Shown piece by piece: positions 1 through 64,000 of a stretch of 64,000 bases of DNA. Each line of letters begins with the position of its first letter. Within the stretch, counting starts at the first letter, position 1. The stretch is taken from IMG/VR virus record IMGVR_UViG_3300037487_000968, positions 141,280 to 205,279 of that record; one strand, given 5' to 3'. This stretch comes from a virus (lineage: Duplodnaviria; Heunggongvirae; Uroviricota; Caudoviricetes). The position numbers and the translations under genes are program-made. Under the pieces are notes generated by a model. The model made no database searches and was not told where the DNA came from. It saw only the letters and a list, made by a program, of their open reading frames with translations.

Positions 1-181
1 AGGAACTTATAGAAACAAGCTAAAAGGTGAAATAACACTACGGTGTCCTAAGTCAGCGAACCAACATTAGAACCAAACCGGGCCAGGGGACACCTCTCGA
101 GCTGCAACAAGACTTGATAGATTCCACTTGCAGGTGGTGCTCTTTCTCGTCGGCTTGCTTCTATAAATACCCGATAAGTAT

Positions 182-270
182 TATATTGAAATACACTGTT
201 TGAGATGCACTGGAACGGGTCTCAATCCGGAACCTTACACTTGCCTTGCGGCACAATATACTTCAATATA
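182..270 (-). repeat. Imperfect inverted repeat (arms 182-198 and 252-270), copy 1 of a duplicated intergenic hairpin element
   Basis: Arms TATATTGAAATACACTG and CACAATATACTTCAATATA. On the minus-strand transcript every mismatch becomes a G-U wobble, giving a 17-bp stem. A second copy lies at 4856-4967. Confidence 0.5.
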
Positions 271-425
271 ACACTACAATAACTAAAGTGAAACACATTA
301 TGACCGGGCTGTTATACTCTCTACTAATACCACCAGGGTATTCGGGTCGTTAGTCCGACTTAGTTACCTATCAACTAATGTATCTCACTTTAGCTATCGT
401 ATGTGTTAATTATAATGCCTTTTAC

Positions 426-1079
426 TTACTCTGTCAACGGTTGTTCCTTACAATACCGTTCTATGTTTGCCCTTGCCTGTTGCTCCCACTTTGATCGGGC
501 AAAATCGGTGTGATAGATAAATTCGCGACAGGTTAGAAACTGCTTTAGGAAGGCAGCACTCTTCCCTTGATCTCTAGGATAGGAGCCACCATTCTCGTCA
601 ATAATGTTTATTTGGTTCTGGATAAAGTCTTCGTATGGAAGACAAAGTGAAAAGAGATCAGCATCAAGCAAGGTTCCCAGATCACCTCCTAGATCATCTA
701 CCATTCGCTTATTACTTAGATGAATTTCTATACAGGTATATAGAATCAGCTGTGCAGCCTTATCCACCACGACCATATTATCGGGTGTCAGGCTACGCCC
801 TGTTAAGAGAAGTGCAGCAGCAGAGCATCGTTCGTTAGCATCGGATCCAGCACCCGGAATATAGATAGCATCGTGCCAGTATGCTGCCAGAAGCAACTCT
901 GGTGATGCGTTTTCATCAATAACCTGAACACCCTTAACAACATTAAGAGCGTGGCCCCAATTATGGTAATGACGACTCTTCCAGTTGATATCATACCAAT
1001 ACTGTGCAGCAGTAGCAATGTCTTTCATTTTACTTTCCTTGCTGCCTGTGTTTTCCATCCTTCCAACCAGGCACACCAT
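426..1079 (-). CDS. HD-domain phosphohydrolase
   Basis: NWGHALNV (H) and AAYWHDAIY (HD) motifs characteristic of the HD superfamily. The true start may be the internal Met (MKDIAT). Confidence 0.5.
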   Translation of the reverse strand: MVCLVGRMENTGSKESKMKDIATAAQYWYDINWKSRHYHNWGHALNVVKGVQVIDENASPELLLAAYWHDAIYIPGAGSDANERCSAAALLLTGRSLTPDNMVVVDKAAQLILYTCIEIHLSNKRMVDDLGGDLGTLLDADLFSLCLPYEDFIQNQINIIDENGGSYPRDQGKSAAFLKQFLTCREFIYHTDFARSKWEQQARANIERYCKEQPLTE

Positions 1080-1239
1080 CTTGCTTGAGTCATTACATCT
1101 ACAAAATTTCTCAACAACTTCGGACCACCGCCCGGGCGTGGATCAACTATTAGTCTATCAGGAAACATAGAGCAATACTCGTTAAATGCCTTACGGCATA
1201 CCTTGAGTTCCTTTAATGATAAATCTGGAACATCTTCTT

Positions 1240-2637
1240 TCATTCTTCTACCTCAACCTTTTCCGGCTTGATAGCAGCAGCGAACTGAGCTTCAATCTCT
1301 GCGAAACTATCAGCAACTGTTTTGTCAGGCCGCGACTCAATCAACCGGGGCAGGAACAAAGAATGTTTCTTACCAGCCTTAGTGGAATACATAATACCAT
1401 TTGATCGGATGGTGACAATGCTGTTCATCCACTCGGCACGATTATTGTGTATTTCGTTCCGCAAGTCATCTGGGATACCCGAAGCATTGACCTCAAGCAG
1501 GCCGCAGCTACTCTGACAAGTAAGTGAGCCAAACAAGTGGGCAAACTTGTTTTTACCGGCGGTAAAACCTATTACTTCAAGCTCAACATCAACTACTTCC
1601 TTCTGCTTGACTTGATCCTTGCTTGTGCCATCCTTCCAGATAGCGTGGCGACTCTTACATACGGTGCCTTCCAGCTTACGCCTGCGAGCATCACGATAAT
1701 GTGCAAGTGCTTCATCGGGCGAATAAACAATCTTTGTTTCAATCAGCTGGATCTGAATAACATCAGTTCCTTGCAAGACAGGTTTCATTACCTGTTTTTC
1801 AAGCGATGTGTAACGTTCGTGATAAGAAACATTGTATTTGCCCTTAGAAACAAAAGCTTCTAATGGAATCTGATCCCAACAATCAAAAACAACAATCTCA
1901 CCTTCACCGAACGACCCACCTTTGGAAACAGAATTCAAAATCCCATTTCCAATTTGGCGTTCCAACATCACCCCGTTACGATACACAGTAAGTTCACCGT
2001 GTGTGCTCGTTCCATGTGTAAATGTTTTTGTGGCGGCAGCTTCAATGCCAAGCACATCCTGTGGCATCACTGTGCCGCCACGAGAAGTAATTTGAACAAA
2101 TCCGTCCTTGCTTACATTTACATAAGCAAACATTCCATCTGCTTTGATCTCTGAATACACGCCTTCGGAATAATCCCATTCTTCCATATTGGAAGATTCA
2201 GGAAGGCTACACCGCATATAAGGAGTGACAGGAATTTCATAATCCTTGTTTACACCTTTGACAGCTTTGTTCACAGTAGATTCTGAGAAGCCGCTGCCCA
2301 AATCTTTTATCAATAATTTTCGATACCAGCCATTCCATTGTTCATTAGTTGATCTCAACATAGACATATTGATTGCGTCCAACGCCGCATGACCTGTTAC
2401 CACACGATTGATCAACGCAAAGGCAAGTGTCTTAAACATAACAAATGGTAAACCAGCACCATCCGGCCCAGTACGAACCGGGACCTTCTTCACACCAAAG
2501 GTATCAATATTGTCTAAGGCGTACCTTAATCCAGCGAAAAATTCATCGTTGCCGGCTTGCGCTTCTCTGCGAATAACACCCTGTTTGAAGAGTTTGCTGT
2601 TGTCGGATGCGATTTCTGTAAGTAGTTGGTGTGTCAT
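1240..2637 (-). CDS. ATP-dependent DNA ligase (T4 gp30-like)
   Basis: 465 aa with nucleotidyltransferase motif I EIKADGMF (KxDG). Size and downstream motifs fit a DNA ligase rather than an RNA ligase. Confidence 0.7.
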   Translation of the reverse strand: MTHQLLTEIASDNSKLFKQGVIRREAQAGNDEFFAGLRYALDNIDTFGVKKVPVRTGPDGAGLPFVMFKTLAFALINRVVTGHAALDAINMSMLRSTNEQWNGWYRKLLIKDLGSGFSESTVNKAVKGVNKDYEIPVTPYMRCSLPESSNMEEWDYSEGVYSEIKADGMFAYVNVSKDGFVQITSRGGTVMPQDVLGIEAAATKTFTHGTSTHGELTVYRNGVMLERQIGNGILNSVSKGGSFGEGEIVVFDCWDQIPLEAFVSKGKYNVSYHERYTSLEKQVMKPVLQGTDVIQIQLIETKIVYSPDEALAHYRDARRRKLEGTVCKSRHAIWKDGTSKDQVKQKEVVDVELEVIGFTAGKNKFAHLFGSLTCQSSCGLLEVNASGIPDDLRNEIHNNRAEWMNSIVTIRSNGIMYSTKAGKKHSLFLPRLIESRPDKTVADSFAEIEAQFAAAIKPEKVEVEE

Positions 2638-2638
2638 A

Positions 2639-3073
2639 TTAAACCTTTAGATATGCGATGTGTTCTTTGATTGCGTGTTTTTGGTCAGGTGTCAGCTTAT
2701 CCCATACCATATTTGCAACAATGCGGCGATCATTGTATTCGTCATGTGCTTTCTTAAGATCTTTTAGATTTCGTTCAAGTGATTCGAGTTCCCATTCTTC
2801 TGTATTGTATGTAATGATATCATCAATATAGATTTTATTGGTATGATCTTCGCACTCGAATCTAACAGAAGGGCCTGTCTCAGTCAAAGATACATGCGTA
2901 GATACACCAAGGTGGCATGCCATTGCCTGAGCATCCATTAACCGTTTTGGGATGGTTGCTTTATACATTGCGATATGCTCAGCCTCATTTAATTCGTATT
3001 GTCTACGAATTTCAGCTTCTTCAGCTAAACGCTTTGCTCTGCGGCCGGTTGGGTCAATTACTTTTGTTGCCAT
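2639..3073 (-). CDS. hypothetical protein
   Basis: 144-aa ORF adjacent to the ligase, with a 1-nt gap and uniform coding texture. Confidence 0.45.
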   Translation of the reverse strand: MATKVIDPTGRRAKRLAEEAEIRRQYELNEAEHIAMYKATIPKRLMDAQAMACHLGVSTHVSLTETGPSVRFECEDHTNKIYIDDIITYNTEEWELESLERNLKDLKKAHDEYNDRRIVANMVWDKLTPDQKHAIKEHIAYLKV

Positions 3074-3113
3074 GTGTATATTATAGTTGATTCGCTATAA
3101 AGAGTCAACAGGA

Positions 3114-3332
3114 TTATAACAGCATTGTTAATCCAATACGCCGTATCTCATCAATACACTGTATTTCACAAATGCCTTCTGATGTATGCTTATCCATGTC
3201 AACCCAATCACTTTGATGAGTTGTCTCGTCGTCCACCCAACGATGTATAGCACCATTTGCATATACTTTGAAACAGCCTTCGTTAGTGTCAAGGTATGCA
3301 ATCTTTTCTACAAAATTGCTATGAATTTTCAT
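3114..3332 (-). CDS. hypothetical small protein
   Basis: 72-aa ORF. The 4-nt overlap with the next ORF suggests coupling. Confidence 0.3.
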   Translation of the reverse strand: MKIHSNFVEKIAYLDTNEGCFKVYANGAIHRWVDDETTHQSDWVDMDKHTSEGICEIQCIDEIRRIGLTMLL

Positions 3333-3535
3333 TTTACCTTCTTTGATTTCGGGAAATATCCTTCGGCAAGATCATCTGTGATCGAATTCATAAAGCGTGT
3401 CATACTTTCGACATCGCCGTGTGCCTGAAAGAACTTCTTTTTAGCACCATCGGCTAACCGTGTTACCTCAATGTGGAGATACTTATCGATGTCTTCAGTA
3501 ACTTCAAAATCAAACAGTGTCATCAATTTTTGCAT
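3329..3535 (-). CDS. hypothetical small protein
   Basis: 68-aa ORF in a coupled series. Confidence 0.3.
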   Translation of the reverse strand: MQKLMTLFDFEVTEDIDKYLHIEVTRLADGAKKKFFQAHGDVESMTRFMNSITDDLAEGYFPKSKKVK

Positions 3536-3962
3536 TTTCAGCCTTTAGTTTTCTAAGTCTTAAAACTTCTTTTGTTTCACCTTTGCTCTTCTTACCATTG
3601 CAAGGAGAACACATAAGTTGAGCATTGGATAAATTATCTGCACCGCCCAAAGCCCTGGCGAGCTTATGGTCATGGGTGAATAAAACATCTTCGTCTTCAC
3701 GCACACCATATAGGTTAAGGTGCCAGGCCATCTGCCCAGGTGATTGTTCCACCGCAAAGAATGTTCCTTCCAATCCGCAGCATACACACTTCATTCCTTT
3801 AGATGCTGCCCGAGCAAATGTTTTCATTCGCAGCGAGGATACACCTACCCAGATGCCGGATGGTCTTTGGATACGAGCTCGTTTTTCTTTCCAATGTGCT
3901 TTCACATCGGGTATGATTTCGGAGATCGGTATTACTTCAGATCGAAGGTATCTTTGTGTCAT
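3510..3962 (-). CDS. HNH homing endonuclease
   Basis: C-terminal FTHDHKLARALGGADNLSNAQLMCSPCNGKK is a canonical HNH motif. A Cys-rich Zn motif CVCCG lies upstream. Confidence 0.65.
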   Translation of the reverse strand: MTQRYLRSEVIPISEIIPDVKAHWKEKRARIQRPSGIWVGVSSLRMKTFARAASKGMKCVCCGLEGTFFAVEQSPGQMAWHLNLYGVREDEDVLFTHDHKLARALGGADNLSNAQLMCSPCNGKKSKGETKEVLRLRKLKAENAKIDDTV

Positions 3963-4089
3963 GTTGCTATTATAACGCAGATTGATATAAAGATAAAATG
4001 AGTAGGCAGTTATACATCCAGTCTTTTAACCACACGGCCTATCCCAACCATACGCGATGGCCTCTTGATTTAATGGGTCATAGTGGTAC

Positions 4090-4632
4090 CTACTCAAACT
4101 TAAAATAGTTGAAGTGATCTTCTAAATTCCATGTTTCCTGATTGATATCAACATTATCATGTGTCTGTAATTTAATATTCAGAACATTGTATCTCTTAAA
4201 GAAATTCCAATAATCTGGCGTAGAAGATGTAAGACCATTCTTCCTTAGTAAGGCATCGTTTGCTTTACTGATTAAACAGGTTGGAATATTCATTGCTTGT
4301 TTAGCATCAAATACACCTTTAATAAGAAGATCTCGAGCCTTGCTGGCAGGAATGACATGCTCAAAGATACAACTCTTGATATCAGTTCCTACTTCTTTAT
4401 AATGTGCTCCAATGCTTGCTTGCACCCTATATCCGTGATATCTTCTTAGCCAATGATCAATTGCATCACGCATAAGACGAAGTGTCTGCGTGCCACCACC
4501 GAGATGATATGCTTCTACAAGCCGATCAATTTCTCTTATAGTAATTACGCTCGACTCTTCATAACATTCGGGTCCGCGACGAACCCTTGAGTAAGGAGTA
4601 TCAACATAATTCTTTAAGGATGCTTCAAGCAT
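4090..4632 (-). CDS. hypothetical protein
   Basis: 180-aa ORF with no recognisable motif. Confidence 0.45.
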   Translation of the reverse strand: MLEASLKNYVDTPYSRVRRGPECYEESSVITIREIDRLVEAYHLGGGTQTLRLMRDAIDHWLRRYHGYRVQASIGAHYKEVGTDIKSCIFEHVIPASKARDLLIKGVFDAKQAMNIPTCLISKANDALLRKNGLTSSTPDYWNFFKRYNVLNIKLQTHDNVDINQETWNLEDHFNYFKFE

Positions 4633-4640
4633 ATTTAATA

Positions 4641-4841
4641 CTACCGATCACCTTCGAATGCAGCTTCAGCAGCCATCACTAAATTGTCATATCCGATGTC
4701 ATACAATTCGGCAGGATCCAACTCATTCAGCTCTTCTTCTGTCATATCAAGTCCGTCATCCCAGCAACCTTCTGTAGCATAGAAGCCATCATCCATGTCG
4801 CCTTCGACTACGACACTATTCCAATCAACTTTTTTACTCAT
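4641..4841 (-). CDS. hypothetical acidic small protein
   Basis: 66 aa, very acidic. AGGAG Shine-Dalgarno sits 8 nt upstream of the ATG, immediately downstream of hairpin element copy 2. Confidence 0.45.
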   Translation of the reverse strand: MSKKVDWNSVVVEGDMDDGFYATEGCWDDGLDMTEEELNELDPAELYDIGYDNLVMAAEAAFEGDR

Positions 4842-4855
4842 AGTTTACTCCTGTG

Positions 4856-4967
4856 TATCATATTGAAATACACTGGCAATACTGAGGAGCCAGTTCCGCA
4901 GGCAAATACGAGTTCTCGTAGATGAATGCACCTGGAGCCATTTTCAAACCAATATACTTCAATATGA
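4856..4967 (-). repeat. Copy 2 of the duplicated intergenic hairpin element (arms 4856-4875 and 4949-4967)
   Basis: Carries the same arm sequences as 182-270. A shared downstream motif ACCGGGCTRTTA also appears in both copies, at about 311 and 5020. Confidence 0.5.
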
Positions 4968-5281
4968 TAACAAATAAAAGTGTTCTGGCGACTCCACCAC
5001 AAAGTCCCAGAACCGGGCTATTAATCCATTCATCTAATATCTGTCACGTTTGGGCAAATTAGAAATGCCCTGCGATTTTCCCAGGCTCCCCTAATTGGGG
5101 ACTATGAGGCAGATCGTAAGCGCCCGGCAGTTCTGGTTTACTGCCTAACCCACTTTGACATAACGGAGTAAGTGTATTCCGGGTTAATCTTCGCCGTTCA
5201 CAAACTTTGCAGTCCATTCAGCAGCTTCTTCAAATTCGGCCCAGGATTCCCTGAACCATTTTTTAATCATTCCCCACATTT

Positions 5282-5485
5282 TTATTTTGAAGAACTTGTA
5301 TCTTGTTCAAATAACCGTTCTTCATATTCCTCTTGTGATAAAGAATGACTTCCGTCACAATAACCTGTGGTACTGCGACCGCAGCCACACGGTTGCTTGT
5401 GGTCTGTGCCAAAAATCATATCCCATCTTTGTGCGTATTCTTCGTTTGAAACACTACGCGGTCTTACCCAACTGCCTTTACTCAT
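5282..5485 (-). CDS. CDGSH-type iron-sulfur/zinc-finger-like small protein
   Basis: CGCGRSTTGYCDGSH resembles the CxCx2Sx3PxCDGSH signature of mitoNEET-type domains but is one residue shorter. Confidence 0.4.
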   Translation of the reverse strand: MSKGSWVRPRSVSNEEYAQRWDMIFGTDHKQPCGCGRSTTGYCDGSHSLSQEEYEERLFEQDTSSSK

Positions 5486-5650
5486 TATTATGTTATCCTT
5501 AAAAACTAAAAATTTGATATGAACGGCTAGATGCTTACCCTGAGAAAGGATTTATCGGCACGCCAGCATCTGTCTTGCCACTAATCCAAAGTGATCAATC
5601 CTTTGGGAATTAGGAAGAAAAGTCTCGGTTACTTATTCTTCATACCAAAA

Positions 5651-5756
5651 TTTTATATTAGAACACATTCACGCAGGAGTTGTCTACCTACTTGGCCCTA
5701 TATGGGTGGATCGATCCGAGTGCCAGCTGGACACCCAAGTGTGTTCTAATATAAAA
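5651..5756. repeat. 16-bp perfect inverted repeat (TTTTATATTAGAACAC / GTGTTCTAATATAAAA) flanking a 74-nt loop
   Basis: Exact reverse complements at 5651-5666 and 5741-5756, inside a 600-bp noncoding gap (5486-6085). Confidence 0.6.
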
Positions 5757-6085
5757 CCTATAATGCTTGGATCCGCCGGTGGTAATTGTACCAGATCAAA
5801 CCCTTTCGGGTCATCACACCTGGCCTCCACCCACTCCTCGTCACGGTCCATTATCGTATTGCCAACGCACTTTGCACCAAAGTGTAAGGTCCTGTAGTAA
5901 TCATCCTACTTCTCATCTTCCGGACCAGAATAGCAGTTGATTAGACTGCACGTCCAATTATATAAGGGCATTTAGCCTACATAAGAGCCCATCCTAGTGT
6001 AGCGGTATCCGGTCAATTAGTGGGTCGACGGACCATCCAGAGTTTTTTCACCACAACCTAATAGGTACTCTGCATTCTTACAAAT

Positions 6086-6478
6086 TCACGGCCACTGCAA
6101 AACAACGTCGCCGTCCTTCAGAGGAAGTGTTGCCTTCCACGAATTAGTATTCACGAGGATACGATTGTATCCATTATTTTCCATATTCCAACGAAGTATT
6201 TCTTCCTTCGGATCATTCCGGGCAACAACTTCTTCCAGCGTCTCGACCTTGCCGCCCAAGTAATACATAGGCGAAGTCTTAGTAATCTTGCTATCGAGCT
6301 CTTCGTCCTTGCGGGTCCGAGTGCTGAAGTAAAAACCATATGGTGTAGCACCGTGACGTTCTTTGATTCTTTTAGCCATTTCCTTGGCTGCATCGACATC
6401 CCAACTTTCGATAGGGGATTCGGATGTTTCGGAAACAAATGTTCCCGGAGAGCAAAAAGTGACAAAATGTTTTTTCAT
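6086..6478 (-). CDS. hypothetical protein
   Basis: 130-aa ORF. The overlapping 104-aa alternative-frame ORF was rejected. Confidence 0.4.
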   Translation of the reverse strand: MKKHFVTFCSPGTFVSETSESPIESWDVDAAKEMAKRIKERHGATPYGFYFSTRTRKDEELDSKITKTSPMYYLGGKVETLEEVVARNDPKEEILRWNMENNGYNRILVNTNSWKATLPLKDGDVVLQWP

Positions 6479-6508
6479 ACTACTCTTTCTAAATACCTAC
6501 TTCAAACT

Positions 6509-6593
6509 TGGTGCGGCTGGCCGGACTCGAACCGGCACACCTTTCGGCGAGAGATTTTAAGTCTCTTGTGTCTACCAATTTCACCACAGCCGC
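6509..6593 (-). tRNA. tRNA-Leu (anticodon TAA), class II with long variable arm
   Basis: The reverse complement folds as a cloverleaf: GCGGCTG acceptor stem, anticodon loop CTTAAAA, TTCGAGT T-loop, encoded CCA, 85 nt. Confidence 0.75.
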
Positions 6594-6637
6594 TATTCTC
6601 TAATAAGTATTTATTATATACTTACTTATCGTGCCTG

Positions 6638-6973
6638 TCAATAAAGGCCTAGCATATCCATTTCATCTTCAATTGCAGCGGCAACAGTTTCCTTTAATTG
6701 CCGCGGGTCGGTAATCACGACCTCTACAATTTTGTCTGCCAGCTTTTCGCGACCATTCAAATATGCCTGGAGCCGACCAGCAGCAATAGTGCGGCCAACC
6801 TTCTTATTGAAAACATCACCCGGGTTGCAACGAGCAATGGTAATCAGCACCTTGTTGTTATCAGCAGGGAGAATAGCAACTGTGGCACCGCCGCGTGAAC
6901 TGATTTCTTCAGAATCACCCCAGCCACCAGCGTCATTAAAGGCCCGATAATGCATAAATTGAATATTGTTCAT
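6638..6973 (-). CDS. hypothetical protein
   Basis: 111-aa ORF. Confidence 0.4.
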   Translation of the reverse strand: MNNIQFMHYRAFNDAGGWGDSEEISSRGGATVAILPADNNKVLITIARCNPGDVFNKKVGRTIAAGRLQAYLNGREKLADKIVEVVITDPRQLKETVAAAIEDEMDMLGLY

Positions 6974-7032
6974 TGTAGTTCCTATGTTGTGTAATGTCTA
7001 AAATGTTATTATACAGTGTATAGGCTATGCTG

Positions 7033-7458
7033 TCAATTGTCGCCTATGATTAACCTGCCGTATTTTTTGTGAAAGTTATCAAAATTATCTAATAGTATAG
7101 GTTCTATCGGCATTCGATGTTGAACAAGAATACACTTTATACACAATAATGGAAAAATATTTTCACTTATTGTTGATGGCACAGCTCGGACTGTAGTATC
7201 GTAATCATAACCTAAACCGACAAACGATACAAATTCTTTCCTTGATTCAGCAAATGGCTTTGTTAAGGCAAATTCGGTGTCAATATAGGCAAGCAAAATA
7301 TCAAATACAACATGACATGGGTGTGGTATTCGAAACGTATCGGGTTGTAAACCAGGGTGATTCTTTTGCCACGCCCAACCCTCGGCAGGTTTGATAGCAT
7401 CCTTTGTGGCAATGACATCATCCATTAGTTTCAGTAAAGTGATATATTTTTGATTCAT
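7033..7458 (-). CDS. hypothetical protein
   Basis: 141-aa ORF. Confidence 0.4.
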   Translation of the reverse strand: MNQKYITLLKLMDDVIATKDAIKPAEGWAWQKNHPGLQPDTFRIPHPCHVVFDILLAYIDTEFALTKPFAESRKEFVSFVGLGYDYDTTVRAVPSTISENIFPLLCIKCILVQHRMPIEPILLDNFDNFHKKYGRLIIGDN

Positions 7459-7467
7459 ATCAGTATT

Positions 7468-8016
7468 TTACGACTTTGTTATCGGCCTGTCAACGAGTTT
7501 ATAAAATCTGTGATTGTCGATAACCACAGCAAGTCGATATTGTTTTGACCATAGTGGATATTTGTATCTTTTTGCTTTCATTAAGGTAGGTGCAAGGTAG
7601 TGCGTAGCACCATTGGTTGGATCAGCAACTTCTTTCCTCATAACAGATTTAGCTACCTGTAAGGCCTGTTTCCAACTAGTCTTATCTATTGTGCTTTTTT
7701 GCTTTGGCTCCAAATGGAGACTCATTGCCGCTGCTCTTAATGCAGGATTATCATTGAAGATACTATACTGCTTAGGGGACAATACAACCTTACAAATCGT
7801 CTGTTTAACAGCTCGATTCATTGCTGTATAGGCCACAGCTATCTGACCCTTTAACGACTCCCCTCGAGCTTCACCGTAGATCATTGTGGCCAAACATTTT
7901 TCCTGCCTGACCTCTATCTTTGGTGTAACTTTAGCAATGGGACGATAACATATCGTTGGTGTGCCTTGTTGAACCATAATAGGCACAAAGGCTAGTGATA
8001 GGAGTAAGCATCTCAT
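7468..8016 (-). CDS. SleB-like cell-wall hydrolase (Hydrolase_2 family) with signal peptide
   Basis: N-terminal hydrophobic signal sequence, followed by IYGEARGES...AVAYTAMNR...ATHY motifs typical of SleB/CwlJ-type hydrolases. Confidence 0.6.
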   Translation of the reverse strand: MRCLLLSLAFVPIMVQQGTPTICYRPIAKVTPKIEVRQEKCLATMIYGEARGESLKGQIAVAYTAMNRAVKQTICKVVLSPKQYSIFNDNPALRAAAMSLHLEPKQKSTIDKTSWKQALQVAKSVMRKEVADPTNGATHYLAPTLMKAKRYKYPLWSKQYRLAVVIDNHRFYKLVDRPITKS

Positions 8017-8065
8017 ACCATAATTATATGTTAATTAGAAGTATGAGTCAACAGGATATAGAATA

Positions 8066-8370
8066 AGTGGCAGTCGCGGATTAGAGCTTCTTTAGCAAGA
8101 TAAATGCCCACTGCCTGTAAACTGGATCTTATGGATTTATTTATTGCCTGCCAGCGCACGAAAAGATGGCAATCGCGAAGCAGATGCTGAACCACCATGC
8201 AGATGGCCGAGATGCTTCCATTGCCAGTATTCAACAAGGAGATATTTCAATCCATGAAGGACACCTTAAAGTTGGCAGTCGCGAAAAGTAGTGCCGAACC
8301 AGAACCTAATCCAGTCGAGATGCTTTTCCACTGTCTGTCCCGACATGTATTAGGAACCTTTATAAGAAGT
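8066..8370. repeat. Three degenerate tandem repeat units of about 100 bp in an intergenic region
   Basis: TGGCAGTCGCG(G/A)A recurs at about 8071, 8168 and 8273. (C)GAGATGCTT(C/T)CCA(T/C)TG recurs at about 8207 and 8320. Confidence 0.45.
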
Positions 8371-8427
8371 TTACAGCCCTTTCGGGATTGGCTCCACTTA
8401 TGCCGTGGTGAGCATTCTTATATTAAA

Positions 8428-8504
8428 TGGTGGGTCGGGAGGGACTCGAACCCCCAATCAACAAATTATGAGTTTGCTGCCTTAACCAATTTGGCCACCG
8501 ACCC
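8428..8504 (-). tRNA. tRNA-Met (anticodon CAT), elongator type, or Ile2 if lysidinylated
   Basis: Cloverleaf with G1-C72 pair, anticodon loop CTCATAA, T-arm GGGGGTTCGAGTCCCTC, encoded CCA, 77 nt. Confidence 0.75.
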
Positions 8505-8509
8505 GAAAC

Positions 8510-8785
8510 TTAATCTTTCTTGATACGCGGGTCTTCATCGATAAGACCTTGAACCATAAGAGAATCACAGACGCCATTCATTATAATCCAAAGTTTCCAG
8601 TCTGCCGCTTCGGACCATTTGGCATTGTCTGCCAACAACTTATTCATTTCCTTTAACTCAGCAAGAATGAGTTTATTTGTATCAACAGTTTCGATAACTT
8701 CCTTGATCCCTGTATGTTCTGCAGCCGGAATTGATTCAACAGTTTCAGCTACTTCGGTTTTCTTAGTTGCAATTTTCCTAACCAT
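8510..8785 (-). CDS. hypothetical protein
   Basis: 91-aa ORF. Confidence 0.4.
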   Translation of the reverse strand: MVRKIATKKTEVAETVESIPAAEHTGIKEVIETVDTNKLILAELKEMNKLLADNAKWSEAADWKLWIIMNGVCDSLMVQGLIDEDPRIKKD

Positions 8786-8797
8786 TTTCTATCCTTT

Positions 8798-9082
8798 TTA
8801 TTGTAATTCACTTTGTCCAAACCAGATTCCGGCAATCTCGGTTGCAATAATTTGCGCCAGATGCCTACTGCAGAGAATATGTTCTCGTGCGGCTATTTTC
8901 TGCACTTCGTGTAATATATAGTTATTTGCCCACCTCTTAGAACTACTTGCATTCTCGAAATTGCTATGCACATCTTTTCTACTATTGAACTCAGCATCGC
9001 AAATTTCAAATAAGGTATCAACGGCATCAATTTCACATGTCATGGCATGATACAGTTCAATACCATTACGCGGTGAAAGCAT
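8798..9082 (-). CDS. hypothetical protein
   Basis: 94-aa ORF. Confidence 0.4.
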   Translation of the reverse strand: MLSPRNGIELYHAMTCEIDAVDTLFEICDAEFNSRKDVHSNFENASSSKRWANNYILHEVQKIAAREHILCSRHLAQIIATEIAGIWFGQSELQ

Positions 9083-9372
9083 TACGATACCTTATACAAA
9101 GGACGAAGTGATGCTGCCTTTTTCACAGCCGATGCTGATTTTCCTTTAACCTTTGTTACCGCAGGTTTGGGCATTCTGTTCATTTCCTTGTTCATATACC
9201 AATCCAACATCTTTGCCCGTACTTGGTCAGCAATGCTGCCATAATTAGGATCATAGCTAAAACGGATTGGAGAATCAGCCCAAGCATTACGCTTTAAGAA
9301 AGCCGCGACAGCATGTCGATGTGCTTTGTTAGCAGGATCAAATGGTGTTGTATTAGGTTTCTGAAGAATCAT
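9082..9372 (-). CDS. hypothetical basic protein
   Basis: 96-aa ORF with a 1-nt overlap to the upstream gene. Confidence 0.4.
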   Translation of the reverse strand: MILQKPNTTPFDPANKAHRHAVAAFLKRNAWADSPIRFSYDPNYGSIADQVRAKMLDWYMNKEMNRMPKPAVTKVKGKSASAVKKAASLRPLYKVS

Positions 9373-9394
9373 TTTATATCCTTAAAGTAAGTGT

Positions 9395-9471
9395 TGGCCT
9401 GACCGGAGGGACTCGAACCCCCGACCTACAGCTTAGAAGGCTGTTGCTCTATCCAGTTGAGCTACGGTCAG
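9395..9471 (-). tRNA. tRNA-Arg (anticodon TCT)
   Basis: Acceptor CTGACCG/CGGTCAG, D-arm GCTCAACTGGATAGAGC, anticodon stem ACAGC/GCTGT with loop CTTCTAA, encoded CCA. The T-arm is identical to that of tRNA-Met. Confidence 0.75.
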
Positions 9472-9607
9472 AGAATTTAATTAAGAAAGCCGGCCGCAAA
9501 CGGAATGTAAACAAGACACCATTGCTGGGGAAGATAAATTACACTTACCAACACTGCGGTAGTAAATCGTTTAATAGATTGCATGATAGCTCCTTAGTGT
9601 TTATATT

Positions 9608-9644
9608 ATAACAAAAGACGAAGGGACTGTCAACCAGTCCCTTC
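9608..9644 (-). terminator. Intrinsic terminator hairpin (GAAGGGACTG..CAGTCCCTTC) followed by T-tract
   Basis: 10-bp GC-rich stem, then CTTTTGTT on the minus strand, downstream of the 9675-9893 gene. Confidence 0.5.
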
Positions 9645-9674
9645 CATCCCTTCCATCCTTGCCATCTTGCCTAC

Positions 9675-9893
9675 TTACTTGGCTGGTGTTGATGCTGCCT
9701 TGGCTGGAGCAACTGCCTTTTTAGCTTTCTTAGCTTTAACTGCCTTCTTAGCAGGTGCAGCCTTAGCAGGTGCAGCAGGAGCAGCAACTGGTGCCGCAAC
9801 AGCAGGAGCAGCTACGGCAGCAGGTGCAACCGGTGCGGCAGCAAAAGCAGCAAAAGCAACAGTAGCAAGAACGAGAGTGATAAGTTTTTTCAT
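9675..9893 (-). CDS. Secreted Ala/Pro/Lys-rich low-complexity protein (histone-H1/AlgP-like AKKA repeats)
   Basis: N-terminal signal peptide MKKLITLVLATVAFAAFA, then PA(A/V)AAP and AKKAVKAKKAKKA repeats. The local GC content is higher than that of neighbouring genes. Confidence 0.45.
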   Translation of the reverse strand: MKKLITLVLATVAFAAFAAAPVAPAAVAAPAVAAPVAAPAAPAKAAPAKKAVKAKKAKKAVAPAKAASTPAK

Positions 9894-9972
9894 AATTTTC
9901 CTTTGTGTAATGTAAACTATAGACTATTTACCATTATATTGTAGTATATTAATTGATGTCGGTCAATCAGCT

Positions 9973-10350
9973 TCAATGTAATGTTGGTAAAGTTTCTTCG
10001 TGGTCGATATTAATCAATCCTCCCTGTTGAGAGATATCAATAAGGTGATTGGTGAGATTTTTGTATGAATCGTTGAGTTCTCGTTCATTCCGTAGGATCA
10101 TACGAAGAATATTTCGGCAATGCTCTGGAGAAATATCCTGCACTTGCAGCATTTCTCCAGCTTCATTAAACCAAATTTCTTCTGGAAATACCTTACCATC
10201 CAGTGCAGTATAGGTTTTATGTTCCTGCCATTGTACCTTGAAGCCAGTATTATCGGGCAGTTCCTGTACCTCGATCACATATTTGTGTGAATTGACTATA
10301 GGTCTTACAAGTTCTTCAAGTTCTTCGTATGTTCCGACTTCTTGTTTCAT
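9973..10350 (-). CDS. hypothetical protein
   Basis: 125-aa ORF. Its start overlaps the stop of the HFGVE-family gene by ATGA. Confidence 0.45.
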   Translation of the reverse strand: MKQEVGTYEELEELVRPIVNSHKYVIEVQELPDNTGFKVQWQEHKTYTALDGKVFPEEIWFNEAGEMLQVQDISPEHCRNILRMILRNERELNDSYKNLTNHLIDISQQGGLINIDHEETLPTLH

Positions 10351-10556
10351 TCTTCAACTCCGAAATGATCTAACACATTTAACGCAGACTTCGGTCCAGT
10401 CTTATCAAAGACTACTTTAGCACATTCCCGGACAATCAGCTCAGCAAATTTCTCCAAGTCAAACTCAGATACTTCGTCTTCGAGCACGCCCGAAAACTGT
10501 GCCGGTGTCAAATTTATTCCAGCCTTAATGGCAAGTTCTAAAATTCGTTTATTCAT
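10347..10556 (-). CDS. Small protein of the FAELIVREC...HFGVE paralog family
   Basis: 69 aa with KFAELIVRECA and a DHFGVEE C-terminus. Homologous to five small ORFs at 32.9-35.2 kb. Confidence 0.5.
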   Translation of the reverse strand: MNKRILELAIKAGINLTPAQFSGVLEDEVSEFDLEKFAELIVRECAKVVFDKTGPKSALNVLDHFGVEE

Positions 10557-10846
10557 TTAACTACCTTATTCTTTCCACAAGTACATTGGCGCCCTTGGTT
10601 ACAGTCGTGATTACAACCGGTCTTGCACCACTCTACAAGTTTAAGCCAAAATGCCAACAAATTAGCTTTCATCTTGCCTCTCCTTTGAATCTTTCTTTTG
10701 GGCCTGTCTTTCAGACTTCCAAAAGATTCGTTTCCAATCTCTTAAATGTTTCCACCACTGCGGTGCAGGAGTGAGTTGTCCTTGTCTTTTTTGAGCCATA
10801 ATGTATTATAATAATAATTAGTGCTAATGTCAAAGTTCCGGAGATC

Positions 10847-11068
10847 TTATTCATTAGTTTGTTTTTCAAACTCTTCATCTCTTGCTTGATCGTATAAGTA
10901 ATCACCATATGCGGCCCAGCGTTCCGGGATTGGATTTCCGCCTACGTCATATCGACCGCTCGTAGATACATTTCCGTTGACATCATAATATTCATCATCG
11001 ACGTCTTGGATTTCTATTTGTTTTTTCATATCGACTCCTATATTAACTATATTATAAAAGATAGACAA
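10847..11068 (-). CDS. hypothetical protein
   Basis: 73-aa acidic ORF. Confidence 0.35.
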   Translation of the reverse strand: MSIFYNIVNIGVDMKKQIEIQDVDDEYYDVNGNVSTSGRYDVGGNPIPERWAAYGDYLYDQARDEEFEKQTNE

Positions 11069-11208
11069 CTATCTGTCAACTGATGTATTTATTATATTGG
11101 GTTTGATATGAAATGGATTTCACCAAGATCAAGTCTGCTCGTGTTGCCTGATCGCAACAATGATTCTTATAGAGTGGAACTCGACTACCGTTTCTATTGA
11201 TTGTTGGT

Positions 11209-11586
11209 TTAAGGCAACATTGGGGCTATTTTGGGTTTGGTATTCTTGATGAGTTTCTTTGTAAATTTCAAATGGCCGGACATAGCACTGGCACATGGAA
11301 ATTGCTCACCTTTCTTGAATTTCGCACCATTGAGGGTAAATGGTTTTATTACTTCATCACCATTCCACCAACCGCGTTGTATTTTGATATACCCATCAAC
11401 ACCTAGTTGTTCGCGTAGTTTAGCGAACTCTGGGTGATCATCTGAACGAATTGTGCAGCAGCGATCTTCACCTTTAAGAATTTTAACAAGTTGATCATCT
11501 GTTAGTTCCTTTAGGCCAGCGTATATGCTCCACTCTTTCTTGATATTGATGGAAGTTAAATAACATTCATCAATTTCAAATTTCAT
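11209..11586 (-). CDS. hypothetical protein
   Basis: 125-aa ORF. Confidence 0.4.
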   Translation of the reverse strand: MKFEIDECYLTSINIKKEWSIYAGLKELTDDQLVKILKGEDRCCTIRSDDHPEFAKLREQLGVDGYIKIQRGWWNGDEVIKPFTLNGAKFKKGEQFPCASAMSGHLKFTKKLIKNTKPKIAPMLP

Positions 11587-12101
11587 TCTTCGGCCAATTT
11601 AGGGCTACCAGAGGGTACCGGATCGGCATACGGCTCAGATTCTTCGTGTCTTTCGCGATGGTGCCTATTACACAATGTCTTGGTCCAGCCATCACTACGT
11701 GGCTCGCCTGGTGCGCCACACATTTCGCATACACGGAAAGACATAGATTCGGCAAAATCGATGTAGTTATGCACTTCATCTGTAGCACTACTTACATAAA
11801 ATCGCAATCCACCGAATTTCTCTTTAACTTGAGTAATGGTAGGAAGCTCTTCCAGGGCATCTGCTACTTCCTTTTCGAGTTCGGCTATCTTTACAGAATC
11901 CAGAGAATTTCCCGGCTGTTCTAACTCATATTTCAATCGTCTCTTAGCACTTTCTATCTTATGTGAGATTAAATTGCACAAGGTGTCTATTATACCTGAC
12001 CATCCTATCTCTACACCAAAGTAATCAACTTGGGCTTTCTGATATAGGTCTGGCCAGCGTTTGGCTAATTCTTCAAAGTGTTGATCAATATCTTTATTCA
12101 T
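11583..12101 (-). CDS. hypothetical protein with C-terminal Cys4 zinc-ribbon
   Basis: 172 aa. The sequence CEMCG...CNRHH suggests a zinc-binding module. Confidence 0.4.
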   Translation of the reverse strand: MNKDIDQHFEELAKRWPDLYQKAQVDYFGVEIGWSGIIDTLCNLISHKIESAKRRLKYELEQPGNSLDSVKIAELEKEVADALEELPTITQVKEKFGGLRFYVSSATDEVHNYIDFAESMSFRVCEMCGAPGEPRSDGWTKTLCNRHHRERHEESEPYADPVPSGSPKLAEE

Positions 12102-12164
12102 ACTATTATTTTAATATTTTTTAATGTAAAAGTCTATAGCTTCGTACGTCTATAGGCACAGAAA

Positions 12165-12255
12165 TTGTGCAGGATTTTCGCACAGGATTTGGGTTTGAAA
12201 ATCCAAATCTGATTTGGAAATCTGAGATGGAATTTTGAAAAGGATTTTCAGATAT
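12165..12255. repeat. Iteron-like direct repeats (A)GGA(T/A)TTT x5 with an embedded palindrome TCCAAATCTGATTTGGA
   Basis: AGGATTTTCG, AGGATTTGGG, GATTTGGAAA, GGAATTTTGAAA and AGGATTTTCAG are spaced about 11-14 bp apart in the intergenic gap 12102-12247. Confidence 0.5.
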
Positions 12256-12694
12256 AAGAAGGACAGAAGGTTAAGTAAATGAAAGATGTCTTCCTGAAAT
12301 GTAAGACATTTTTAACACTCGGATTATATTTGTAGCCTGCTAAAGGTTTGCTATGCCTTGTAGGCATCTCTACATCAAAATAAAGATCCAATGTCCATGA
12401 AGTCATCCCATTAGAACAATCTACGATCATATATTTCATAACACTCTTCGCTGTAACAGTTTCTTGACCAACCTTTACATTACCGGGTTCTTCTAATACT
12501 ATGAGTATAGATCCTTGTCCATAATCGTCTTCATCTATTTGATTTCTTTCGCGATCATTTATATCTACAAAAGCCTTTAGTCCTGCGTAATCGAAACCTA
12601 CTATAGGTTTCCACTCTATAGGTAGTGCCTGTGTATCTTCTGCGGCGCCAGCAATATTACACATCATTAATAAAAGAAGTGTGAATATCCTCAT
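12248..12694 (-). CDS. Secreted hypothetical protein
   Basis: Signal peptide MRIFTLLLLMMCNIAGAA. 148 aa. Confidence 0.45.
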   Translation of the reverse strand: MRIFTLLLLMMCNIAGAAEDTQALPIEWKPIVGFDYAGLKAFVDINDRERNQIDEDDYGQGSILIVLEEPGNVKVGQETVTAKSVMKYMIVDCSNGMTSWTLDLYFDVEMPTRHSKPLAGYKYNPSVKNVLHFRKTSFIYLTFCPSYI

Positions 12695-12732
12695 ACTCTA
12701 TTTACCGACACCCCACACTTCTTTTAAGTATG

Positions 12733-12978
12733 TTACATCGATAATGGTTCTGCTAGTTCCGGGATTGTAGCTATGTGTAGGCTAGGGAAAGTAAGAGTAA
12801 TATAGGTGGCATCTTCGTCCGACATCTGTGCTGTATAAACTACAGTTCGATCATTGCCTGCTCCGGCGACAACCTTCATATGATATCTTATACAGTTTTC
12901 GTATAGGAAACTACAAACAGAAGAATCAGTTTCGGAGAAAACTTCTTTTACAATAAAACATTTAGTCAGTATGTTCAT
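12733..12978 (-). CDS. hypothetical small protein
   Basis: 81-aa ORF. Confidence 0.3.
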   Translation of the reverse strand: MNILTKCFIVKEVFSETDSSVCSFLYENCIRYHMKVVAGAGNDRTVVYTAQMSDEDATYITLTFPSLHIATIPELAEPLSM

Positions 12979-13186
12979 ATTTTGTTAAATCGTGTATTTC
13001 TTGAAATTTACATGCAAGCCGAATATAAAGTAATTCATATTTAGATAATGAGACAAAGTATCCCATTATTATATTTTCAAGGTCAGATATCACTATATGA
13101 TCTATGCTTATACCCATATGGGTAAGAACTTTATCAATATGCTCCTTGTCTTTAACTTCTAAGTCTATGCGATAATTACTCTTCAT
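12962..13186 (-). CDS. hypothetical small protein
   Basis: 74-aa ORF. Confidence 0.3.
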   Translation of the reverse strand: MKSNYRIDLEVKDKEHIDKVLTHMGISIDHIVISDLENIIMGYFVSLSKYELLYIRLACKFQEIHDLTKYEHTD

Positions 13187-13581
13187 CGTAGCTGTATTCC
13201 TTCTAATTTTTCTGCCAATACTTTTGGATCAAGGAGCGACCCTTTTTCAATAGGAAACAAATTCGACATCGTACCGTCGGCATTCATTCCGTCTACTTTT
13301 ACTGTAATGGTAACTTTATGTTGATCATTGATACGCTTTTCTTCGGCGAGTTCTTCTTCTGTGCGTTCGCGTCTAATAATGACATTTTTCATACCTAAGC
13401 GGAAGGTTAGGGCAGCTTCTGGATCCATATCCATAACTGCTTGTCTTTCACTAGTCCTGGGATTATCTAAATCGATAATACTAATTTCTTCAAGCACTGT
13501 ATATTCCTCGGGTTCGAGCCGTTCTACAATACGACGAAATTTGCCTTCTTCTTCGGCGCCAAACTTAAATGTATATTTCAT
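13183..13581 (-). CDS. hypothetical protein
   Basis: 132 aa. First in a run of ATGA-overlapping coupled ORFs (13183-14217). Confidence 0.4.
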   Translation of the reverse strand: MKYTFKFGAEEEGKFRRIVERLEPEEYTVLEEISIIDLDNPRTSERQAVMDMDPEAALTFRLGMKNVIIRRERTEEELAEEKRINDQHKVTITVKVDGMNADGTMSNLFPIEKGSLLDPKVLAEKLEGIQLR

Positions 13582-13778
13582 ACTGTTTCCTTATAGTTCA
13601 TCATTCCCTTAATAGGGATTGTTAATTTTAATGCTGTTGCTGCTCTTTCATTCATGCTCACTATGTACAAAACATCAAACGGTTCTTGAATTATCTTAAA
13701 TTTGATATGTTCTTTAGCAGCATAGTCTTCAAACTTAATCCAATGCTCGGCAGCTATTCTAATAATATAATTGTTCAT
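13578..13778 (-). CDS. hypothetical small protein
   Basis: 66 aa with a 4-nt overlap. Confidence 0.35.
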   Translation of the reverse strand: MNNYIIRIAAEHWIKFEDYAAKEHIKFKIIQEPFDVLYIVSMNERAATALKLTIPIKGMMNYKETV

Positions 13779-14005
13779 GCCATGAGATACTCGAAAGTAT
13801 TTGGTGGGTATTTAAGTTTAATCACTGTTTCTAATTCTTCGTCTGATACATAAAAGATAATCTTAGCCGGCAGTTGCAATTGATGTTTATTTCCTTTTAC
13901 ATCCGGCTCAATAACTCTAAAAATAGTCACACCCACTACATCTGTGAGCCATTTCTTCTTTGTTTCGACTTCCCATAATTGGCAGGTATATGACATAAAT
14001 TTCAT
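13775..14005 (-). CDS. hypothetical small protein
   Basis: 76 aa with a 4-nt overlap. Confidence 0.35.
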   Translation of the reverse strand: MKFMSYTCQLWEVETKKKWLTDVVGVTIFRVIEPDVKGNKHQLQLPAKIIFYVSDEELETVIKLKYPPNTFEYLMA

Positions 14006-14217
14006 CGTTGTCTATAGTTAGTCTGCACATCAAGTTTATGACGAAGCTTTATAAGAAGTGCTATTTCGGGATTAACAATAACACCAAGTGCAACTGAATA
14101 TTGATTTGCTTTATAATTCCAGACGGTACTAATCGATGGATATACTTTTTGATCATGTAACCACTTAATTTCAGAGTCCTGCTCTGCTGGTGGCACACAG
14201 TATATTATTTGGATCAT
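14002..14217 (-). CDS. hypothetical small protein
   Basis: 71 aa with a 4-nt overlap. Confidence 0.35.
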   Translation of the reverse strand: MIQIIYCVPPAEQDSEIKWLHDQKVYPSISTVWNYKANQYSVALGVIVNPEIALLIKLRHKLDVQTNYRQR

Positions 14218-14256
14218 ACTGTATTTTACTACATCATATATTTATACGCAATTGAT

Positions 14257-14445
14257 TTATCTTTTCCAGACATACATTGCACCTAATTTTAGAACAAGGG
14301 CAGTCATTTCTTCATCTATTGTTTCTACAATAAAAAAGCGATAACCTGCTCCTCGTGCCGTTTCGATTATAGCAAAATTATCTGTTTCAGCCATATCAAC
14401 CAGATGAGCTAATTTATCCGGTATCATAACATTTATCAGAGTCAC
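14257..14445 (-). CDS. hypothetical small protein
   Basis: 62 aa with a 4-nt overlap to the DD-carboxypeptidase gene. Confidence 0.3.
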   Translation of the reverse strand: MTLINVMIPDKLAHLVDMAETDNFAIIETARGAGYRFFIVETIDEEMTALVLKLGAMYVWKR

Positions 14446-15212
14446 AATTCCTTAACCAGCCTTTCCATATCGGGTATTCTAGTATGTGCGTTTTTACTAC
14501 CTAGTAAGACAAAGATTTTTCTACCTACAGCAGAGTTCATCATCATTACAAGGCATCCTCCTGCTGGATTAGTAAATCCAGTTTTAGATAATACTATACT
14601 AAACTTTGATGTGAGCGGGTTGGTATTATGTATTTTGATTGATCTTTTCTTAATCGGTATTTCGGCATTTGCCCGACTTGAAATATCAGTAATGGTATCA
14701 CTTAAAGAAGCAACCATAACCAGCTTGAGTAGATCGTGTGCGGTGCTAACATTACCTTTATCAAGTCCGGTCGGCTCTTGGTACCTTGTGTTAATCATAC
14801 CAATCTCTAATGCTTTCTCATTCATACGATCGACACAATTAGGGAGGTTGATACATAGAATTTGAGCGGCGAAGTTATCTGATCTAATGAGTGCTAATGT
14901 CAATAATTCGCGTCTAGTTAGTGTTTTTACTGTGCGTGGTATGCTGCTTTGCACTTGCCTTGTTTTTGGGATCAATATATCTTCGGTAAGATTTTGTTCT
15001 GAAGCAAGCAGAGCTACCATGAGTTTGCTAATAGAAGCAATTGGCCGAATGGTATCACCATCCTGCTCTCTTAATATTGTCCCATCTTCGTTTGCCACAA
15101 TAAAGCTTTTTGCGCTAAAGATTGGAACAGAAAAGGTGCGATGTTTAATGACTGCCGCGGCATTTCCTATTAGCATAGTTGTTGCACATACAGCTAAGAT
15201 CAGATTTTTCAT
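14442..15212 (-). CDS. Serine-type D-Ala-D-Ala carboxypeptidase/endopeptidase (PBP5/peptidase S11-like) with signal peptide
   Basis: Signal peptide, then SISK (SxxK), SDN (SxN) and KTG motifs in the correct order and spacing for a penicillin-binding protein fold. Confidence 0.65.
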   Translation of the reverse strand: MKNLILAVCATTMLIGNAAAVIKHRTFSVPIFSAKSFIVANEDGTILREQDGDTIRPIASISKLMVALLASEQNLTEDILIPKTRQVQSSIPRTVKTLTRRELLTLALIRSDNFAAQILCINLPNCVDRMNEKALEIGMINTRYQEPTGLDKGNVSTAHDLLKLVMVASLSDTITDISSRANAEIPIKKRSIKIHNTNPLTSKFSIVLSKTGFTNPAGGCLVMMMNSAVGRKIFVLLGSKNAHTRIPDMERLVKEL

Positions 15213-15243
15213 CTTAGTATTATACTACTAATACAGATTTTTG

Positions 15244-15627
15244 TCAACCCGTAACCATACCTTGCCCGGGTGCCTGCCATAATGGTCCAAGCGAAACAGG
15301 ACCGTATGTTATTACAGGAGCAGAAAGTGTAGTGCCATCATCTACCTGAAAACTAATCCTACCACCTCGGTCACTTGTGTCTAGCATATTATCAGTGACG
15401 CGAACCATAAAGGTGCCTTCGGTATTACTTACTAAGATAAGTTGCCTCATCTCAAATATAACACTAGCAGGGTTCTTGGGATACCAATGAACAGAAATTA
15501 TTCTGCTTAGATCCGAACCTATAAGTTTGAAATAACTAGGAATACCACTTGTGATAACAATGCCGACTAAACCACTACCTTCGAAGGGGCTAGTTGGTAA
15601 TGCTTGAATTCTTGCGATAGTTGTCAT
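15244..15627 (-). CDS. hypothetical protein
   Basis: 127-aa ORF. Confidence 0.4.
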   Translation of the reverse strand: MTTIARIQALPTSPFEGSGLVGIVITSGIPSYFKLIGSDLSRIISVHWYPKNPASVIFEMRQLILVSNTEGTFMVRVTDNMLDTSDRGGRISFQVDDGTTLSAPVITYGPVSLGPLWQAPGQGMVTG

Positions 15628-15638
15628 CCATTATTTAT

Positions 15639-15947
15639 CTAAAAATCCAAACGACAGTTTCTGATTGCCTTTGATGTACTATCTTCGTCATCGGGTAACA
15701 TAACAGCGTTACCTATTACAAAATTAAAATAATAGCTTTCGGGAATCTCTGCCATACTCTTATCTTCCTTAATTTTCATAAATGTAGGGAAAGATTCGTC
15801 TGCTTTGAATACAAAATCATGCCAGGTAGCATTCGGTTTCTTAATAGGCTCCAGGCAGTTCCAGTGAAAATCGGTATGTATAATACCCATTGCCCCCGAC
15901 TCCTTGAGTGCATCTTCTTTAAACCAACAGGACCAATAATACTTCAT
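15639..15947 (-). CDS. hypothetical protein
   Basis: 102-aa ORF. Confidence 0.4.
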   Translation of the reverse strand: MKYYWSCWFKEDALKESGAMGIIHTDFHWNCLEPIKKPNATWHDFVFKADESFPTFMKIKEDKSMAEIPESYYFNFVIGNAVMLPDDEDSTSKAIRNCRLDF

Positions 15948-16201
15948 ACTCGATATCTATCTTTAAGAGTATCAGGTATATAGGATATACGCATTCGATC
16001 AGATAAGAATTTATCTCTAAGTTTAATTACTGTAGCAGCCTCTGAATTAATTTTACCAGAAATCTTATAAGATAGGTTTCCCTTGTGATCGATGAGCGTG
16101 CAATTGTCTATAAATACGAAATCTTTGCCCAATTTGGACTCCAGATAAGACATACCGGGTTCGATTTCAAATATAAATTCAACAAAGATAAATTCATTCA
16201 T
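15944..16201 (-). CDS. hypothetical protein
   Basis: 85-aa ORF with a 4-nt overlap. Confidence 0.35.
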   Translation of the reverse strand: MNEFIFVEFIFEIEPGMSYLESKLGKDFVFIDNCTLIDHKGNLSYKISGKINSEAATVIKLRDKFLSDRMRISYIPDTLKDRYRV

Positions 16202-16539
16202 ACTTGAATGACTTCGCCATAAGTAATTTTTACTAGATTCTTATCAATGCGTGAGCAACTAGGAGCATAGACTTTTTCTTTTATAGAAAATGATTCTATA
16301 CCTAATAAAGTAATCACTTCTTTACACGTCATCGGTTGGTTAAGATGTACGTTAAGAAATATCTTTCTATTACTAAATTCTACATCAACATTACTGATTG
16401 CTTCACTCTCTACACTAAAAAATACAGGGTCAAGAAAGCATTTAGTAATATCGTCATTTATAATCCAATTTAATGTTAATACAGTCAAAACTAAAGATAG
16501 GAGAACAGCAAAGAAGCTTGTTCTCAGGAAATATTTCAT
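16198..16539 (-). CDS. hypothetical membrane-anchored protein
   Basis: 113 aa with an N-terminal TM segment. Confidence 0.4.
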   Translation of the reverse strand: MKYFLRTSFFAVLLSLVLTVLTLNWIINDDITKCFLDPVFFSVESEAISNVDVEFSNRKIFLNVHLNQPMTCKEVITLLGIESFSIKEKVYAPSCSRIDKNLVKITYGEVIQV

Positions 16540-16755
16540 TATGGTAGTCCAGGTAGGTGTTATTTAGGGTTCCAAGCATCTTTACCGGTTTTACGTTTAT
16601 ACCATGGCATCACAAGATTAAAATAGATAACCAAGAAAAGCCAGAGAAATGGTAAAAATGGGATTAGAACAACCCAACCTAAAATAAATGCCCATTTAGG
16701 TGGATTATCTATGTCGAATTTTATCATTTTATGATTCCGGTAATTATATACCTAT

Positions 16756-17277
16756 TTATAATTCTATCTTACACAATGCGCTAAATTCGCCTAAATGTGC
16801 ATTGAAGGTCTTAAGATCGAACATTGTTGAACGTCTTACAGCATCTGTTCCTAGCCAGCTGAAGCTAATGCTATTACTTGTTTTCATTGACTTAATAAGT
16901 GGTTGTGAAACATACATTGAACGATACAACAATGGTCCATCTTGTTCCCATCGAATAGCTGGGTCACCTTCGAATAATTTCTTATCCAAATGAATTTCGG
17001 TGTATTGCGGCATGTTGCCTATCATTGTGTTCCAGTAGATAGTAATAAGAGGATCGGCCGGCCTCGCTGCCGCTTTTGTGGAGCATACAAATCGCAAACC
17101 AGTGACAAACTTTTCCGTTTTAGCACCCACTTGCGTGCCTATCGCACTTGTATGATAAATGTACCCGATTGCTATCTTATTATTTCCGGTTACTTCGGTG
17201 ATCTTCCAACTAGGTATTTCGGCTGCGCCTGCTGTAATTGCTAGTGCAGAAATTATGCTAATGAATAGTTTTTTCAC
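16756..17277 (-). CDS. Secreted hypothetical protein
   Basis: Signal peptide MKKLFISIISALAITAGAA. 173 aa. Confidence 0.45.
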   Translation of the reverse strand: MKKLFISIISALAITAGAAEIPSWKITEVTGNNKIAIGYIYHTSAIGTQVGAKTEKFVTGLRFVCSTKAAARPADPLITIYWNTMIGNMPQYTEIHLDKKLFEGDPAIRWEQDGPLLYRSMYVSQPLIKSMKTSNSISFSWLGTDAVRRSTMFDLKTFNAHLGEFSALCKIEL

Positions 17278-17370
17278 ATAGACTCCTTGATATCACACAT
17301 ATTATAAGTTATAATAATATCATTAGTCAAAAGAAGTAAGATAAATAACGCTATACTTAATGGAAATTTA

Positions 17371-18438
17371 ATGAGACAAAAAGTTTATATCATCTATGAC
17401 GAGCAAACAGAATATGTAGCAGATAGGATCTGTAAGAAAAATGGGATAGATAAAAAATTCTTCTCCACTAATTCTGAACTTACAGCAGATATATTAAAAG
17501 AAATGACTAACCTATGCATAGGGCAATTTTTTTATATCATTAAAACCGATAAAGAGATTTTATTTCCTGACTTCGATTTTACATATAAACCCGAAACATG
17601 GGATAAGGATTATGTTCATATGTGGGGTAATAATACCGTTCGTTTGTATAATACTGATAATGTATTAAAAAATCCTGCAGAATATACTGATGAAGCTTTA
17701 AAGAATGGTGACATAAAACTTAAGAATAATATAGATAAGATATATACATATCCTACTTTCGATATAATATTCCTTAGTTATGATGAAGAATATGCTGATG
17801 CAAATTATGAAAAACTAAAAGAAAGATTCCCTAGAGCGAAGAGATTACATAATATTAAGGGTATCTTTGAAGCACATAAATCAGCAGCACAATGGGCAGA
17901 ACATGACAAATCTGATATGTTCTATGTGGTTGATGCTGATGCTGAAATTGTTTCTACGTTTGATTTTAGTTATCAACCACATTCTCTTAACAGGCAATCT
18001 GTCCATGTATGGCATTCCCGTAATCCCATAAATGATCTAGAATATGGATACGGTGGTATAAAGTTATTTCCGACAAAACTATTGGTAGCATACGAAGGAT
18101 CACCTATCGACTTCACAACAACAGTATCTAAGAGTTTCAAGGTAATGGATGAAGTAAGTAATATTACTAAATTTAACACCGATCCATTCTCGGCCTGGCG
18201 TAGTGGTTTTAGAGAATGCGCTAAACTTGCTTCTAAAATAATACCAAAACAAGATAATGCAGAAACAGAACTTAGACTTAGTGTCTGGTGTTCTAAGGGC
18301 GAAGATAGAAGCTTTGGAGATTTTACTATAATGGGTGCCATTGATGGTGCCAATTTTGGCAGAGCACATAAGGATCAACCCGATATGCTCGGGTTGATCA
18401 ATGATTTTAGTTGGTTAGAGAAACGATTTAATTCTTAA
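17371..18438 (+). CDS. Hypothetical protein with internal duplication, encoded on the opposite strand in an AT-rich island
   Basis: 355 aa. Two copies of the module FDF(T/S)Y(K/Q)P...VH(M/V)W at about aa 68-95 and 199-225. Markedly AT-rich relative to its flanks. Confidence 0.55.
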   Translation: MRQKVYIIYDEQTEYVADRICKKNGIDKKFFSTNSELTADILKEMTNLCIGQFFYIIKTDKEILFPDFDFTYKPETWDKDYVHMWGNNTVRLYNTDNVLKNPAEYTDEALKNGDIKLKNNIDKIYTYPTFDIIFLSYDEEYADANYEKLKERFPRAKRLHNIKGIFEAHKSAAQWAEHDKSDMFYVVDADAEIVSTFDFSYQPHSLNRQSVHVWHSRNPINDLEYGYGGIKLFPTKLLVAYEGSPIDFTTTVSKSFKVMDEVSNITKFNTDPFSAWRSGFRECAKLASKIIPKQDNAETELRLSVWCSKGEDRSFGDFTIMGAIDGANFGRAHKDQPDMLGLINDFSWLEKRFNS

Positions 18439-18779
18439 CAATAATTACCTAAGATTCCTTCAACTAATTCGTTGATATCTTTTTCTAATTTATCTGTATT
18501 GATAAAGATTTTTACATCTCTCATCTTCTTAAAAGAGTCTTCCATTACTTCCCATGTAGCATCTTTATTTACAGGGATAGGATGTGTAAGTTCTTCACCT
18601 TTTAGTTCAACTATATTACCATCATAATATTGAACAAGGATTTGTTCTATATACCTCGATGGTATCTCTTTAGCATCTATTTCTTTGACTATACGGTCAA
18701 ATACAGAAGGTTTAGCAATTCTACTAATAGCCCTATCTATATTAAAACTCGTCGTTGTTTTTTTTGCCATATTACTCAT
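18435..18779 (-). CDS. hypothetical protein
   Basis: 114-aa ORF. The start may instead be M4. Confidence 0.4.
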   Translation of the reverse strand: MSNMAKKTTTSFNIDRAISRIAKPSVFDRIVKEIDAKEIPSRYIEQILVQYYDGNIVELKGEELTHPIPVNKDATWEVMEDSFKKMRDVKIFINTDKLEKDINELVEGILGNYC

Positions 18780-18797
18780 CTCCCTAATACCTCCTAT

Positions 18798-18805
18798 TAT
18801 TTATA
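18798..18805 (-). promoter_or_regulatory. Candidate T4-type late promoter TATAAATA
   Basis: Exact TATAAATA on the minus strand about 19 nt upstream of the 18435-18779 ATG, followed by a GGAGG Shine-Dalgarno. Confidence 0.35.
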
Positions 18806-18845
18806 AGAATATAGCCGGGGGAAAACCGGCTATATTACGGGAGAA

Positions 18846-19574
18846 TTACTTCTGAGATGATCGGGCCGCATCCCTTTTTAGTTTTGCGGCAACCTTGGCA
18901 TCAATAACTGCTTCTTTCTTTTCAACTTTTGCTTCAGCAGCCTTACGTTGATCGCGTTCACGACGTTTAGTCTTCTGTTCTTCCAGCTTCGCAGCCTTTG
19001 CATCAACAGGTAAAGCAGGTCTACCACGGCCTGGGCGCGAGTCGGGATCTAAAGCATAGGCCTCTTCCCGTTTAGCAGCAGCGTCTTTCTCTAGAATCTC
19101 TGCCTGAAGGATGAGTCCTTTAGCGATAGCCGACGGATCTCCAACTGGAATTGTCGGTAATACAACCGGCGCAACCACCTGCTGACCAGATTGTTTTGCC
19201 ATATATTCATCAACCTTCTTATCAATAGTTGCATTGATAAGTGCTAATGGAACTGCTTGTCCCGGTAATGGAAGCATTGTAATATTGGTTACAGGTTCCT
19301 TACGAAGGTATCCCCTCTGATGAAGTGCGGTTAGACAATTCAGCCCATCCGGGAAGGTTCTGCGATTTAAGACTTCGTAGAAATCATTTGTCTCCACTGA
19401 TTCTTTGCTGTTAAGACATTGAATTAAATAGTCGTGATAGCTATCTGGAAGACGTTCTGTTTCAACAATTAAGCAATTTGCTTCATCATTAGGAAGTTTT
19501 CTAAACACTACAGCTACACGGACTCCGGTATTTAAAAGCTGACCGGCGTGCTTTTTTAGGCCTTCTATTGCCAT
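18846..19574 (-). CDS. hypothetical protein with Lys/Ala/Glu-rich C-terminal tail
   Basis: 242-aa ORF. Confidence 0.45.
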   Translation of the reverse strand: MAIEGLKKHAGQLLNTGVRVAVVFRKLPNDEANCLIVETERLPDSYHDYLIQCLNSKESVETNDFYEVLNRRTFPDGLNCLTALHQRGYLRKEPVTNITMLPLPGQAVPLALINATIDKKVDEYMAKQSGQQVVAPVVLPTIPVGDPSAIAKGLILQAEILEKDAAAKREEAYALDPDSRPGRGRPALPVDAKAAKLEEQKTKRRERDQRKAAEAKVEKKEAVIDAKVAAKLKRDAARSSQK

Positions 19575-19607
19575 AATTTACTCCTTAAGGGGTATAAACC
19601 CCCTTGA

Positions 19608-19916
19608 TTATGCTGCCGGTGCTTCTGCTACTTCTTCTGTTTCTTCTGAAGCTTCTACTTCTTTCTTTTGTGTGCTTTCTACATAAGCTAAGAATCCAGA
19701 TAGCTTATTATAAACATCACCGACTTGAGATAATTCTCCAGCTTGGAATGCGCCACGGCGTGATGCTAGATCAACAACACGAGCTAGTAATTGAAGATCA
19801 ACAATTGTCAATTGTACTGGTTCAACTGAAGTTGTTGTTGGTGCATCAGCTGCAGGTGCTACTGGTGCTACTGGTGCAGATGCTGGTGCCGAAGCTTTCT
19901 TGTTTGGTTTTGCCAT
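19608..19916 (-). CDS. hypothetical Ala/Pro-rich protein
   Basis: 102 aa with a low-complexity N-terminus and an acidic C-terminus. Confidence 0.4.
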   Translation of the reverse strand: MAKPNKKASAPASAPVAPVAPAADAPTTTSVEPVQLTIVDLQLLARVVDLASRRGAFQAGELSQVGDVYNKLSGFLAYVESTQKKEVEASEETEEVAEAPAA

Positions 19917-20021
19917 TATGGTTCTCCGTTAAAATGAATGGTTATTGTAGATTATCTACTAACATTACTTATGACAGAGAATGTAAATCGTGGCATTTAT
20001 TGATATTTTATTGGACGATTT

Positions 20022-20483
20022 TCAAGATACAGCGTAGATAAGTGCTGTTATAATGGCAGAATCTTTTCTTAATTGGCGTTTTTCTATCATTTTGACATAT
20101 CTTATTTGTCTCTCTTCGAATGTCGCATATAATCCTACAGGTCGATTTTTCCATTTTATCTTTTGAGCATTAGATAGATTATCTTTATGCTTTTGTGTAA
20201 ATCCAATCTCTGATAGATGACGTTTAACCCAGCCGTACTTCTTATTATTTCCAAGACCTGACATTAACTTTACAGCATACCAGAGCCCTTTAGTATTAGG
20301 GTAAATCTTAACGAGTAATAAATGAGCAAGGTAATGTTCTTCGGGTGTTAGTGAAACAATGTTAGATAGATCATTCGTTCCCTGTAGACATTTAGGGACT
20401 ATATGGTGGCGTTCGATATAACCGTCTAGAAGGCGAGTTTGTGCTCTATCTACAAGTCTTTTATATATTTGTTCATAATTCAT
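20022..20483 (-). CDS. HNH homing endonuclease
   Basis: HHIVPKCLQGTNDLSNIVSLTPEEHYLAH HNH motif. Confidence 0.65.
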   Translation of the reverse strand: MNYEQIYKRLVDRAQTRLLDGYIERHHIVPKCLQGTNDLSNIVSLTPEEHYLAHLLLVKIYPNTKGLWYAVKLMSGLGNNKKYGWVKRHLSEIGFTQKHKDNLSNAQKIKWKNRPVGLYATFEERQIRYVKMIEKRQLRKDSAIITALIYAVS

Positions 20484-20487
20484 ATAA

Positions 20488-20522
20488 TATTTACCAAAAT
20501 AAAAGCACCCGAAGGTGCTTTT
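20488..20522 (-). terminator. Intrinsic terminator (AAAGCACC-TTCG-GGTGCTTT) with flanking T/A runs
   Basis: Perfect 8-bp stem with a tetraloop, then TTTTATTTTGG on the minus strand, downstream of the 20524-21108 gene. Confidence 0.55.
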
Positions 20523-20523
20523 A

Positions 20524-21108
20524 TTAGTGTGCCGGGCCTGTTGGCTGCGGTAAAACTTTGATTAACTCATCCGGCCAACCTAAGTAAAACCTCCACTCTT
20601 CATCTCTGATATGGATGGGTAAAGTCTTACGTTTGGCAAGAATTTCATAATAAGTAGGCTTGTAAGGCTTCTTCTTAGGTACAATAGTCTTATCAGCACC
20701 TTTATCGCTGTTGCATGTCTTACAAGAAGTACATACATTCAACCAATTAGTCTTACCACCATGCGATTTAGGTACCACATGGTCCAGTGTTAATTCAACA
20801 AGCTTCACCTTACCCTTAGCATCTTTACACCGGCTTGTAGTTTGAAGCTGGCAGGTAAAATCATCCCGCAAATAAACATTGGAACGACTGTACTTGAGAT
20901 TTTTGCTCCACTTAACATGCTCAGTCATGATAACAATAGATGGGACTTTCATTTCTAAGTGTTGAGATCTAACAACCCAACTTTCGTAAGATTTTAGAAC
21001 CTTCACTTTGCCTAAAAACATCAGCCGCATGGCTACTTGCCATGATACAACCGAAAGGGGTACATGGGATAGTGGTGTGCCATCGCTGTTAAGTATTAGT
21101 GTGTCCAT
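20524..21108 (-). CDS. HNH homing endonuclease
   Basis: LDHVVPKSHGGKTNWLNVCTSCKTCNSDKG motif. Forms a tandem pair with the HNH gene at 20022-20483. Confidence 0.65.
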   Translation of the reverse strand: MDTLILNSDGTPLSHVPLSVVSWQVAMRLMFLGKVKVLKSYESWVVRSQHLEMKVPSIVIMTEHVKWSKNLKYSRSNVYLRDDFTCQLQTTSRCKDAKGKVKLVELTLDHVVPKSHGGKTNWLNVCTSCKTCNSDKGADKTIVPKKKPYKPTYYEILAKRKTLPIHIRDEEWRFYLGWPDELIKVLPQPTGPAH

Positions 21109-21175
21109 AATTATTAATTCGGAATAAGATCCGTGCTGTTATTATACGATGTATAATATATTAAGTCAACTCGTT

Positions 21176-21448
21176 TTAAACGACAAGTTCTATGTAACCC
21201 TGAAATTCTGAAGGTATACCTTTTAACTTTAATGCTACAGCATCTTCTATCTTATCAAAATCTACCCTAAATGTTTCTTCAAACAATTGTTTACACGGAT
21301 TAGGATCGATTACAGGTTCTATGTTATAACTTACTTCGTTATTGCATGATTCATCAACCCACGACTTAAAGAAAATTTCCAGTAGCTTGTGTTTTTCCAA
21401 TGCTGCTGAGTCTTTGATTTTAAAGTATAGAGAGGTTTGATGCATCAA
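21176..21448 (-). CDS. hypothetical protein
   Basis: 90-aa ORF. Confidence 0.35.
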   Translation of the reverse strand: MMHQTSLYFKIKDSAALEKHKLLEIFFKSWVDESCNNEVSYNIEPVIDPNPCKQLFEETFRVDFDKIEDAVALKLKGIPSEFQGYIELVV

Positions 21449-21474
21449 GTTGTCTTTGATTTTATTTATCCTCT

Positions 21475-21756
21475 CTATCGATCTAATGTAAGCAACTTTA
21501 GGTTTATGGCAGCAATAGCAACCCTGGCGTCTTCTATATATGATTCTCGTTGGTGTTGATCATGAGCTGACTGCCCTTGCCAGAGACGATCGAAGATAGG
21601 ATCAAATAACTCATCAAGTGTATCTTCAATATCCGTGTTGGGTCCGATACTATCCTCGACTGTGATTATAGCATCTCTCAACAACCTACTTTTAGCAATT
21701 GCTTTAGCGATTGTTTCGAAGAATTCTTCATTCACTTGTAGTAAATAATCGTTCAT
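21475..21756 (-). CDS. hypothetical protein
   Basis: 93-aa ORF. Confidence 0.35.
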   Translation of the reverse strand: MNDYLLQVNEEFFETIAKAIAKSRLLRDAIITVEDSIGPNTDIEDTLDELFDPIFDRLWQGQSAHDQHQRESYIEDARVAIAAINLKLLTLDR

Positions 21757-21860
21757 TTTATGACTAAAATATTATACATGGTCTTACATCGTGCTTGATT
21801 GTAGTATGCTGTAATTAGCCGATTTTGTGTGAATCTACAAGCTAATTACAGCGATTATTA

Positions 21861-23069
21861 CTACCTTTTGCTTTGCGGGGAATGACTATCTGGCTCATAC
21901 CAGGCAGTCATACCAAACGGCGCAACAATACTACGTTTCGCATCACCGTGTATAAGGAACAGTGTATCGCAGTACAAAGGATCGCCCCAACCACCACAAG
22001 GATAACCATCAGTCATCATAATGAAACGTTCTGGCTCGATATTGTTTTCCTTCATATATGTCCAGTTGCATTCGAAACTTGTGCCACCACCACCCTTGAT
22101 TTCGTAATCATCAATCTCATCAATTGTATCCGGTGTAAACTTGGCATGATTATAAACCTTTGTATCAAAGCACCAGACTTCTAATTCGAAGTCAGTAAAT
22201 TGCTGCATGATACCTTTGGTTTCACTCAGCAAGTCCCTGAGCATATCATCGCCCATAGAACCCGAACAGTCAATTGAAACTGCTGCCTTAACTTTAACAT
22301 CTTCTTTGGTGCCTGGGAGATAGATACCACTTGCTTGACTTTTACGCGAGCAACGGCTCCATGTAAAATCATTCTTAATCATGGATTGAATCTTCATGTT
22401 AAGGATCTCACGCCAATCCATTTGTGGCTCAACCAAATCTTTCAAGAGACGCTTAACACCACCCGGTGTATTACCTGCACCGGCAGATTTAGCAGCCTGC
22501 ATAACCGCAGCTCTGATTTCGTCTGAAAGGTTGCGTTGTTCTTCCTCAGTCATCGGCTCGCCTTTACCATCCCCTGGTTCAAGGTGGATGTCGAATTCGG
22601 GCCAATTGCTGTTTGGATCCTTCAGCAACAGTTCATACACTTCCTCTGCGAACATGCCTTTATACTTTGCATCGAAGCAGGCCTGCACACCAGATGTCTT
22701 TGGATCTGGAAGTTTGCCAATATTGTGTTCGTGGAGTTCATAGTTGATAACAAAGTCTGCTGCCGCGTTCCACATTTTGGGCTTGCGACCTCCACGACGA
22801 CTCATGTGATCATAAACACAGTGTTCAACTTCGTGTGCTACCAAGAAGATACACTCTTGTTTATTAAGTTTTGAAATGAAATCGCGATTGTAGTAGAAAT
22901 AACGACCATCAGTTCCAGCAGTTTTGCACCATGGCTGATCGGTAGCATCTCTTAAAATTAAACGAGTTGCAAGTGTACCCCAAAATGGTTGCTGGAGTAG
23001 TAGAGAAATACGTGCCCGGATAATCTGTTCCAGGACCGCTTCGGGGCTGGTATCTGTTGCTGCTGCCAT
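21861..23069 (-). CDS. von Willebrand factor A domain protein (CobT-like partner of the CobS-like ATPase)
   Basis: MIDAS motif VSIDCSGSMG (DxSxS) in a 402-aa protein, located next to the MoxR/CobS-type ATPase gene. Confidence 0.55.
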   Translation of the reverse strand: MAAATDTSPEAVLEQIIRARISLLLQQPFWGTLATRLILRDATDQPWCKTAGTDGRYFYYNRDFISKLNKQECIFLVAHEVEHCVYDHMSRRGGRKPKMWNAAADFVINYELHEHNIGKLPDPKTSGVQACFDAKYKGMFAEEVYELLLKDPNSNWPEFDIHLEPGDGKGEPMTEEEQRNLSDEIRAAVMQAAKSAGAGNTPGGVKRLLKDLVEPQMDWREILNMKIQSMIKNDFTWSRCSRKSQASGIYLPGTKEDVKVKAAVSIDCSGSMGDDMLRDLLSETKGIMQQFTDFELEVWCFDTKVYNHAKFTPDTIDEIDDYEIKGGGGTSFECNWTYMKENNIEPERFIMMTDGYPCGGWGDPLYCDTLFLIHGDAKRSIVAPFGMTAWYEPDSHSPQSKR

Positions 23070-23307
23070 TTTTATTCCTTGTGTTGCATGTATTATACAA
23101 CTTTAGTGACTATTAGTCTATATGATACAGTTTATGTATATGAATAAGTGCTTGAGAGTACTTTGTTACACCGTTATTTCCAAGCACAACAGTTGTCATG
23201 CAGGTATTCCCGTGTAATACCCATCCTAGTTTCAGGAGAGTATTTATATTGTCGATAAGTGTATTCTTATCGTTGCTATCAATTAATATATATTCTGTCA
23301 TTTATAT

Positions 23308-23342
23308 TCCTTAAAACATAAAGCCCGCACACGGCGGGCTTT
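23308..23342 (-). terminator. Intrinsic terminator hairpin (AGCCCGC..GCGGGCT)
   Basis: 7-bp GC stem, then TTATGTTTT on the minus strand, just downstream of the CobS-like gene stop. Confidence 0.4.
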
Positions 23343-23352
23343 ATGGCATGCA

Positions 23353-24447
23353 TTAATCTTCCAGGATGTACTTACCGTATTTTTCGTGGAAGCCCTTAAA
23401 CGTCTTCAGCTGACGGTGATTGATTGGCAGCGCATAATCACGCAGTGCGGTTTTAGCACCCAGCACAATCATTTCAGTTTGGAAGTTTTCCATCATAAAT
23501 GTGAAGAAGTGATCCACGCATTCGTGCCATGTATCCATACCAAAACCTTCTTCCTTGGCTTTGGCCTTTGCTACCCATTCTTGCAAGGTGTAGCACATGG
23601 AAATTGTCAGCGAATACATTGCGCTCAGATCCTTGACATTCAGGTTCTTTTCCTTGCCCATCAGCACGTCTTCCGACTTTGGCATACGAGCAGCAACCTT
23701 ACGGTGTGCGCTAAATTCGGTTGCCAGACCGTCACCAACTGTACCTGCAACCAGTGCAGTGTTCATAGATTCTGGCAAGTCGTCTGTAATCAGTTGACCA
23801 ACGAACACCCAGCTACGCGGTGTAGCGAATGCTTTGTCAGGGCTCTTCGAATCGAAGTTGAAGAGCTTTTGCTTATGGTGCGACAAGAAGCCAACCACAT
23901 CAGCATGGACACGGTTGCCAATTGCCCATTTTTGCCAATCTTCGAAGTTTGCCGCCATTTCAATGTGGACCAAACGATTCGCAAGCGGACTTGGCATACG
24001 ATAAGTAACACCCTTGTCACTATCGCGATTGCCAGCACAAACCATCGACACGCCCTTTGGCAAATGATATTCACCGACTCGGCGATTCAAGATCAGTTGA
24101 TAGGCCGCCGCCTGCACACTCGGCGGAGCAGCATTGATTTCATCCAAGAACAAAATTGCATTACCGAAGAAACCTTCTGTAGGCAAATCAGCAGGCTGAG
24201 CCCACTTCATTGTTTTGGTATCGGGATCATAATAAGGAATGCCCTTGATGTCAGTCGGCTCAAGCAAGAGCAGACGCATGTCAATAACGGGGCGATTTGT
24301 TTCAACACCAATTTCCGCAATCAATTCAGACTTACCAATACCGGGCGGTCCCCAAATCATTGCAGGGCGGCCTACCTTCATGCAGCGAGTAAGAAGTGTA
24401 CGAACGTCACGTGGGCGTTCAACGCGGTGTGTATCAAGTGTAGCCAT
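23353..24447 (-). CDS. cobS: MoxR/CobS-like AAA+ ATPase
   Basis: Walker A GPPGIGKS and Walker B ILFLDEIN, about 360 aa. This matches the phage-type CobS ATPase commonly paired with a VWA protein. Confidence 0.65.
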   Translation of the reverse strand: MATLDTHRVERPRDVRTLLTRCMKVGRPAMIWGPPGIGKSELIAEIGVETNRPVIDMRLLLLEPTDIKGIPYYDPDTKTMKWAQPADLPTEGFFGNAILFLDEINAAPPSVQAAAYQLILNRRVGEYHLPKGVSMVCAGNRDSDKGVTYRMPSPLANRLVHIEMAANFEDWQKWAIGNRVHADVVGFLSHHKQKLFNFDSKSPDKAFATPRSWVFVGQLITDDLPESMNTALVAGTVGDGLATEFSAHRKVAARMPKSEDVLMGKEKNLNVKDLSAMYSLTISMCYTLQEWVAKAKAKEEGFGMDTWHECVDHFFTFMMENFQTEMIVLGAKTALRDYALPINHRQLKTFKGFHEKYGKYILED

Positions 24448-24520
24448 TTATGTTTTCTCCGATAGTTAAAAAATTTGCTATGTGTGTATTATGCTATATT
24501 TATTTAATCAGGTCAAATGG

Positions 24521-24859
24521 TTATTTAACCTTGCCGGCCAAGACATCCCACATAAGTTTGCCTTCTGCTTCTTCAATAAAGGTCGGCCAAATCTCAAACA
24601 ATCTTGGTTGACTGATCTTGTCATAACCCTTCTTCAATTTAGATTGAACAAGTTTGTTAAGCTCAAAGCCCGTCACGTTGGACTTAAACTGCATAGCTTT
24701 TCCACGTCGAGCCCAAAATACACAGCAGTTCCACCCGTTCTGTTTGGTGTCCCATCTGCTTGCGTTAGGTGTGGGCCGATAGAAATAACCCCAGATCTTA
24801 TCGTGGTTGTCTTCGTTACACCAGCCAATCCATCCAAATTCGTCTTCGATTGTACTCAT
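24521..24859 (-). CDS. hypothetical protein
   Basis: 112-aa ORF. Confidence 0.4.
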   Translation of the reverse strand: MSTIEDEFGWIGWCNEDNHDKIWGYFYRPTPNASRWDTKQNGWNCCVFWARRGKAMQFKSNVTGFELNKLVQSKLKKGYDKISQPRLFEIWPTFIEEAEGKLMWDVLAGKVK

Positions 24860-25485
24860 GATATACCTTTCAGTTTATTTACAGTAAGTATCTGACCAAG
24901 TCCCGGCCAATCAGCAAGGAATATTTTAACATCGTATTGCCAACCCTGATTCCCACCTCCACCTGACCCAATCTTTAATCCTACGACTTCGAGTGCTTCA
25001 CTGTAAGGATAGTTGCCATCATACTTCTTAGGTCTTTCTAAGGTACCTTTGATAAAACCTTCCCACCCGGGATAGCTTGTAACACCGGGACTCTTAGCAC
25101 ACCAATTTGTAACACCGTTATCAGGACATTGATGTGAGTTAGATACAAAATAATTATATTTAACCTTCAATTCTATTTTAGTAAATTTATCGTCTGGATG
25201 AAATCCACGACGCCATCTCTTATCATCATTTGTAAATTTAATGGCATTAGCAGCATCCATAATATATCTTTGATTTTTTAGAAACCAAGGAATAATATCT
25301 TCTGGATCGTAAATCTCTGATCTCTCTCTTTTCAACCATACAGCAAATTCACTGCGGATCTTTTTGTGCAGACGCTCTTCTTTTTGATTTGCCCGCATAG
25401 CCTTTAGATGTAGGATATACTTTGCACGATCCTTCTCTTCAAAGATCTTACCTGTTACTCTGCATTTATATACCTGTACTCGCAT
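24856..25485 (-). CDS. hypothetical protein
   Basis: 209-aa ORF with a 4-nt overlap. Confidence 0.45.
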   Translation of the reverse strand: MRVQVYKCRVTGKIFEEKDRAKYILHLKAMRANQKEERLHKKIRSEFAVWLKRERSEIYDPEDIIPWFLKNQRYIMDAANAIKFTNDDKRWRRGFHPDDKFTKIELKVKYNYFVSNSHQCPDNGVTNWCAKSPGVTSYPGWEGFIKGTLERPKKYDGNYPYSEALEVVGLKIGSGGGGNQGWQYDVKIFLADWPGLGQILTVNKLKGIS

Positions 25486-25486
25486 A

Positions 25487-25714
25487 TTATCCTCTGATCC
25501 TATCCCACATTAGTTCTTCATCCTTAACACAAGCCACCGGTTTGAGCCAACCATTATTGATACACTGAGCAATAATCAGTTTATATTCACTAGGGCATTC
25601 TTTGTTAATTTCAAATCCTGCTCTGGGTGCAACAATTGGGCCGTCAAAAATCATGAAATCAACATCTTGACGACGAATTGTTCTGATACAACTTTTATGA
25701 GCAATAATTGGCAT
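25487..25714 (-). CDS. hypothetical small protein
   Basis: 75-aa ORF. Confidence 0.35.
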   Translation of the reverse strand: MPIIAHKSCIRTIRRQDVDFMIFDGPIVAPRAGFEINKECPSEYKLIIAQCINNGWLKPVACVKDEELMWDRIRG

Positions 25715-25790
25715 ATAATAAAAGGAATTAGGGTGCAGTAACTAACTACACCCTAATTATATGCTAGATCTAAGTACTGGTCAATTGATA

Positions 25791-26438
25791 TTAGAAAAAC
25801 ATTCCACCAATAACCAAGGTACCAATAGTTAATGCAATCATTACCCAGAATGCAAGCCATTCACCGTCATCTTCAAGATCTTTGAATCCTTTGGGTACAC
25901 GAATCAACTTGGTACCTTTAAATAATCCGCCAAGCCGGCTGTATTCTACCTTTTCATATCCTTTTGTGAATAATCGTAGATACAACATTCTAGAGATAGA
26001 TAGCCCTACAGTAACAAACAAAGCACCATACATCATTTTAATGGCTGCGGCTCCTGCAAGTTTCCATATAATTAGCATTGCTGTCAATCTACCTGCATCT
26101 GTATGCAAGAAATCATTTACAGTAACACCAAGTTCTTTTGCGGCAATGCCGATTGCCTTGGCAAAACCTTCTGCTGCTGCTGCCGCCTGTGTACCCCATG
26201 TTGCAGCCATGCCAATATGAGTACATATATCAGCAGCCGCCGGATTCTCAACAACCTTAGCGGCCCGTGCCACAGCCGCTGCGGCCTGTGATTTCAACTC
26301 AGCCACTTGAGCTTCAGATAAACCACTTACATCTACCGTTGTTTGGGCAGCAAACGAAGTAATAACAGTCAATGCCATTGCAATTGATGCAATAATTTTA
26401 CGAAACATATATTTCCTTATTAAAATGCGTTCATCCAT
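25791..26438 (-). CDS. Membrane protein (N-terminal signal/TM segment, Ala-rich amphipathic region, C-terminal TM segments)
   Basis: Hydrophobic stretches at both ends of a 215-aa protein. Confidence 0.45.
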   Translation of the reverse strand: MDERILIRKYMFRKIIASIAMALTVITSFAAQTTVDVSGLSEAQVAELKSQAAAAVARAAKVVENPAAADICTHIGMAATWGTQAAAAAEGFAKAIGIAAKELGVTVNDFLHTDAGRLTAMLIIWKLAGAAAIKMMYGALFVTVGLSISRMLYLRLFTKGYEKVEYSRLGGLFKGTKLIRVPKGFKDLEDDGEWLAFWVMIALTIGTLVIGGMFF

Positions 26439-27505
26439 GTGTATGGAAGAGACTTGAATTGATTTTCACGAGTGAATACCAATACAAGTGTGTTTGCCTT
26501 ACCTTCATTCAGCACATATGTAAACGTGCCTGCTTCGGGATCAATTTTCTTTAAGTCACGCGGTGTAACTTCGAATGTGGTTGTACTGGCATCTTCAACT
26601 TCCGGTGTAAGATTAATCTCAAAGGTAAGATCATCTTGCGAAAGAGGATTGCCGCGAATGGTATCAGGCCACACAAACTCGGAATTGATTTCTTTGCCTT
26701 CAGCGAAAACACTAACATGGTGCTTAACGTTACCTGCATCAATAGGTTTGGCATTCAGCATTTCCATTGCTTGATTAGGCGTTTCGTTATAACGATTCAT
26801 TTCTTCAACCAATGCTTTAAGCATGTCGAAATTAAACGAATCAAACATCATTGTTAGTTTAACAATTTGCGAAATATATTCCTTGCTATTGAGATTATCA
26901 TTACAATATTCTTCAATGAACGCAGAATCTAATCCTGTGAAATCGAGCATATAGAAAATGCGGCCAGGGCGATTACGCATATGCGAGCTGACACGGTATT
27001 TGTCATTCACAGTAAGCACAAACAATTTCTTTGTGGGATATACACCATCCAGCAAAGTTAAAGTTGCTTCCTGTTCGTCATTATCAAATACCTTCTCAAA
27101 TTCATCAAACACAATAACACACGGTTCGTCAATCTCTTGAATGAATGTGTTGAAGCTATCGCCACAAAATGGCGTATTAATAACAAGTGTAGAAATACCT
27201 GATTGTGCGGCTTTCTGCGAAATCAGTTTAGCAAGCATTGTCTTGCCACTACCTTTTTCACCATTAAGCAAAACACCGGTAGTATTTGGTCGTTGGCCAA
27301 ATGTGCTAAGAATACGATCAGCTTGATGTGTAGTTTTGCCATAGATCTTGCCGCTGACATTAAAGTCAGTAATAGGCTTTAGGAACCAGCCTTTTTCCGG
27401 GTGATTACCTACCGTATAGGTGCCGACAGGCAGCTTATTTCTGACATCAAAAACGCCTTGCTTGGTAGGCCACAGAAGTTCACCACTCTTAAGATAAAAT
27501 GACAT
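26420..27505 (-). CDS. AAA+ ATPase
   Basis: Walker A LLNGEKGSGKT and Walker B CVIVFDEFE. 361 aa. Confidence 0.55.
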   Translation of the reverse strand: MSFYLKSGELLWPTKQGVFDVRNKLPVGTYTVGNHPEKGWFLKPITDFNVSGKIYGKTTHQADRILSTFGQRPNTTGVLLNGEKGSGKTMLAKLISQKAAQSGISTLVINTPFCGDSFNTFIQEIDEPCVIVFDEFEKVFDNDEQEATLTLLDGVYPTKKLFVLTVNDKYRVSSHMRNRPGRIFYMLDFTGLDSAFIEEYCNDNLNSKEYISQIVKLTMMFDSFNFDMLKALVEEMNRYNETPNQAMEMLNAKPIDAGNVKHHVSVFAEGKEINSEFVWPDTIRGNPLSQDDLTFEINLTPEVEDASTTTFEVTPRDLKKIDPEAGTFTYVLNEGKANTLVLVFTRENQFKSLPYTWMNAF

Positions 27506-27514
27506 ATTTTCTTT

Positions 27515-28015
27515 CTATTTAAATTCTACTAACGTAACTGTACCGTTTTTAGCGGTAACCAAATCATCAAACCATTCCAACAATGACAAGATTGTTTGTG
27601 GGTTACCACCTGCAAGGCCCATTCCAATCATTGGAAATCCAAATTTACACCCCGGGTATTGGTGTGCAAGTTTTTGCAGGATCATAGTAAATGATGTGTA
27701 TTCAAATACATCACCATTCTCCCCACCACTATTAAATCCATATTGTGTATATGCATTAATGATGTTGAATTGCTTGCCAAGCATAGTTGAGTAACAACCG
27801 AGTTTATCATAATCACCTGCATGTGAATACTTCACATCAGCTAAATACGCATCGGGATATCGTGCTTTAATCTCGCGAGCAATACCACTGCCCATAGTTT
27901 CAAAGCAGTTGCAACCTTGTACGATTATATTGAACTCACCTTGTTCAGCAAGATCAATCAAATTCCCTGTTACAACTTTCATGTTTTTACATTCCTGTGA
28001 AAAGCGGTACCGCAT
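27515..28015 (-). CDS. Macro-domain (ADP-ribose-binding/processing) protein
   Basis: VTGNLIDLAEQGEFNIIVQGCNCFETMGSGIAREI resembles the macro-domain core (GNL...VNAAN-like...GGGVxxAI). Confidence 0.5.
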   Translation of the reverse strand: MRYRFSQECKNMKVVTGNLIDLAEQGEFNIIVQGCNCFETMGSGIAREIKARYPDAYLADVKYSHAGDYDKLGCYSTMLGKQFNIINAYTQYGFNSGGENGDVFEYTSFTMILQKLAHQYPGCKFGFPMIGMGLAGGNPQTILSLLEWFDDLVTAKNGTVTLVEFK

Positions 28016-28127
28016 ACAATACCAAAAATCAAACTAAGGATACCGCCTGTTGTGACAAAGAAATAAGCATTCAGGGCAGTTGCGATTAGCATAAGCCAAG
28101 TCCAAATATCCCAATATTTTACAGGTA

Positions 28128-28328
28128 TCATTTTATTCCTTTTAAAGCATCTCTGCCTTGTTTAACTACAGTAGCAATATAATACAAAGTGCCATATTCA
28201 GTCAAGCGGTTTTGTGCTTGCTTGACACGCTCCTCGTCGCAAAACTCTGGAGCGTATGTATTTGTCCAATCATCTAAAGCAATTATAGCAGTTTTTAATG
28301 CATTACGCAAGGATTCAACTTCACTCAT
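28128..28328 (-). CDS. hypothetical small protein
   Basis: 66-aa ORF. Confidence 0.35.
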   Translation of the reverse strand: MSEVESLRNALKTAIIALDDWTNTYAPEFCDEERVKQAQNRLTEYGTLYYIATVVKQGRDALKGIK

Positions 28329-28785
28329 CTTTATCCTTAAATTCTATTTGCACACAGAATTTTTCCTTCCAGCTATTATAGGCATTTTTTATAAAACCGT
28401 CAGGTTTGGGCCGACTGTTCATTCGCCTATTGTATAGCCAATCGATTACCACCTTCGTGCCAATAATAAAACCACCAATACCAAGGACAATCATTGCCCC
28501 AACAGCCCAATCACTGAAGAACCATGTGCCCAGCATAATACTAAACCAGATGCCAAGCAAGAGGTGTGATACAATAAATCCGGCACCTGCGATAGCTACA
28601 CCTGCAAGTGTTAGCAGCAACAGCCCGCCCATGACATGCCTTGAGTATGTGCAGATATCTGCACTATCTCCGTATGTATAAAACTCACCATCGCTATATT
28701 TGCTAACGCTGGGCACTCTGTAGCTGGCCACTTTTGTAGCAAGCAAAAAGTGCCAGCTATTTGTATTAAATGTAAGTATTTTCAT
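28321..28785 (-). CDS. Membrane protein (start moved to the internal Met)
   Basis: The ORF runs 28321-28965, but the internal ATG at 28785 has an AAGGAA Shine-Dalgarno and avoids a 143-nt overlap with the lipoprotein gene. Two TM helices. Confidence 0.4.
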   Translation of the reverse strand: MKILTFNTNSWHFLLATKVASYRVPSVSKYSDGEFYTYGDSADICTYSRHVMGGLLLLTLAGVAIAGAGFIVSHLLLGIWFSIMLGTWFFSDWAVGAMIVLGIGGFIIGTKVVIDWLYNRRMNSRPKPDGFIKNAYNSWKEKFCVQIEFKDKDE

Positions 28786-28822
28786 TTTGTTTCCTTGTGT
28801 GACCGCGGGGTACACTGGATCT

Positions 28823-29053
28823 TCACTGTTTGGGCCCCCAGACCTTTTCAACTTTAAGTGATTCGGCATCCAATCCAGCACTTTCACACTTTTTAGTTTC
28901 GTTAATAATATCATCGTTTGATATTGGTTTCCACTGTGTAGTATCTTGTACATTTGTTTCTGCATTGGTGTCGGATGCAGGAGCAGATCTATTTTCCGAT
29001 TTTCCGCACCCGATCATCAATAATCCAACAAATATAACTAAAAACAATTTCAT
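28823..29053 (-). CDS. Lipoprotein
   Basis: Signal peptide with lipobox LMIGC. 76 aa. Confidence 0.5.
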   Translation of the reverse strand: MKLFLVIFVGLLMIGCGKSENRSAPASDTNAETNVQDTTQWKPISNDDIINETKKCESAGLDAESLKVEKVWGPKQ

Positions 29054-29256
29054 TTCTTTCCCTTTAGTTTATCTACAACTTTTTCCATATCGTAGAGTTG
29101 TTTACATTCTCTCGGCATACCCATGCTACCAACCACAGCACCGCAGTCATTGCATCTGTAGCTATAACTGGTGCTATCATGATCAAAGTATGCTACCGAA
29201 CCGCACAGAAGGACGATCGGTTTTGTATCATCTGCAGATGGAGTATCATACCTCAT
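29050..29256 (-). CDS. Zinc-ribbon small protein
   Basis: CGSVAYF...CNDCGAVVGSMGMPREC. 68 aa. Confidence 0.4.
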   Translation of the reverse strand: MRYDTPSADDTKPIVLLCGSVAYFDHDSTSYSYRCNDCGAVVGSMGMPRECKQLYDMEKVVDKLKGKK

Positions 29257-30335
29257 TCAACAGCCTCTTCCTCTACTTCATCTTCTGCCATTATTTCGTC
29301 ATACTCAGCTTTCTCGGCTTTAAGGATATCGAGTACTGTATTAGCAAGCAGGATATAACCATCTGCATCTTGACTCTGCCCACCTTGGCCAGATTGTTGT
29401 GTCCAAACCTTACGGGTATATCCCATAAAGGAGTTTACCCACGCACCAATAAGTGCTTCTTTAACAAAAGAAGCAAGCCCACCCCAATCTTCCTTCTCGA
29501 GATAGTCGTTAATATATTCTTTAACCCTAATTAAACCAAATGTATTGCTTTCGCCGCTATCGAAATAATTTAACCATTTGGTAGCAAGATTAGGACTATT
29601 CCATTCATCGCCACGTGACATCCTTCTCATTATGCGTGCCAGGACAGGATTATCTTCCTTCTTTGCGTCGTCTTCTTCTTTTTTCTTTTTGGCGATATAT
29701 TCCGGAATAGAATCTACAAGATCCTTAAAGTAGACACGGACATAATGATTATCATAACCTGCATTACCACCTTCACCGACATAATCCCCAATATACCATT
29801 TTTCCATGATGTTCTTAAAGATTTCACCGTGGATGATAACATGAGTAACTTGACGGAAGGTATCTTCCTGCCTAATCTTTGCTGACAAACGATCGAGTTC
29901 GAATTGTTGAGAATCAGTAAGACCATTACCCAGGCGCATCTTCTCAAGTTCGCCACGTTGGTACTCATTGGCATTCCACGAACGCAATTCTTGGATGCCT
30001 AAACGATCTTCGTGATCAGCTTCAAATAGCATATCAATATCGAAGTTATCCTTGTTCACTACTGTGTCATGGCAGGAATTGGGACCTTGCCCAAATTCGT
30101 AAATTCGTGCGCGGATTGCTTCAACGACAAGGTTCATCCCGAAACCGTAGCACTCTTCAACAGCACCGTAATCATTGTATTTGCCGTAGAAAGGAATCGG
30201 GCAAACATCATACAGAGCATTTCCATAACAGAAAGACCTCTTCTCCTTGTTTTCCAACAGCATAAAGACAGCCACATCAGTTCCGGCTGTGACGTGCAGA
30301 TTAGATACCGCACAAGTTCCATTCCATGATCCCAT
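29253..30335 (-). CDS. hypothetical protein with poly-acidic C-terminus
   Basis: 360-aa ORF. Confidence 0.5.
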   Translation of the reverse strand: MGSWNGTCAVSNLHVTAGTDVAVFMLLENKEKRSFCYGNALYDVCPIPFYGKYNDYGAVEECYGFGMNLVVEAIRARIYEFGQGPNSCHDTVVNKDNFDIDMLFEADHEDRLGIQELRSWNANEYQRGELEKMRLGNGLTDSQQFELDRLSAKIRQEDTFRQVTHVIIHGEIFKNIMEKWYIGDYVGEGGNAGYDNHYVRVYFKDLVDSIPEYIAKKKKEEDDAKKEDNPVLARIMRRMSRGDEWNSPNLATKWLNYFDSGESNTFGLIRVKEYINDYLEKEDWGGLASFVKEALIGAWVNSFMGYTRKVWTQQSGQGGQSQDADGYILLANTVLDILKAEKAEYDEIMAEDEVEEEAVE

Positions 30336-30655
30336 TATTTTGCTCCAAATTTAGATTGCAACCGTTCGAACTCTTTGCGTTCGCGTTCTTCTTGCATAGA
30401 TGCATTTGTTTTTTCATTCAGAATACGCTTATCATATTCGGCATCTGTTTCTTCGCGATTAATAGATACATTAAATCGCGGTGATGGACTTGAATCATAT
30501 TGGTACCAAAAATTTGGATCCCAACTAAGTCTTGCATCAATACCGTATTTGGCAATAAAATCTTCAATACGTGCTTTTACATTACCGAGTGTGCTCTCAA
30601 AGTCATATGGGGAAATATCTTCCACATCAACTGTGATTATTTGTTTCTTAGACAT
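30335..30655 (-). CDS. hypothetical protein (start trimmed to the internal Met)
   Basis: The internal ATG at 30655 has a GAAGGG Shine-Dalgarno and removes a 224-nt overlap with the 30648-31019 gene. Confidence 0.4.
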   Translation of the reverse strand: MSKKQIITVDVEDISPYDFESTLGNVKARIEDFIAKYGIDARLSWDPNFWYQYDSSPSPRFNVSINREETDAEYDKRILNEKTNASMQEERERKEFERLQSKFGAK

Positions 30656-31019
30656 ACAATGATACCCTTCCTTCAAAATTACCAAATCTATCACCGGGTG
30701 CTTTAGCATCGCATTCATCACAGAAGCGTTCTTGGTAATCTGGAAAATACTTTCCAACAACTTCCCAGATCTCATCCACACTTTCTGCTTCAACCATTGC
30801 ACAAGCAGTTCCATCACTGCGACTATGTTTATCCAAGAAGGCGTCGCCTTCATCTTCATCTTCATCTTCAATCTTTAAGTATTCGGCATGCTTCTCATCC
30901 GATAACCCATAATTAGGACGATCTCGTTGTCCGGACCACCAATATTGAAACGGTGGTTCATCAACACAACCTTCTTCTTCGTAGCCGCCGGAATACCAAC
31001 TAATCCAGTATCGTTGCAT
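30648..31019 (-). CDS. hypothetical acidic protein
   Basis: 123-aa ORF. Confidence 0.4.
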   Translation of the reverse strand: MQRYWISWYSGGYEEEGCVDEPPFQYWWSGQRDRPNYGLSDEKHAEYLKIEDEDEDEGDAFLDKHSRSDGTACAMVEAESVDEIWEVVGKYFPDYQERFCDECDAKAPGDRFGNFEGRVSLYV

Positions 31020-31021
31020 TA

Positions 31022-31363
31022 TTATCTTCCTATAAGTTTATCAACCATTTCCTCTTCGGAAATAAATACCTTCGCATCCTGTAAGAACTGTATCAACCCA
31101 TCTATGTCCATATCGAAGACAGTTATTACTTGTTTTGATCCTATCATATATGGATTGCTAACTTCTATAACCATATTCTTCTTTGATGTAACACTTAGTT
31201 TCAAAGTCTGCCTATTTGGCCAATGTTCCTCGTGCTTACACGAAATGCGATCCGACTGATAAGAATCTTCAGCAATTGATAAAAGTTCTAATGTAGGCAT
31301 AATAGGAAGAGGTTGTATGTCATTATAACATACAACCTTTGGTATTACAACAGGTGTTGCCAC
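31022..31363 (-). CDS. hypothetical protein
   Basis: 113-aa ORF. Confidence 0.4.
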   Translation of the reverse strand: MATPVVIPKVVCYNDIQPLPIMPTLELLSIAEDSYQSDRISCKHEEHWPNRQTLKLSVTSKKNMVIEVSNPYMIGSKQVITVFDMDIDGLIQFLQDAKVFISEEEMVDKLIGR

Positions 31364-31372
31364 CTGTGTTTC

Positions 31373-32596
31373 TTACTTAGCAGTCTTGCCCTTAGTGACA
31401 GACATATCAATACCCAGTTCACGGGCAGTCTTAGCAGTGAGCATTTCAACAAGCGCCGCAGCACCATTTCCACCTGCACCACTGTTACCCATCACCACAC
31501 TCGGAACCCAAGCGCCTTGATAGTTACCCATCGCCTCAGCATACGCCTTGGAGACTTCAACATACGCAGCAAGTTTTGTATCCAAAGCACCGTCAGCGTT
31601 CATTCGCAGAGCCTTAGCCTGTGCATCACCTTCACCACGAAGAATCTGTTCCTTCTTGTATTGTTCAGCAGCCTTTGCACCGAGAGTTGCCACGGCCACA
31701 GCCTTTTCAGCGAAAGCAATTTCCTTGGCGTTCAGTGTTTCTTGTTCCCACTTAGCCTTAGCCGCAGTTGCCTTACCTTGTTGCTCAGTTGTAATCGCAT
31801 CTTGTTCAGCCTTCTTTGCGTTGGCGATAGAGATTTGAACACCGGTTGTAGATTGTTGACGTTGCTTGATCTGGTCTTCAACGATCTGGTCGTACTTGAT
31901 TTCGTTGATTGAGACCGGCTGTAAAATGATGCCATACTTCGTAATCTGGGATTCAGATTCACGCATCGGCTGACCCTTGTCATTCATCGCAATCTGAACC
32001 ACAGCAACTTGCTTATCAGCACCAGTGATCGGATCCTTCTGTGTGACTGTAACAGTCTTTGTCAGATACGGGCCGTGAATCAACTGATCGTCAATGTACT
32101 TCGGAATCTCAGGACGCTTTTCAGCCGATGATTCAGTTGAACTCATTGTGGGTCCGACATTGTAAATCACCTTCTGCATAGCCGGGCGAATCAATTGCTG
32201 CTCAATGGCGCCGACTGATCCGAAGTCCTTGTGAAGCGCCACGATTTGTTCGTGCTTCAAAGGCATCTGCCAGTTCACTGTTCCGGAGATGTTACCGTGA
32301 CCACCGTCATTGAAGCGAGTGGAGATTGATTCATCAGTTGTCTTTCCCTGATCTTTCACGGAACTAAACGAGAACTGATCACGCCGTTGATACGTTGTAA
32401 CTTTGCCGAACGCCTGGGCTTTCCAACCGGGTTCAGTAAAAGTATTCAGATCGCCGCCAAGCGCCTGAATCACCATGAGGTTCTTCGCATCAAGATTTTC
32501 CACCAGCATTGGCAGACAGATAAGAGTTGCCAGAAATGCGATTCCTGCCAACGCCGCCGTAAGAATTCGGCGGGGTGTGACTGTGGGTGTGTTCAT
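31373..32596 (-). CDS. SPFH/Band-7 domain protein (stomatin/HflK/flotillin-like)
   Basis: N-terminal TM segment, SPFH-like core and a C-terminal Ala/Glu/Lys coiled-coil EQILRGEGDAQAKALRMNADG typical of the HflK/stomatin family. Confidence 0.6.
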   Translation of the reverse strand: MNTPTVTPRRILTAALAGIAFLATLICLPMLVENLDAKNLMVIQALGGDLNTFTEPGWKAQAFGKVTTYQRRDQFSFSSVKDQGKTTDESISTRFNDGGHGNISGTVNWQMPLKHEQIVALHKDFGSVGAIEQQLIRPAMQKVIYNVGPTMSSTESSAEKRPEIPKYIDDQLIHGPYLTKTVTVTQKDPITGADKQVAVVQIAMNDKGQPMRESESQITKYGIILQPVSINEIKYDQIVEDQIKQRQQSTTGVQISIANAKKAEQDAITTEQQGKATAAKAKWEQETLNAKEIAFAEKAVAVATLGAKAAEQYKKEQILRGEGDAQAKALRMNADGALDTKLAAYVEVSKAYAEAMGNYQGAWVPSVVMGNSGAGGNGAAALVEMLTAKTARELGIDMSVTKGKTAK

Positions 32597-32619
32597 ATAA
32601 AAATTTTCCTGTGTATAGT

Positions 32620-32886
32620 TTACGATTTAATCACTGTTTCAGCGATTTGCTTCTCAAGGGCAACTTGCTCTTGATTGATTTCGAACAGTCGTTTTTGCAA
32701 ACGATATAGTTCGGTTTTTTCTTCCAGTGCGTGCTCGGCGTTCTCGACTGCGACAAGCAGTGGCGTCACCTTACGGAACATTGGAAAGAAAGGGGTACTG
32801 AACAGGAAGGGCATTATCACTTGCGTGAGAAAACCTACGAATAGCACAAATGCTACAAGCCCGCCAATTAGTTCTAAAAATACCAT
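32620..32886 (-). CDS. Small membrane protein, NfeD-like partner of the SPFH protein
   Basis: 88 aa with an N-terminal TM helix, sitting immediately upstream of the SPFH gene as in bacterial NfeD-SPFH operons. Confidence 0.4.
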   Translation of the reverse strand: MVFLELIGGLVAFVLFVGFLTQVIMPFLFSTPFFPMFRKVTPLLVAVENAEHALEEKTELYRLQKRLFEINQEQVALEKQIAETVIKS

Positions 32887-32942
32887 ATAAACTCCTTTGT
32901 GTGTAGTGTATTATATGTAATCAACAATAAACGGTCAATTGG

Positions 32943-33191
32943 TTATAAATCTTGTTGATTGTCTTCAAAGTGTTTTGTAATTACTGAGGCAAAATATTCC
33001 CGACGATATCGGTCTTTGGTCATAATAACATCAGTACATTCTTTAATGATTAGTTCGGCAAATCTTTCATTATATAGTTGAAACCAGGTCTGGTTGAATG
33101 TATTGCGATCTGCTACACCTTCAGACGCCATTGCGTTGATTGGATCAAATGCCTGTTCAGCAAGTTCTTTAATTCGGTTGTTCATTACCAA
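32943..33191 (-). CDS. FAELI(V/I)KEC-family small protein
   Basis: RIKELAEQA...RFAELIIKEC...ITKHFEDNQQDL. Paralog of the gene at 10347-10556. Confidence 0.5.
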   Translation of the reverse strand: MVMNNRIKELAEQAFDPINAMASEGVADRNTFNQTWFQLYNERFAELIIKECTDVIMTKDRYRREYFASVITKHFEDNQQDL

Positions 33192-33379
33192 CCCTCTACG
33201 CCGGATACTTCAATCTTAAATTCGCCCTCTTCACCTTCGATTGTAGTCCGTATTGTCATAGAAGTTACTGATCCAATTCCGCTCGAATTATCTTGTTCAA
33301 CTAAGATGGTTTCGATATTAGGAAATTTATCCATAATCTCTACCATCTTCTTCAAATCATCTCTGTGTATGTACATCAT
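33185..33379 (-). CDS. hypothetical small protein
   Basis: 64 aa. Its start overlaps the stop of the upstream HFGVE gene. Confidence 0.4.
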   Translation of the reverse strand: MMYIHRDDLKKMVEIMDKFPNIETILVEQDNSSGIGSVTSMTIRTTIEGEEGEFKIEVSGVEGW

Positions 33380-33618
33380 TCAACTCCGAAATGTTTTGCT
33401 AACTCTTCCCCAACATCAACATCGTAGTAATGAACTGTGCCGGCATCGAGCCGTTCACTACCTTGATATAAGTCGTCACTCACTCGGATGCATTCCTGCA
33501 CAATAAGTTCTGCAAACTTACCAAGTTGAATCATGGCAAACTGATTGTCACCTTCTTGTGTGTTTTTATCTGCATACGCATAGGCTTGCTTTTGCAGGGC
33601 TAAAAGTCGTTCGTTCAT
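33376..33618 (-). CDS. HFGVE-family small protein
   Basis: MNERLLALQKQA...KFAELIVQEC...AKHFGVE. Confidence 0.5.
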   Translation of the reverse strand: MNERLLALQKQAYAYADKNTQEGDNQFAMIQLGKFAELIVQECIRVSDDLYQGSERLDAGTVHYYDVDVGEELAKHFGVE

Positions 33619-33803
33619 TCTTTTACTCCGAAATGTTTAAACATCGCAACTACCCCTTCATGATCGTGCCCGCAAAACTCACCACATTCCCGAACAATCA
33701 ACTCGGCGAACTTATCCGGATTGAACTCGTTTGCAGGGCCGTCGTCCCCATCCCAGTTAGGGTTGGTAGCTTGTTTTTTAAGTTCTTTTAATCGTTCATT
33801 CAT
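33615..33803 (-). CDS. HFGVE-family small protein (start at the internal MNE, not the 138-aa extended frame)
   Basis: MNERLKELKK...KFAELIVREC...KHFGVKE. Its ATG lies in an ATGAATGA overlap with the upstream gene's stop, inside the conserved junction cassette. Confidence 0.5.
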   Translation of the reverse strand: MNERLKELKKQATNPNWDGDDGPANEFNPDKFAELIVRECGEFCGHDHEGVVAMFKHFGVKE

Positions 33804-34077
33804 GCTTCGGCTCCATCCAATGTGACTTACCCTTGGTAAGCATTTTTTTGATAAACTCGGCCTCTTCCCACGAAGTGCATACCATCCTGATTGTGGATGA
33901 TCCGTGATATGTTTCATCCCAAAACCACAGTTTGTTTTCAGTCGGTGAGTAGCACAATTCGTACAGATGATCTGGTCTGCACCCATCTCCTTGCGGGCAC
34001 TGACATTGGTAGTAAGTGAAACCGGTACCATCTATGTATTCCTTCTCGTCCCGCCACTTTGTTTTAGGTTCATTCAT
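33796..34077 (-). CDS. Cys-rich small protein ending MEPKHE
   Basis: 93 aa. Starts MNE and ends MEPKHE at cassette copy 1. Confidence 0.45.
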   Translation of the reverse strand: MNEPKTKWRDEKEYIDGTGFTYYQCQCPQGDGCRPDHLYELCYSPTENKLWFWDETYHGSSTIRMVCTSWEEAEFIKKMLTKGKSHWMEPKHE

Positions 34078-34331
34078 GCTTCGGCTCCAAATAATTTACC
34101 AAACTCGTTCGCTTTATTCTTGTCTTTGAACCAGAACATATACTTGAATCCTGGACTACAAGAACACTCTTTCCCTGCCTTAAACTTATCCAGATTAAAC
34201 GAGTATGCGGACGACACTAATACCTCACCTGCTTCACGCAGCGGTTCAATATAGGTGATGATTTTCTCATTCTCGCCAGTCTCAGGATACGGACGAGGAA
34301 TATTGATGGTAAACAGAAATTCTTCATTCAT
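34074..34331 (-). CDS. Small protein ending KLFGAEA (frame-variant of the HFGVE end)
   Basis: 85 aa. Starts MNE. Its C-terminus is encoded by the same cassette read in another frame. Confidence 0.45.
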   Translation of the reverse strand: MNEEFLFTINIPRPYPETGENEKIITYIEPLREAGEVLVSSAYSFNLDKFKAGKECSCSPGFKYMFWFKDKNKANEFGKLFGAEA

Positions 34332-34542
34332 GCTTCGGCTCCAGACTACCGCGTTCTAACCAAAGCGCAATGGCATTGTTGGATGTGTGGGATACATGTT
34401 CAATCCCTTTACTATCCACAAAAATAATGTCTTTACCGTCAAACTTTAGGTGACCATTCTCTGGTCTGATGATCATGTCATACGAATCATTGTGTGTCAG
34501 AAAACCTAACACAACGGGCCGCAGGATTGTATATTCATTCAT
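34324..34542 (-). CDS. Small protein ending LEPKHE
   Basis: 72 aa. Starts MNE and has an 8-nt overlap with the downstream gene. Confidence 0.45.
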   Translation of the reverse strand: MNEYTILRPVVLGFLTHNDSYDMIIRPENGHLKFDGKDIIFVDSKGIEHVSHTSNNAIALWLERGSLEPKHE

Positions 34543-34741
34543 GCTTCGGCTCCATACCCTCTGGGTTTAACAGTTGAAAACAAACATACTCCTGGCAATC
34601 GCTGCCAGGGTCTCTTTTTTCTTTATGTAGGCGACACCAACCATCGCCAGTGTAACGACCCTCGGCGTCCGCATTAAAGTTATAGTAGGCACAGTGGTCA
34701 CAGCAAGTATAACCAGGGGCACAATCCGGACATAGTTTCAT
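34535..34741 (-). CDS. Cys-rich (zinc-binding) small protein ending MEPKHE
   Basis: CPDCAPGYTCCDHCAYY...CRLH. 68 aa. Confidence 0.45.
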   Translation of the reverse strand: MKLCPDCAPGYTCCDHCAYYNFNADAEGRYTGDGWCRLHKEKRDPGSDCQEYVCFQLLNPEGMEPKHE

Positions 34742-34935
34742 AGAATTTTCTTATTTAGAATACCAGCCTCTGCCAGTGAGTAGAAAGCAATAACTAGGTT
34801 GAACATCGGTACCATAGCGATCAACGCACTAATTAGTAAATCAGCAATAGTAAGATACCCTTGCTTCTTTCGTGTACTATAGAAAATACATACAAAAGAA
34901 AATAATACCATTAAAAAATAAAGTGTTCCCATCAT
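34738..34935 (-). CDS. Small two-TM membrane protein
   Basis: 65 aa and highly hydrophobic. Confidence 0.4.
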   Translation of the reverse strand: MMGTLYFLMVLFSFVCIFYSTRKKQGYLTIADLLISALIAMVPMFNLVIAFYSLAEAGILNKKIL

Positions 34936-35123
34936 TCGACTCCAAAATGTTTCTTCACGTCCTCGGGCCTGATGTTACCGTGGCCATCTGTCAACCCCAG
35001 GCACTCCTTGACAATAAGGTCAGCGAACATTCTGTAGTCGAAATCTCGCAATCCTTCGTGATCACTGCCGTAGGGAGCAATTAGACCGGCCTTTCTTGCT
35101 AGATCTCTTATATGATCAGTCAT
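34932..35123 (-). CDS. HFGVE-family small protein (start at internal Met MTDH)
   Basis: IRDLARKAGL...MFADLIVKEC...KKHFGVE. Has an 8-nt ATGACTGA overlap with the upstream stop. Confidence 0.5.
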   Translation of the reverse strand: MTDHIRDLARKAGLIAPYGSDHEGLRDFDYRMFADLIVKECLGLTDGHGNIRPEDVKKHFGVE

Positions 35124-35394
35124 ATACTTTCCAACAGTTGTTGTCGTAATCCCAATGCCGCGTATCATAAATTTTCACTTCCACGCCGTATCCGAACAGA
35201 CATAACTCCAACTGAGGGCCAGCGTGATCAGACTTAATCGACCATTGGCAATGTATCTTGGCAAGATCGTAAGAGTAGCGGCAAACTTCAAACTCCCACG
35301 CTTTGTGCTTAGTAATTAAACCAGAACGGCAGAATAGATTTTCAAAGTTTTCCGTATACCACGGATTAATCAAACTGAGTCGTATGTCAAACAT
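35116..35394 (-). CDS. hypothetical protein
   Basis: 92-aa ORF. Confidence 0.4.
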   Translation of the reverse strand: MFDIRLSLINPWYTENFENLFCRSGLITKHKAWEFEVCRYSYDLAKIHCQWSIKSDHAGPQLELCLFGYGVEVKIYDTRHWDYDNNCWKVYD

Positions 35395-35599
35395 TTAAGT
35401 TATTGGCTTCGTTAAGATCGCCATCCATTACTTCAAGCGTGCCATCAAACTTGTAACCAATGCCTCTCATCCAATCCTCGATGTGCGTGAGCAATTCTGG
35501 CCAAGTTTGCTCACCGGTGATGATATGCTTTATTTCACGACCTGGGCCAAAGGATGTAACTTCGTCATCTTCATATATAAATGTATATTTGCTTGTCAT
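35387..35599 (-). CDS. hypothetical protein
   Basis: 70-aa ORF. Confidence 0.35.
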   Translation of the reverse strand: MTSKYTFIYEDDEVTSFGPGREIKHIITGEQTWPELLTHIEDWMRGIGYKFDGTLEVMDGDLNEANNLNV

Positions 35600-35600
35600 G

Positions 35601-36122
35601 TTATTTCTCGATTGAAAATTTTGCTATTGCTTCTCTGAGGATATGTTCAACATAGTGGTTGAGCGTCATATCAGCTTCGTGCGCTTTTGTCATCAGAAGG
35701 AACTTAGTATCATCATCTAAATCTAGTGTTACTAACACTCGTGTATCATATTCTTCGCCAGCAGCAATAGCAGCAGCCTTCTCTAGGATGTCTTCTTCGA
35801 CATCCAGATCGATGAACTTGCTACCATCAATGGATTCTTCAAAATCTACTCCGCGACTTTTCGCTTCAGCTTTATGCGCTTCAACATAATCGGGATGAAT
35901 CCAGCGATATTCCCGATGATTACTATAATCCCATGCTTGCATTTCATAAACTACCTGGGTCTTTGTATCAAATATGACATTTACTGTATGTCCATCTTCG
36001 TCATATTTCTGATTCCAGTAATCCATGTTATAAGCATTAGGCCCATAACATTTCCAACCATAAGTGCTACCCTCGGTAACTTTATACTGAGTGCATTCCA
36101 TAAAATCTTTAAGTGTAATCAT
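35601..36122 (-). CDS. hypothetical protein
   Basis: 173-aa ORF. Confidence 0.45.
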   Translation of the reverse strand: MITLKDFMECTQYKVTEGSTYGWKCYGPNAYNMDYWNQKYDEDGHTVNVIFDTKTQVVYEMQAWDYSNHREYRWIHPDYVEAHKAEAKSRGVDFEESIDGSKFIDLDVEEDILEKAAAIAAGEEYDTRVLVTLDLDDDTKFLLMTKAHEADMTLNHYVEHILREAIAKFSIEK

Positions 36123-36580
36123 TTCGGTTCCTTGGTTAATTTACAAATTAGCATAAATTCTTCATACGCATTTCTTACTGCCGGGTTTGACAACAGTTTA
36201 TCTGCCTCTTCCTGCATCGCTTTTACAGCAGCATCAGTTGCTTCTTGTGCAGCAGGCCACTGAAGCGCATGTTTTTCTGTGCCAAATGATGCCGCTAATG
36301 CATCCCAGGCAGCACGTTGTTCTTCAGTTAATGGTGTTCCTCTATTCGCTGCCCTTAAATCTGATTCGCGCATTATAACATGTGAGATAATATCTTTACA
36401 ATACCTACCTGCAGCAATCATCGGAGCAAAGGCCGGTTCGATATTATATAAGGTAGACATACCACCAGGGTATACTGATACAAGATGATCACCTTTGGTA
36501 AAACCCGCATTGAAATCGGAATCATATTCCCTGATAGGGATATATTTACGACCTTCTTTTTTATAGAATATTGTTTTCAT
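36119..36580 (-). CDS. hypothetical protein
   Basis: 153-aa ORF with a 4-nt overlap. Confidence 0.45.
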   Translation of the reverse strand: MKTIFYKKEGRKYIPIREYDSDFNAGFTKGDHLVSVYPGGMSTLYNIEPAFAPMIAAGRYCKDIISHVIMRESDLRAANRGTPLTEEQRAAWDALAASFGTEKHALQWPAAQEATDAAVKAMQEEADKLLSNPAVRNAYEEFMLICKLTKEPK

Positions 36581-36941
36581 TACCCGTGTATGTTAATGTT
36601 ATATCTTCAACTTCGGGATTGGCATTCATGGCTAACCAGCGACCCCATACATACATAGCATCGCCATTGTATCCCGGGTCGCCCGATAATAGATAAACTC
36701 GACCGCTGCCTGTTACACCTTTGCGTGATTTGACATCAAAGGTTTGGACAGCAGAACAAACACGACCTTCATAGCCGGCATATCCTACAAAATGGATAGT
36801 ATCTCCTGTTCCGTGAAAATCCCCCTTAACACGATAGATTCTCCATTGCGTCAGAGTTGTATTTGGTTCCTGTGTCACATCAGCAGGTTTCCATATGCTA
36901 ATGCTTTCTAAATGGTCAAACAGAGTCTTAAGATTTGTCAT
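36561..36941 (-). CDS. hypothetical protein
   Basis: 126-aa ORF. Confidence 0.4.
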   Translation of the reverse strand: MTNLKTLFDHLESISIWKPADVTQEPNTTLTQWRIYRVKGDFHGTGDTIHFVGYAGYEGRVCSAVQTFDVKSRKGVTGSGRVYLLSGDPGYNGDAMYVWGRWLAMNANPEVEDITLTYTGNENNIL

Positions 36942-36999
36942 AACTGATCCTTTGTCCTATTATAATACAAAATACAAAATAGGTCAACAATACCGGAGA

Positions 37000-37236
37000 T
37001 TACTCTAACTTCTGTAATTTCACTTTAGCTGCCAATACCAACGCTAATGCTTCTTCTTCCGATAGTTCTATCATAGTGGTTTCTGTTACATCGTGCCAGT
37101 CTGGATACCAATGTTTTATATAAGTGGATCCCGACTTTATATTATATGATCCAGGATTTAGCGTATTCATATATTCATAAAATTCGGACGCATCGTTAGT
37201 TAGAAAAGTTACATTCCAGAAATGTTTAACTTCCAT
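37000..37236 (-). CDS. hypothetical protein
   Basis: 78-aa ORF. Confidence 0.35.
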   Translation of the reverse strand: MEVKHFWNVTFLTNDASEFYEYMNTLNPGSYNIKSGSTYIKHWYPDWHDVTETTMIELSEEEALALVLAAKVKLQKLE

Positions 37237-37437
37237 TTAACCGCCATACTTTAATTTAAGAATCAATGCTTCATCGTCTGGTATTCTACATAGATAGACG
37301 ATATCATAGAATGAATAGGTATAATCTATTCCATTCAGTTGCCATTTACTGTCTTTAAAAACTGGATGATATATTGCACCTGTTATACCAGTATAGACAT
37401 ATTCTGTTAGTTCCGTTAATTCTCTATCCTCAATCAC
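37237..37437 (-). CDS. hypothetical protein
   Basis: 66-aa ORF. Confidence 0.35.
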   Translation of the reverse strand: MIEDRELTELTEYVYTGITGAIYHPVFKDSKWQLNGIDYTYSFYDIVYLCRIPDDEALILKLKYGG

Positions 37438-38356
37438 TTAGATCACCTTTGTTTACAACAAACGGTTCTACTTCCTTAAATTCAGATTCAGTAGCCTGAT
37501 AGAATTTCCACGTTTCTAATTCGATACAAGTTAATGCCGCCCATTTCTTTGGTGCTACACCGTGCGAAGAATATCCACCGGTATTAGACCAGCGACATTG
37601 CCATGCGCCGGTATCGATACAAGTCTGCCCTACTATAGTAATTGGTTGATGTAATGTTGTATGGCCACAGATGATGTGTGATAGCTCATCATTAAACATA
37701 CCAGTCATGTCGTTATATTTAATTACTCTGACTATCTTATCTCTATTACTTAAATCGCGTTCATACATCTCGTAGAATATACATCTATGCCATGTAAGTG
37801 AATCACCTTCATAACACGGAATAGTTGCTATTTTTCTTAAGTCATCTGGGTTGGATAGTATCTCATCGGACAAAGGTACAGGCACTGTTGGGAATTCAGC
37901 GTGAATGATATGAAACTTCTTGCCACTCTTTACATTTACAGTAATAAGGTATGGTAATTCCTCTACAAGGGGCAGTAGATCAAACAGGGCAACACTATGA
38001 TCAGACGGTATTAAGGCAGGATTCTTTTTATCATTTATTGCTTCCATTCCCCATTGCCCACCATTATTAAACCACATACTATCAGTCCCGTGCGGCCAAT
38101 GGAATTTTTCAAGCATCATCTGTTCGTGATTACCCAACACAGAATGAAACCATGGTTCCCTGATTAGTTCCAAACATTTAAGATGGTCGGGTCCACGGTC
38201 GATCAAATCGCCAACAGAAATCATGCGGTCGATAGTAGGATCGAAATTGATATTCCTCAATAGATTTTGAAGCACTTCAAAACAGCCGTGTAAATCCCCG
38301 ATCACGAAATCGCGACCTAATAAGTTTGGCTCTAAGATTTTTAATGGATCTTTCAC
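37430..38356 (-). CDS. Ser/Thr protein phosphatase (lambda-PPase-like metallophosphoesterase) with C-terminal extension
   Basis: GDLHG, GDLIDRGP and GNHE motifs in canonical order, with about 150 extra C-terminal residues. Confidence 0.7.
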   Translation of the reverse strand: MKDPLKILEPNLLGRDFVIGDLHGCFEVLQNLLRNINFDPTIDRMISVGDLIDRGPDHLKCLELIREPWFHSVLGNHEQMMLEKFHWPHGTDSMWFNNGGQWGMEAINDKKNPALIPSDHSVALFDLLPLVEELPYLITVNVKSGKKFHIIHAEFPTVPVPLSDEILSNPDDLRKIATIPCYEGDSLTWHRCIFYEMYERDLSNRDKIVRVIKYNDMTGMFNDELSHIICGHTTLHQPITIVGQTCIDTGAWQCRWSNTGGYSSHGVAPKKWAALTCIELETWKFYQATESEFKEVEPFVVNKGDLSD

Positions 38357-38736
38357 ATATAACCTTTTAATACTTCTGCTAATCTTTCTTGTTCTAATCT
38401 ATTCACTGTTCTTGTTAATTTAACCGGACCTTTAATTGGGACATATTTTTGTTCAAATGTTTGGATTTCACAATTATCTAATTCAGCCTGTAATTTGTGA
38501 TAGATAATATTTCCAATAATCGTATTTACATTATCTATGGGCCTAAACGGCCCTTGTCCATCAACATTGGTTATCCATGTTAGTTTATATCCTTCTGGAA
38601 TTCTATTCTTACCTTTACCCTCGGCTGGTTTCCAAAATACCCCAGATAAAAGTAATCCAGATGATTTATTGATAATTTTATAAAATCTCATTTTATTCCT
38701 GCTAATACATTTAACACGTTTTCCTGATCTGCCCAT
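38353..38736 (-). CDS. hypothetical protein
   Basis: 127-aa ORF. Confidence 0.4.
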   Translation of the reverse strand: MGRSGKRVKCISRNKMRFYKIINKSSGLLLSGVFWKPAEGKGKNRIPEGYKLTWITNVDGQGPFRPIDNVNTIIGNIIYHKLQAELDNCEIQTFEQKYVPIKGPVKLTRTVNRLEQERLAEVLKGYM

Positions 38737-39014
38737 GCTTTTTCCTGATCAACCCTAATCTTCAGATACTCGCGTATGTGTCTGCGATTGCTCCAAATAA
38801 ACTTTTCGTATTTTAACAAACTTTTAGCACACCCTTCGCATCCATAAACAAATAACATACCGGCGAGTTCGATATAACCAAAAGAATCATCGCTATCCTC
38901 CGGAACGCTATGATCCTTACCGCAGCCACAATGCACCCACGGGCCACCACCACCCAGGCCAGCATCCCACATCATATCACTGGCTCTATCGGTGGGTTCT
39001 GTATAATTTGGCAT
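38688..39014 (-). CDS. hypothetical Cys-rich protein
   Basis: 108 aa. Contains CGCGKDH...CEGC. Confidence 0.35.
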   Translation of the reverse strand: MPNYTEPTDRASDMMWDAGLGGGGPWVHCGCGKDHSVPEDSDDSFGYIELAGMLFVYGCEGCAKSLLKYEKFIWSNRRHIREYLKIRVDQEKAWADQENVLNVLAGIK

Positions 39015-39208
39015 TAATCGTCCCCGTATAAAGCATCGCCCAAACTTTGCTCGAGCTCGCTGATTTTATCTTCCAGTCGCTCAACTACTTTATCCTTTTC
39101 GTCCTCGAGGCTAGATAGTTGTTCCTGCAGATATGTTATCTGTCCACGCAGACGAATATTTTCCTGTTGTAGTTCAAATATTCGTTCGTCCTTCAAGTCA
39201 TCCATCAT
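39014..39208 (-). CDS. Small coiled-coil protein
   Basis: 64 aa with a heptad-like Leu/Glu pattern. Confidence 0.35.
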   Translation of the reverse strand: MMDDLKDERIFELQQENIRLRGQITYLQEQLSSLEDEKDKVVERLEDKISELEQSLGDALYGDD

Positions 39209-39666
39209 TTTATAAGTCCTTTGCGCTTTCTGCGTTCAATTTCTTTCTTATATTCTTTCGGAGACCATTGCTGCCCGTTGATCCAATATTCTTTTGGATG
39301 TCCTGTAGCATCAACTGCCGGCCCATCCAGACGATGCAATTTTCCATCTACAAACCAAAACCTACTCTGCTTATGTCTATATGCGGGGCCGTCTTCACGA
39401 TGAAGTTCACCGTCTTTATACCAACCTTCGAAATCATATTTCTTACTAATATGTGCCGGACCATAAATTCTATGAAGTATTCTTTTATTACCCTCGGTGT
39501 TTGGCTTACAATATATAATATCCTGGGCGCCATAATGGGCCGGTCCCCACCAATCTTCCCACAATTTGCCTCGCACATAATAATGCGGCCGCAACGGATT
39601 GCTAAACTGCCTATCGATAGTTAATGCTTCAAATAATGCGTCCTCTGACTTTTCGGTATCACTCAT
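39205..39666 (-). CDS. MORN-repeat-like protein
   Basis: Repeated DG(E/K)LHRxDGPA(Y/V) units (three copies). Confidence 0.45.
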   Translation of the reverse strand: MSDTEKSEDALFEALTIDRQFSNPLRPHYYVRGKLWEDWWGPAHYGAQDIIYCKPNTEGNKRILHRIYGPAHISKKYDFEGWYKDGELHREDGPAYRHKQSRFWFVDGKLHRLDGPAVDATGHPKEYWINGQQWSPKEYKKEIERRKRKGLIK

Positions 39667-39773
39667 GTTTAATTATACCACAATTATTTATTTTAGTCAA
39701 CTGAAGATAAATAAGTGTAGTTCGCGATACGACTAATATCCAACTACTCTAACGCTTTTAAGGAGCATCAGCG

Positions 39774-40631
39774 ATGTATTTAGCATACACTTATTTAATC
39801 ACAAATAAAATTACCCATCAATTTTATTATGGATCTCGTTATCAAAATATAAAATTAAAAAGAACGCCGGAACAAGATCTTTGGATATTTTATTTTACTT
39901 CATCAAAAGAAGTAAAGAAATTATTAAAAGAATACAATAAAGATTTATTCGAAATATCTATAGTATTCAAATCCGAAAACTACGATGAATGTTACTGGCA
40001 GGAACAAGATCTAATAAAAGAAAATATAATAAATCCTTTGTGTATGAATCTGACATATACTGATAAATCAGCAGGAAGGCACATATTTTCAATGGCAGGT
40101 AAAACTCGATCCGAAGAAGCCTGTAAAAAATCATCAATCTCATTAAAGGCGTATCATGAGAATGAACCAGCTGATGTTAAAGCAGCAAGATTCGCTCTCC
40201 AGAAAGCCGCGTGGAATAGAAGATCGGAGGAATCGGAAATTGAACGCATTGATAAAATGATATTTTCTCGTAATAATAAGACAGAAGAAGAAAAATTAGT
40301 TATGTCGAGAAATAGAAGGATAGCCCAGACAGATAGAGTGGAAGAAGCTAAGTTGATTTCTGTTTTCCGACAAAAAGAGACAAAAGCAAATTGGTCTCCC
40401 GAAAAGAGAGAAGCATTTATAAATAAAGTGAAATCTTGTGTTAATAAGGGTAATGCTAAAGGTGGGACATACCAGATCACTGATCCGGCCGGTAATACAT
40501 ATATTATTGTTAGTTTAAGTAAATTTTGTAGAGAAAATAATCTACCATTTGATTCAATGAGAGGTATTGCTGCAGGAACCCAAAAGTGTTGTAAAAATCA
40601 TCCAGGTTGGCGATTACATAAACTTGACTGA
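39774..40631 (+). CDS. GIY-YIG homing endonuclease (Seg/I-TevI-like, free-standing)
   Basis: N-terminal YTYLITNKITHQFYYGS matches the GIY-x10-YIG core (compare I-TevI GIYQIKNTLNNKVYVGS). NUMOD-like repeats and a C-terminal DNA-binding tail follow. The gene is AT-rich and on the opposite strand. Confidence 0.7.
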   Translation: MYLAYTYLITNKITHQFYYGSRYQNIKLKRTPEQDLWIFYFTSSKEVKKLLKEYNKDLFEISIVFKSENYDECYWQEQDLIKENIINPLCMNLTYTDKSAGRHIFSMAGKTRSEEACKKSSISLKAYHENEPADVKAARFALQKAAWNRRSEESEIERIDKMIFSRNNKTEEEKLVMSRNRRIAQTDRVEEAKLISVFRQKETKANWSPEKREAFINKVKSCVNKGNAKGGTYQITDPAGNTYIIVSLSKFCRENNLPFDSMRGIAAGTQKCCKNHPGWRLHKLD

Positions 40632-40960
40632 TAGCTGTTTTCTAAATATTGTTCCACACCACCAGATAATTTTATTGTCATAGCATCCATGTCCGAAAAT
40701 AATATCAGGCGGCGCGGAGTAAGAAAATAGGGATATGTAAATTGGGCCATAGCCAATTGATGTCTGGATTTAAGCGTATCCGGAATTTCAAAGCTATACG
40801 CTGTAAATATAGCCTTGATAACAATAAACCCTGTCAGCGATAATCTTAATCCATCCGGGTGATGAAATAGCAGACAGTTGAGTTGATTGTCATCTAAAGG
40901 TGTTGCCTTTTCGTGCTTGTTTCTAATCTCAGTAAAGATTGCTTTTTTAAGCGGTCCCAT
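40598..40960 (-). CDS. hypothetical protein
   Basis: 120-aa ORF. Confidence 0.35.
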   Translation of the reverse strand: MGPLKKAIFTEIRNKHEKATPLDDNQLNCLLFHHPDGLRLSLTGFIVIKAIFTAYSFEIPDTLKSRHQLAMAQFTYPYFLTPRRLILFSDMDAMTIKLSGGVEQYLENSYQSSLCNRQPG

Positions 40961-40967
40961 ACGTTAT

Positions 40968-41192
40968 TTATATCAGCCAACGGGCAATACCTACTATGTT
41001 TATGATAACAAAGAAGTAACTTTGATACAATATAGATTTAGAAGCATTAGAATTTCTTAGCAGGTATATGGTTGCAGCATTAGATAAGAGAAACGGAATA
41101 AATGCCCAACCAGATATTGATAAATTCAACGCAAGAAGGAGGGAGCCGATTACCGATCCCCAGAAAGATGTATGATCTATTAAAAATTTCAT
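40968..41192 (-). CDS. Small two-TM membrane protein
   Basis: 74 aa and hydrophobic. Confidence 0.35.
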   Translation of the reverse strand: MKFLIDHTSFWGSVIGSLLLALNLSISGWAFIPFLLSNAATIYLLRNSNASKSILYQSYFFVIINIVGIARWLI

Positions 41193-41256
41193 ACTACATT
41201 ATAACATACTACGCAATAAACTTATACCGAAATCAAATAGTTAGATAAATAGCAAT

Positions 41257-41631
41257 ATGAAAATTCGAGAAGCCGTATTAGAACCAGCCATATCACATTT
41301 GTTGCAGCTATGCCAACAGGAATTAGAACTCGATGAACTTCCACCTATTAATCTTATAGATGACGAACCCTTTATTGAATCAGGGGATAAAAAGTCCTTC
41401 GGTGAATTTAACGGTGACGCAATTAAAGTAATAACCAAAGGAAGACACCCGATGGATGTTATGCGAACACTTGCTCACGAATTAACTCATTGGAAGCAAC
41501 GAGTAGAAGGGCAAGAAATGGATGGTGCTGATGGCAGTGAAACTGAAAATCAGGCCAATAGCGTTGCTGGTGTGATAATGAGGAGATTTGGAGAACGCTA
41601 CCCCGAATACTTCATTGATTCATTACCTTAA
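41257..41631 (+). CDS. Small HExxH-motif protein (possible zinc metallopeptidase-like)
   Basis: HELTHW motif. 124 aa on the plus strand. Confidence 0.35.
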   Translation: MKIREAVLEPAISHLLQLCQQELELDELPPINLIDDEPFIESGDKKSFGEFNGDAIKVITKGRHPMDVMRTLAHELTHWKQRVEGQEMDGADGSETENQANSVAGVIMRRFGERYPEYFIDSLP

Positions 41632-41924
41632 TCTTCAGTCTCAGCAAGTAGCTCGCCGCCATTTAGCTTAAACACAGCAAAATCGGTTGTCTTAAATATC
41701 TTATTCAATCTATCTGACAAATTAAATGCGTGTCCAGAATTGGAGAAGCTAACCTTTTTATATTTTGGACCGGGATACGAGACTAGATGGCTAAGGGTAC
41801 GAAGATTTATAGGTTTACCTTGATAAAATACAGCATAAATTGCATCTGCATTTAATACCTGTTCTGCCTTATAACTTTTGTTGACGTTTTCTAATAGTAC
41901 GGTAGGTTTTGGTCTTGCCATCAA
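41628..41924 (-). CDS. hypothetical protein
   Basis: 98-aa ORF. Confidence 0.35.
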   Translation of the reverse strand: MMARPKPTVLLENVNKSYKAEQVLNADAIYAVFYQGKPINLRTLSHLVSYPGPKYKKVSFSNSGHAFNLSDRLNKIFKTTDFAVFKLNGGELLAETED

Positions 41925-42020
41925 TATTCTCCAATAATATACATATATTTATCAAAAAACGCCTTTTAATAGACTTTAGCATTTTTTAACAATTATTAGA
42001 TAATCGATAAATAATAGATT

Positions 42021-42272
42021 ATGAGACTACAAGAATTAATCCAAGAAAATAGATTAGAACAAGCCTATTATAATACTGAATTTGATAGAGCAAACGGCCC
42101 TCAACAACCGTCTTTACCTAAAATACAGGCTAACTATTATGTTTCTATAAACGGAAAGCATTGGAAAGATTTTGAAACAGAAGAAGCAGCTATGAAAAGT
42201 GCTACCACCGTACATAACAAAAAACCACGACTAAGAGTGGATGTTATGCCTATAAAAAGAAAGAGACCGTAG
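42021..42272 (+). CDS. hypothetical protein
   Basis: 83-aa ORF on the plus strand. Confidence 0.35.
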   Translation: MRLQELIQENRLEQAYYNTEFDRANGPQQPSLPKIQANYYVSINGKHWKDFETEEAAMKSATTVHNKKPRLRVDVMPIKRKRP

Positions 42273-42278
42273 TCCCTT

Positions 42279-42476
42279 TCAGAAAACGCCGCCATCTATT
42301 ATTCGAGTTGTTGTGGCAGTTTCATTGACAACCACTTGAAGTGGTTTTTCTTTTACTTTTAATATATCATCGATTTCTTTTAGCAGATCTTTTGCTTCAG
42401 TAACAGTCATGTTATACTCTGTTACATTTTTCTTAACATTCTTTAATCTTGCTCTTAATCGTACAATTTCGGACAT
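42279..42476 (-). CDS. hypothetical small protein
   Basis: 65-aa ORF. Confidence 0.3.
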   Translation of the reverse strand: MSEIVRLRARLKNVKKNVTEYNMTVTEAKDLLKEIDDILKVKEKPLQVVVNETATTTRIIDGGVF

Positions 42477-42973
42477 TATTTATTTAAGTTCTTTTCTTTT
42501 CGATTCTTTGTTAGAGAAGTCCTCATCTCTAACTCTGTCTTAAATGGACCGGCATACTCATATGTTTCTAATGTCGAAAGCTTTGGACAGTAAGCCGGCA
42601 TCCAGTTCTTAGGAAAGTGTAAGCAATAATATCCTGCACTATAATAGACTTCGCTAGTGGCTTTCTTACTGAAGAGTGGTAATCTATTACCTTTAATAAG
42701 AACTTCGTTTGGACCATCAAAATCAACTGGATAACCATTAATGAAATAATCCTTCTTTACATTCTCTTCGACAATGGGTTCCACAACATTTTCAAATACA
42801 TCTTCGTTAAAGAATTTGTTTACTTCCTTACGATTAATGAATTGTTGTTTTACACCCTTAATCATTAATACATATTGATTACGGATTTCGGTTAGAAGAC
42901 CAATTCGGATTTCATCCGTATCTCCGAGCACTAACCAAGCTGTCTCTGTGATAGGTTTTAATTTTACTGACAT
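42476..42973 (-). CDS. hypothetical protein
   Basis: 165-aa ORF. Confidence 0.4.
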   Translation of the reverse strand: MSVKLKPITETAWLVLGDTDEIRIGLLTEIRNQYVLMIKGVKQQFINRKEVNKFFNEDVFENVVEPIVEENVKKDYFINGYPVDFDGPNEVLIKGNRLPLFSKKATSEVYYSAGYYCLHFPKNWMPAYCPKLSTLETYEYAGPFKTELEMRTSLTKNRKEKNLNK

Positions 42974-42976
42974 ATA

Positions 42977-44017
42977 TTATTTCTCATTGTTGTATTTAGC
43001 CTTCAGCATCGGCATAAATGCTGTAGAATTATCACCGATTTTCTTTAATGCCCACTTACCGCAAAACTTCATAAAGCCCACACCAATTTCAACAGCAGGA
43101 ACATTTTTACGATCAGTTTGCTCTGCTATAATTTGTAGGCATTCAGTTTTTACATTATCGGGTATTTGAGATAGGTCAATTAAAGTTCGGTTAAATTCAT
43201 ATTGTTCTTTAACACGTTTTTCTTCTTCGTTATGATCTACCCATTTCTGTAACATAAAATTGTTCCAGGCGTAGCCCTTGTTTGTATCGGCAAAAGCTTC
43301 CCGGATTCCGATTGTTGCCTTAGTGCCTTTTTCTCTCACACCCGGATAAGCACTAAAGATATTATCAGTCTTATCACCACGAACACATTTTAAGAATAGC
43401 GCATAGTTATACCATTCTTTTTCACATTCGAAGTTAGGATTCTTTTTACCGGCCTTAATCTTAGCATCAGATTTAAGAATAAATTCTAATCGGTTACCAT
43501 CATCATCGAATACACCGTCTTGTTTAATTTGGATATCCTTAACAGGATCATATAACATTACATTAGGATATTTTAATAATTGAAAGAAGTCAGAATCAGA
43601 ACTAATAATAATATGTTGATCATCTGGGTGGGCTTCAATGAATACAGCGATCATATCATCGGCCTCGGCTTTAGGATTCCGAAGTACTGTTATGTTAGTT
43701 TTCTGATCAAAGTATTCAACAAGGTCATCAAAGGATTCCACAAGAATTTCATGATCTTCTTGTTCTTTAATGGTTTGTTGAGCAAAGGCGGTTGGTCGAT
43801 TTCCTTTGTAGTCAGGGTAGATATCCTTACGCCAAGACCGCCCCTCAATATAGAAGATGGTATGGGTTCCATTCCACTTACTATACTCTTTCTTCATACT
43901 GTTGAGTATCAGGTGTAACGCCATGCCTATCATGCTATCGATACCCAATGCAGGATTAGTCATTTTAATTTGACGATAAAATAAATTATGACCGTCTGTG
44001 TGGATAAAAGTGTGCAT
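42977..44017 (-). CDS. rnh: RNase H / 5'-3' flap exonuclease (T4 rnh-like)
   Basis: AEADDMIAVFIEAHPDDQHIIISSDSDFFQLLKYPNVMLY aligns with T4 RNase H YEADDHIAVLVKKFSLEGHKILIISSDGDFTQLHKYPNVKQW. An upstream YKGNRP motif is also present. Confidence 0.85.
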   Translation of the reverse strand: MHTFIHTDGHNLFYRQIKMTNPALGIDSMIGMALHLILNSMKKEYSKWNGTHTIFYIEGRSWRKDIYPDYKGNRPTAFAQQTIKEQEDHEILVESFDDLVEYFDQKTNITVLRNPKAEADDMIAVFIEAHPDDQHIIISSDSDFFQLLKYPNVMLYDPVKDIQIKQDGVFDDDGNRLEFILKSDAKIKAGKKNPNFECEKEWYNYALFLKCVRGDKTDNIFSAYPGVREKGTKATIGIREAFADTNKGYAWNNFMLQKWVDHNEEEKRVKEQYEFNRTLIDLSQIPDNVKTECLQIIAEQTDRKNVPAVEIGVGFMKFCGKWALKKIGDNSTAFMPMLKAKYNNEK

Positions 44018-44069
44018 GTCTTATTATACTATATTTGGGTGATTTTGTCAATAGAGTTCAGTTGCTCTG

Positions 44070-44333
44070 TTACGACGGGTCGCTTACACTTGAGCGGTGA
44101 ACTTGCTTTAGCAGGGCTTTATATTCTGTTGGATGTGAACGCCAATAAACAGCGTGGGATTTCTGCGGGCGTTCAACATAGTGATCGAAAAGGATTCCTT
44201 GTCTACGAGGATCAACATTGTGTGATAGGCATCCTGGACACGGAAAATAGTTTCGCATTGAAAGAGCTTCGCGGATGGACATTTTCTCTCCGCCCAATCT
44301 ACGCTTCATTGCATAGTATGTGCGATAATGCAT
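44070..44333 (-). CDS. hypothetical basic protein
   Basis: 87-aa ORF filling the gap. More GC-rich than its surroundings. Confidence 0.3.
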   Translation of the reverse strand: MHYRTYYAMKRRLGGEKMSIREALSMRNYFPCPGCLSHNVDPRRQGILFDHYVERPQKSHAVYWRSHPTEYKALLKQVHRSSVSDPS

Positions 44334-44983
44334 TATCTATAGCCTTTCTTGCCAACTGGCAGACCTTTAGAATCATCACTCCAACGTTTAACTGCATCGA
44401 GATTAGCTTCTGAATCAGCAGTAAAGTCTCCTGTGCCATCAAACTCTTCCATTGCCACATTTCTACATACTTCCATAAACCATTGATTAACAATGTTGTC
44501 TGGTGTAGGACCCGAATATCCTGCTTCTTTGAGTTTTTCTACAAACTGCTCGTTCCAATCAAGTTCAAAGCTGCCTTCAAGTGCGGTCTTACCACCAAAG
44601 TCCATGCTTAAACAATTAATCCACGGCTCGCCCTGTAATGTAGCTAATTGCTTTTCGTATTCTAAATCATTGACCTTACCTTTTCTGTGGTCAATTTCTA
44701 ATGCGGCTAGTGCCTTCTGCTTCTCATCTTTAATTAGTGTGATGAGATTGTCATGATAAGTCTGTTCATTTATGTGACCGTACTTTAGTTCAATATCCCA
44801 TTTCTTTGTGGTATATGTATCCTTATCATAATCTTCTTTATTAAGATCGAGTAACCGTACTTCCAACATAATACCTGTAAGCTCATACTCTGCTCGCATA
44901 ATTTCTCTAGTTTTTCCTGCTGTTCCCCAATGTGCTGGGAGCCACCCAAACGGTATTAATTTTTTAGACATATTCTTTTCCAT
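44333..44983 (-). CDS. hypothetical protein
   Basis: 216-aa ORF. Confidence 0.45.
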   Translation of the reverse strand: MEKNMSKKLIPFGWLPAHWGTAGKTREIMRAEYELTGIMLEVRLLDLNKEDYDKDTYTTKKWDIELKYGHINEQTYHDNLITLIKDEKQKALAALEIDHRKGKVNDLEYEKQLATLQGEPWINCLSMDFGGKTALEGSFELDWNEQFVEKLKEAGYSGPTPDNIVNQWFMEVCRNVAMEEFDGTGDFTADSEANLDAVKRWSDDSKGLPVGKKGYR

Positions 44984-45191
44984 ACCTTAAAGTAAATGCA
45001 AGACAATCCTCTTGCGTTTCAAAAACAATTACAATAATTGGTTTTAAATTTTCATATATAACATCTATCTCAGAACCTGGCCAATTATTTGTAATCTCAT
45101 TTAATCTTTTAAGATTGCCACCTATGCCGCTAGATCTGGTTTTATAAACCCGATGAGAAAATTCTGCAGGAATTTCCATCTGGATTAACAA
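44964..45191 (-). CDS. hypothetical protein
   Basis: 75-aa ORF. Confidence 0.35.
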   Translation of the reverse strand: MLIQMEIPAEFSHRVYKTRSSGIGGNLKRLNEITNNWPGSEIDVIYENLKPIIVIVFETQEDCLAFTLRYGKEYV

Positions 45192-45357
45192 CCCGGGTCT
45201 GTATTTATGCCTGGAAATTTATAGATAACAAACCATCTGAAATCCCAACGCCTATTTTTCTTGGCATGACATTCATTAAAGGCCCAACTTATCCAGGGAC
45301 GATCACGGCTTATCTGAAAATGATATGCACCAAATCTTATATTGACTAAAAGATTGC

Positions 45358-47208
45358 TCATGCCAAACTCGCAAACAGGTGAATCTGCATCTGCATCTTA
45401 AATCCATGCTGCATACAATATTGCCCAACATACTTGTGGTTAGCCTCATTCTTTTCCATATCAAGTAACCCCGGTTCCCACCATGAAATAATCTCATCAA
45501 CTGTGCTACGCTCTGCCATAGTGATCTCACCCTTCTCTGCCCTGAGTAGTTTGATCTTCTGCGGGAAAGAATTATAAATGTTCATTGGGCTACAATAGAT
45601 ATCCTTGCCTGTCTTTACTTTCCAATCATGTGCCCACTGTGGCACATTGTTATAAGGACTTTCTGTATCTGCACTCATAACAAACTTCAAGCAGTCTGCA
45701 CGATCTAAAATAGTTTTAGATGGTGCGTAATACTTCACGGCCTTACCATCCTTCTCCATGCACTTGGGAGAGCAAACGAGTGTAACACCGTCTGGTACTA
45801 CTGTATCAGGAATACCGTTGCTTTCAACTTGTACTGCTTTGAAATACATCTTTTGTTGATATTGCATAAACGCAGAGATGTTTTCTTGCAGCAACGGTTC
45901 GCCGCCAGTCATTACTAATACGATATTAGGATACAGCTTGCCTATCCGAGTTTTGTTCAGTGCCCAATCTGGTGCAGCAATTCCTTTTTCGTTGTTAAAG
46001 TACCCGCAAATAGTATTGTGGATCTTAGTTTCAATCTGTATAAACGTCATCCAATCGCCATCGTCAAAGAAAGTATCACAATTATGTACTACACATCCGT
46101 TAGCAATATATGTATGTGTATCTTCTACTTCGAAATTATAAACGGTACGTTCGGCAGTTTTACTACCGAATAATCTTGCCCATCCTCTTCCGTCGGTTTC
46201 ATTTACAAACTCTACACTCTTTACTACTTTACCGTTATGAATAAATTCCGCAACCTTTTCGCGTATTTTACTATGTTCGGACATTTTAAGCTCGCTCTGA
46301 ACAAGTGGTAAGAATAAAGTATCATACCCTTCTTTAGCAAATAGCGCCTTGCGTTTTTCCATCCACTCTTTACCACGAGGAGATTTTTTAACCCATAGTG
46401 AGTCATCTGCCCAAACTTCAATTACTTTCTTTTGTCCGTTTACAACAAAGTCGGGTACTTTATGCTGGATAACTAAATCCCCGGCACCTACAAAAGTAAT
46501 AGGTAATCCTTCACATATTTTTTCTACTTTAATCTCTAATCCAGATTTAAGTTGTGTTTCTCGATTAACCCAAGATTTTAGAGCAGTAGCAGGATCTTTC
46601 ATTGGATTACCTGCGCCCGTTAAGCGTTCGATATTTTTCTCTCTAAACTCCGGGTCTTCCCATAACGCAGATAATCTTGTTGCTGCTTTATCTTTTTCAT
46701 CCTGAGACATAGGTGCACGATTTGCCAGGTCAAACGCAGGATTAAACACTTTCCTGCGGTCAGATAACGACCAGTGTACAATTTTGTCACCTGCCACTAA
46801 ATCCTCGGCATTAACCCAACTCCTATTAGAGGTTAAGAATGGATGTTCTGGCGTACACCAAACCGGCTCGCCTGAGCTGGTTACTTTAACAATTTTGTCT
46901 GCGATAGACCTGTATGTGCGTGTAACCTTCTTAGGAACCATTTTATCCTTGTCCCACGACATAACCATGTCACCTACTTTGACTTGGTCGATTCGTTTAG
47001 ATTTTCCATCTGCCATTGTAATCTTAGTAGACGGTACAAAGCAAAAGCTACAATCTAAATTGCACTTTGCTAGACGGATGAAGAGTGCGGGCGTGCCAGC
47101 GTATGGTCCTTCTCCCTGAAGAGTGAAGAACATGCTTGTTACAAACAGGCTATCCTTGGGTGCATCCTTAAAATACTTCTTACCGATAATTTCATTAGTT
47201 CCGAACAT
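45358..47208 (-). CDS. queE: 7-carboxy-7-deazaguanine synthase QueE (radical SAM) interrupted by an intein
   Basis: N-extein GEGPYAGTPALFIRLAKCNLDCSF plus C-extein CDTFFDDGDW reconstitute the QueE CX3CX2C-DT signature. Inserted between them are 321 aa bearing intein blocks A (CFVPSTKITMADG), B (TPEHPF) and G (VVHN|C). Confidence 0.8.
   Translation of the reverse strand: MFGTNEIIGKKYFKDAPKDSLFVTSMFFTLQGEGPYAGTPALFIRLAKCNLDCSFCFVPSTKITMADGKSKRIDQVKVGDMVMSWDKDKMVPKKVTRTYRSIADKIVKVTSSGEPVWCTPEHPFLTSNRSWVNAEDLVAGDKIVHWSLSDRRKVFNPAFDLANRAPMSQDEKDKAATRLSALWEDPEFREKNIERLTGAGNPMKDPATALKSWVNRETQLKSGLEIKVEKICEGLPITFVGAGDLVIQHKVPDFVVNGQKKVIEVWADDSLWVKKSPRGKEWMEKRKALFAKEGYDTLFLPLVQSELKMSEHSKIREKVAEFIHNGKVVKSVEFVNETDGRGWARLFGSKTAERTVYNFEVEDTHTYIANGCVVHNCDTFFDDGDWMTFIQIETKIHNTICGYFNNEKGIAAPDWALNKTRIGKLYPNIVLVMTGGEPLLQENISAFMQYQQKMYFKAVQVESNGIPDTVVPDGVTLVCSPKCMEKDGKAVKYYAPSKTILDRADCLKFVMSADTESPYNNVPQWAHDWKVKTGKDIYCSPMNIYNSFPQKIKLLRAEKGEITMAERSTVDEIISWWEPGLLDMEKNEANHKYVGQYCMQHGFKMQMQIHLFASLA
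46081..47043 (-). mobile_element. Intein (aa 56-376 of the QueE precursor), large enough to carry an endonuclease domain
   Basis: Starts with Cys1, has a TxxH block B, ends YIANGCVVHN and is followed by a +1 Cys that is also the third Fe-S ligand. Confidence 0.75.
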
Positions 47209-47807
47209 TATTCTTTGCCGCCTTTTAGCTTTTCTACTATTTTAGACGCTTCCAACAAATAAGTCAAGTCATCTGCCGTTAGGGAACCTTTTTCTTTAGC
47301 AATTTCAATTAAGTCAGCAAATACACTGTCTCTCATTCTATGCTTTACACCCTGTGTAATACCGGATTGCATTTCACCCCCTAGTGATATTGATCTAGCA
47401 AAGGCTTCAGCCGCTTCATTTACATCAATACCATTACCCCATGTTATTGTACCATCTCGGTTGAGACGAACAATCTCTGTATTAGACTGATTATAAAATG
47501 TGACTACAGAAGTAGAATTATGAAGATTAGTACCAATTGTAAAACTGCTAGATCCTTGATAAGGGGATGATGTTATTGTATTATAAACACTACCTGCAGC
47601 TATTGTTGATCCCGTGATCATACTGCTATTCATTGTATATGTCGGGATATTCGTCCCGGTTGATAAGGTAATATTTCCCACGGTATTAGCAGAACCAATA
47701 GAGCTATTAGCGGGAAAAGAGGAAGGCACTGTTACTGTAGTAGGCATTTTAGTTTTACCCTTTTTAGAAAACCATTTCTTAAACACATTAAACTCCTGAC
47801 GAGTCAC
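47208..47807 (-). CDS. Ser/Thr/Asn-rich hypothetical protein
   Basis: 199-aa ORF. Confidence 0.45.
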   Translation of the reverse strand: MTRQEFNVFKKWFSKKGKTKMPTTVTVPSSFPANSSIGSANTVGNITLSTGTNIPTYTMNSSMITGSTIAAGSVYNTITSSPYQGSSSFTIGTNLHNSTSVVTFYNQSNTEIVRLNRDGTITWGNGIDVNEAAEAFARSISLGGEMQSGITQGVKHRMRDSVFADLIEIAKEKGSLTADDLTYLLEASKIVEKLKGGKE

Positions 47808-48123
47808 CCCATGTATGCATGTATCTAGATAGACGTGCCATCTTATTAATGCGGGCTTTTTCTATACCCTCAGCTGTAACACCTAGGCCAGCGTTTGTGA
47901 CCATATCTACCAGAGCCAATACATCACCTAATTCCATTTCTAAATTTTCGAGATTGGTTGTTGTAGAATTAGGATTTTTACCTACAACACCAAATCTCTT
48001 AATCTTTGAAGCTGCCTGAATAACTTCAGCACATTCTTCCTGCAAAATGTTTAGGCATTCTTCCTGATGATCATTTACCTGTTTCAAATTTCTTCTCCCA
48101 GTTCCATGCATGTGAAATAGCAT
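47788..48123 (-). CDS. mazG: MazG-like nucleotide pyrophosphohydrolase
   Basis: EECAEVIQA...ELGDVLAL EExxE/D motifs of the all-alpha NTP-PPase fold. Confidence 0.6.
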   Translation of the reverse strand: MLFHMHGTGRRNLKQVNDHQEECLNILQEECAEVIQAASKIKRFGVVGKNPNSTTTNLENLEMELGDVLALVDMVTNAGLGVTAEGIEKARINKMARLSRYMHTWGDSSGV

Positions 48124-49045
48124 CTTTGATATTATATTGTGGTTCCCAATTTAGTAACTGTTTTGCCTTGGAAATATCTGCTACTAATTCTGCCGGGTCA
48201 CCTAACCGTCTAGGCATATATTCAATTACTGGTGCAACACCAACAACCTCGCCTGCATACTGAACCAGTTCTTTAACACTAACACCATCACTGCCACCAC
48301 CGAGATTAAATGCTTCGTTGCCATTCCCGGCATCGAAGAAATCTATTGCCTTAGCATGAGCATCAGCCAGATCTGCGATATGAACATAATCGCGAACACA
48401 GGTGCCATCCTTAGTGGGATAATCATTACCAAATAAAGGAAATGATTCACCCTTTAATATCTTATTACATAAAATAGGAATAACGTGTGTTGCCGGACGT
48501 TGAACATATCCAAAACGGCAGGCTGGATCAGCACCTGCTGCATTAAAGTATCTAAAATTTACATACTTTAGACCATACGCCCTGGCATAATCCTTAATCA
48601 TTAATTCGCCTGCTACTTTTGTCGATGCATATGGATTCTCTGGATCATAGTATAGACCTGCTTCTTTAAGTGGTCCATCTTGACCTTGCCGACCATACGT
48701 ATTTCCGCTAGAACTAAAGATAATGTTCTTCATCCCATTAGCGACCATGATGTCGAGCATACCCTTCATTTTTACCACATTATTTGCGTAATACTTCTCC
48801 GGTTCTGTTACGCTCTGTTCTACTAGATGCTCTGCCGCAAGATGTATAATAGTATCATAGTGAAAAATATTCGATTGTAGGAAACTAAGATAATCCTCTT
48901 CAAATATAGTTGCTGGTGTATCCCAATTCTTAATCTTACGATCTACTATAGATACCTGATGTCCTTGCTCGTGTAATTTGTGTGCTACTTGCGTACCAAC
49001 AAACCCGCTACCACCCGTAATTAAAATTTTATGCTTTTTTGTCAT
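48071..49045 (-). CDS. NAD-dependent sugar epimerase/dehydratase (GalE-like, extended SDR)
   Basis: N-terminal TGGSGFVG Rossmann motif and YASTK catalytic YxxxK. 324 aa. Confidence 0.7.
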   Translation of the reverse strand: MTKKHKILITGGSGFVGTQVAHKLHEQGHQVSIVDRKIKNWDTPATIFEEDYLSFLQSNIFHYDTIIHLAAEHLVEQSVTEPEKYYANNVVKMKGMLDIMVANGMKNIIFSSSGNTYGRQGQDGPLKEAGLYYDPENPYASTKVAGELMIKDYARAYGLKYVNFRYFNAAGADPACRFGYVQRPATHVIPILCNKILKGESFPLFGNDYPTKDGTCVRDYVHIADLADAHAKAIDFFDAGNGNEAFNLGGGSDGVSVKELVQYAGEVVGVAPVIEYMPRRLGDPAELVADISKAKQLLNWEPQYNIKDAISHAWNWEKKFETGK

Positions 49046-49304
49046 TTACTAACCTTTCAATAATCTTATATGCATCGTATGCCTCTTGTAATGCAGGGTA
49101 CTTATCTTGCATAATTTGGTTGGGCTCAATAATTGCTAATCGTGCTTCTATTGCTTCTATCCGTTTAAGAAGTATTTTATAATCGGATTCTGCAAATATA
49201 GGACCCCATGTTGCTCCGGTACTACCTGCAGTTAATACGACACCAGGTAAAACTGTGCCTACAGTTTGAGCTATAATTCCATAATTTGGTTCCCCGACGC
49301 TCAT
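49029..49304 (-). CDS. hypothetical protein
   Basis: 91-aa ORF. Confidence 0.35.
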   Translation of the reverse strand: MSVGEPNYGIIAQTVGTVLPGVVLTAGSTGATWGPIFAESDYKILLKRIEAIEARLAIIEPNQIMQDKYPALQEAYDAYKIIERLVNDKKA

Positions 49305-49588
49305 GCTGAATACTTTATTTTGAAGAATAGTGCATCATCGGAATCTACAAACCCTATGTAGATAGCTTCTGATCCATACCCATTGTTAAATTTTACTTCT
49401 ACTAATCCGTTACTGTTTGAATTTACCCACTCTATCATATCTAGAAAGCCGGGTGTATACAAACGCTTTACTACTACCTTATATTTCTTATCAAAGATAG
49501 GCTGGCCATCACATCCTATCATATCAATAGGTTTTTCAGTCGAGGATGACTTTCGGAAAATACGAAAGAGTTGCGCCATTTTCCCCAT
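49301..49588 (-). CDS. hypothetical protein
   Basis: 95-aa ORF. The start is uncertain and may be an internal Met. Confidence 0.3.
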   Translation of the reverse strand: MGKMAQLFRIFRKSSSTEKPIDMIGCDGQPIFDKKYKVVVKRLYTPGFLDMIEWVNSNSNGLVEVKFNNGYGSEAIYIGFVDSDDALFFKIKYSA

Positions 49589-49898
49589 CTTCGCTTACCT
49601 CCACAGAAACTGTCCGGTTTGGGTATGCACCTACAATATAGTTAATAAGTTCTTCTGCGAGCATTTCACAGCTCTTATAATCTACCTCCATTGCACCGCT
49701 ATCAAAGATAGATTCTAGTTCGCGTTTAAATAAAATAAATTCAATATCTCTATCATTGTGTTCCACAGACACGGTTGCCTTAAAATGGAAAATATGTCGA
49801 TGCGGGTGTTTTAAAAATTCTACACCAGCTGGTGCATCTGGGTAGCGATGAATCCCTTCTTTCTGGAAGGTAACAAAAATAGTTCTATTTAAACTCAT
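49536..49898 (-). CDS. queD: QueD-like 6-carboxy-tetrahydropterin synthase (PTPS family)
   Basis: HRYPDAPAG...HPHRHIF parallels E. coli QueD [21 protein letters not shown]. Overall length is 120 aa. Confidence 0.6.
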   Translation of the reverse strand: MSLNRTIFVTFQKEGIHRYPDAPAGVEFLKHPHRHIFHFKATVSVEHNDRDIEFILFKRELESIFDSGAMEVDYKSCEMLAEELINYIVGAYPNRTVSVEVSEDGENGATLSYFPKVILD

Positions 49899-50638
49899 TT
49901 TTTGGCTTTTGCCTTCTTTGTAGATTCCTTCGCTGAGAGCGGGTCGGTTTTAGCACCTTCAGCATATGCTTCAGCTGCGTCCGTAGGGCTCTTAATAAAG
50001 GCGACTGGCGATACTTTCGTTTCTTCATATTCCGGCTTTAATAATGATTTAGAATCTGGATCAAGTCCTAGTTCTGTCTGATTTTTTACCTCAGTCTGCA
50101 CTGTTACTGCTGGTGTTGATTGCTCTTGTGTAATAATCAAATCCGAACCATATTCCGTCCAATCAGTAAAACGGTTACTATCGGTTACTTCCTTAAAGTG
50201 CATACACCACACACCCGGGTTGGTTGCATTAAAATCAACATCGTCAATTTTAACTGTTAGATTAGAACTAGTTGTTTGTATACTCGGAATTCGTACACTT
50301 AACAACGGTACAAACATTCTAGATAACCAAGTAGCAGGATTCAATACACTTAGCATTGCCTTATGTAAATGCGCTTCGTATTCGAGTGTCACCCAAAAAC
50401 CTTTATCTAATAAAGCAGTAATAGTTTCATTCCAATAAGGTGATACAGGAATAGATGCATCAAATGAGTGATTGGCACCCATAAAGATATGTGTTACCTT
50501 ATGTTCTGTGGCATGTTTTAAAATAGATTTAATATCTTGTTTACCGACTACAAATAAAGTCTTCTTTGAGTATGCAGGTGTATGCTCTACCTCTGGGCCG
50601 ATGAAGAATGCCACATTGTTATGTCCGTCTCTTTTCAT
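49895..50638 (-). CDS. hypothetical protein inside the deazaguanine cluster
   Basis: 247 aa, no recognisable motif. It lacks the QueC SGGxDS motif and has a Lys/Ala-rich tail. Confidence 0.45.
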   Translation of the reverse strand: MKRDGHNNVAFFIGPEVEHTPAYSKKTLFVVGKQDIKSILKHATEHKVTHIFMGANHSFDASIPVSPYWNETITALLDKGFWVTLEYEAHLHKAMLSVLNPATWLSRMFVPLLSVRIPSIQTTSSNLTVKIDDVDFNATNPGVWCMHFKEVTDSNRFTDWTEYGSDLIITQEQSTPAVTVQTEVKNQTELGLDPDSKSLLKPEYEETKVSPVAFIKSPTDAAEAYAEGAKTDPLSAKESTKKAKAKK

Positions 50639-50807
50639 TTTATTTCCTTATACTAATTCTTCGATAATACCTAACATTTCTGCAACCACAATCATTGTGC
50701 CTGCAAAAAATAGGTTACCTACTGCTAGACTGCATCCTGCTACAATGCGTAATGCACTTTTAACGAAACTAATTCGTTGATGTAATTTTGGATCTGGCTG
50801 TTTCATT

Positions 50808-51986
50808 TTAATATTTTGCCTTTGCTACGTGTTTTCTATAATCATTACCATTACGTGCCCACTCTTCGCCTTTGCCTTCAAATACGTCTAGTGTGCGATC
50901 TATTGTTCCATTTTGCCAATCACTTACTGCACCTGTTTTATATGATGCCGGACTCACAAACATCTTTTCAAGTCTTTCTGCGGCATCTTCTACGCTCCAC
51001 GGAATATACATATTCTTTGGATTATTAGCAAATACTTCCGGAAAACTGCGATATGCTGGATATAATGTTAGTGTGCCAAACGTGTCAGCTTCGCTTACTG
51101 TGTTACTTACCCAGTCTTGTAAAGCACAGTTAAATAAAACGGTGCTATCAGCAAGCAATTCATAGTAGTCATTCTTTTTCAGACCAGTATAGATCTTAAA
51201 ATTCGCAGTTCCGCTGGTTGTCAAATATTCGGCAAACTCGACATGCTGCTTATTATTACTCTTTAATTTAGGATGACCACAGAATATAGCAAATTCAACA
51301 TCTGGTCGAGTTTTGTAAAATCTCTGTGCCAATTGCATATAGAATTCTGGTTGCTTTTCGTCATCCCATCTTGCTGCAAAACCTACACGTTGCTCACGTG
51401 ATGTAATTGGTTTGACAAAAGGTACTCTGCTCTTAACTTCTTCTTTACCAAACGGTAATCCTGTTACATAGATAGGTGCTTTCATTCCTGCAATACGCAG
51501 ATTTGCAACCATTTCCTCACTTGCGACAAGAATTCCTGATACAAACTCATCTACCATTTTTTCGTAGTGACGCATCCAATGTGCCATTCCTTCACGATTA
51601 ACAAAATCATCTGGATCAATAGATTGTGCTAAACAACGAACATACACCTTTGGGCGAAACTTTTTAGGAACCTGTTCTAAGATATACGGTAAGCTTTCGA
51701 TGCCGGGTGTAAACATATCCTCATAAAAGATAACATCATCTTTTGTTACCTTACCTTCCTTCATAAGTTTAACAAGATTGGCTGTCTGCAACATACTATA
51801 ATATGTTCTGCCGTGTGCATCCAATACACTACCTGTAACAATTTTCTTATCTGTGCTTAGTTCGCTACCCGTTACAAGTTCATATTCAATACCGCGCAGT
51901 TTAAATACACGTTCATTCCAATCTTGTAGTTGAAGTGTATAACGTGCTTCATAACTTTCTAAACCCATATAAAATAGTTTTCTCAT
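50808..51986 (-). CDS. Glycosyltransferase (GT-B, group-1-like)
   Basis: The C-terminal half carries the EX7E-like region typical of GT1 enzymes. Start set at the MRKLF Met (51986), which has an AAGGGA Shine-Dalgarno. The ORF itself extends to 52040. Confidence 0.5.
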   Translation of the reverse strand: MRKLFYMGLESYEARYTLQLQDWNERVFKLRGIEYELVTGSELSTDKKIVTGSVLDAHGRTYYSMLQTANLVKLMKEGKVTKDDVIFYEDMFTPGIESLPYILEQVPKKFRPKVYVRCLAQSIDPDDFVNREGMAHWMRHYEKMVDEFVSGILVASEEMVANLRIAGMKAPIYVTGLPFGKEEVKSRVPFVKPITSREQRVGFAARWDDEKQPEFYMQLAQRFYKTRPDVEFAIFCGHPKLKSNNKQHVEFAEYLTTSGTANFKIYTGLKKNDYYELLADSTVLFNCALQDWVSNTVSEADTFGTLTLYPAYRSFPEVFANNPKNMYIPWSVEDAAERLEKMFVSPASYKTGAVSDWQNGTIDRTLDVFEGKGEEWARNGNDYRKHVAKAKY

Positions 51987-51988
51987 TT

Positions 51989-52228
51989 TTATCCCTTTAA
52001 AATATATGCGAGTACATCCTCGCCTTCGACTACCACACATTGACTACCGTATACTAGATAACCATCTCTATAATGTCCCTGAACAGGCATTGCTCTTATC
52101 ATTTTAGGCATTATTTTAGTAACCGAACATATCATTAAAGAATTATGAACTGCCACAGCAACTTTAGTACCTAAGCAAATGGGTCTGCCGAGTATATCAG
52201 GGTGTTCAGGTGTTACTTTCTTTGGCAT
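51989..52228 (-). CDS. hypothetical protein
   Basis: 79-aa ORF. Confidence 0.35.
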   Translation of the reverse strand: MPKKVTPEHPDILGRPICLGTKVAVAVHNSLMICSVTKIMPKMIRAMPVQGHYRDGYLVYGSQCVVVEGEDVLAYILKG

Positions 52229-52529
52229 TGGTTGTATGTGTCGAATATATGCGCTTTATGTGCGATATTACTTCGTTATCTATTTCTTTGGCTATTTCTG
52301 CCGATAATACCCTAAGCATTTCATCTTCAAGACGTTCTGCTGCGGTCTTGTATGGTTGGCTTAATCGACGAACAATCTCATCTGCTTGTTCTTCTTCATT
52401 CATATCCTTAACACCCTTTAGAGGAAAGGGCGGTTTAGGTGATGGGTGAATACCGTCGCTCCAATTCGTTAATATGCGAAGTGGTGCGCTGGCGGGCTTA
52501 TATGTTGTTATCTTATCTATCATAGTCAA
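52206..52529 (-). CDS. hypothetical protein
   Basis: 107-aa ORF. Confidence 0.35.
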   Translation of the reverse strand: MTMIDKITTYKPASAPLRILTNWSDGIHPSPKPPFPLKGVKDMNEEEQADEIVRRLSQPYKTAAERLEDEMLRVLSAEIAKEIDNEVISHIKRIYSTHTTNAKESNT

Positions 52530-52923
52530 TGACGCGAATCAGCTTATCTCCCATCCAATGAGAGCAACCTTCATTCTTATCCTCAGCCATATCTTTCAGC
52601 ATCTTAGTGTAATCTTTCTTGCTGATTTCTCTACCATCGACGATAGTTTCACCTAGATAACGCTGTGATACAGATTCAAAGGAATCGTCATCATTACCAG
52701 AATCAATCATTGTTACTTCATCATATGCGTGTTCAAGCTCTGCCGCTTCAATTACATAACGATGTCTAAAAGTAGAAATAGTATCAACGATGTATAATTT
52801 TTTCTTAGCCACTTTATTTTCTTCCTTCTTAAGTTTAGATGCCATCATTATATTATAAAACTCTAGTTGTTTTTCTACAACCTTTTTCGCTTCTTTCACG
52901 CCCGGAAAATCTTTAGTTCTCAT
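52513..52923 (-). CDS. hypothetical protein
   Basis: 136-aa ORF. Confidence 0.4.
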   Translation of the reverse strand: MRTKDFPGVKEAKKVVEKQLEFYNIMMASKLKKEENKVAKKKLYIVDTISTFRHRYVIEAAELEHAYDEVTMIDSGNDDDSFESVSQRYLGETIVDGREISKKDYTKMLKDMAEDKNEGCSHWMGDKLIRVIDYDR

Positions 52924-53747
52924 AATCCTAGTCCTTCCAAATTTTCGTAGGGCACTCTAAATCCTGCTGCATGGAAATGTCCGCCGCCGCCGTGAGTTAC
53001 AGCAATAGCCGACACATCGATTCCTTCTTTAGATGAACGCAAACTAAATTCGCGTCCATCTGGCTTATCATAATAACAGGCAGCAAAAGGTTCGTTGATA
53101 GCCATAATATGTCCTGCTTCAGAACTCATTGTATACGGAAGATTACATACAGGTACATCGTATCCTGCAATCGTGATTCTTTTCTGCATAACACCGATCA
53201 ATTCCCGAATATCTTTTAGGTGCTTACGATCGATCGCCTTACCTTCGGTAATCAATTCTTGTAGGTCAACCTTCATCAACATATCCCAATTTTCGAATGT
53301 GTAACCATAGCTGAAAATTGATGCTTGAATTTCTTTTGTGAATGGGATTTTAAATTGCCAACGATCTCTATCATCGACATGTTTAATAATTTGAGGAATA
53401 TCTTCACCGGGGAAAAAGAACATCCAGGTAAGCATTGCACCGCTGAAGTTATTTTCTAGACTATAAAGTGTGGTCATTTGTTTTTCTAAACCCACTAAGT
53501 CGATAATTGCTGTTGCGTGGTGGTCGATATGTGTAACGCTGTTTGCCTTAGCAATGATTTCTTCCATTACAGGGCGTTTATACGCAAAGTCTACAATATA
53601 GACATCTGCTCCTGTTACATCTGGTGGTGGTGTTTGATATACTCCTGCATGGTATTCAACGTCTTCACCTAACGCCCTTCGTACTACCCATGCTGCTGTA
53701 AATCCATCGGCACAGTTGCCATGATAGATACATATTTTCTTCGTCAT
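52920..53747 (-). CDS. DHH-family phosphoesterase (NrnA/RecJ-like, DHH+DHHA1)
   Basis: IYHGNCADGFTAAW (motif I/II), IDHHATAI (DHH) and GGGHFHAAGF (DHHA1 GGGH). Confidence 0.7.
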   Translation of the reverse strand: MTKKICIYHGNCADGFTAAWVVRRALGEDVEYHAGVYQTPPPDVTGADVYIVDFAYKRPVMEEIIAKANSVTHIDHHATAIIDLVGLEKQMTTLYSLENNFSGAMLTWMFFFPGEDIPQIIKHVDDRDRWQFKIPFTKEIQASIFSYGYTFENWDMLMKVDLQELITEGKAIDRKHLKDIRELIGVMQKRITIAGYDVPVCNLPYTMSSEAGHIMAINEPFAACYYDKPDGREFSLRSSKEGIDVSAIAVTHGGGGHFHAAGFRVPYENLEGLGL

Positions 53748-53981
53748 TTATTTCCTTCTTTTCGGTTGTTGGCTCTTATGGCGAATGTTTAGATTGTGGG
53801 GCCTCGGCGGCCTCGAAACAAGTTGTGGTTCACATTCTGCAAACACTGAATGGGCACATATGAGCCCATTCAGCATGCCATGCATATAGTTTACGCCCGT
53901 CCCGCCTACATATACAGAATCCGACTGTATACCAATCATGCTCTCTAGGCAACTAAGTTGTTTTTGCAGTTTCTCATTCAT
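53748..53981 (-). CDS. hypothetical small protein
   Basis: 77-aa ORF. Confidence 0.3.
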   Translation of the reverse strand: MNEKLQKQLSCLESMIGIQSDSVYVGGTGVNYMHGMLNGLICAHSVFAECEPQLVSRPPRPHNLNIRHKSQQPKRRK

Positions 53982-55512
53982 CTATGTTAATAAGGTCTTC
54001 TTTATCAAGACTTGCAATATCCTCACCCTTAATCTCTTTCTTTGTATTTGCATTAGAATGATCAAATAAGGAATGGTATGTATCAACGATCTTATTTTCC
54101 TTGAAACTTATACTGTTGAGCTGCCCCTCATAGTCCTTTAGTAACTGATATGCACCATCTCTATCTCTAGAAAATAGTTCTTCAACGAAACTGTTAAAGA
54201 AGAAAATATTATTTGGTAAGAAATCGCAAATTGGCACTTTTGATTTCTTTACCCAATCTCGATAATCAATCTTCTTGGTTGCATATACAATATCTGCATG
54301 CCGATTAATTTCTTGTACAGCCTGGATGTGATTATAGACATTATGTCCCATAACAATAGCATAGGTAGTTGTGTCCCAACTTGTCTTACCTTCCTTGCCG
54401 TGCTTATTTAAATCGCCCGGGCCCATCACGCATAAATCACCAACAGTACAACGCTCCATAATAGGGCCCTGGAATGTCATTCCTAATTTACTACCCTTTA
54501 GGGATTTATCATCCAAACCTCTTCCCATTGCATAGGTAAGTTGATCGGGATCAAATTTATTATAATTATAGGAAAGAGCATATCCGCCTGCTGCAACAAA
54601 TGGCGATGCAGCATCAAAGCTAATATTGATATTAGGATTATACTTCTTCAGTTGGCGTTCAATTGATGTTAAGAAACATGCCCAATCTAATCTACCAATT
54701 CCCAAAAAGTGAATCCAGTCTTTAGTTGCTAGTAATCCATCTTCTCGTAGATCAATAAGACGTTCGAGTGCAGTTTTCATATCTCTCATGTTGACACCGG
54801 CGAATGCCCATCCCTCAAGTGTTCTATCAGGTGTGTATCCGAGTGCCTCTACTGCTTCCGGAATGCTATATGGGATAACTCTTTCGTACCATGTTTTCGA
54901 TGTTTCATTTGAACTACCCGAAAGTACATTTAAAAATTTAGTTGCACCAGGTACTCGATGTTCCATAAAATATTTGAGATTGTATTCAGTAACATCTAAG
55001 CAATCTTCAAATTTAGTCAACCCAGTCTTTTCACTCAATGGTGGTAATGCGGCAAATGCCGGGACATCTAATGTCATTGACCAATCTGAAGTGTGTTCTA
55101 GATAACGTAATATTTCTTCACGTAATTTATCACCCGCTGGAGTCATAACGGTGGTCCAATCCATCTTTATAACACCTGTTGCAATTTGGAATCCACCTGA
55201 GTCGCCGACAAGGATAGTATCTTTATCACGCTTGTGAATCATAGGTTCCCTATCATCACACTTATCCAGTTTCCGTTCAGCGTGGCCTGCTGAATACAAT
55301 CCATACTTGTAACTAAAGTACGCATCTTCGGGACCCTTTAAAAAGTCCAATCCCTGAATACCTAGTTCAAATTTTTCTGGTACACGCTCTTTGGGAATAA
55401 ACTTCTCATCTAGCAAATCTTTGCCCAGATGTGTTGTATAGAATCCGCTAATGGCAGGCAGGTATCGAGCCCATTGGCCTTCGTTGTGTCTTTTTGTAAA
55501 ATCAATTCCCAT
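53974..55512 (-). CDS. dpdA: TGT-family DNA/tRNA-guanine transglycosylase (DpdA-like)
   Basis: ILVGDSGGFQIATG matches the catalytic DSGGFQ motif of queuine/archaeosine tRNA-ribosyltransferases. 512 aa, co-clustered with queD and queE. Confidence 0.65.
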   Translation of the reverse strand: MGIDFTKRHNEGQWARYLPAISGFYTTHLGKDLLDEKFIPKERVPEKFELGIQGLDFLKGPEDAYFSYKYGLYSAGHAERKLDKCDDREPMIHKRDKDTILVGDSGGFQIATGVIKMDWTTVMTPAGDKLREEILRYLEHTSDWSMTLDVPAFAALPPLSEKTGLTKFEDCLDVTEYNLKYFMEHRVPGATKFLNVLSGSSNETSKTWYERVIPYSIPEAVEALGYTPDRTLEGWAFAGVNMRDMKTALERLIDLREDGLLATKDWIHFLGIGRLDWACFLTSIERQLKKYNPNINISFDAASPFVAAGGYALSYNYNKFDPDQLTYAMGRGLDDKSLKGSKLGMTFQGPIMERCTVGDLCVMGPGDLNKHGKEGKTSWDTTTYAIVMGHNVYNHIQAVQEINRHADIVYATKKIDYRDWVKKSKVPICDFLPNNIFFFNSFVEELFSRDRDGAYQLLKDYEGQLNSISFKENKIVDTYHSLFDHSNANTKKEIKGEDIASLDKEDLINIDE

Positions 55513-55542
55513 TGTTATCCTTCTTATTTTTGTATTTAGATT

Positions 55543-56286
55543 TTAGGCCTTGCCTGCAGGTAGAATATAGGAATATTTGCCGATGCCGCTATCGATATCA
55601 ATCTTTAATGCACCCATATCAGAAAAACTCATTGTTGCTGTTGATGTTTCTGTTAACTTTAGAATAGCAAGAACCTGAGCCAAAGGCCACGACCATTGAT
55701 GTTTTAATGTGCCTGTTACATTATCTGCAAATGGTAAGACAGTGCTATCTGTCGGGCCTGTTCCTACTGCAAAATTTAGTGTCCCTTTATCAACACTAAC
55801 CACAAAACGTTTTTCAAAGCCGCCTAGTGTGCCTAACATATAAGACAGCTCTGCAATCTTCTTCTTTTCCGGTGTAATGGTTACATTCCAAGTCGCACCC
55901 TTAAAAGGCGGAACCTTAATTTGCTCATTAACCATTGTTTCACTCATGAAACGATAATTTGCCGAATGCCCGTAGCCAGATGCAAATTTAACACCAGTTG
56001 GAACAGTCACACCGTTACGTAATTCTGTAACAATATCGGTTGATGCCTTATCTCCGCTAAATACTGGAAAATCAATAAAGCCCTTTAGAATAGCAACACG
56101 TGATAAACCTACTGTTGCATCAACACCGGTAATAGGCTGATACATGGTTCCGAAAACAACCACAGTTTTATCTGCGTCGATTGCTTCAATTTTTGCATCT
56201 GCCCCTGTACCTACAATTTTTACCATATCAATAAAGCCTAACGAATTTGTGTGCTTAATGATATCCTTAAATGAATCTAATAACAT
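55543..56286 (-). CDS. Putative sliding clamp (T4 gp45-like)
   Basis: 247 aa directly downstream of the DNA polymerase. Size and position resemble T4 gp45, but sequence similarity is weak. Confidence 0.35.
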   Translation of the reverse strand: MLLDSFKDIIKHTNSLGFIDMVKIVGTGADAKIEAIDADKTVVVFGTMYQPITGVDATVGLSRVAILKGFIDFPVFSGDKASTDIVTELRNGVTVPTGVKFASGYGHSANYRFMSETMVNEQIKVPPFKGATWNVTITPEKKKIAELSYMLGTLGGFEKRFVVSVDKGTLNFAVGTGPTDSTVLPFADNVTGTLKHQWSWPLAQVLAILKLTETSTATMSFSDMGALKIDIDSGIGKYSYILPAGKA

Positions 56287-56340
56287 GTGAGATCTCCCTT
56301 TTGTTTAGTATATAATATTTTACCGTGAATGTCAAACGTT

Positions 56341-59292
56341 TCACATCTTGCTGAAGTCAAACAATGTCTCGAGATGTGCGTGTTCTTTATTGGTTCTACT
56401 TAAATCCCATTTAAGTACGCCTAGTAGATTTTCTACTTTCTTATCAACAATACCTGCCATCATATCATCGCTGTCAAATGGTAGGTTTAAGAACCACTCT
56501 GGCAGATGATTCTCATCCACAGGATAGGCAATTGATGTAAGTCTGTTTTCGGATGTTTCTTTTAGCTTACAAACAATAATTTTCTGTCCGTCGATAATTT
56601 TCATAGCATGTTGATCTAAGTGGACTTCTTTTAATCTATTCCACGCAAGGCTTGCTGTTACGTGGCCCGGTACGTGTAAGTTACCTACCTCAATGCCTTT
56701 TAACTTCTTAAATCCTGCATCTTCGAGTTTATCTCTATAATGGGTCAACTTATTAACTGCTCGCGGAGTGCCTTGTTGCCAAGGTTTCATATCTTCAAAT
56801 TTTTCCTTGAATAAACGAACCTTCTCAATAACCGCATTTTCACCTTTGTCTATAAGAGTATCCATTAGTATCTCAGAGAGGAATTTTTGCACGAATTTAG
56901 GCGTATCTGCACGCTTCAAATCGAGTCCCATAGCCTTTACCTTACCTACCTTACCACCTACATCGAGTCTAATACCGTCCTTATCATACATTAAGCAAGC
57001 ATAACGCTTCTTAACCATCCATATCCCGGTCTCTGAAACAGTTTCACGAGAGCTTGCAATTACGCCGGTTGAACGCTTAATAGGCACATTAAATTTACCT
57101 AATAAGAATTCTGGGAAGGTTGCGGAAACTGCTTTTGCCAGGTCATTGTAAAGATCTACAATACTTTCTTTAGTCCATACAATCTCATTACGATCTATTT
57201 CTTCTTTAAGTATAGGATAGGCAGAGAAATAGCACGAGTCTGTATCACCATACACAATCGACTTACCGTAGTGATCATATTCACCTGTCATCATTTCGTT
57301 AGTCTTTGCTGCCATATGTTTGGTAATCGTTCTACCGGTTAATGTAGTTGATTGTCCTAGGCGTTGATCAAAAAATCTACTACCTGCATTTAATAACGCA
57401 CCATATGCAGAATTTAAATTAATTTTCTTAACAAGTTGACGCTTATCCCAAAATCCAACAATACGCTTTAAGTCCTTTTGATCTCTGTGAATTGCCTTAC
57501 CATCCTTAACCATTAGGTTGTGTTGATTCATATATTGAATAACACGCTTTGTATGGCCTTCAGCAATGATTTCCTTTAATTTTTTAGGTCTGTATGACTC
57601 GGCGTCTAAGTAAGGGTTAGCCTTTAACTCTGCATCGTTAATATCACTATTTGTGAACAATTCCGCCGGTACCTTCACGCCTTCTATCTTGTCATTATCC
57701 TCAATGTCTTGATAGTTAACCATAATACCCTGCAGTATCTTACGCTCGTTATACCAACGAGTTAACAGACTAGGAATTACCCCATCGGCATCAGTTTTAA
57801 AAATTGTACCATTAGCACTAATGCACCAAGGTTGTCCACTTTCAAATATAAGATCGTGTAACTCTTTACCGGTTACTTCATATTCAGAACCGTCTTCCAT
57901 ATCTAATATTAGCTTTGTACCAATATCTTCATTATAAAAATCTTCCATCTCGAGCACATGGAATCTATCATTCCACCATGACGCAAATGTGTATTTGGCT
58001 CCTCTTGCTTCCCAATCCTTAATTGCCTGATTTGTACGGTCTAACCTAATTTGTCCCACAATCATTTCTGGGCTCATATTAAGCGTTCTAATTACAGATG
58101 GATATAGTGACTTCATGTCAGTGCTACCTATCCATCTGTGAAATCCTTTCTTTGGTGTTGCAACCCAACCACCTGCTGCTCGAGCTGATTTCTCATCGTG
58201 CGAATGTTTCTTATCCGGGCATATCATATTACGGTTATGTGCTTCCATCAGCACATTTTGATCTGTAACCGCAACTGCACCCATTGTTGTTTGGATTAAT
58301 ACACAACTTGAATGTGCAATTGAGTTTGCTAAGTCAATAAATTGTAGTTTCTTATCAAGTTTATCTAACAATCGCGTATCTTGTAGGTTGTATTCTAGGA
58401 ATTTCTTAAAATCATCGTTATATAATTCGTCTAATGTACCATCGTATTGGACTTTAGTTTCACCTAATTCAACCTCGGCAATTGCGTTAAGTGCATAGCT
58501 GTGGCGTTCTTCATAATTATACTTCTTGTAGATTGCCATGTAGTCAACTGAAATACGGCCAATCAAATCATATGTAATAGCTTCCTTACCGCCACGATCA
58601 TATGTGCGTTCTTTAGGCATTTGTTCCCAAAGACACATTCTTCTAGCTTCGTTCTTACCTAGGATTTTCTTTATACGATTTACAACATATGGAATATCAT
58701 ACACTTCTGAATTCCAACCAGATAGAACATCAGCATCCTCAATAATGTCTATAAAGGCGTTTAGCATATCTGCTTCTGATTTAAACAATACTGTGTTGCC
58801 TACTTCGTCTGCAATCGCAGTGGCTTCTTCCCATGTTAGTGTTTCGGGAGGAATAGCCAAACATATGATTTCATCTAACCACTGTAAATGTACAGATATA
58901 GCAGTGATATAATTATTTGCATCAGCTGCATCAGACCAACCTTCTTCTTTATCAAAGCTAGTTTCGATATCGAAAAATGCCACATTTAAGGTAGGTGCAT
59001 CACCGTGATGATAATTGTGTTCAAGACAACGAAAGATAGGATCAACATCAGATTCCCAGCGTCTGACATTACCTGACAGTGTTTTTATTAACTTTTGTTT
59101 TTCTATGAAGGTACGCGGTGTAATCTTTTTTACCGTATCATCGTATATAGTTTTGTGCGAGCCCTTTGGGTCGCTAAGATAGAAGTGATAATCTGGTTGG
59201 AATTCACGATAAACACGTTTACCGTGAATTCTTTCTACAATTTTAATTACTTCAGTATCGCCGCCCTTCTTAAAGAGCGCATCAATATACAT
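56341..59292 (-). CDS. Family-B DNA polymerase (T4 gp43-like) with 3'-5' exonuclease domain
   Basis: Exo I FFDIETSF, pol motif A DMKSLYPS, motif C YGDTDS. 983 aa. Confidence 0.9.
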   Translation of the reverse strand: MYIDALFKKGGDTEVIKIVERIHGKRVYREFQPDYHFYLSDPKGSHKTIYDDTVKKITPRTFIEKQKLIKTLSGNVRRWESDVDPIFRCLEHNYHHGDAPTLNVAFFDIETSFDKEEGWSDAADANNYITAISVHLQWLDEIICLAIPPETLTWEEATAIADEVGNTVLFKSEADMLNAFIDIIEDADVLSGWNSEVYDIPYVVNRIKKILGKNEARRMCLWEQMPKERTYDRGGKEAITYDLIGRISVDYMAIYKKYNYEERHSYALNAIAEVELGETKVQYDGTLDELYNDDFKKFLEYNLQDTRLLDKLDKKLQFIDLANSIAHSSCVLIQTTMGAVAVTDQNVLMEAHNRNMICPDKKHSHDEKSARAAGGWVATPKKGFHRWIGSTDMKSLYPSVIRTLNMSPEMIVGQIRLDRTNQAIKDWEARGAKYTFASWWNDRFHVLEMEDFYNEDIGTKLILDMEDGSEYEVTGKELHDLIFESGQPWCISANGTIFKTDADGVIPSLLTRWYNERKILQGIMVNYQDIEDNDKIEGVKVPAELFTNSDINDAELKANPYLDAESYRPKKLKEIIAEGHTKRVIQYMNQHNLMVKDGKAIHRDQKDLKRIVGFWDKRQLVKKINLNSAYGALLNAGSRFFDQRLGQSTTLTGRTITKHMAAKTNEMMTGEYDHYGKSIVYGDTDSCYFSAYPILKEEIDRNEIVWTKESIVDLYNDLAKAVSATFPEFLLGKFNVPIKRSTGVIASSRETVSETGIWMVKKRYACLMYDKDGIRLDVGGKVGKVKAMGLDLKRADTPKFVQKFLSEILMDTLIDKGENAVIEKVRLFKEKFEDMKPWQQGTPRAVNKLTHYRDKLEDAGFKKLKGIEVGNLHVPGHVTASLAWNRLKEVHLDQHAMKIIDGQKIIVCKLKETSENRLTSIAYPVDENHLPEWFLNLPFDSDDMMAGIVDKKVENLLGVLKWDLSRTNKEHAHLETLFDFSKM

Positions 59293-59543
59293 TAACCCAG
59301 GCCCCCTGCCTTGTATAATTCTTCAAGCTCATCAAATGCTTCTCGTTGATCATTCATTGTGCCTTTCTGAACAGCCTTTATTAATTTATTCAATTGTGCT
59401 GGTTTTACTTCAAGTTCTTCAGCGATTGCTTTAACAGTTTCGCTTAACCCCTCTTTTAGGTCTTCGCATTCTTGTAATACCTGAACTCCGTCTGCAACTA
59501 ATTGTTTTAGTCGCGCAATATTCTCTGGTGATAATTTAGCCAT
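59292..59543 (-). CDS. hypothetical small protein
   Basis: 83 aa with a 1-nt overlap to the polymerase start. Confidence 0.4.
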   Translation of the reverse strand: MAKLSPENIARLKQLVADGVQVLQECEDLKEGLSETVKAIAEELEVKPAQLNKLIKAVQKGTMNDQREAFDELEELYKAGGLG

Positions 59544-59610
59544 ATAACTCCTTGAACTTTGTAGTGTTTTACTTAGCGTTTAGACTATTGTAGCGGCAAC
59601 GTTTATGAAG

Positions 59611-60237
59611 TCAAGGATTTCTTACTGCTTCTGCCCGTTTGAAACGATGAGGACCAACTAATTCCAATCTTGAAGGATTATTCATAATTTCTGGATCCTT
59701 CATGAATTCACTTTTAGGATTTACCCAAAACCCTACCATGTTACCTTTTAATGGTAACTTTCCATCTTTAACTGGAATTGCCTCTTCAAATTCTCCACCT
59801 GCCTTTGCTGTTCCATAGCTTCTTTTATGTTGTCCCTGCAATTCTTGCCCAGGTTTTGAAACTATTTTCCTCATTTTTTCATGTTTAGAAAGTTCCGGGG
59901 CATTGACTCGAGCTTGACCTCTAATATCTCTACTTTGGCTTGTGCCTAATGTTTTATATCTTGATTCTACAGCATTTCTATCTAAAACTATCACAGCATG
60001 ACGACCGACTCCTGCCTCCTGTTCACCCGACCCTGTACCGCCCGAAGCATAATTCCAGTCTCTTGTTGTGCTCACAGTTGGTAATTCTGTCTGTGCCTGA
60101 GTAGATACTTGAGGTCCAGAAGCTGCCTTAAGAAAGCCTGATGCAAGAACAGCCTTTGGATCTCCAGTGGCGTGATAGAGATAATTTCCACCAACCGCTT
60201 CTACCATAAATTCCTCGGCTCTCATTTGCAAGCACAC
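59611..60237 (-). CDS. hypothetical protein (weak ADP-ribosyltransferase-like motif order)
   Basis: 208 aa. YHAT...STT...EFEE occur in the order seen in H/R-S-E ADP-ribosyltransferases, but this is only suggestive. Confidence 0.4.
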   Translation of the reverse strand: MCLQMRAEEFMVEAVGGNYLYHATGDPKAVLASGFLKAASGPQVSTQAQTELPTVSTTRDWNYASGGTGSGEQEAGVGRHAVIVLDRNAVESRYKTLGTSQSRDIRGQARVNAPELSKHEKMRKIVSKPGQELQGQHKRSYGTAKAGGEFEEAIPVKDGKLPLKGNMVGFWVNPKSEFMKDPEIMNNPSRLELVGPHRFKRAEAVRNP

Positions 60238-60617
60238 CTTGCGGCTTCTTTTCCTAGGTAGTCATTTATAGCTGCTTTAATGGCATCCTCGGCCAATATG
60301 CTACAGTGTATTTTGACTGGAGGGAGGGCGAGTTCTTCAACAATCTGACTATTCTTAATGCTTCCTGCTTCATCAAGCGTCTTACCCTTGACCCATTCTG
60401 TGACAAGAGAACTGGAAGCAATCGCCGACCCGCAGCCATACGTCTTAAATTTCGCATCTTGAATAATTCCATCTACTACTTTGATCTGTAGCTTCATTAC
60501 ATCTCCACATGCCGGTGCCCCCACCATTCCTGTACCAACATTTAGATCGGCACTATCCATTTTTCCCACATTACGTGGATTTTCGTAGTGATCTACTACT
60601 TTCGAACTATAGGCCAT
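60222..60617 (-). CDS. iscU: Fe-S cluster assembly scaffold IscU
   Basis: Near-colinear match to bacterial IscU: MAYS.KV.DHYENPRNVG...GAPACGDVMKLQIKV...KTYGCGSAIASSSL...PPVKIHCSILAEDAIKAAI. Confidence 0.85.
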   Translation of the reverse strand: MAYSSKVVDHYENPRNVGKMDSADLNVGTGMVGAPACGDVMKLQIKVVDGIIQDAKFKTYGCGSAIASSSLVTEWVKGKTLDEAGSIKNSQIVEELALPPVKIHCSILAEDAIKAAINDYLGKEAARCACK

Positions 60618-61195
60618 TATTGAAAACTTCCATAGGCATTGCCTGTTATAGGTTCATTGGAACCTTTATACATCTTCGGGTCATATCCGTGTATTGGAGA
60701 AAGTATGCCCTTCATTAGATTTTCATCTGCCACTTCTTGTCCAAATCTGTGCATTTGGTCAGGCATCACTCTATTGAACCATTCTACTATAAGCGGTCTA
60801 ACATCGCGACCTGGTTGCGTATCTTCTATGGATCTTAACTGATCATTAAGTTCATCATCCTCAATAATTTCCATTATGTAAATAGGTGCTATAGCTGCCG
60901 GAATAGGATTTTCCATAATCTTTTTAACTAATTCAAAATCTTCCGGCGTTAGTGGTAATTTATATACTGCTTCTGCAATCTTATGAACTCTACCCATAAC
61001 ATCTTTCAGTTCATAATAATCATCTCTTAATCTTGATTTTAAAAATTCTTTGCCTGCTACAGACGTATTAGGACTCATAATTTTATCCACATAACTAGTC
61101 ATACGTTGCTGTAAAGCATCTATCTTTCTAGTCTGCTGTGGAGACAAACTTCTATCCGAAGTGCCTTTTGGTAATAAAATTTCTACTATTCTCAT
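60617..61195 (-). CDS. hypothetical protein
   Basis: 192-aa ORF with a 1-nt overlap to iscU. Confidence 0.45.
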   Translation of the reverse strand: MRIVEILLPKGTSDRSLSPQQTRKIDALQQRMTSYVDKIMSPNTSVAGKEFLKSRLRDDYYELKDVMGRVHKIAEAVYKLPLTPEDFELVKKIMENPIPAAIAPIYIMEIIEDDELNDQLRSIEDTQPGRDVRPLIVEWFNRVMPDQMHRFGQEVADENLMKGILSPIHGYDPKMYKGSNEPITGNAYGSFQ

Positions 61196-61217
61196 ATTAT
61201 GTATTTATCTAATTTTA

Positions 61218-61252
61218 TTAAAGCCAAAATAAAAGGGACCGAAGTCCCTTTC
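61218..61252 (-). terminator. Intrinsic terminator (AAGGGAC-CGAA-GTCCCTT) with T-tract
   Basis: 7-bp stem with a GNRA-like loop, followed on the minus strand by TTTTATTTTGGCTTT, downstream of the 61267-61632 gene. Confidence 0.55.
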
Positions 61253-61266
61253 TGATCTATTCAATA

Positions 61267-61632
61267 TTAAATACTGAATTCTGCAGCAACAGACTTAGGC
61301 ACTAAATCAATGCTATATTCCTTTGCTTTTCCGACAATAGCAGGAAGAACAAAAATTGCACCAGGGGTAGCTATCAATGCGGCAAACGATGTTGCCTTTA
61401 ATAGTTCCTTGGCATTTGTATTAGCTGTAGCAAGTTCTTTAGGTGTTGCATCACCTTGCATTGCCTTCTGATAAATGCGAGTCATTTCTTGAGCATTCGT
61501 ATATTCAGTTGTAACAACTGATTGCACCTTTTCAAACACGACTTTTGCAGCCTGTGGTGTCTTAGGGATGGCTTCAAACATATCAGTCATTGATTTGAAA
61601 AAAGTCTGTGGAGTATTGATAGATGTAAACAT
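61267..61632 (-). CDS. hypothetical protein
   Basis: 121-aa ORF. Confidence 0.45.
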   Translation of the reverse strand: MFTSINTPQTFFKSMTDMFEAIPKTPQAAKVVFEKVQSVVTTEYTNAQEMTRIYQKAMQGDATPKELATANTNAKELLKATSFAALIATPGAIFVLPAIVGKAKEYSIDLVPKSVAAEFSI

Positions 61633-61753
61633 TTTTAATTTCCTTATAAAGTGCCGTTATGGCCACTATTGCAATTACTGTCTCACCATGAGCACAGTTC
61701 TTGTAGTGTAACTGTATTTATGTTGCGATGCAACAAAACCTTATAATATCGGT

Positions 61754-61987
61754 TTATTCTGTAGGTTTTGGCTCAGTAGTCTCTTTCACCTTCACACCAG
61801 CAGCGCCTGCACCTAATAATGACCCATATGCTAGGCCGAAATTTACCATATCAAAAGCACCGCTCTTGTATATTTGAAATCCTGAAAATCCTAAGAAACA
61901 GACTACGCCAACGATCCATAGCCATCTTGCCGGGTCATGTGTCTCGCCGTCCGGGCCTGTGAGTAAATCTTTAATCACTCTATTCAT
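61754..61987 (-). CDS. Small two-TM membrane protein (holin-like topology)
   Basis: 77 aa with two hydrophobic helices. Preceded by a TATAAATA late-promoter candidate and an AGGAG Shine-Dalgarno. Confidence 0.45.
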   Translation of the reverse strand: MNRVIKDLLTGPDGETHDPARWLWIVGVVCFLGFSGFQIYKSGAFDMVNFGLAYGSLLGAGAAGVKVKETTEPKPTE

Positions 61988-62008
61988 TCTAATCTCCTAT
62001 TAACTATT

Positions 62009-62016
62009 TATTTATA
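62009..62016 (-). promoter_or_regulatory. Candidate T4-type late promoter TATAAATA
   Basis: Exact octamer on the minus strand 22 nt upstream of the 61987 ATG, immediately after the tail-fibre terminator. Confidence 0.4.
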
Positions 62017-62047
62017 GAAAAGGCCCCGAATTCGGGGCCTTTTCTTT
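62010..62047 (-). terminator. Intrinsic terminator (AAAAGGCCCCGAATTCGGGGCCTTTT)
   Basis: Perfect 9-bp GC-rich stem flanked by A- and T-runs, 20 nt downstream of the tail-fibre gene stop. Confidence 0.6.
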
Positions 62048-62067
62048 GATCTAACCTAAGTTAGTTA

Positions 62068-64000
62068 TTAGCTTTGAGCTACTTGGTATGTGAATATCAC
62101 TTTGCATGTCGATCCCGATGTTGCGCCTGTACCTGCAACAGTAGCGTTAACTTGCTCGCTTGCACCAATTGTAAAGAATGTTTCAGCCATATACATACCT
62201 GCAGTTTGTGTATCATTCTCTGCAGTTGTCATGAATGCTGCTACGCCATCAGTGGCAGTACCAACAGATAATGTTGCAGCCGAATCAGGTGTTGTAACAA
62301 TAACCTTAACAGAAAGAACTGTTGCACCTGCTGGTATAAGAGTACCAATTGCTACGGTAGCATTTGTTGCCAAAGAAACTGTAGCTTGGAAAGACTTAAT
62401 AGCACCAGCGGACGCACCAGCAGCAATAGCATGATCAACATAGTATTTGTTGGTTAATGCTGTATCAATTGTTGCAATTGCGCCAGCATATGATGCTGCT
62501 GTTTGACCGGCTACATCAACATAGCTAAGTGCTGTAGGACTTAAAACAACATTTCCTAATATCGATTGTAATGTTAATACTGTGTTACCGATAACACTAA
62601 GTGGTGTGCCTGCATCTGATTGGATAACACCGCTGCCGGCTGGTCCAATAACAACTGTACCATCGCCGTTTGGCATAAGAACAATGCTTGAATTAGTATC
62701 TAATGAAGTAAGTGTTACATTTAGACCTGATGGACTGGTGCCTGTTTCTAAAGTAGCACCAGTAGAACCACCAATTTCTAATAAACCAGTTCCTGCTGCT
62801 GGTGTAAATTTAAATAACGAGCTCGATTCTAATGATGATTCTCCACCATACAGCAACTGATTAGCAGGAACTGATGTTAAGCCAGTACCACCGTGTGCTA
62901 CGTCAACTGTCTTAAGCGAAACTGCACCTGCTGTAGTACTGAAAGAAGCTGTATTGAAGCTTGCAACACCTTTTAATGTTGTTGATGCACTTTGAACTGT
63001 TACACTATATGTACCTGTATCTACCGATGTGAATACACCCTGGTCCGAATCGCCCACGATCACCAATGTATCGCCTAGTACTATTTCACCAGTCCCAGAG
63101 TCAGCATTTAAAGTAAATCCATCATTCACAAGCATAGCATTTGTTACACCTGTTGCAGCAATACCTAACGCAGAACCTGTTGCCTGTGTAAGGCCGCCGC
63201 CTGATACAAGAGCCAATGCCAACTGTCCGCCAAGTCCACTTGTATTAAGAGCACTCCCGGTTACTATGTCTAAGGTAATATCATTACCTTCAGTAGTTGT
63301 AAGACCAGCACCTAAGTTTGCGTCAATTACTGTACCAGCGACTGTAACACCAGTACCACCACTGTATGCACCAGCACCTGAGAACTGTACCCAGTTTTGA
63401 TAATTACCAGGCTCGCCCATGTTAACTAAATAATGATTAGACTGAACCCAGCCGGTATTAGCAAAAGTAGTACCTTCTAATATGAAAATAGAAGCACCGA
63501 CTAACTCTGTATATACATCGGCATCGCTCGAACGTGTGAGAGTGTAGGCATATGATCCAGGTGTTCCAGTCACTGTAGCAACATAAATACCTTCTTCGGC
63601 ATGATCTGTTTGGGCAGTTAATAGAATTCGATATCCGGTATTTGTAGTGTCAAGAACAGGGTGACCATCAATTACAAGATTGGTACCAGTTAATGGAACA
63701 TTTACATTAGATAATAATTCAGCTGCTTGTTTCCAAGTTAATCCGCTAACCTGATTATCAACATATTGTTTTGAAGCTGCTGCTGTTGGTCCCGATGGTA
63801 GTGCAGGAAGACCTAATACTTCACCACCGCCAACGAATGTTAAATTCGCTGCAGATGCCATTGAATCACCGGCAACATTCACATATGTAGCATCTACTAA
63901 TGCTGTGATATCAGATGTAACGACTGCTGTTGTACCAGTAACACGACCGTATGTATCACGAGCAACTTTAACGAAAGAACCAGTACCTGAATCAGAAACT
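62068..64000 (-). CDS. Tail-fibre-like structural protein (5' end truncated by the window edge)
   Basis: Gly/Thr/Ser/Ala-rich beta-type composition with GGTG-containing repeats. The frame stays open upstream of the GTG at 63882 through to position 64000. Confidence 0.55.
   Translation of the reverse strand, partial: VSDSGTGSFVKVARDTYGRVTGTTAVVTSDITALVDATYVNVAGDSMASAANLTFVGGGEVLGLPALPSGPTAAASKQYVDNQVSGLTWKQAAELLSNVNVPLTGTNLVIDGHPVLDTTNTGYRILLTAQTDHAEEGIYVATVTGTPGSYAYTLTRSSDADVYTELVGASIFILEGTTFANTGWVQSNHYLVNMGEPGNYQNWVQFSGAGAYSGGTGVTVAGTVIDANLGAGLTTTEGNDITLDIVTGSALNTSGLGGQLALALVSGGGLTQATGSALGIAATGVTNAMLVNDGFTLNADSGTGEIVLGDTLVIVGDSDQGVFTSVDTGTYSVTVQSASTTLKGVASFNTASFSTTAGAVSLKTVDVAHGGTGLTSVPANQLLYGGESSLESSSLFKFTPAAGTGLLEIGGSTGATLETGTSPSGLNVTLTSLDTNSSIVLMPNGDGTVVIGPAGSGVIQSDAGTPLSVIGNTVLTLQSILGNVVLSPTALSYVDVAGQTAASYAGAIATIDTALTNKYYVDHAIAAGASAGAIKSFQATVSLATNATVAIGTLIPAGATVLSVKVIVTTPDSAATLSVGTATDGVAAFMTTAENDTQTAGMYMAETFFTIGASEQVNATVAGTGATSGSTCKVIFTYQVAQS

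What the first reader, a model, noticed from the sequence alone, without database searches (positions are those of the whole stretch)
48071..52040. Sugar-handling enzymes and an unknown 247-aa protein embedded between queE and dpdA, possibly a hypermodification module
A GalE-like NAD epimerase (48071-49045), a GT-B glycosyltransferase (50808-51986), MazG, a DHH phosphoesterase and an unassigned 247-aa protein (49895-50638) lie inside the deazaguanine cluster, not with the structural genes. In T4-like phages, DNA glycosyltransferases act on modified bases. A sugar-decorated deazaguanine or another glycosylated base would be undescribed. They may equally be host-surface or unrelated cargo.
Basis: inference. 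Interest (0 to 1): 0.6.

Follow-up and report, generated by a model that had tools for sequence, protein, structure and literature searches.

The report
Sugar-adding enzymes inside deazaguanine DNA-modification cluster
A glycosyltransferase, a UDP-sugar epimerase and an unknown 170-residue domain are conserved parts of the phage gene set that replaces guanine in DNA with 7-deazaguanine, so these common phages probably carry a sugar-decorated deazaguanine that nobody has described.

Summary
All the named genes exist on the minus strand at the stated coordinates.

The "unrelated cargo" alternative is rejected.
- The glycosyltransferase (GT) has a confident GT-B, GT4-like fold and keeps its donor-site residues.
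- In all 50 related loci that hold the GT plus 10 kb on each side, it lies with DpdA. QueE and DpdL are each present in 49 of the 50.
- These loci come from several different phage backbones, including the isolates PA5oct, ACP17, BUDD, BCSR5, Phosso and BUCT-ZZ01.
- Among 50,697 phage records, 18 of the 23 with this GT family also carry DpdL, which only 29 records have.
- A GalE-type SDR accompanies the GT in 44 of the 50 loci, and the 247-aa protein's N-domain in 47 of the 50.
- MazG and the DHH protein are lineage-specific extras.

Cellulophaga phage phiST makes plain 7-deazaguanine with DpdL but has no GT and no 247-aa relative.

The best reading is a glycosylating variant of the DpdL-type deazaguanine pathway. 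The sugar, the atom it attaches to, and whether it ends up in DNA are all untested. I found no paper describing this. PA5oct DNA is reported to carry an unidentified modified G.

The parts
53974..55512 (-). DpdA-family DNA-guanine transglycosylase, long type (512 aa)
   Evidence: Carries the motifs GDSGGFQ, HFLGIG and SFDAASP. It is 48% identical to PA5oct gp316. hhalign gives 93% probability, E 3.6e-7, to the ACP17/BUDD/BUCT-ZZ01 family that sits at the DpdA position of those clusters. No Pfam or PDB sequence hit.
52920..53747 (-). DHH/DHHA1 phosphoesterase (275 aa), a lineage-specific accessory
   Evidence: DHHA1 28.3 bits against a cut-off of 25.9. Found in only 16 of 80 GT loci, all in the window's clade.
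50808..51986 (-). GT-B, GT4-like (retaining-type) glycosyltransferase (392 aa), core of the sugar step
49895..50638 (-). p247: conserved about-170-aa N-domain of unknown function plus a disordered K/A/E-rich tail
49536..49898 (-). DpdL (120 aa), the predicted 7-carboxy-7-deazaguanine decarboxylase (T-fold)
   Evidence: Carries the signature LxxxHRHxF as LKHPHRHIF, as defined in PMC10516641. It is 46% identical to ACP17 ASD50405 and 38% to phiST gp040.
48071..49045 (-). UDP-glucose 4-epimerase GalE (324 aa), the probable supplier of the sugar donor
   Evidence: TIGR01179 298 bits against a cut-off of 262.3. Motifs GGSGFVG and YASTK. A GalE-type SDR is present in 34 of 38 and 10 of 12 full-length loci. 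It is absent from 5 close relatives.
47788..48123 (-). MazG-type nucleotide pyrophosphohydrolase (111 aa), a lineage-specific accessory
   Evidence: PF03819 27.8 bits against a cut-off of 22. Found in 13 of 80 loci. A MazG-type gene, not detectably homologous at E<1e-4, is also in the phiST cluster.
47208..47807 (-). 199-aa protein of unknown function with an S/T-rich N-terminus, clade-specific
   Evidence: No family hit. Found in 18 of 80 loci.
45358..47208 (-). QueE (7-carboxy-7-deazaguanine synthase) interrupted by an intein
   Evidence: Radical SAM motif CNLDCSF|C...HN|CDT. Intein_splicing 5.4e-12. The exteins match ACP17 QueE.
49029..49588 (-). Two small ORFs (91 and 95 aa) between DpdL and GalE, function unknown
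   Evidence: ORFs. The 95-aa ORF is conserved in 18 of 80 loci. No family hit.
51989..52923 (-). Three small ORFs (79, 107 and 136 aa) between DHH and the GT, function unknown
   Evidence: ORFs. The 136-aa ORF is conserved in 15 of 80 loci. No meaningful family hit.

Best explanation
The region is one co-directional DNA-modification module: a glycosylating variant of the DpdL-type 7-deazaguanine system.

Inferred pathway:
1. QueE makes 7-carboxy-7-deazaguanine. The pterin precursor comes from FolE and QueD, which are encoded outside this window or supplied by the host.
2. DpdL removes the carboxyl group to give 7-deazaguanine.
3. The long DpdA exchanges this base for guanine in phage DNA.
4. 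The GT4-like glycosyltransferase then transfers a hexose to the deazaguanine. This most likely happens on DNA, as the T4 glucosyltransferases do. GalE supplies UDP-galactose from host UDP-glucose.
5. p247 is an obligatory but uncharacterised partner of DpdL and DpdA in the glycosylating variants.
6. MazG and DHH are clade-specific helpers in nucleotide metabolism.

Shown here: the gene identities, the folds, the intact catalytic motifs and the conserved linkage.
Inferred: the order of steps, the identity of the sugar, the acceptor atom, and that the product is in virion DNA.
For: Linkage:
- A GT homologue lies beside or one gene from DpdL in most isolate clusters: ACP17 (DpdA-GT-DpdL-QueE), PA5oct (DpdA-GT-DpdL), Phosso (DpdL-GT), BUDD (GT-DpdA-DpdL-QueE) and BUCT-ZZ01 (DpdL-GT). 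In BCSR5 it is about 3 kb from DpdL, next to the DpdA-type gene.
- In 80 IMG/VR loci found with the window GT, DpdL is present in 75-76 (tblastn, HMM), GalE in 71, and DpdA in 74 (56 long type plus 18 of the 416-452-aa type).
- In 80 loci found with the PA5oct-type GT, DpdL is in 80, p247 in 79 and DpdA in 76.
- All 50 loci with the full 10 kb flanks have DpdA, and 49 of 50 have QueE and DpdL.
- In a T4-like backbone the order is QueE-PRTase-FolE-exonuclease-DpdA-x-DpdL-GT-GalE-QueD, so the sugar genes sit between deazaguanine genes.
- Among phage isolates, 18 of 23 GT-family records carry DpdL, against 29 of 50,697 overall (P = 1.5e-57).

Enzyme competence:
- Twelve invariant polar or aromatic residues in the acceptor (N-terminal) domain, shared across subfamilies that are only 21% identical.
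- GalE scores above the equivalog cut-off and has intact motifs.

Contrast case: phiST DNA contains plain dDG and its cluster has DpdL but no GT and no p247.

Precedent: in huimycin biosynthesis the glycosyltransferase HuiG glycosylates a preQ0-derived 7-deazapurine base; BGCs of that family encode PF13439 (GT4 N-domain) glycosyltransferases.
Against: - No chemical data exist for any GT-positive phage.
- 7-Deazaguanine has no hydroxyl group, which is the usual acceptor for GT4 enzymes. The acceptor atom (N2, C7, or the carboxyl of the precursor) is therefore unknown.
- GalE is missing from 5 close relatives, and PA5oct has only a fragment that lacks YxxxK.
- Two loci (L088, L089) have GT and GalE but no detectable DpdL.
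- The window itself lacks FolE and QueD.
- The GT family is acidic (median pI 5.0). The DpdA proteins are acidic too, so this does not discriminate.
Confidence: 0.55

Rival explanations
1. The GT and p247 are needed to make or insert plain 7-deazaguanine. This could work through a sugar-activated intermediate, or with the GT as a structural partner of the long DpdA. The final base would carry no sugar.
For: [quoted passage not shown] ACP17 has the GT and the p247 homologue inside that cluster. The GT is always next to DpdL or DpdA, and dDG offers no obvious acceptor. GT-positive phages have long DpdAs (416-540 aa), whereas GT-negative phiST and D479 have short ones (259-285 aa).
Against: phiST makes dDG at full replacement without the GT or p247, and the phiST pair also failed in E. 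coli. The GT keeps all its donor-site residues. A dedicated GalE makes sense only if the identity of the transferred sugar matters.
Confidence: 0.15
2. The GT and GalE decorate a different acceptor and only share an operon with the deazaguanine genes. Candidates are another modified base (hydroxymethyl- or hydroxy-pyrimidine), a tRNA deazaguanine, a free pterin or deazapurine metabolite, or a protein.
Against: No thymidylate-synthase-type hydroxylase was found among all window ORFs of 200 aa or more. QueE and DpdA accompany the GT in 49-50 of 50 complete loci. The SDR is a GalE equivalog, not a sepiapterin reductase. The PA5oct restriction pattern points to G. The PhiXhv GT is the most distant family member (5e-32, against 1e-112 or better for the others).
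Confidence: 0.2
3. The sugar genes are host-surface (LPS or capsule) or otherwise unrelated cargo that happens to sit in this window.
For: GT4 and GalE are typical cell-envelope enzyme families, and some sources annotate homologues as 'glycosyltransferase involved in cell wall biosynthesis'.
Against: Synteny with DpdL, DpdA and QueE is conserved in about 160 loci from several backbones. No close relative was found in 185,579 cellular genomes. The genes lie in the replication module, between the DNA polymerase and RNase H. The enrichment with DpdL has P = 1.5e-57.
Confidence: 0.03

Closest known systems
DpdL/DpdA3-type 7-deazaguanine (dDG) system of Cellulophaga phage phiST (Cui et al. 2023, PMC10516641)
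   Same: Both have QueE plus DpdL (signature LxxxHRHxF) plus a divergent TGT-like transglycosylase, with no QueC. Both have a MazG-type gene in the cluster and sit beside replication genes.
   Different: phiST has no glycosyltransferase, no GalE and no p247. It has a kinase-like AAA_18 protein between DpdL and a short (259-aa) DpdA3. The window has a 512-aa DpdA of another subfamily.
Pseudomonas jumbo phage PA5oct, gp316-gp322 (Wroclawvirus)
   Same: The gene order is syntenic: Pol, clamp-like, DpdA (48% identical), GT (23%), DpdL (48%)..., QueE, p216, RNase H. The p247 homologue is 39% identical. PA5oct DNA is reported to carry a modified G.
   Different: The PA5oct GT belongs to the other subfamily. 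Its SDR (gp320) is a 172-aa fragment without YxxxK. It has a phosphoribosyltransferase (gp321) that the window lacks. Its p247 homologue lies 28 kb away.
T4 DNA alpha- and beta-glucosyltransferases and the RB69/DLP3 arabinosyl-5-hydroxycytosine systems
   Different: The acceptor there is a pyrimidine hydroxyl made by a thymidylate-synthase homologue. None is present here, the associated base is a deazapurine, and there is no detectable sequence similarity to AGT or BGT.
Huimycin glycosyltransferase HuiG, and the tubercidin phosphoribosyltransferase/decarboxylase (actinomycete 7-deazapurine natural products)
   Same: HuiG puts a sugar on a deazaguanine-derived base (a GT from a BGC family that encodes PF13439, GT4-type, glycosyltransferases). 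The tubercidin pathway decarboxylates a 7-carboxy-7-deazaguanine scaffold and uses a PF00156 phosphoribosyltransferase.
   Different: Those enzymes act on free bases in secondary metabolism and lack DNA-insertion machinery. Their decarboxylase is UbiD-type, not T-fold. Homology of the phage GT to HuiG could not be tested here.

Membership tests
GT-B glycosyltransferase, GT4-like (Glycos_transf_1) | Two Rossmann-like domains (GT-B fold) | tested here: met
GT-B glycosyltransferase, GT4-like (Glycos_transf_1) | C-domain donor-site residues: basic R/K pair and the E-x7-E motif | tested here: met
   R206, E210, K211 and E299 are invariant in 53 sequences from two subfamilies. The motif is D291-x7-E299 in the window and E-x7-E in the PA5oct type.
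GT-B glycosyltransferase, GT4-like (Glycos_transf_1) | Pfam PF00534 score above the gathering threshold | tested here: not met
   20.8 bits against a cut-off of 26.4. A profile of the family hits only GT4 C-domains in the PDB, best 3.4e-7.
GT-B glycosyltransferase, GT4-like (Glycos_transf_1) | Sugar transfer from a nucleotide sugar, and identity of the acceptor | not testable with these tools
   Needs an enzyme assay.
UDP-glucose 4-epimerase GalE (TIGR01179) | Equivalog model score above the curated cut-off | tested here: met
   298 bits against 262.3. The GT-adjacent homologue in L075 scores 334.7.
UDP-glucose 4-epimerase GalE (TIGR01179) | NAD-binding GxxGxxG and catalytic YxxxK | tested here: met
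   GGSGFVG at residue 11 and YASTK at residue 139.
DpdL (predicted CDG decarboxylase, Cui et al. 2023) | Signature LxxxHRHxF replacing the QueD motif CxxxHGH | tested here: met
   LKHPHRHIF in 49536-49898.
DpdL (predicted CDG decarboxylase, Cui et al. 2023) | Homology to the named DpdL proteins of phiST and ACP17 | tested here: met
   tblastn 3e-30 to the ACP17 locus at 85835-86197 and 3e-14 to phiST gp040. Pfam PTPS itself is not hit.
DpdL (predicted CDG decarboxylase, Cui et al. 2023) | Context: FolE, QueD, QueE and DpdA present, QueC absent | tested here: inconclusive
   QueE and DpdA are present and QueC is absent, but FolE and QueD are not in the 64-kb window. Related clades do have them in the cluster.
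DpdA / TGT superfamily | Match to the Pfam TGT model or to a solved TGT | tested here: not met
   No Pfam hit. A profile search of the PDB gives nothing relevant.
DpdA / TGT superfamily | Conserved TGT motifs and profile homology to the protein family at the DpdA position of other deazaguanine clusters | tested here: met
   The DSGGFQ, HFLGxG and SFD motifs are invariant. hhalign gives 93% probability, E 3.6e-7, over 184 columns to the ACP17/BUDD/BUCT-ZZ01/BCSR5 family; the BUDD member is annotated queuine tRNA-ribosyltransferase. The BCSR5 member has a weak Pfam TGT hit, 0.041.
T-even-type DNA base glycosylation system | A hydroxylated or hydroxymethylated pyrimidine acceptor made by a thymidylate-synthase homologue | tested here: not met
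   No such domain in any window ORF of 200 aa or more. The rest of the genome was not seen.
T-even-type DNA base glycosylation system | GT specifically related to AGT or BGT | tested here: inconclusive
MazG | PF03819 above threshold | tested here: met
   27.8 bits against a cut-off of 22.
DHH phosphoesterase | DHHA1 domain above threshold, and the DHH motif | tested here: met
   28.3 bits against a cut-off of 25.9. The sequence contains HIDHHATA.

The most novel reading that the evidence does not exclude
DpdL frees the electron-rich C7 of 7-deazaguanine, and the GT4-like enzyme then attaches galactose or glucose directly to that carbon. The product would be 7-C-glycosyl-7-deazaguanine in DNA. 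It would be the first glycosylated purine, and the first C-glycosidic base decoration, known in any genome. It would be widespread in marine and freshwater jumbo and T4-like phages and present in the therapy candidate PA5oct. The tight DpdL-GT adjacency, and the absence of the GT from phages that stop at plain dDG, fit this reading. Nothing tested here excludes it or requires it.
Probability: 0.15. Interest if true: 0.95.

Novelty: new variant of a known kind. Interest (0 to 1): 0.76.

Why it matters
All known sugar decorations of DNA bases sit on pyrimidines. A glycosylated deazaguanine would add a new chemical class of DNA hypermodification.

The module is common. Each of the two GT subfamilies filled the 8,000-candidate limit of the metagenome protein search, on contigs up to about 400 kb.

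It also occurs in cultured phages: PA5oct and its relatives (Pseudomonas therapy candidates), ACP17, BUDD, X1, BCSR5, Phosso and BUCT-ZZ01. The prediction can therefore be tested at once by nucleoside mass spectrometry.

It offers candidates for two open questions:
- the unidentified modified G of PA5oct (PMC12191111);
- the 'unknown enzymes' that Cui et al. suspected when ACP17 DpdL plus DpdA failed to give dDG.

Such a base would bear on evasion of restriction, of CRISPR and of the END and glycosylase defence systems, and on sequencing and engineering of these phages.

Tried and rejected
- Megablast of the region against 50,697 phage records found nothing, so there is no close isolate.
- Sequence-profile searches of the DpdA-like protein against Pfam and the PDB gave nothing. 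hhalign and motifs were needed instead.
- I tested whether the 143-155-aa proteins upstream of the GT in BUDD and BCSR5 are remote p247 homologues. The result is inconclusive: hhalign 30% probability over 48 columns.
- The AFDB50 fold library was unavailable.
- The search for related loci with the 8-sequence GT alignment failed because it had no conserved stretch.
- Isoelectric points do not discriminate DNA-binding from other roles, because all proteins of the module are acidic.
- The promoter and terminator scan was not above shuffled expectation.
- The genome-contig scans showed that the GT has no close cellular relatives and that p247 occurs only in six MAG contigs, probably mis-binned phage.
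- Seven literature searches for glycosylated deazaguanine, DpdL or PA5oct chemistry found no description. The 2024 MMBR review and the supplementary tables of Cui et al. are not held.
- Homology of the phage GT to HuiG could not be tested, because no HuiG sequence was available.


Full report
**What is in the window**

Between 56.3 and 45.4 kb every gene is on the minus strand, with overlaps or gaps of at most 54 nt. In reading order the genes are:

| Coordinates | Gene |
|---|---|
| 56341-59292 | family-B DNA polymerase |
| 55543-56286 | 247-aa clamp-position protein |
| 53974-55512 | 512-aa TGT-like protein |
| 53748-53981 | small ORF |
| 52920-53747 | DHH/DHHA1 phosphoesterase |
| 51989-52923 | three small ORFs |
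| 50808-51986 | glycosyltransferase (GT) |
| 50648-50806 | 52-aa ORF |
| 49895-50638 | 247-aa unknown protein (p247) |
| 49536-49898 | 120-aa protein (DpdL, see below) |
| 49029-49588 | two small ORFs |
| 48071-49045 | GalE-like SDR |
| 47788-48123 | MazG |
| 47208-47807 | 199-aa unknown protein |
| 45358-47208 | QueE with an intein |
| 44333-44983, 42977-44017 | 216-aa protein, then RNase H/FEN |

Family assignments come from Pfam and NCBIfam. The true GT start is 51986, because homologues begin at MRKLFYMGLE.

**The missed gene**

The 120-aa protein carries LKHPHRHIF. This is the LxxxHRHxF signature by which Cui et al. (PMC10516641) defined DpdL, the predicted 7-carboxy-7-deazaguanine (CDG) decarboxylase that leads to 2'-deoxy-7-deazaguanine (dDG). 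It matches the DpdL loci of ACP17 (3e-30) and phiST (3e-14).

No QueC, FolE or QueD was found in the window. No thymidylate-synthase-like enzyme is present in any ORF of 200 aa or more. The expected base is therefore CDG or 7-deazaguanine, not preQ0 or preQ1.

**Is the 512-aa protein a DpdA?**

It has no Pfam or PDB sequence hit. It does have invariant DSGGFQ, HFLGxG and SFD motifs. hhalign relates it (93% probability, E 3.6e-7, 184 columns, motifs in register) to the 416-452-aa family at the DpdA position of the ACP17, BUDD, BUCT-ZZ01 and BCSR5 clusters. The BUDD member is annotated queuine tRNA-ribosyltransferase. I accept it as a divergent long DpdA.

**The enzymes are competent**

- *GT conservation.* Two subfamilies share only about 21% identity. 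Across them the donor-site residues R206, E210, K211 and E299 (D291-x7-E299) are invariant. So are twelve polar or aromatic residues of the acceptor domain: E10, R15, Y16, Q67, D90, Y101, D124, D127, F128, R131, W137 and E142. That implies one conserved, specific acceptor.
- *GalE.* It exceeds the TIGR01179 equivalog cut-off (298 against 262.3 bits) and has GxxGxxG and YxxxK.

**Linkage in isolates**

A tblastn search with the GT found a 58% identical gene in Synechococcus phage BUCT-ZZ01, directly after DpdL in a cluster that runs QueE, PRTase, QueD, FolE, DpdA, DpdL, GT. More distant homologues (21-24% identity) occur in five other isolate groups:

| Phage | Gene order |
|---|---|
| PA5oct | DpdA-GT-DpdL |
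| ACP17 | DpdA-GT-DpdL-QueE |
| Phosso | DpdL-GT |
| BUDD | GT-DpdA-DpdL-QueE |
| BCSR5 | GT next to the DpdA-type gene, about 3 kb from DpdL |

The PA5oct replication module is syntenic with the window from the polymerase to RNase H. Across 50,697 phage records the GT family is in 23 and DpdL in 29, and 18 records carry both (hypergeometric P = 1.5e-57). The only DpdL-negative group is PhiXhv-12/15/16 with Ep026/Ep032. It has the most distant family member, which sits next to GlmS and a deacetylase.

**Linkage in metagenomes**

Each GT subfamily filled the 8,000-candidate limit of the protein search, with contigs up to about 400 kb and many marine samples. I fetched 80 IMG/VR loci for each subfamily and counted families with HMMs. 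The table covers loci that hold the full 10 kb on both sides.

| Family | Window-type GT (n = 38) | PA5oct-type GT (n = 12) |
|---|---|---|
| QueE | 38 | 11 |
| DpdA | 38 | 12 |
| DpdL | 37 | 12 |
| p247 | 35 | 12 |
| GalE-type SDR | 34 | 10 |

At least five arrangements exist on different backbones. In a T4-like one (UvsW, gp46/47) the order is QueE-PRTase-FolE-exonuclease-DpdA-x-DpdL-GT-GalE-QueD, so the sugar genes sit inside the deazaguanine biosynthesis genes.

No close GT relative was found in 185,579 cellular genomes. p247 occurs there only in six MAG contigs that look like phage. The cargo and host-surface alternative is therefore rejected.

**What is core and what is not**

- *Core:* GT, DpdL, DpdA and, in most lineages, p247.
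- *Frequent but dispensable:* the GalE-type SDR. Five close relatives lack it. Marine relatives carry a compact 255-aa SDR with intact motifs. PA5oct gp320 is a 172-aa fragment without YxxxK.
- *Clade-specific:* MazG (13 of 80 loci), DHH (16 of 80) and the 199-aa protein (18 of 80) are confined to the window's own clade.
- *Absent here but common elsewhere:* a PF00156 phosphoribosyltransferase is present in most other clades and in PA5oct (gp321), but not in the window.

**p247**

The family has 671 clusters at 50% identity. Nearly all of the 150 listed are proteins of about 170 aa. Conserved His, Asp, Asn and Trp positions (GANHSF, Y..H.H, K.DD, N.GVWC) suggest an enzyme or a ligand binder.

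Its gene overlaps or directly abuts DpdL (window, marine loci) or DpdA (ACP17). In the sample it occurs only in GT-positive lineages. Its function remains unknown. I treat it as a partner of DpdL and DpdA that is specific to the glycosylating variant.

**The informative contrast**

phiST DNA has dG fully replaced by plain dDG. Its cluster runs QueD-QueE-FolE-MazG-DpdL-(AAA_18 kinase-like protein)-short DpdA3. It has no GT, no p247 and no GalE. So DpdL-type systems exist with and without the sugar genes, and the sugar genes are not needed for plain dDG.

Cui et al. could not reconstitute dDG from ACP17 DpdL plus DpdA and suspected missing enzymes. ACP17 encodes the GT and the p247 homologue in that cluster.

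For PA5oct, a 2025 preprint reports resistance to five restriction enzymes, consistent with a modified G in GA or GG contexts. The identity of that base was not determined.

**Mechanism**

Most likely (0.55): QueE makes CDG, DpdL converts it to 7-deazaguanine, DpdA inserts it into DNA, and the GT adds a hexose from UDP-Gal or UDP-Glc, with GalE setting the donor. The acceptor atom is open.
- N2 has a precedent in huimycin, where the glycosyltransferase HuiG glycosylates a preQ0-derived base.
- C7, freed by DpdL, is chemically nucleophilic and would explain the DpdL-GT coupling. That is the most novel reading.
- A carboxyl ester on CDG is possible, and would fit the two loci (L088, L089) that have GT and GalE but no DpdL.

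Rivals are a helper role in making plain dDG (0.15), a different acceptor such as another base, tRNA, a pterin or deazapurine metabolite, or a protein (0.20), and cargo (0.03).

**Novelty**

Seven full-text searches found no description of a glycosylated deazaguanine in DNA, or of a GT in DpdL clusters. The Cui et al. text does not mention glycosyl, sugar or phosphoribosyl. Two relevant sources could not be read, so prior mention elsewhere cannot be excluded. I class this as a new variant of a known kind: 7-deazaguanine DNA modification with an added glycosylation branch.

Noticed in passing
window 45358-47208 (-): QueE is split by an intein of about 320 aa, inserted inside the radical-SAM cluster motif (CNLDCSF | C FVPST ... 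VVHN | C DTFF). A close relative (L094) has an intein-less 316-aa QueE next to a NUMOD3 endonuclease gene.
   Followed up: partly
L075 5626-6048; L001 7081-7554; L002 12937-13371 (PA5oct gp321); 51 loci among L001-L093 and 68 of L095-L174: A small PF00156 phosphoribosyltransferase is a frequent member of GT-positive deazaguanine clusters but is absent from the window and its clade. It could salvage the guanine released by DpdA, or ribosylate the deazapurine base as in tubercidin biosynthesis.
   Followed up: partly
L088 6782-7804 and L089 8969-9991: This variant cluster has no detectable DpdL. A unique 340-aa ORF with DxD-like motifs (FMDNDAIL, GEDDFF), possibly a second GT-A-type glycosyltransferase, sits directly before GT-GalE-QueD. 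It has no Pfam hit.
   Followed up: partly
L010 7185-8366 (Vibrio phage Bakedbeans gp176): A 393-aa protein has DpdL as its C-terminal domain, fused to an unidentified N-terminal part of about 270 aa.
   Followed up: no
L075 9123-9668, L089 8458-9093, L001 13778-14350; L007 7382-7915 (Phosso): Proteins of 181-211 aa with weak similarity to T4 endonuclease V (Pyr_excise, E 2e-4 to 2e-3) lie in the T4-like versions of the cluster. Phosso has a gene annotated 'glycosylase' next to DpdL. These may be DNA glycosylase-like helpers of the shorter DpdA type.
   Followed up: no
window 52920-53747; L075 6907-7449; L005 4411-5334; L012 6680-7270: A 3'-5' exonuclease or phosphoesterase of varying family recurs in or beside deazaguanine clusters: DHH here, Rv2179c-like in L075 and L089, DEDDh in phiST, and a phosphoesterase in D479.
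   Followed up: no
L002 8986-10608, L003 9441-10715, L005 8807-9586: GT-positive phages carry long DpdA proteins (416-540 aa, two subfamilies). GT-negative phiST and D479 carry short ones (259-285 aa). The extra C-terminal region may relate to the sugar step.
   Followed up: partly
window 39774-40631 (+), 20524-21108 (-): Homing-endonuclease genes are present: a SegE-like GIY-YIG and an HNH. The first lies on the opposite strand to its neighbours, in a low-GC stretch with reversed skew (40-42 kb).
   Followed up: no
window 21861-23069 and 23353-24447 (-); 14442-15212 and 7468-8016 (-): A DUF2201 metallopeptidase/VWA protein is paired with an AAA (MoxR-like) ATPase. Further along there are a D-Ala-D-Ala carboxypeptidase (Peptidase_S11) and a cell-wall hydrolase.
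   Followed up: no
window 49895-50416 (-) (p247 residues 173-247): The disordered K/A/E-rich C-terminal tail is found only in the window's clade. It varies in length (proteins of 242-318 aa) but keeps a conserved motif, DAAEAYAEGAK.DPL.
   Followed up: partly
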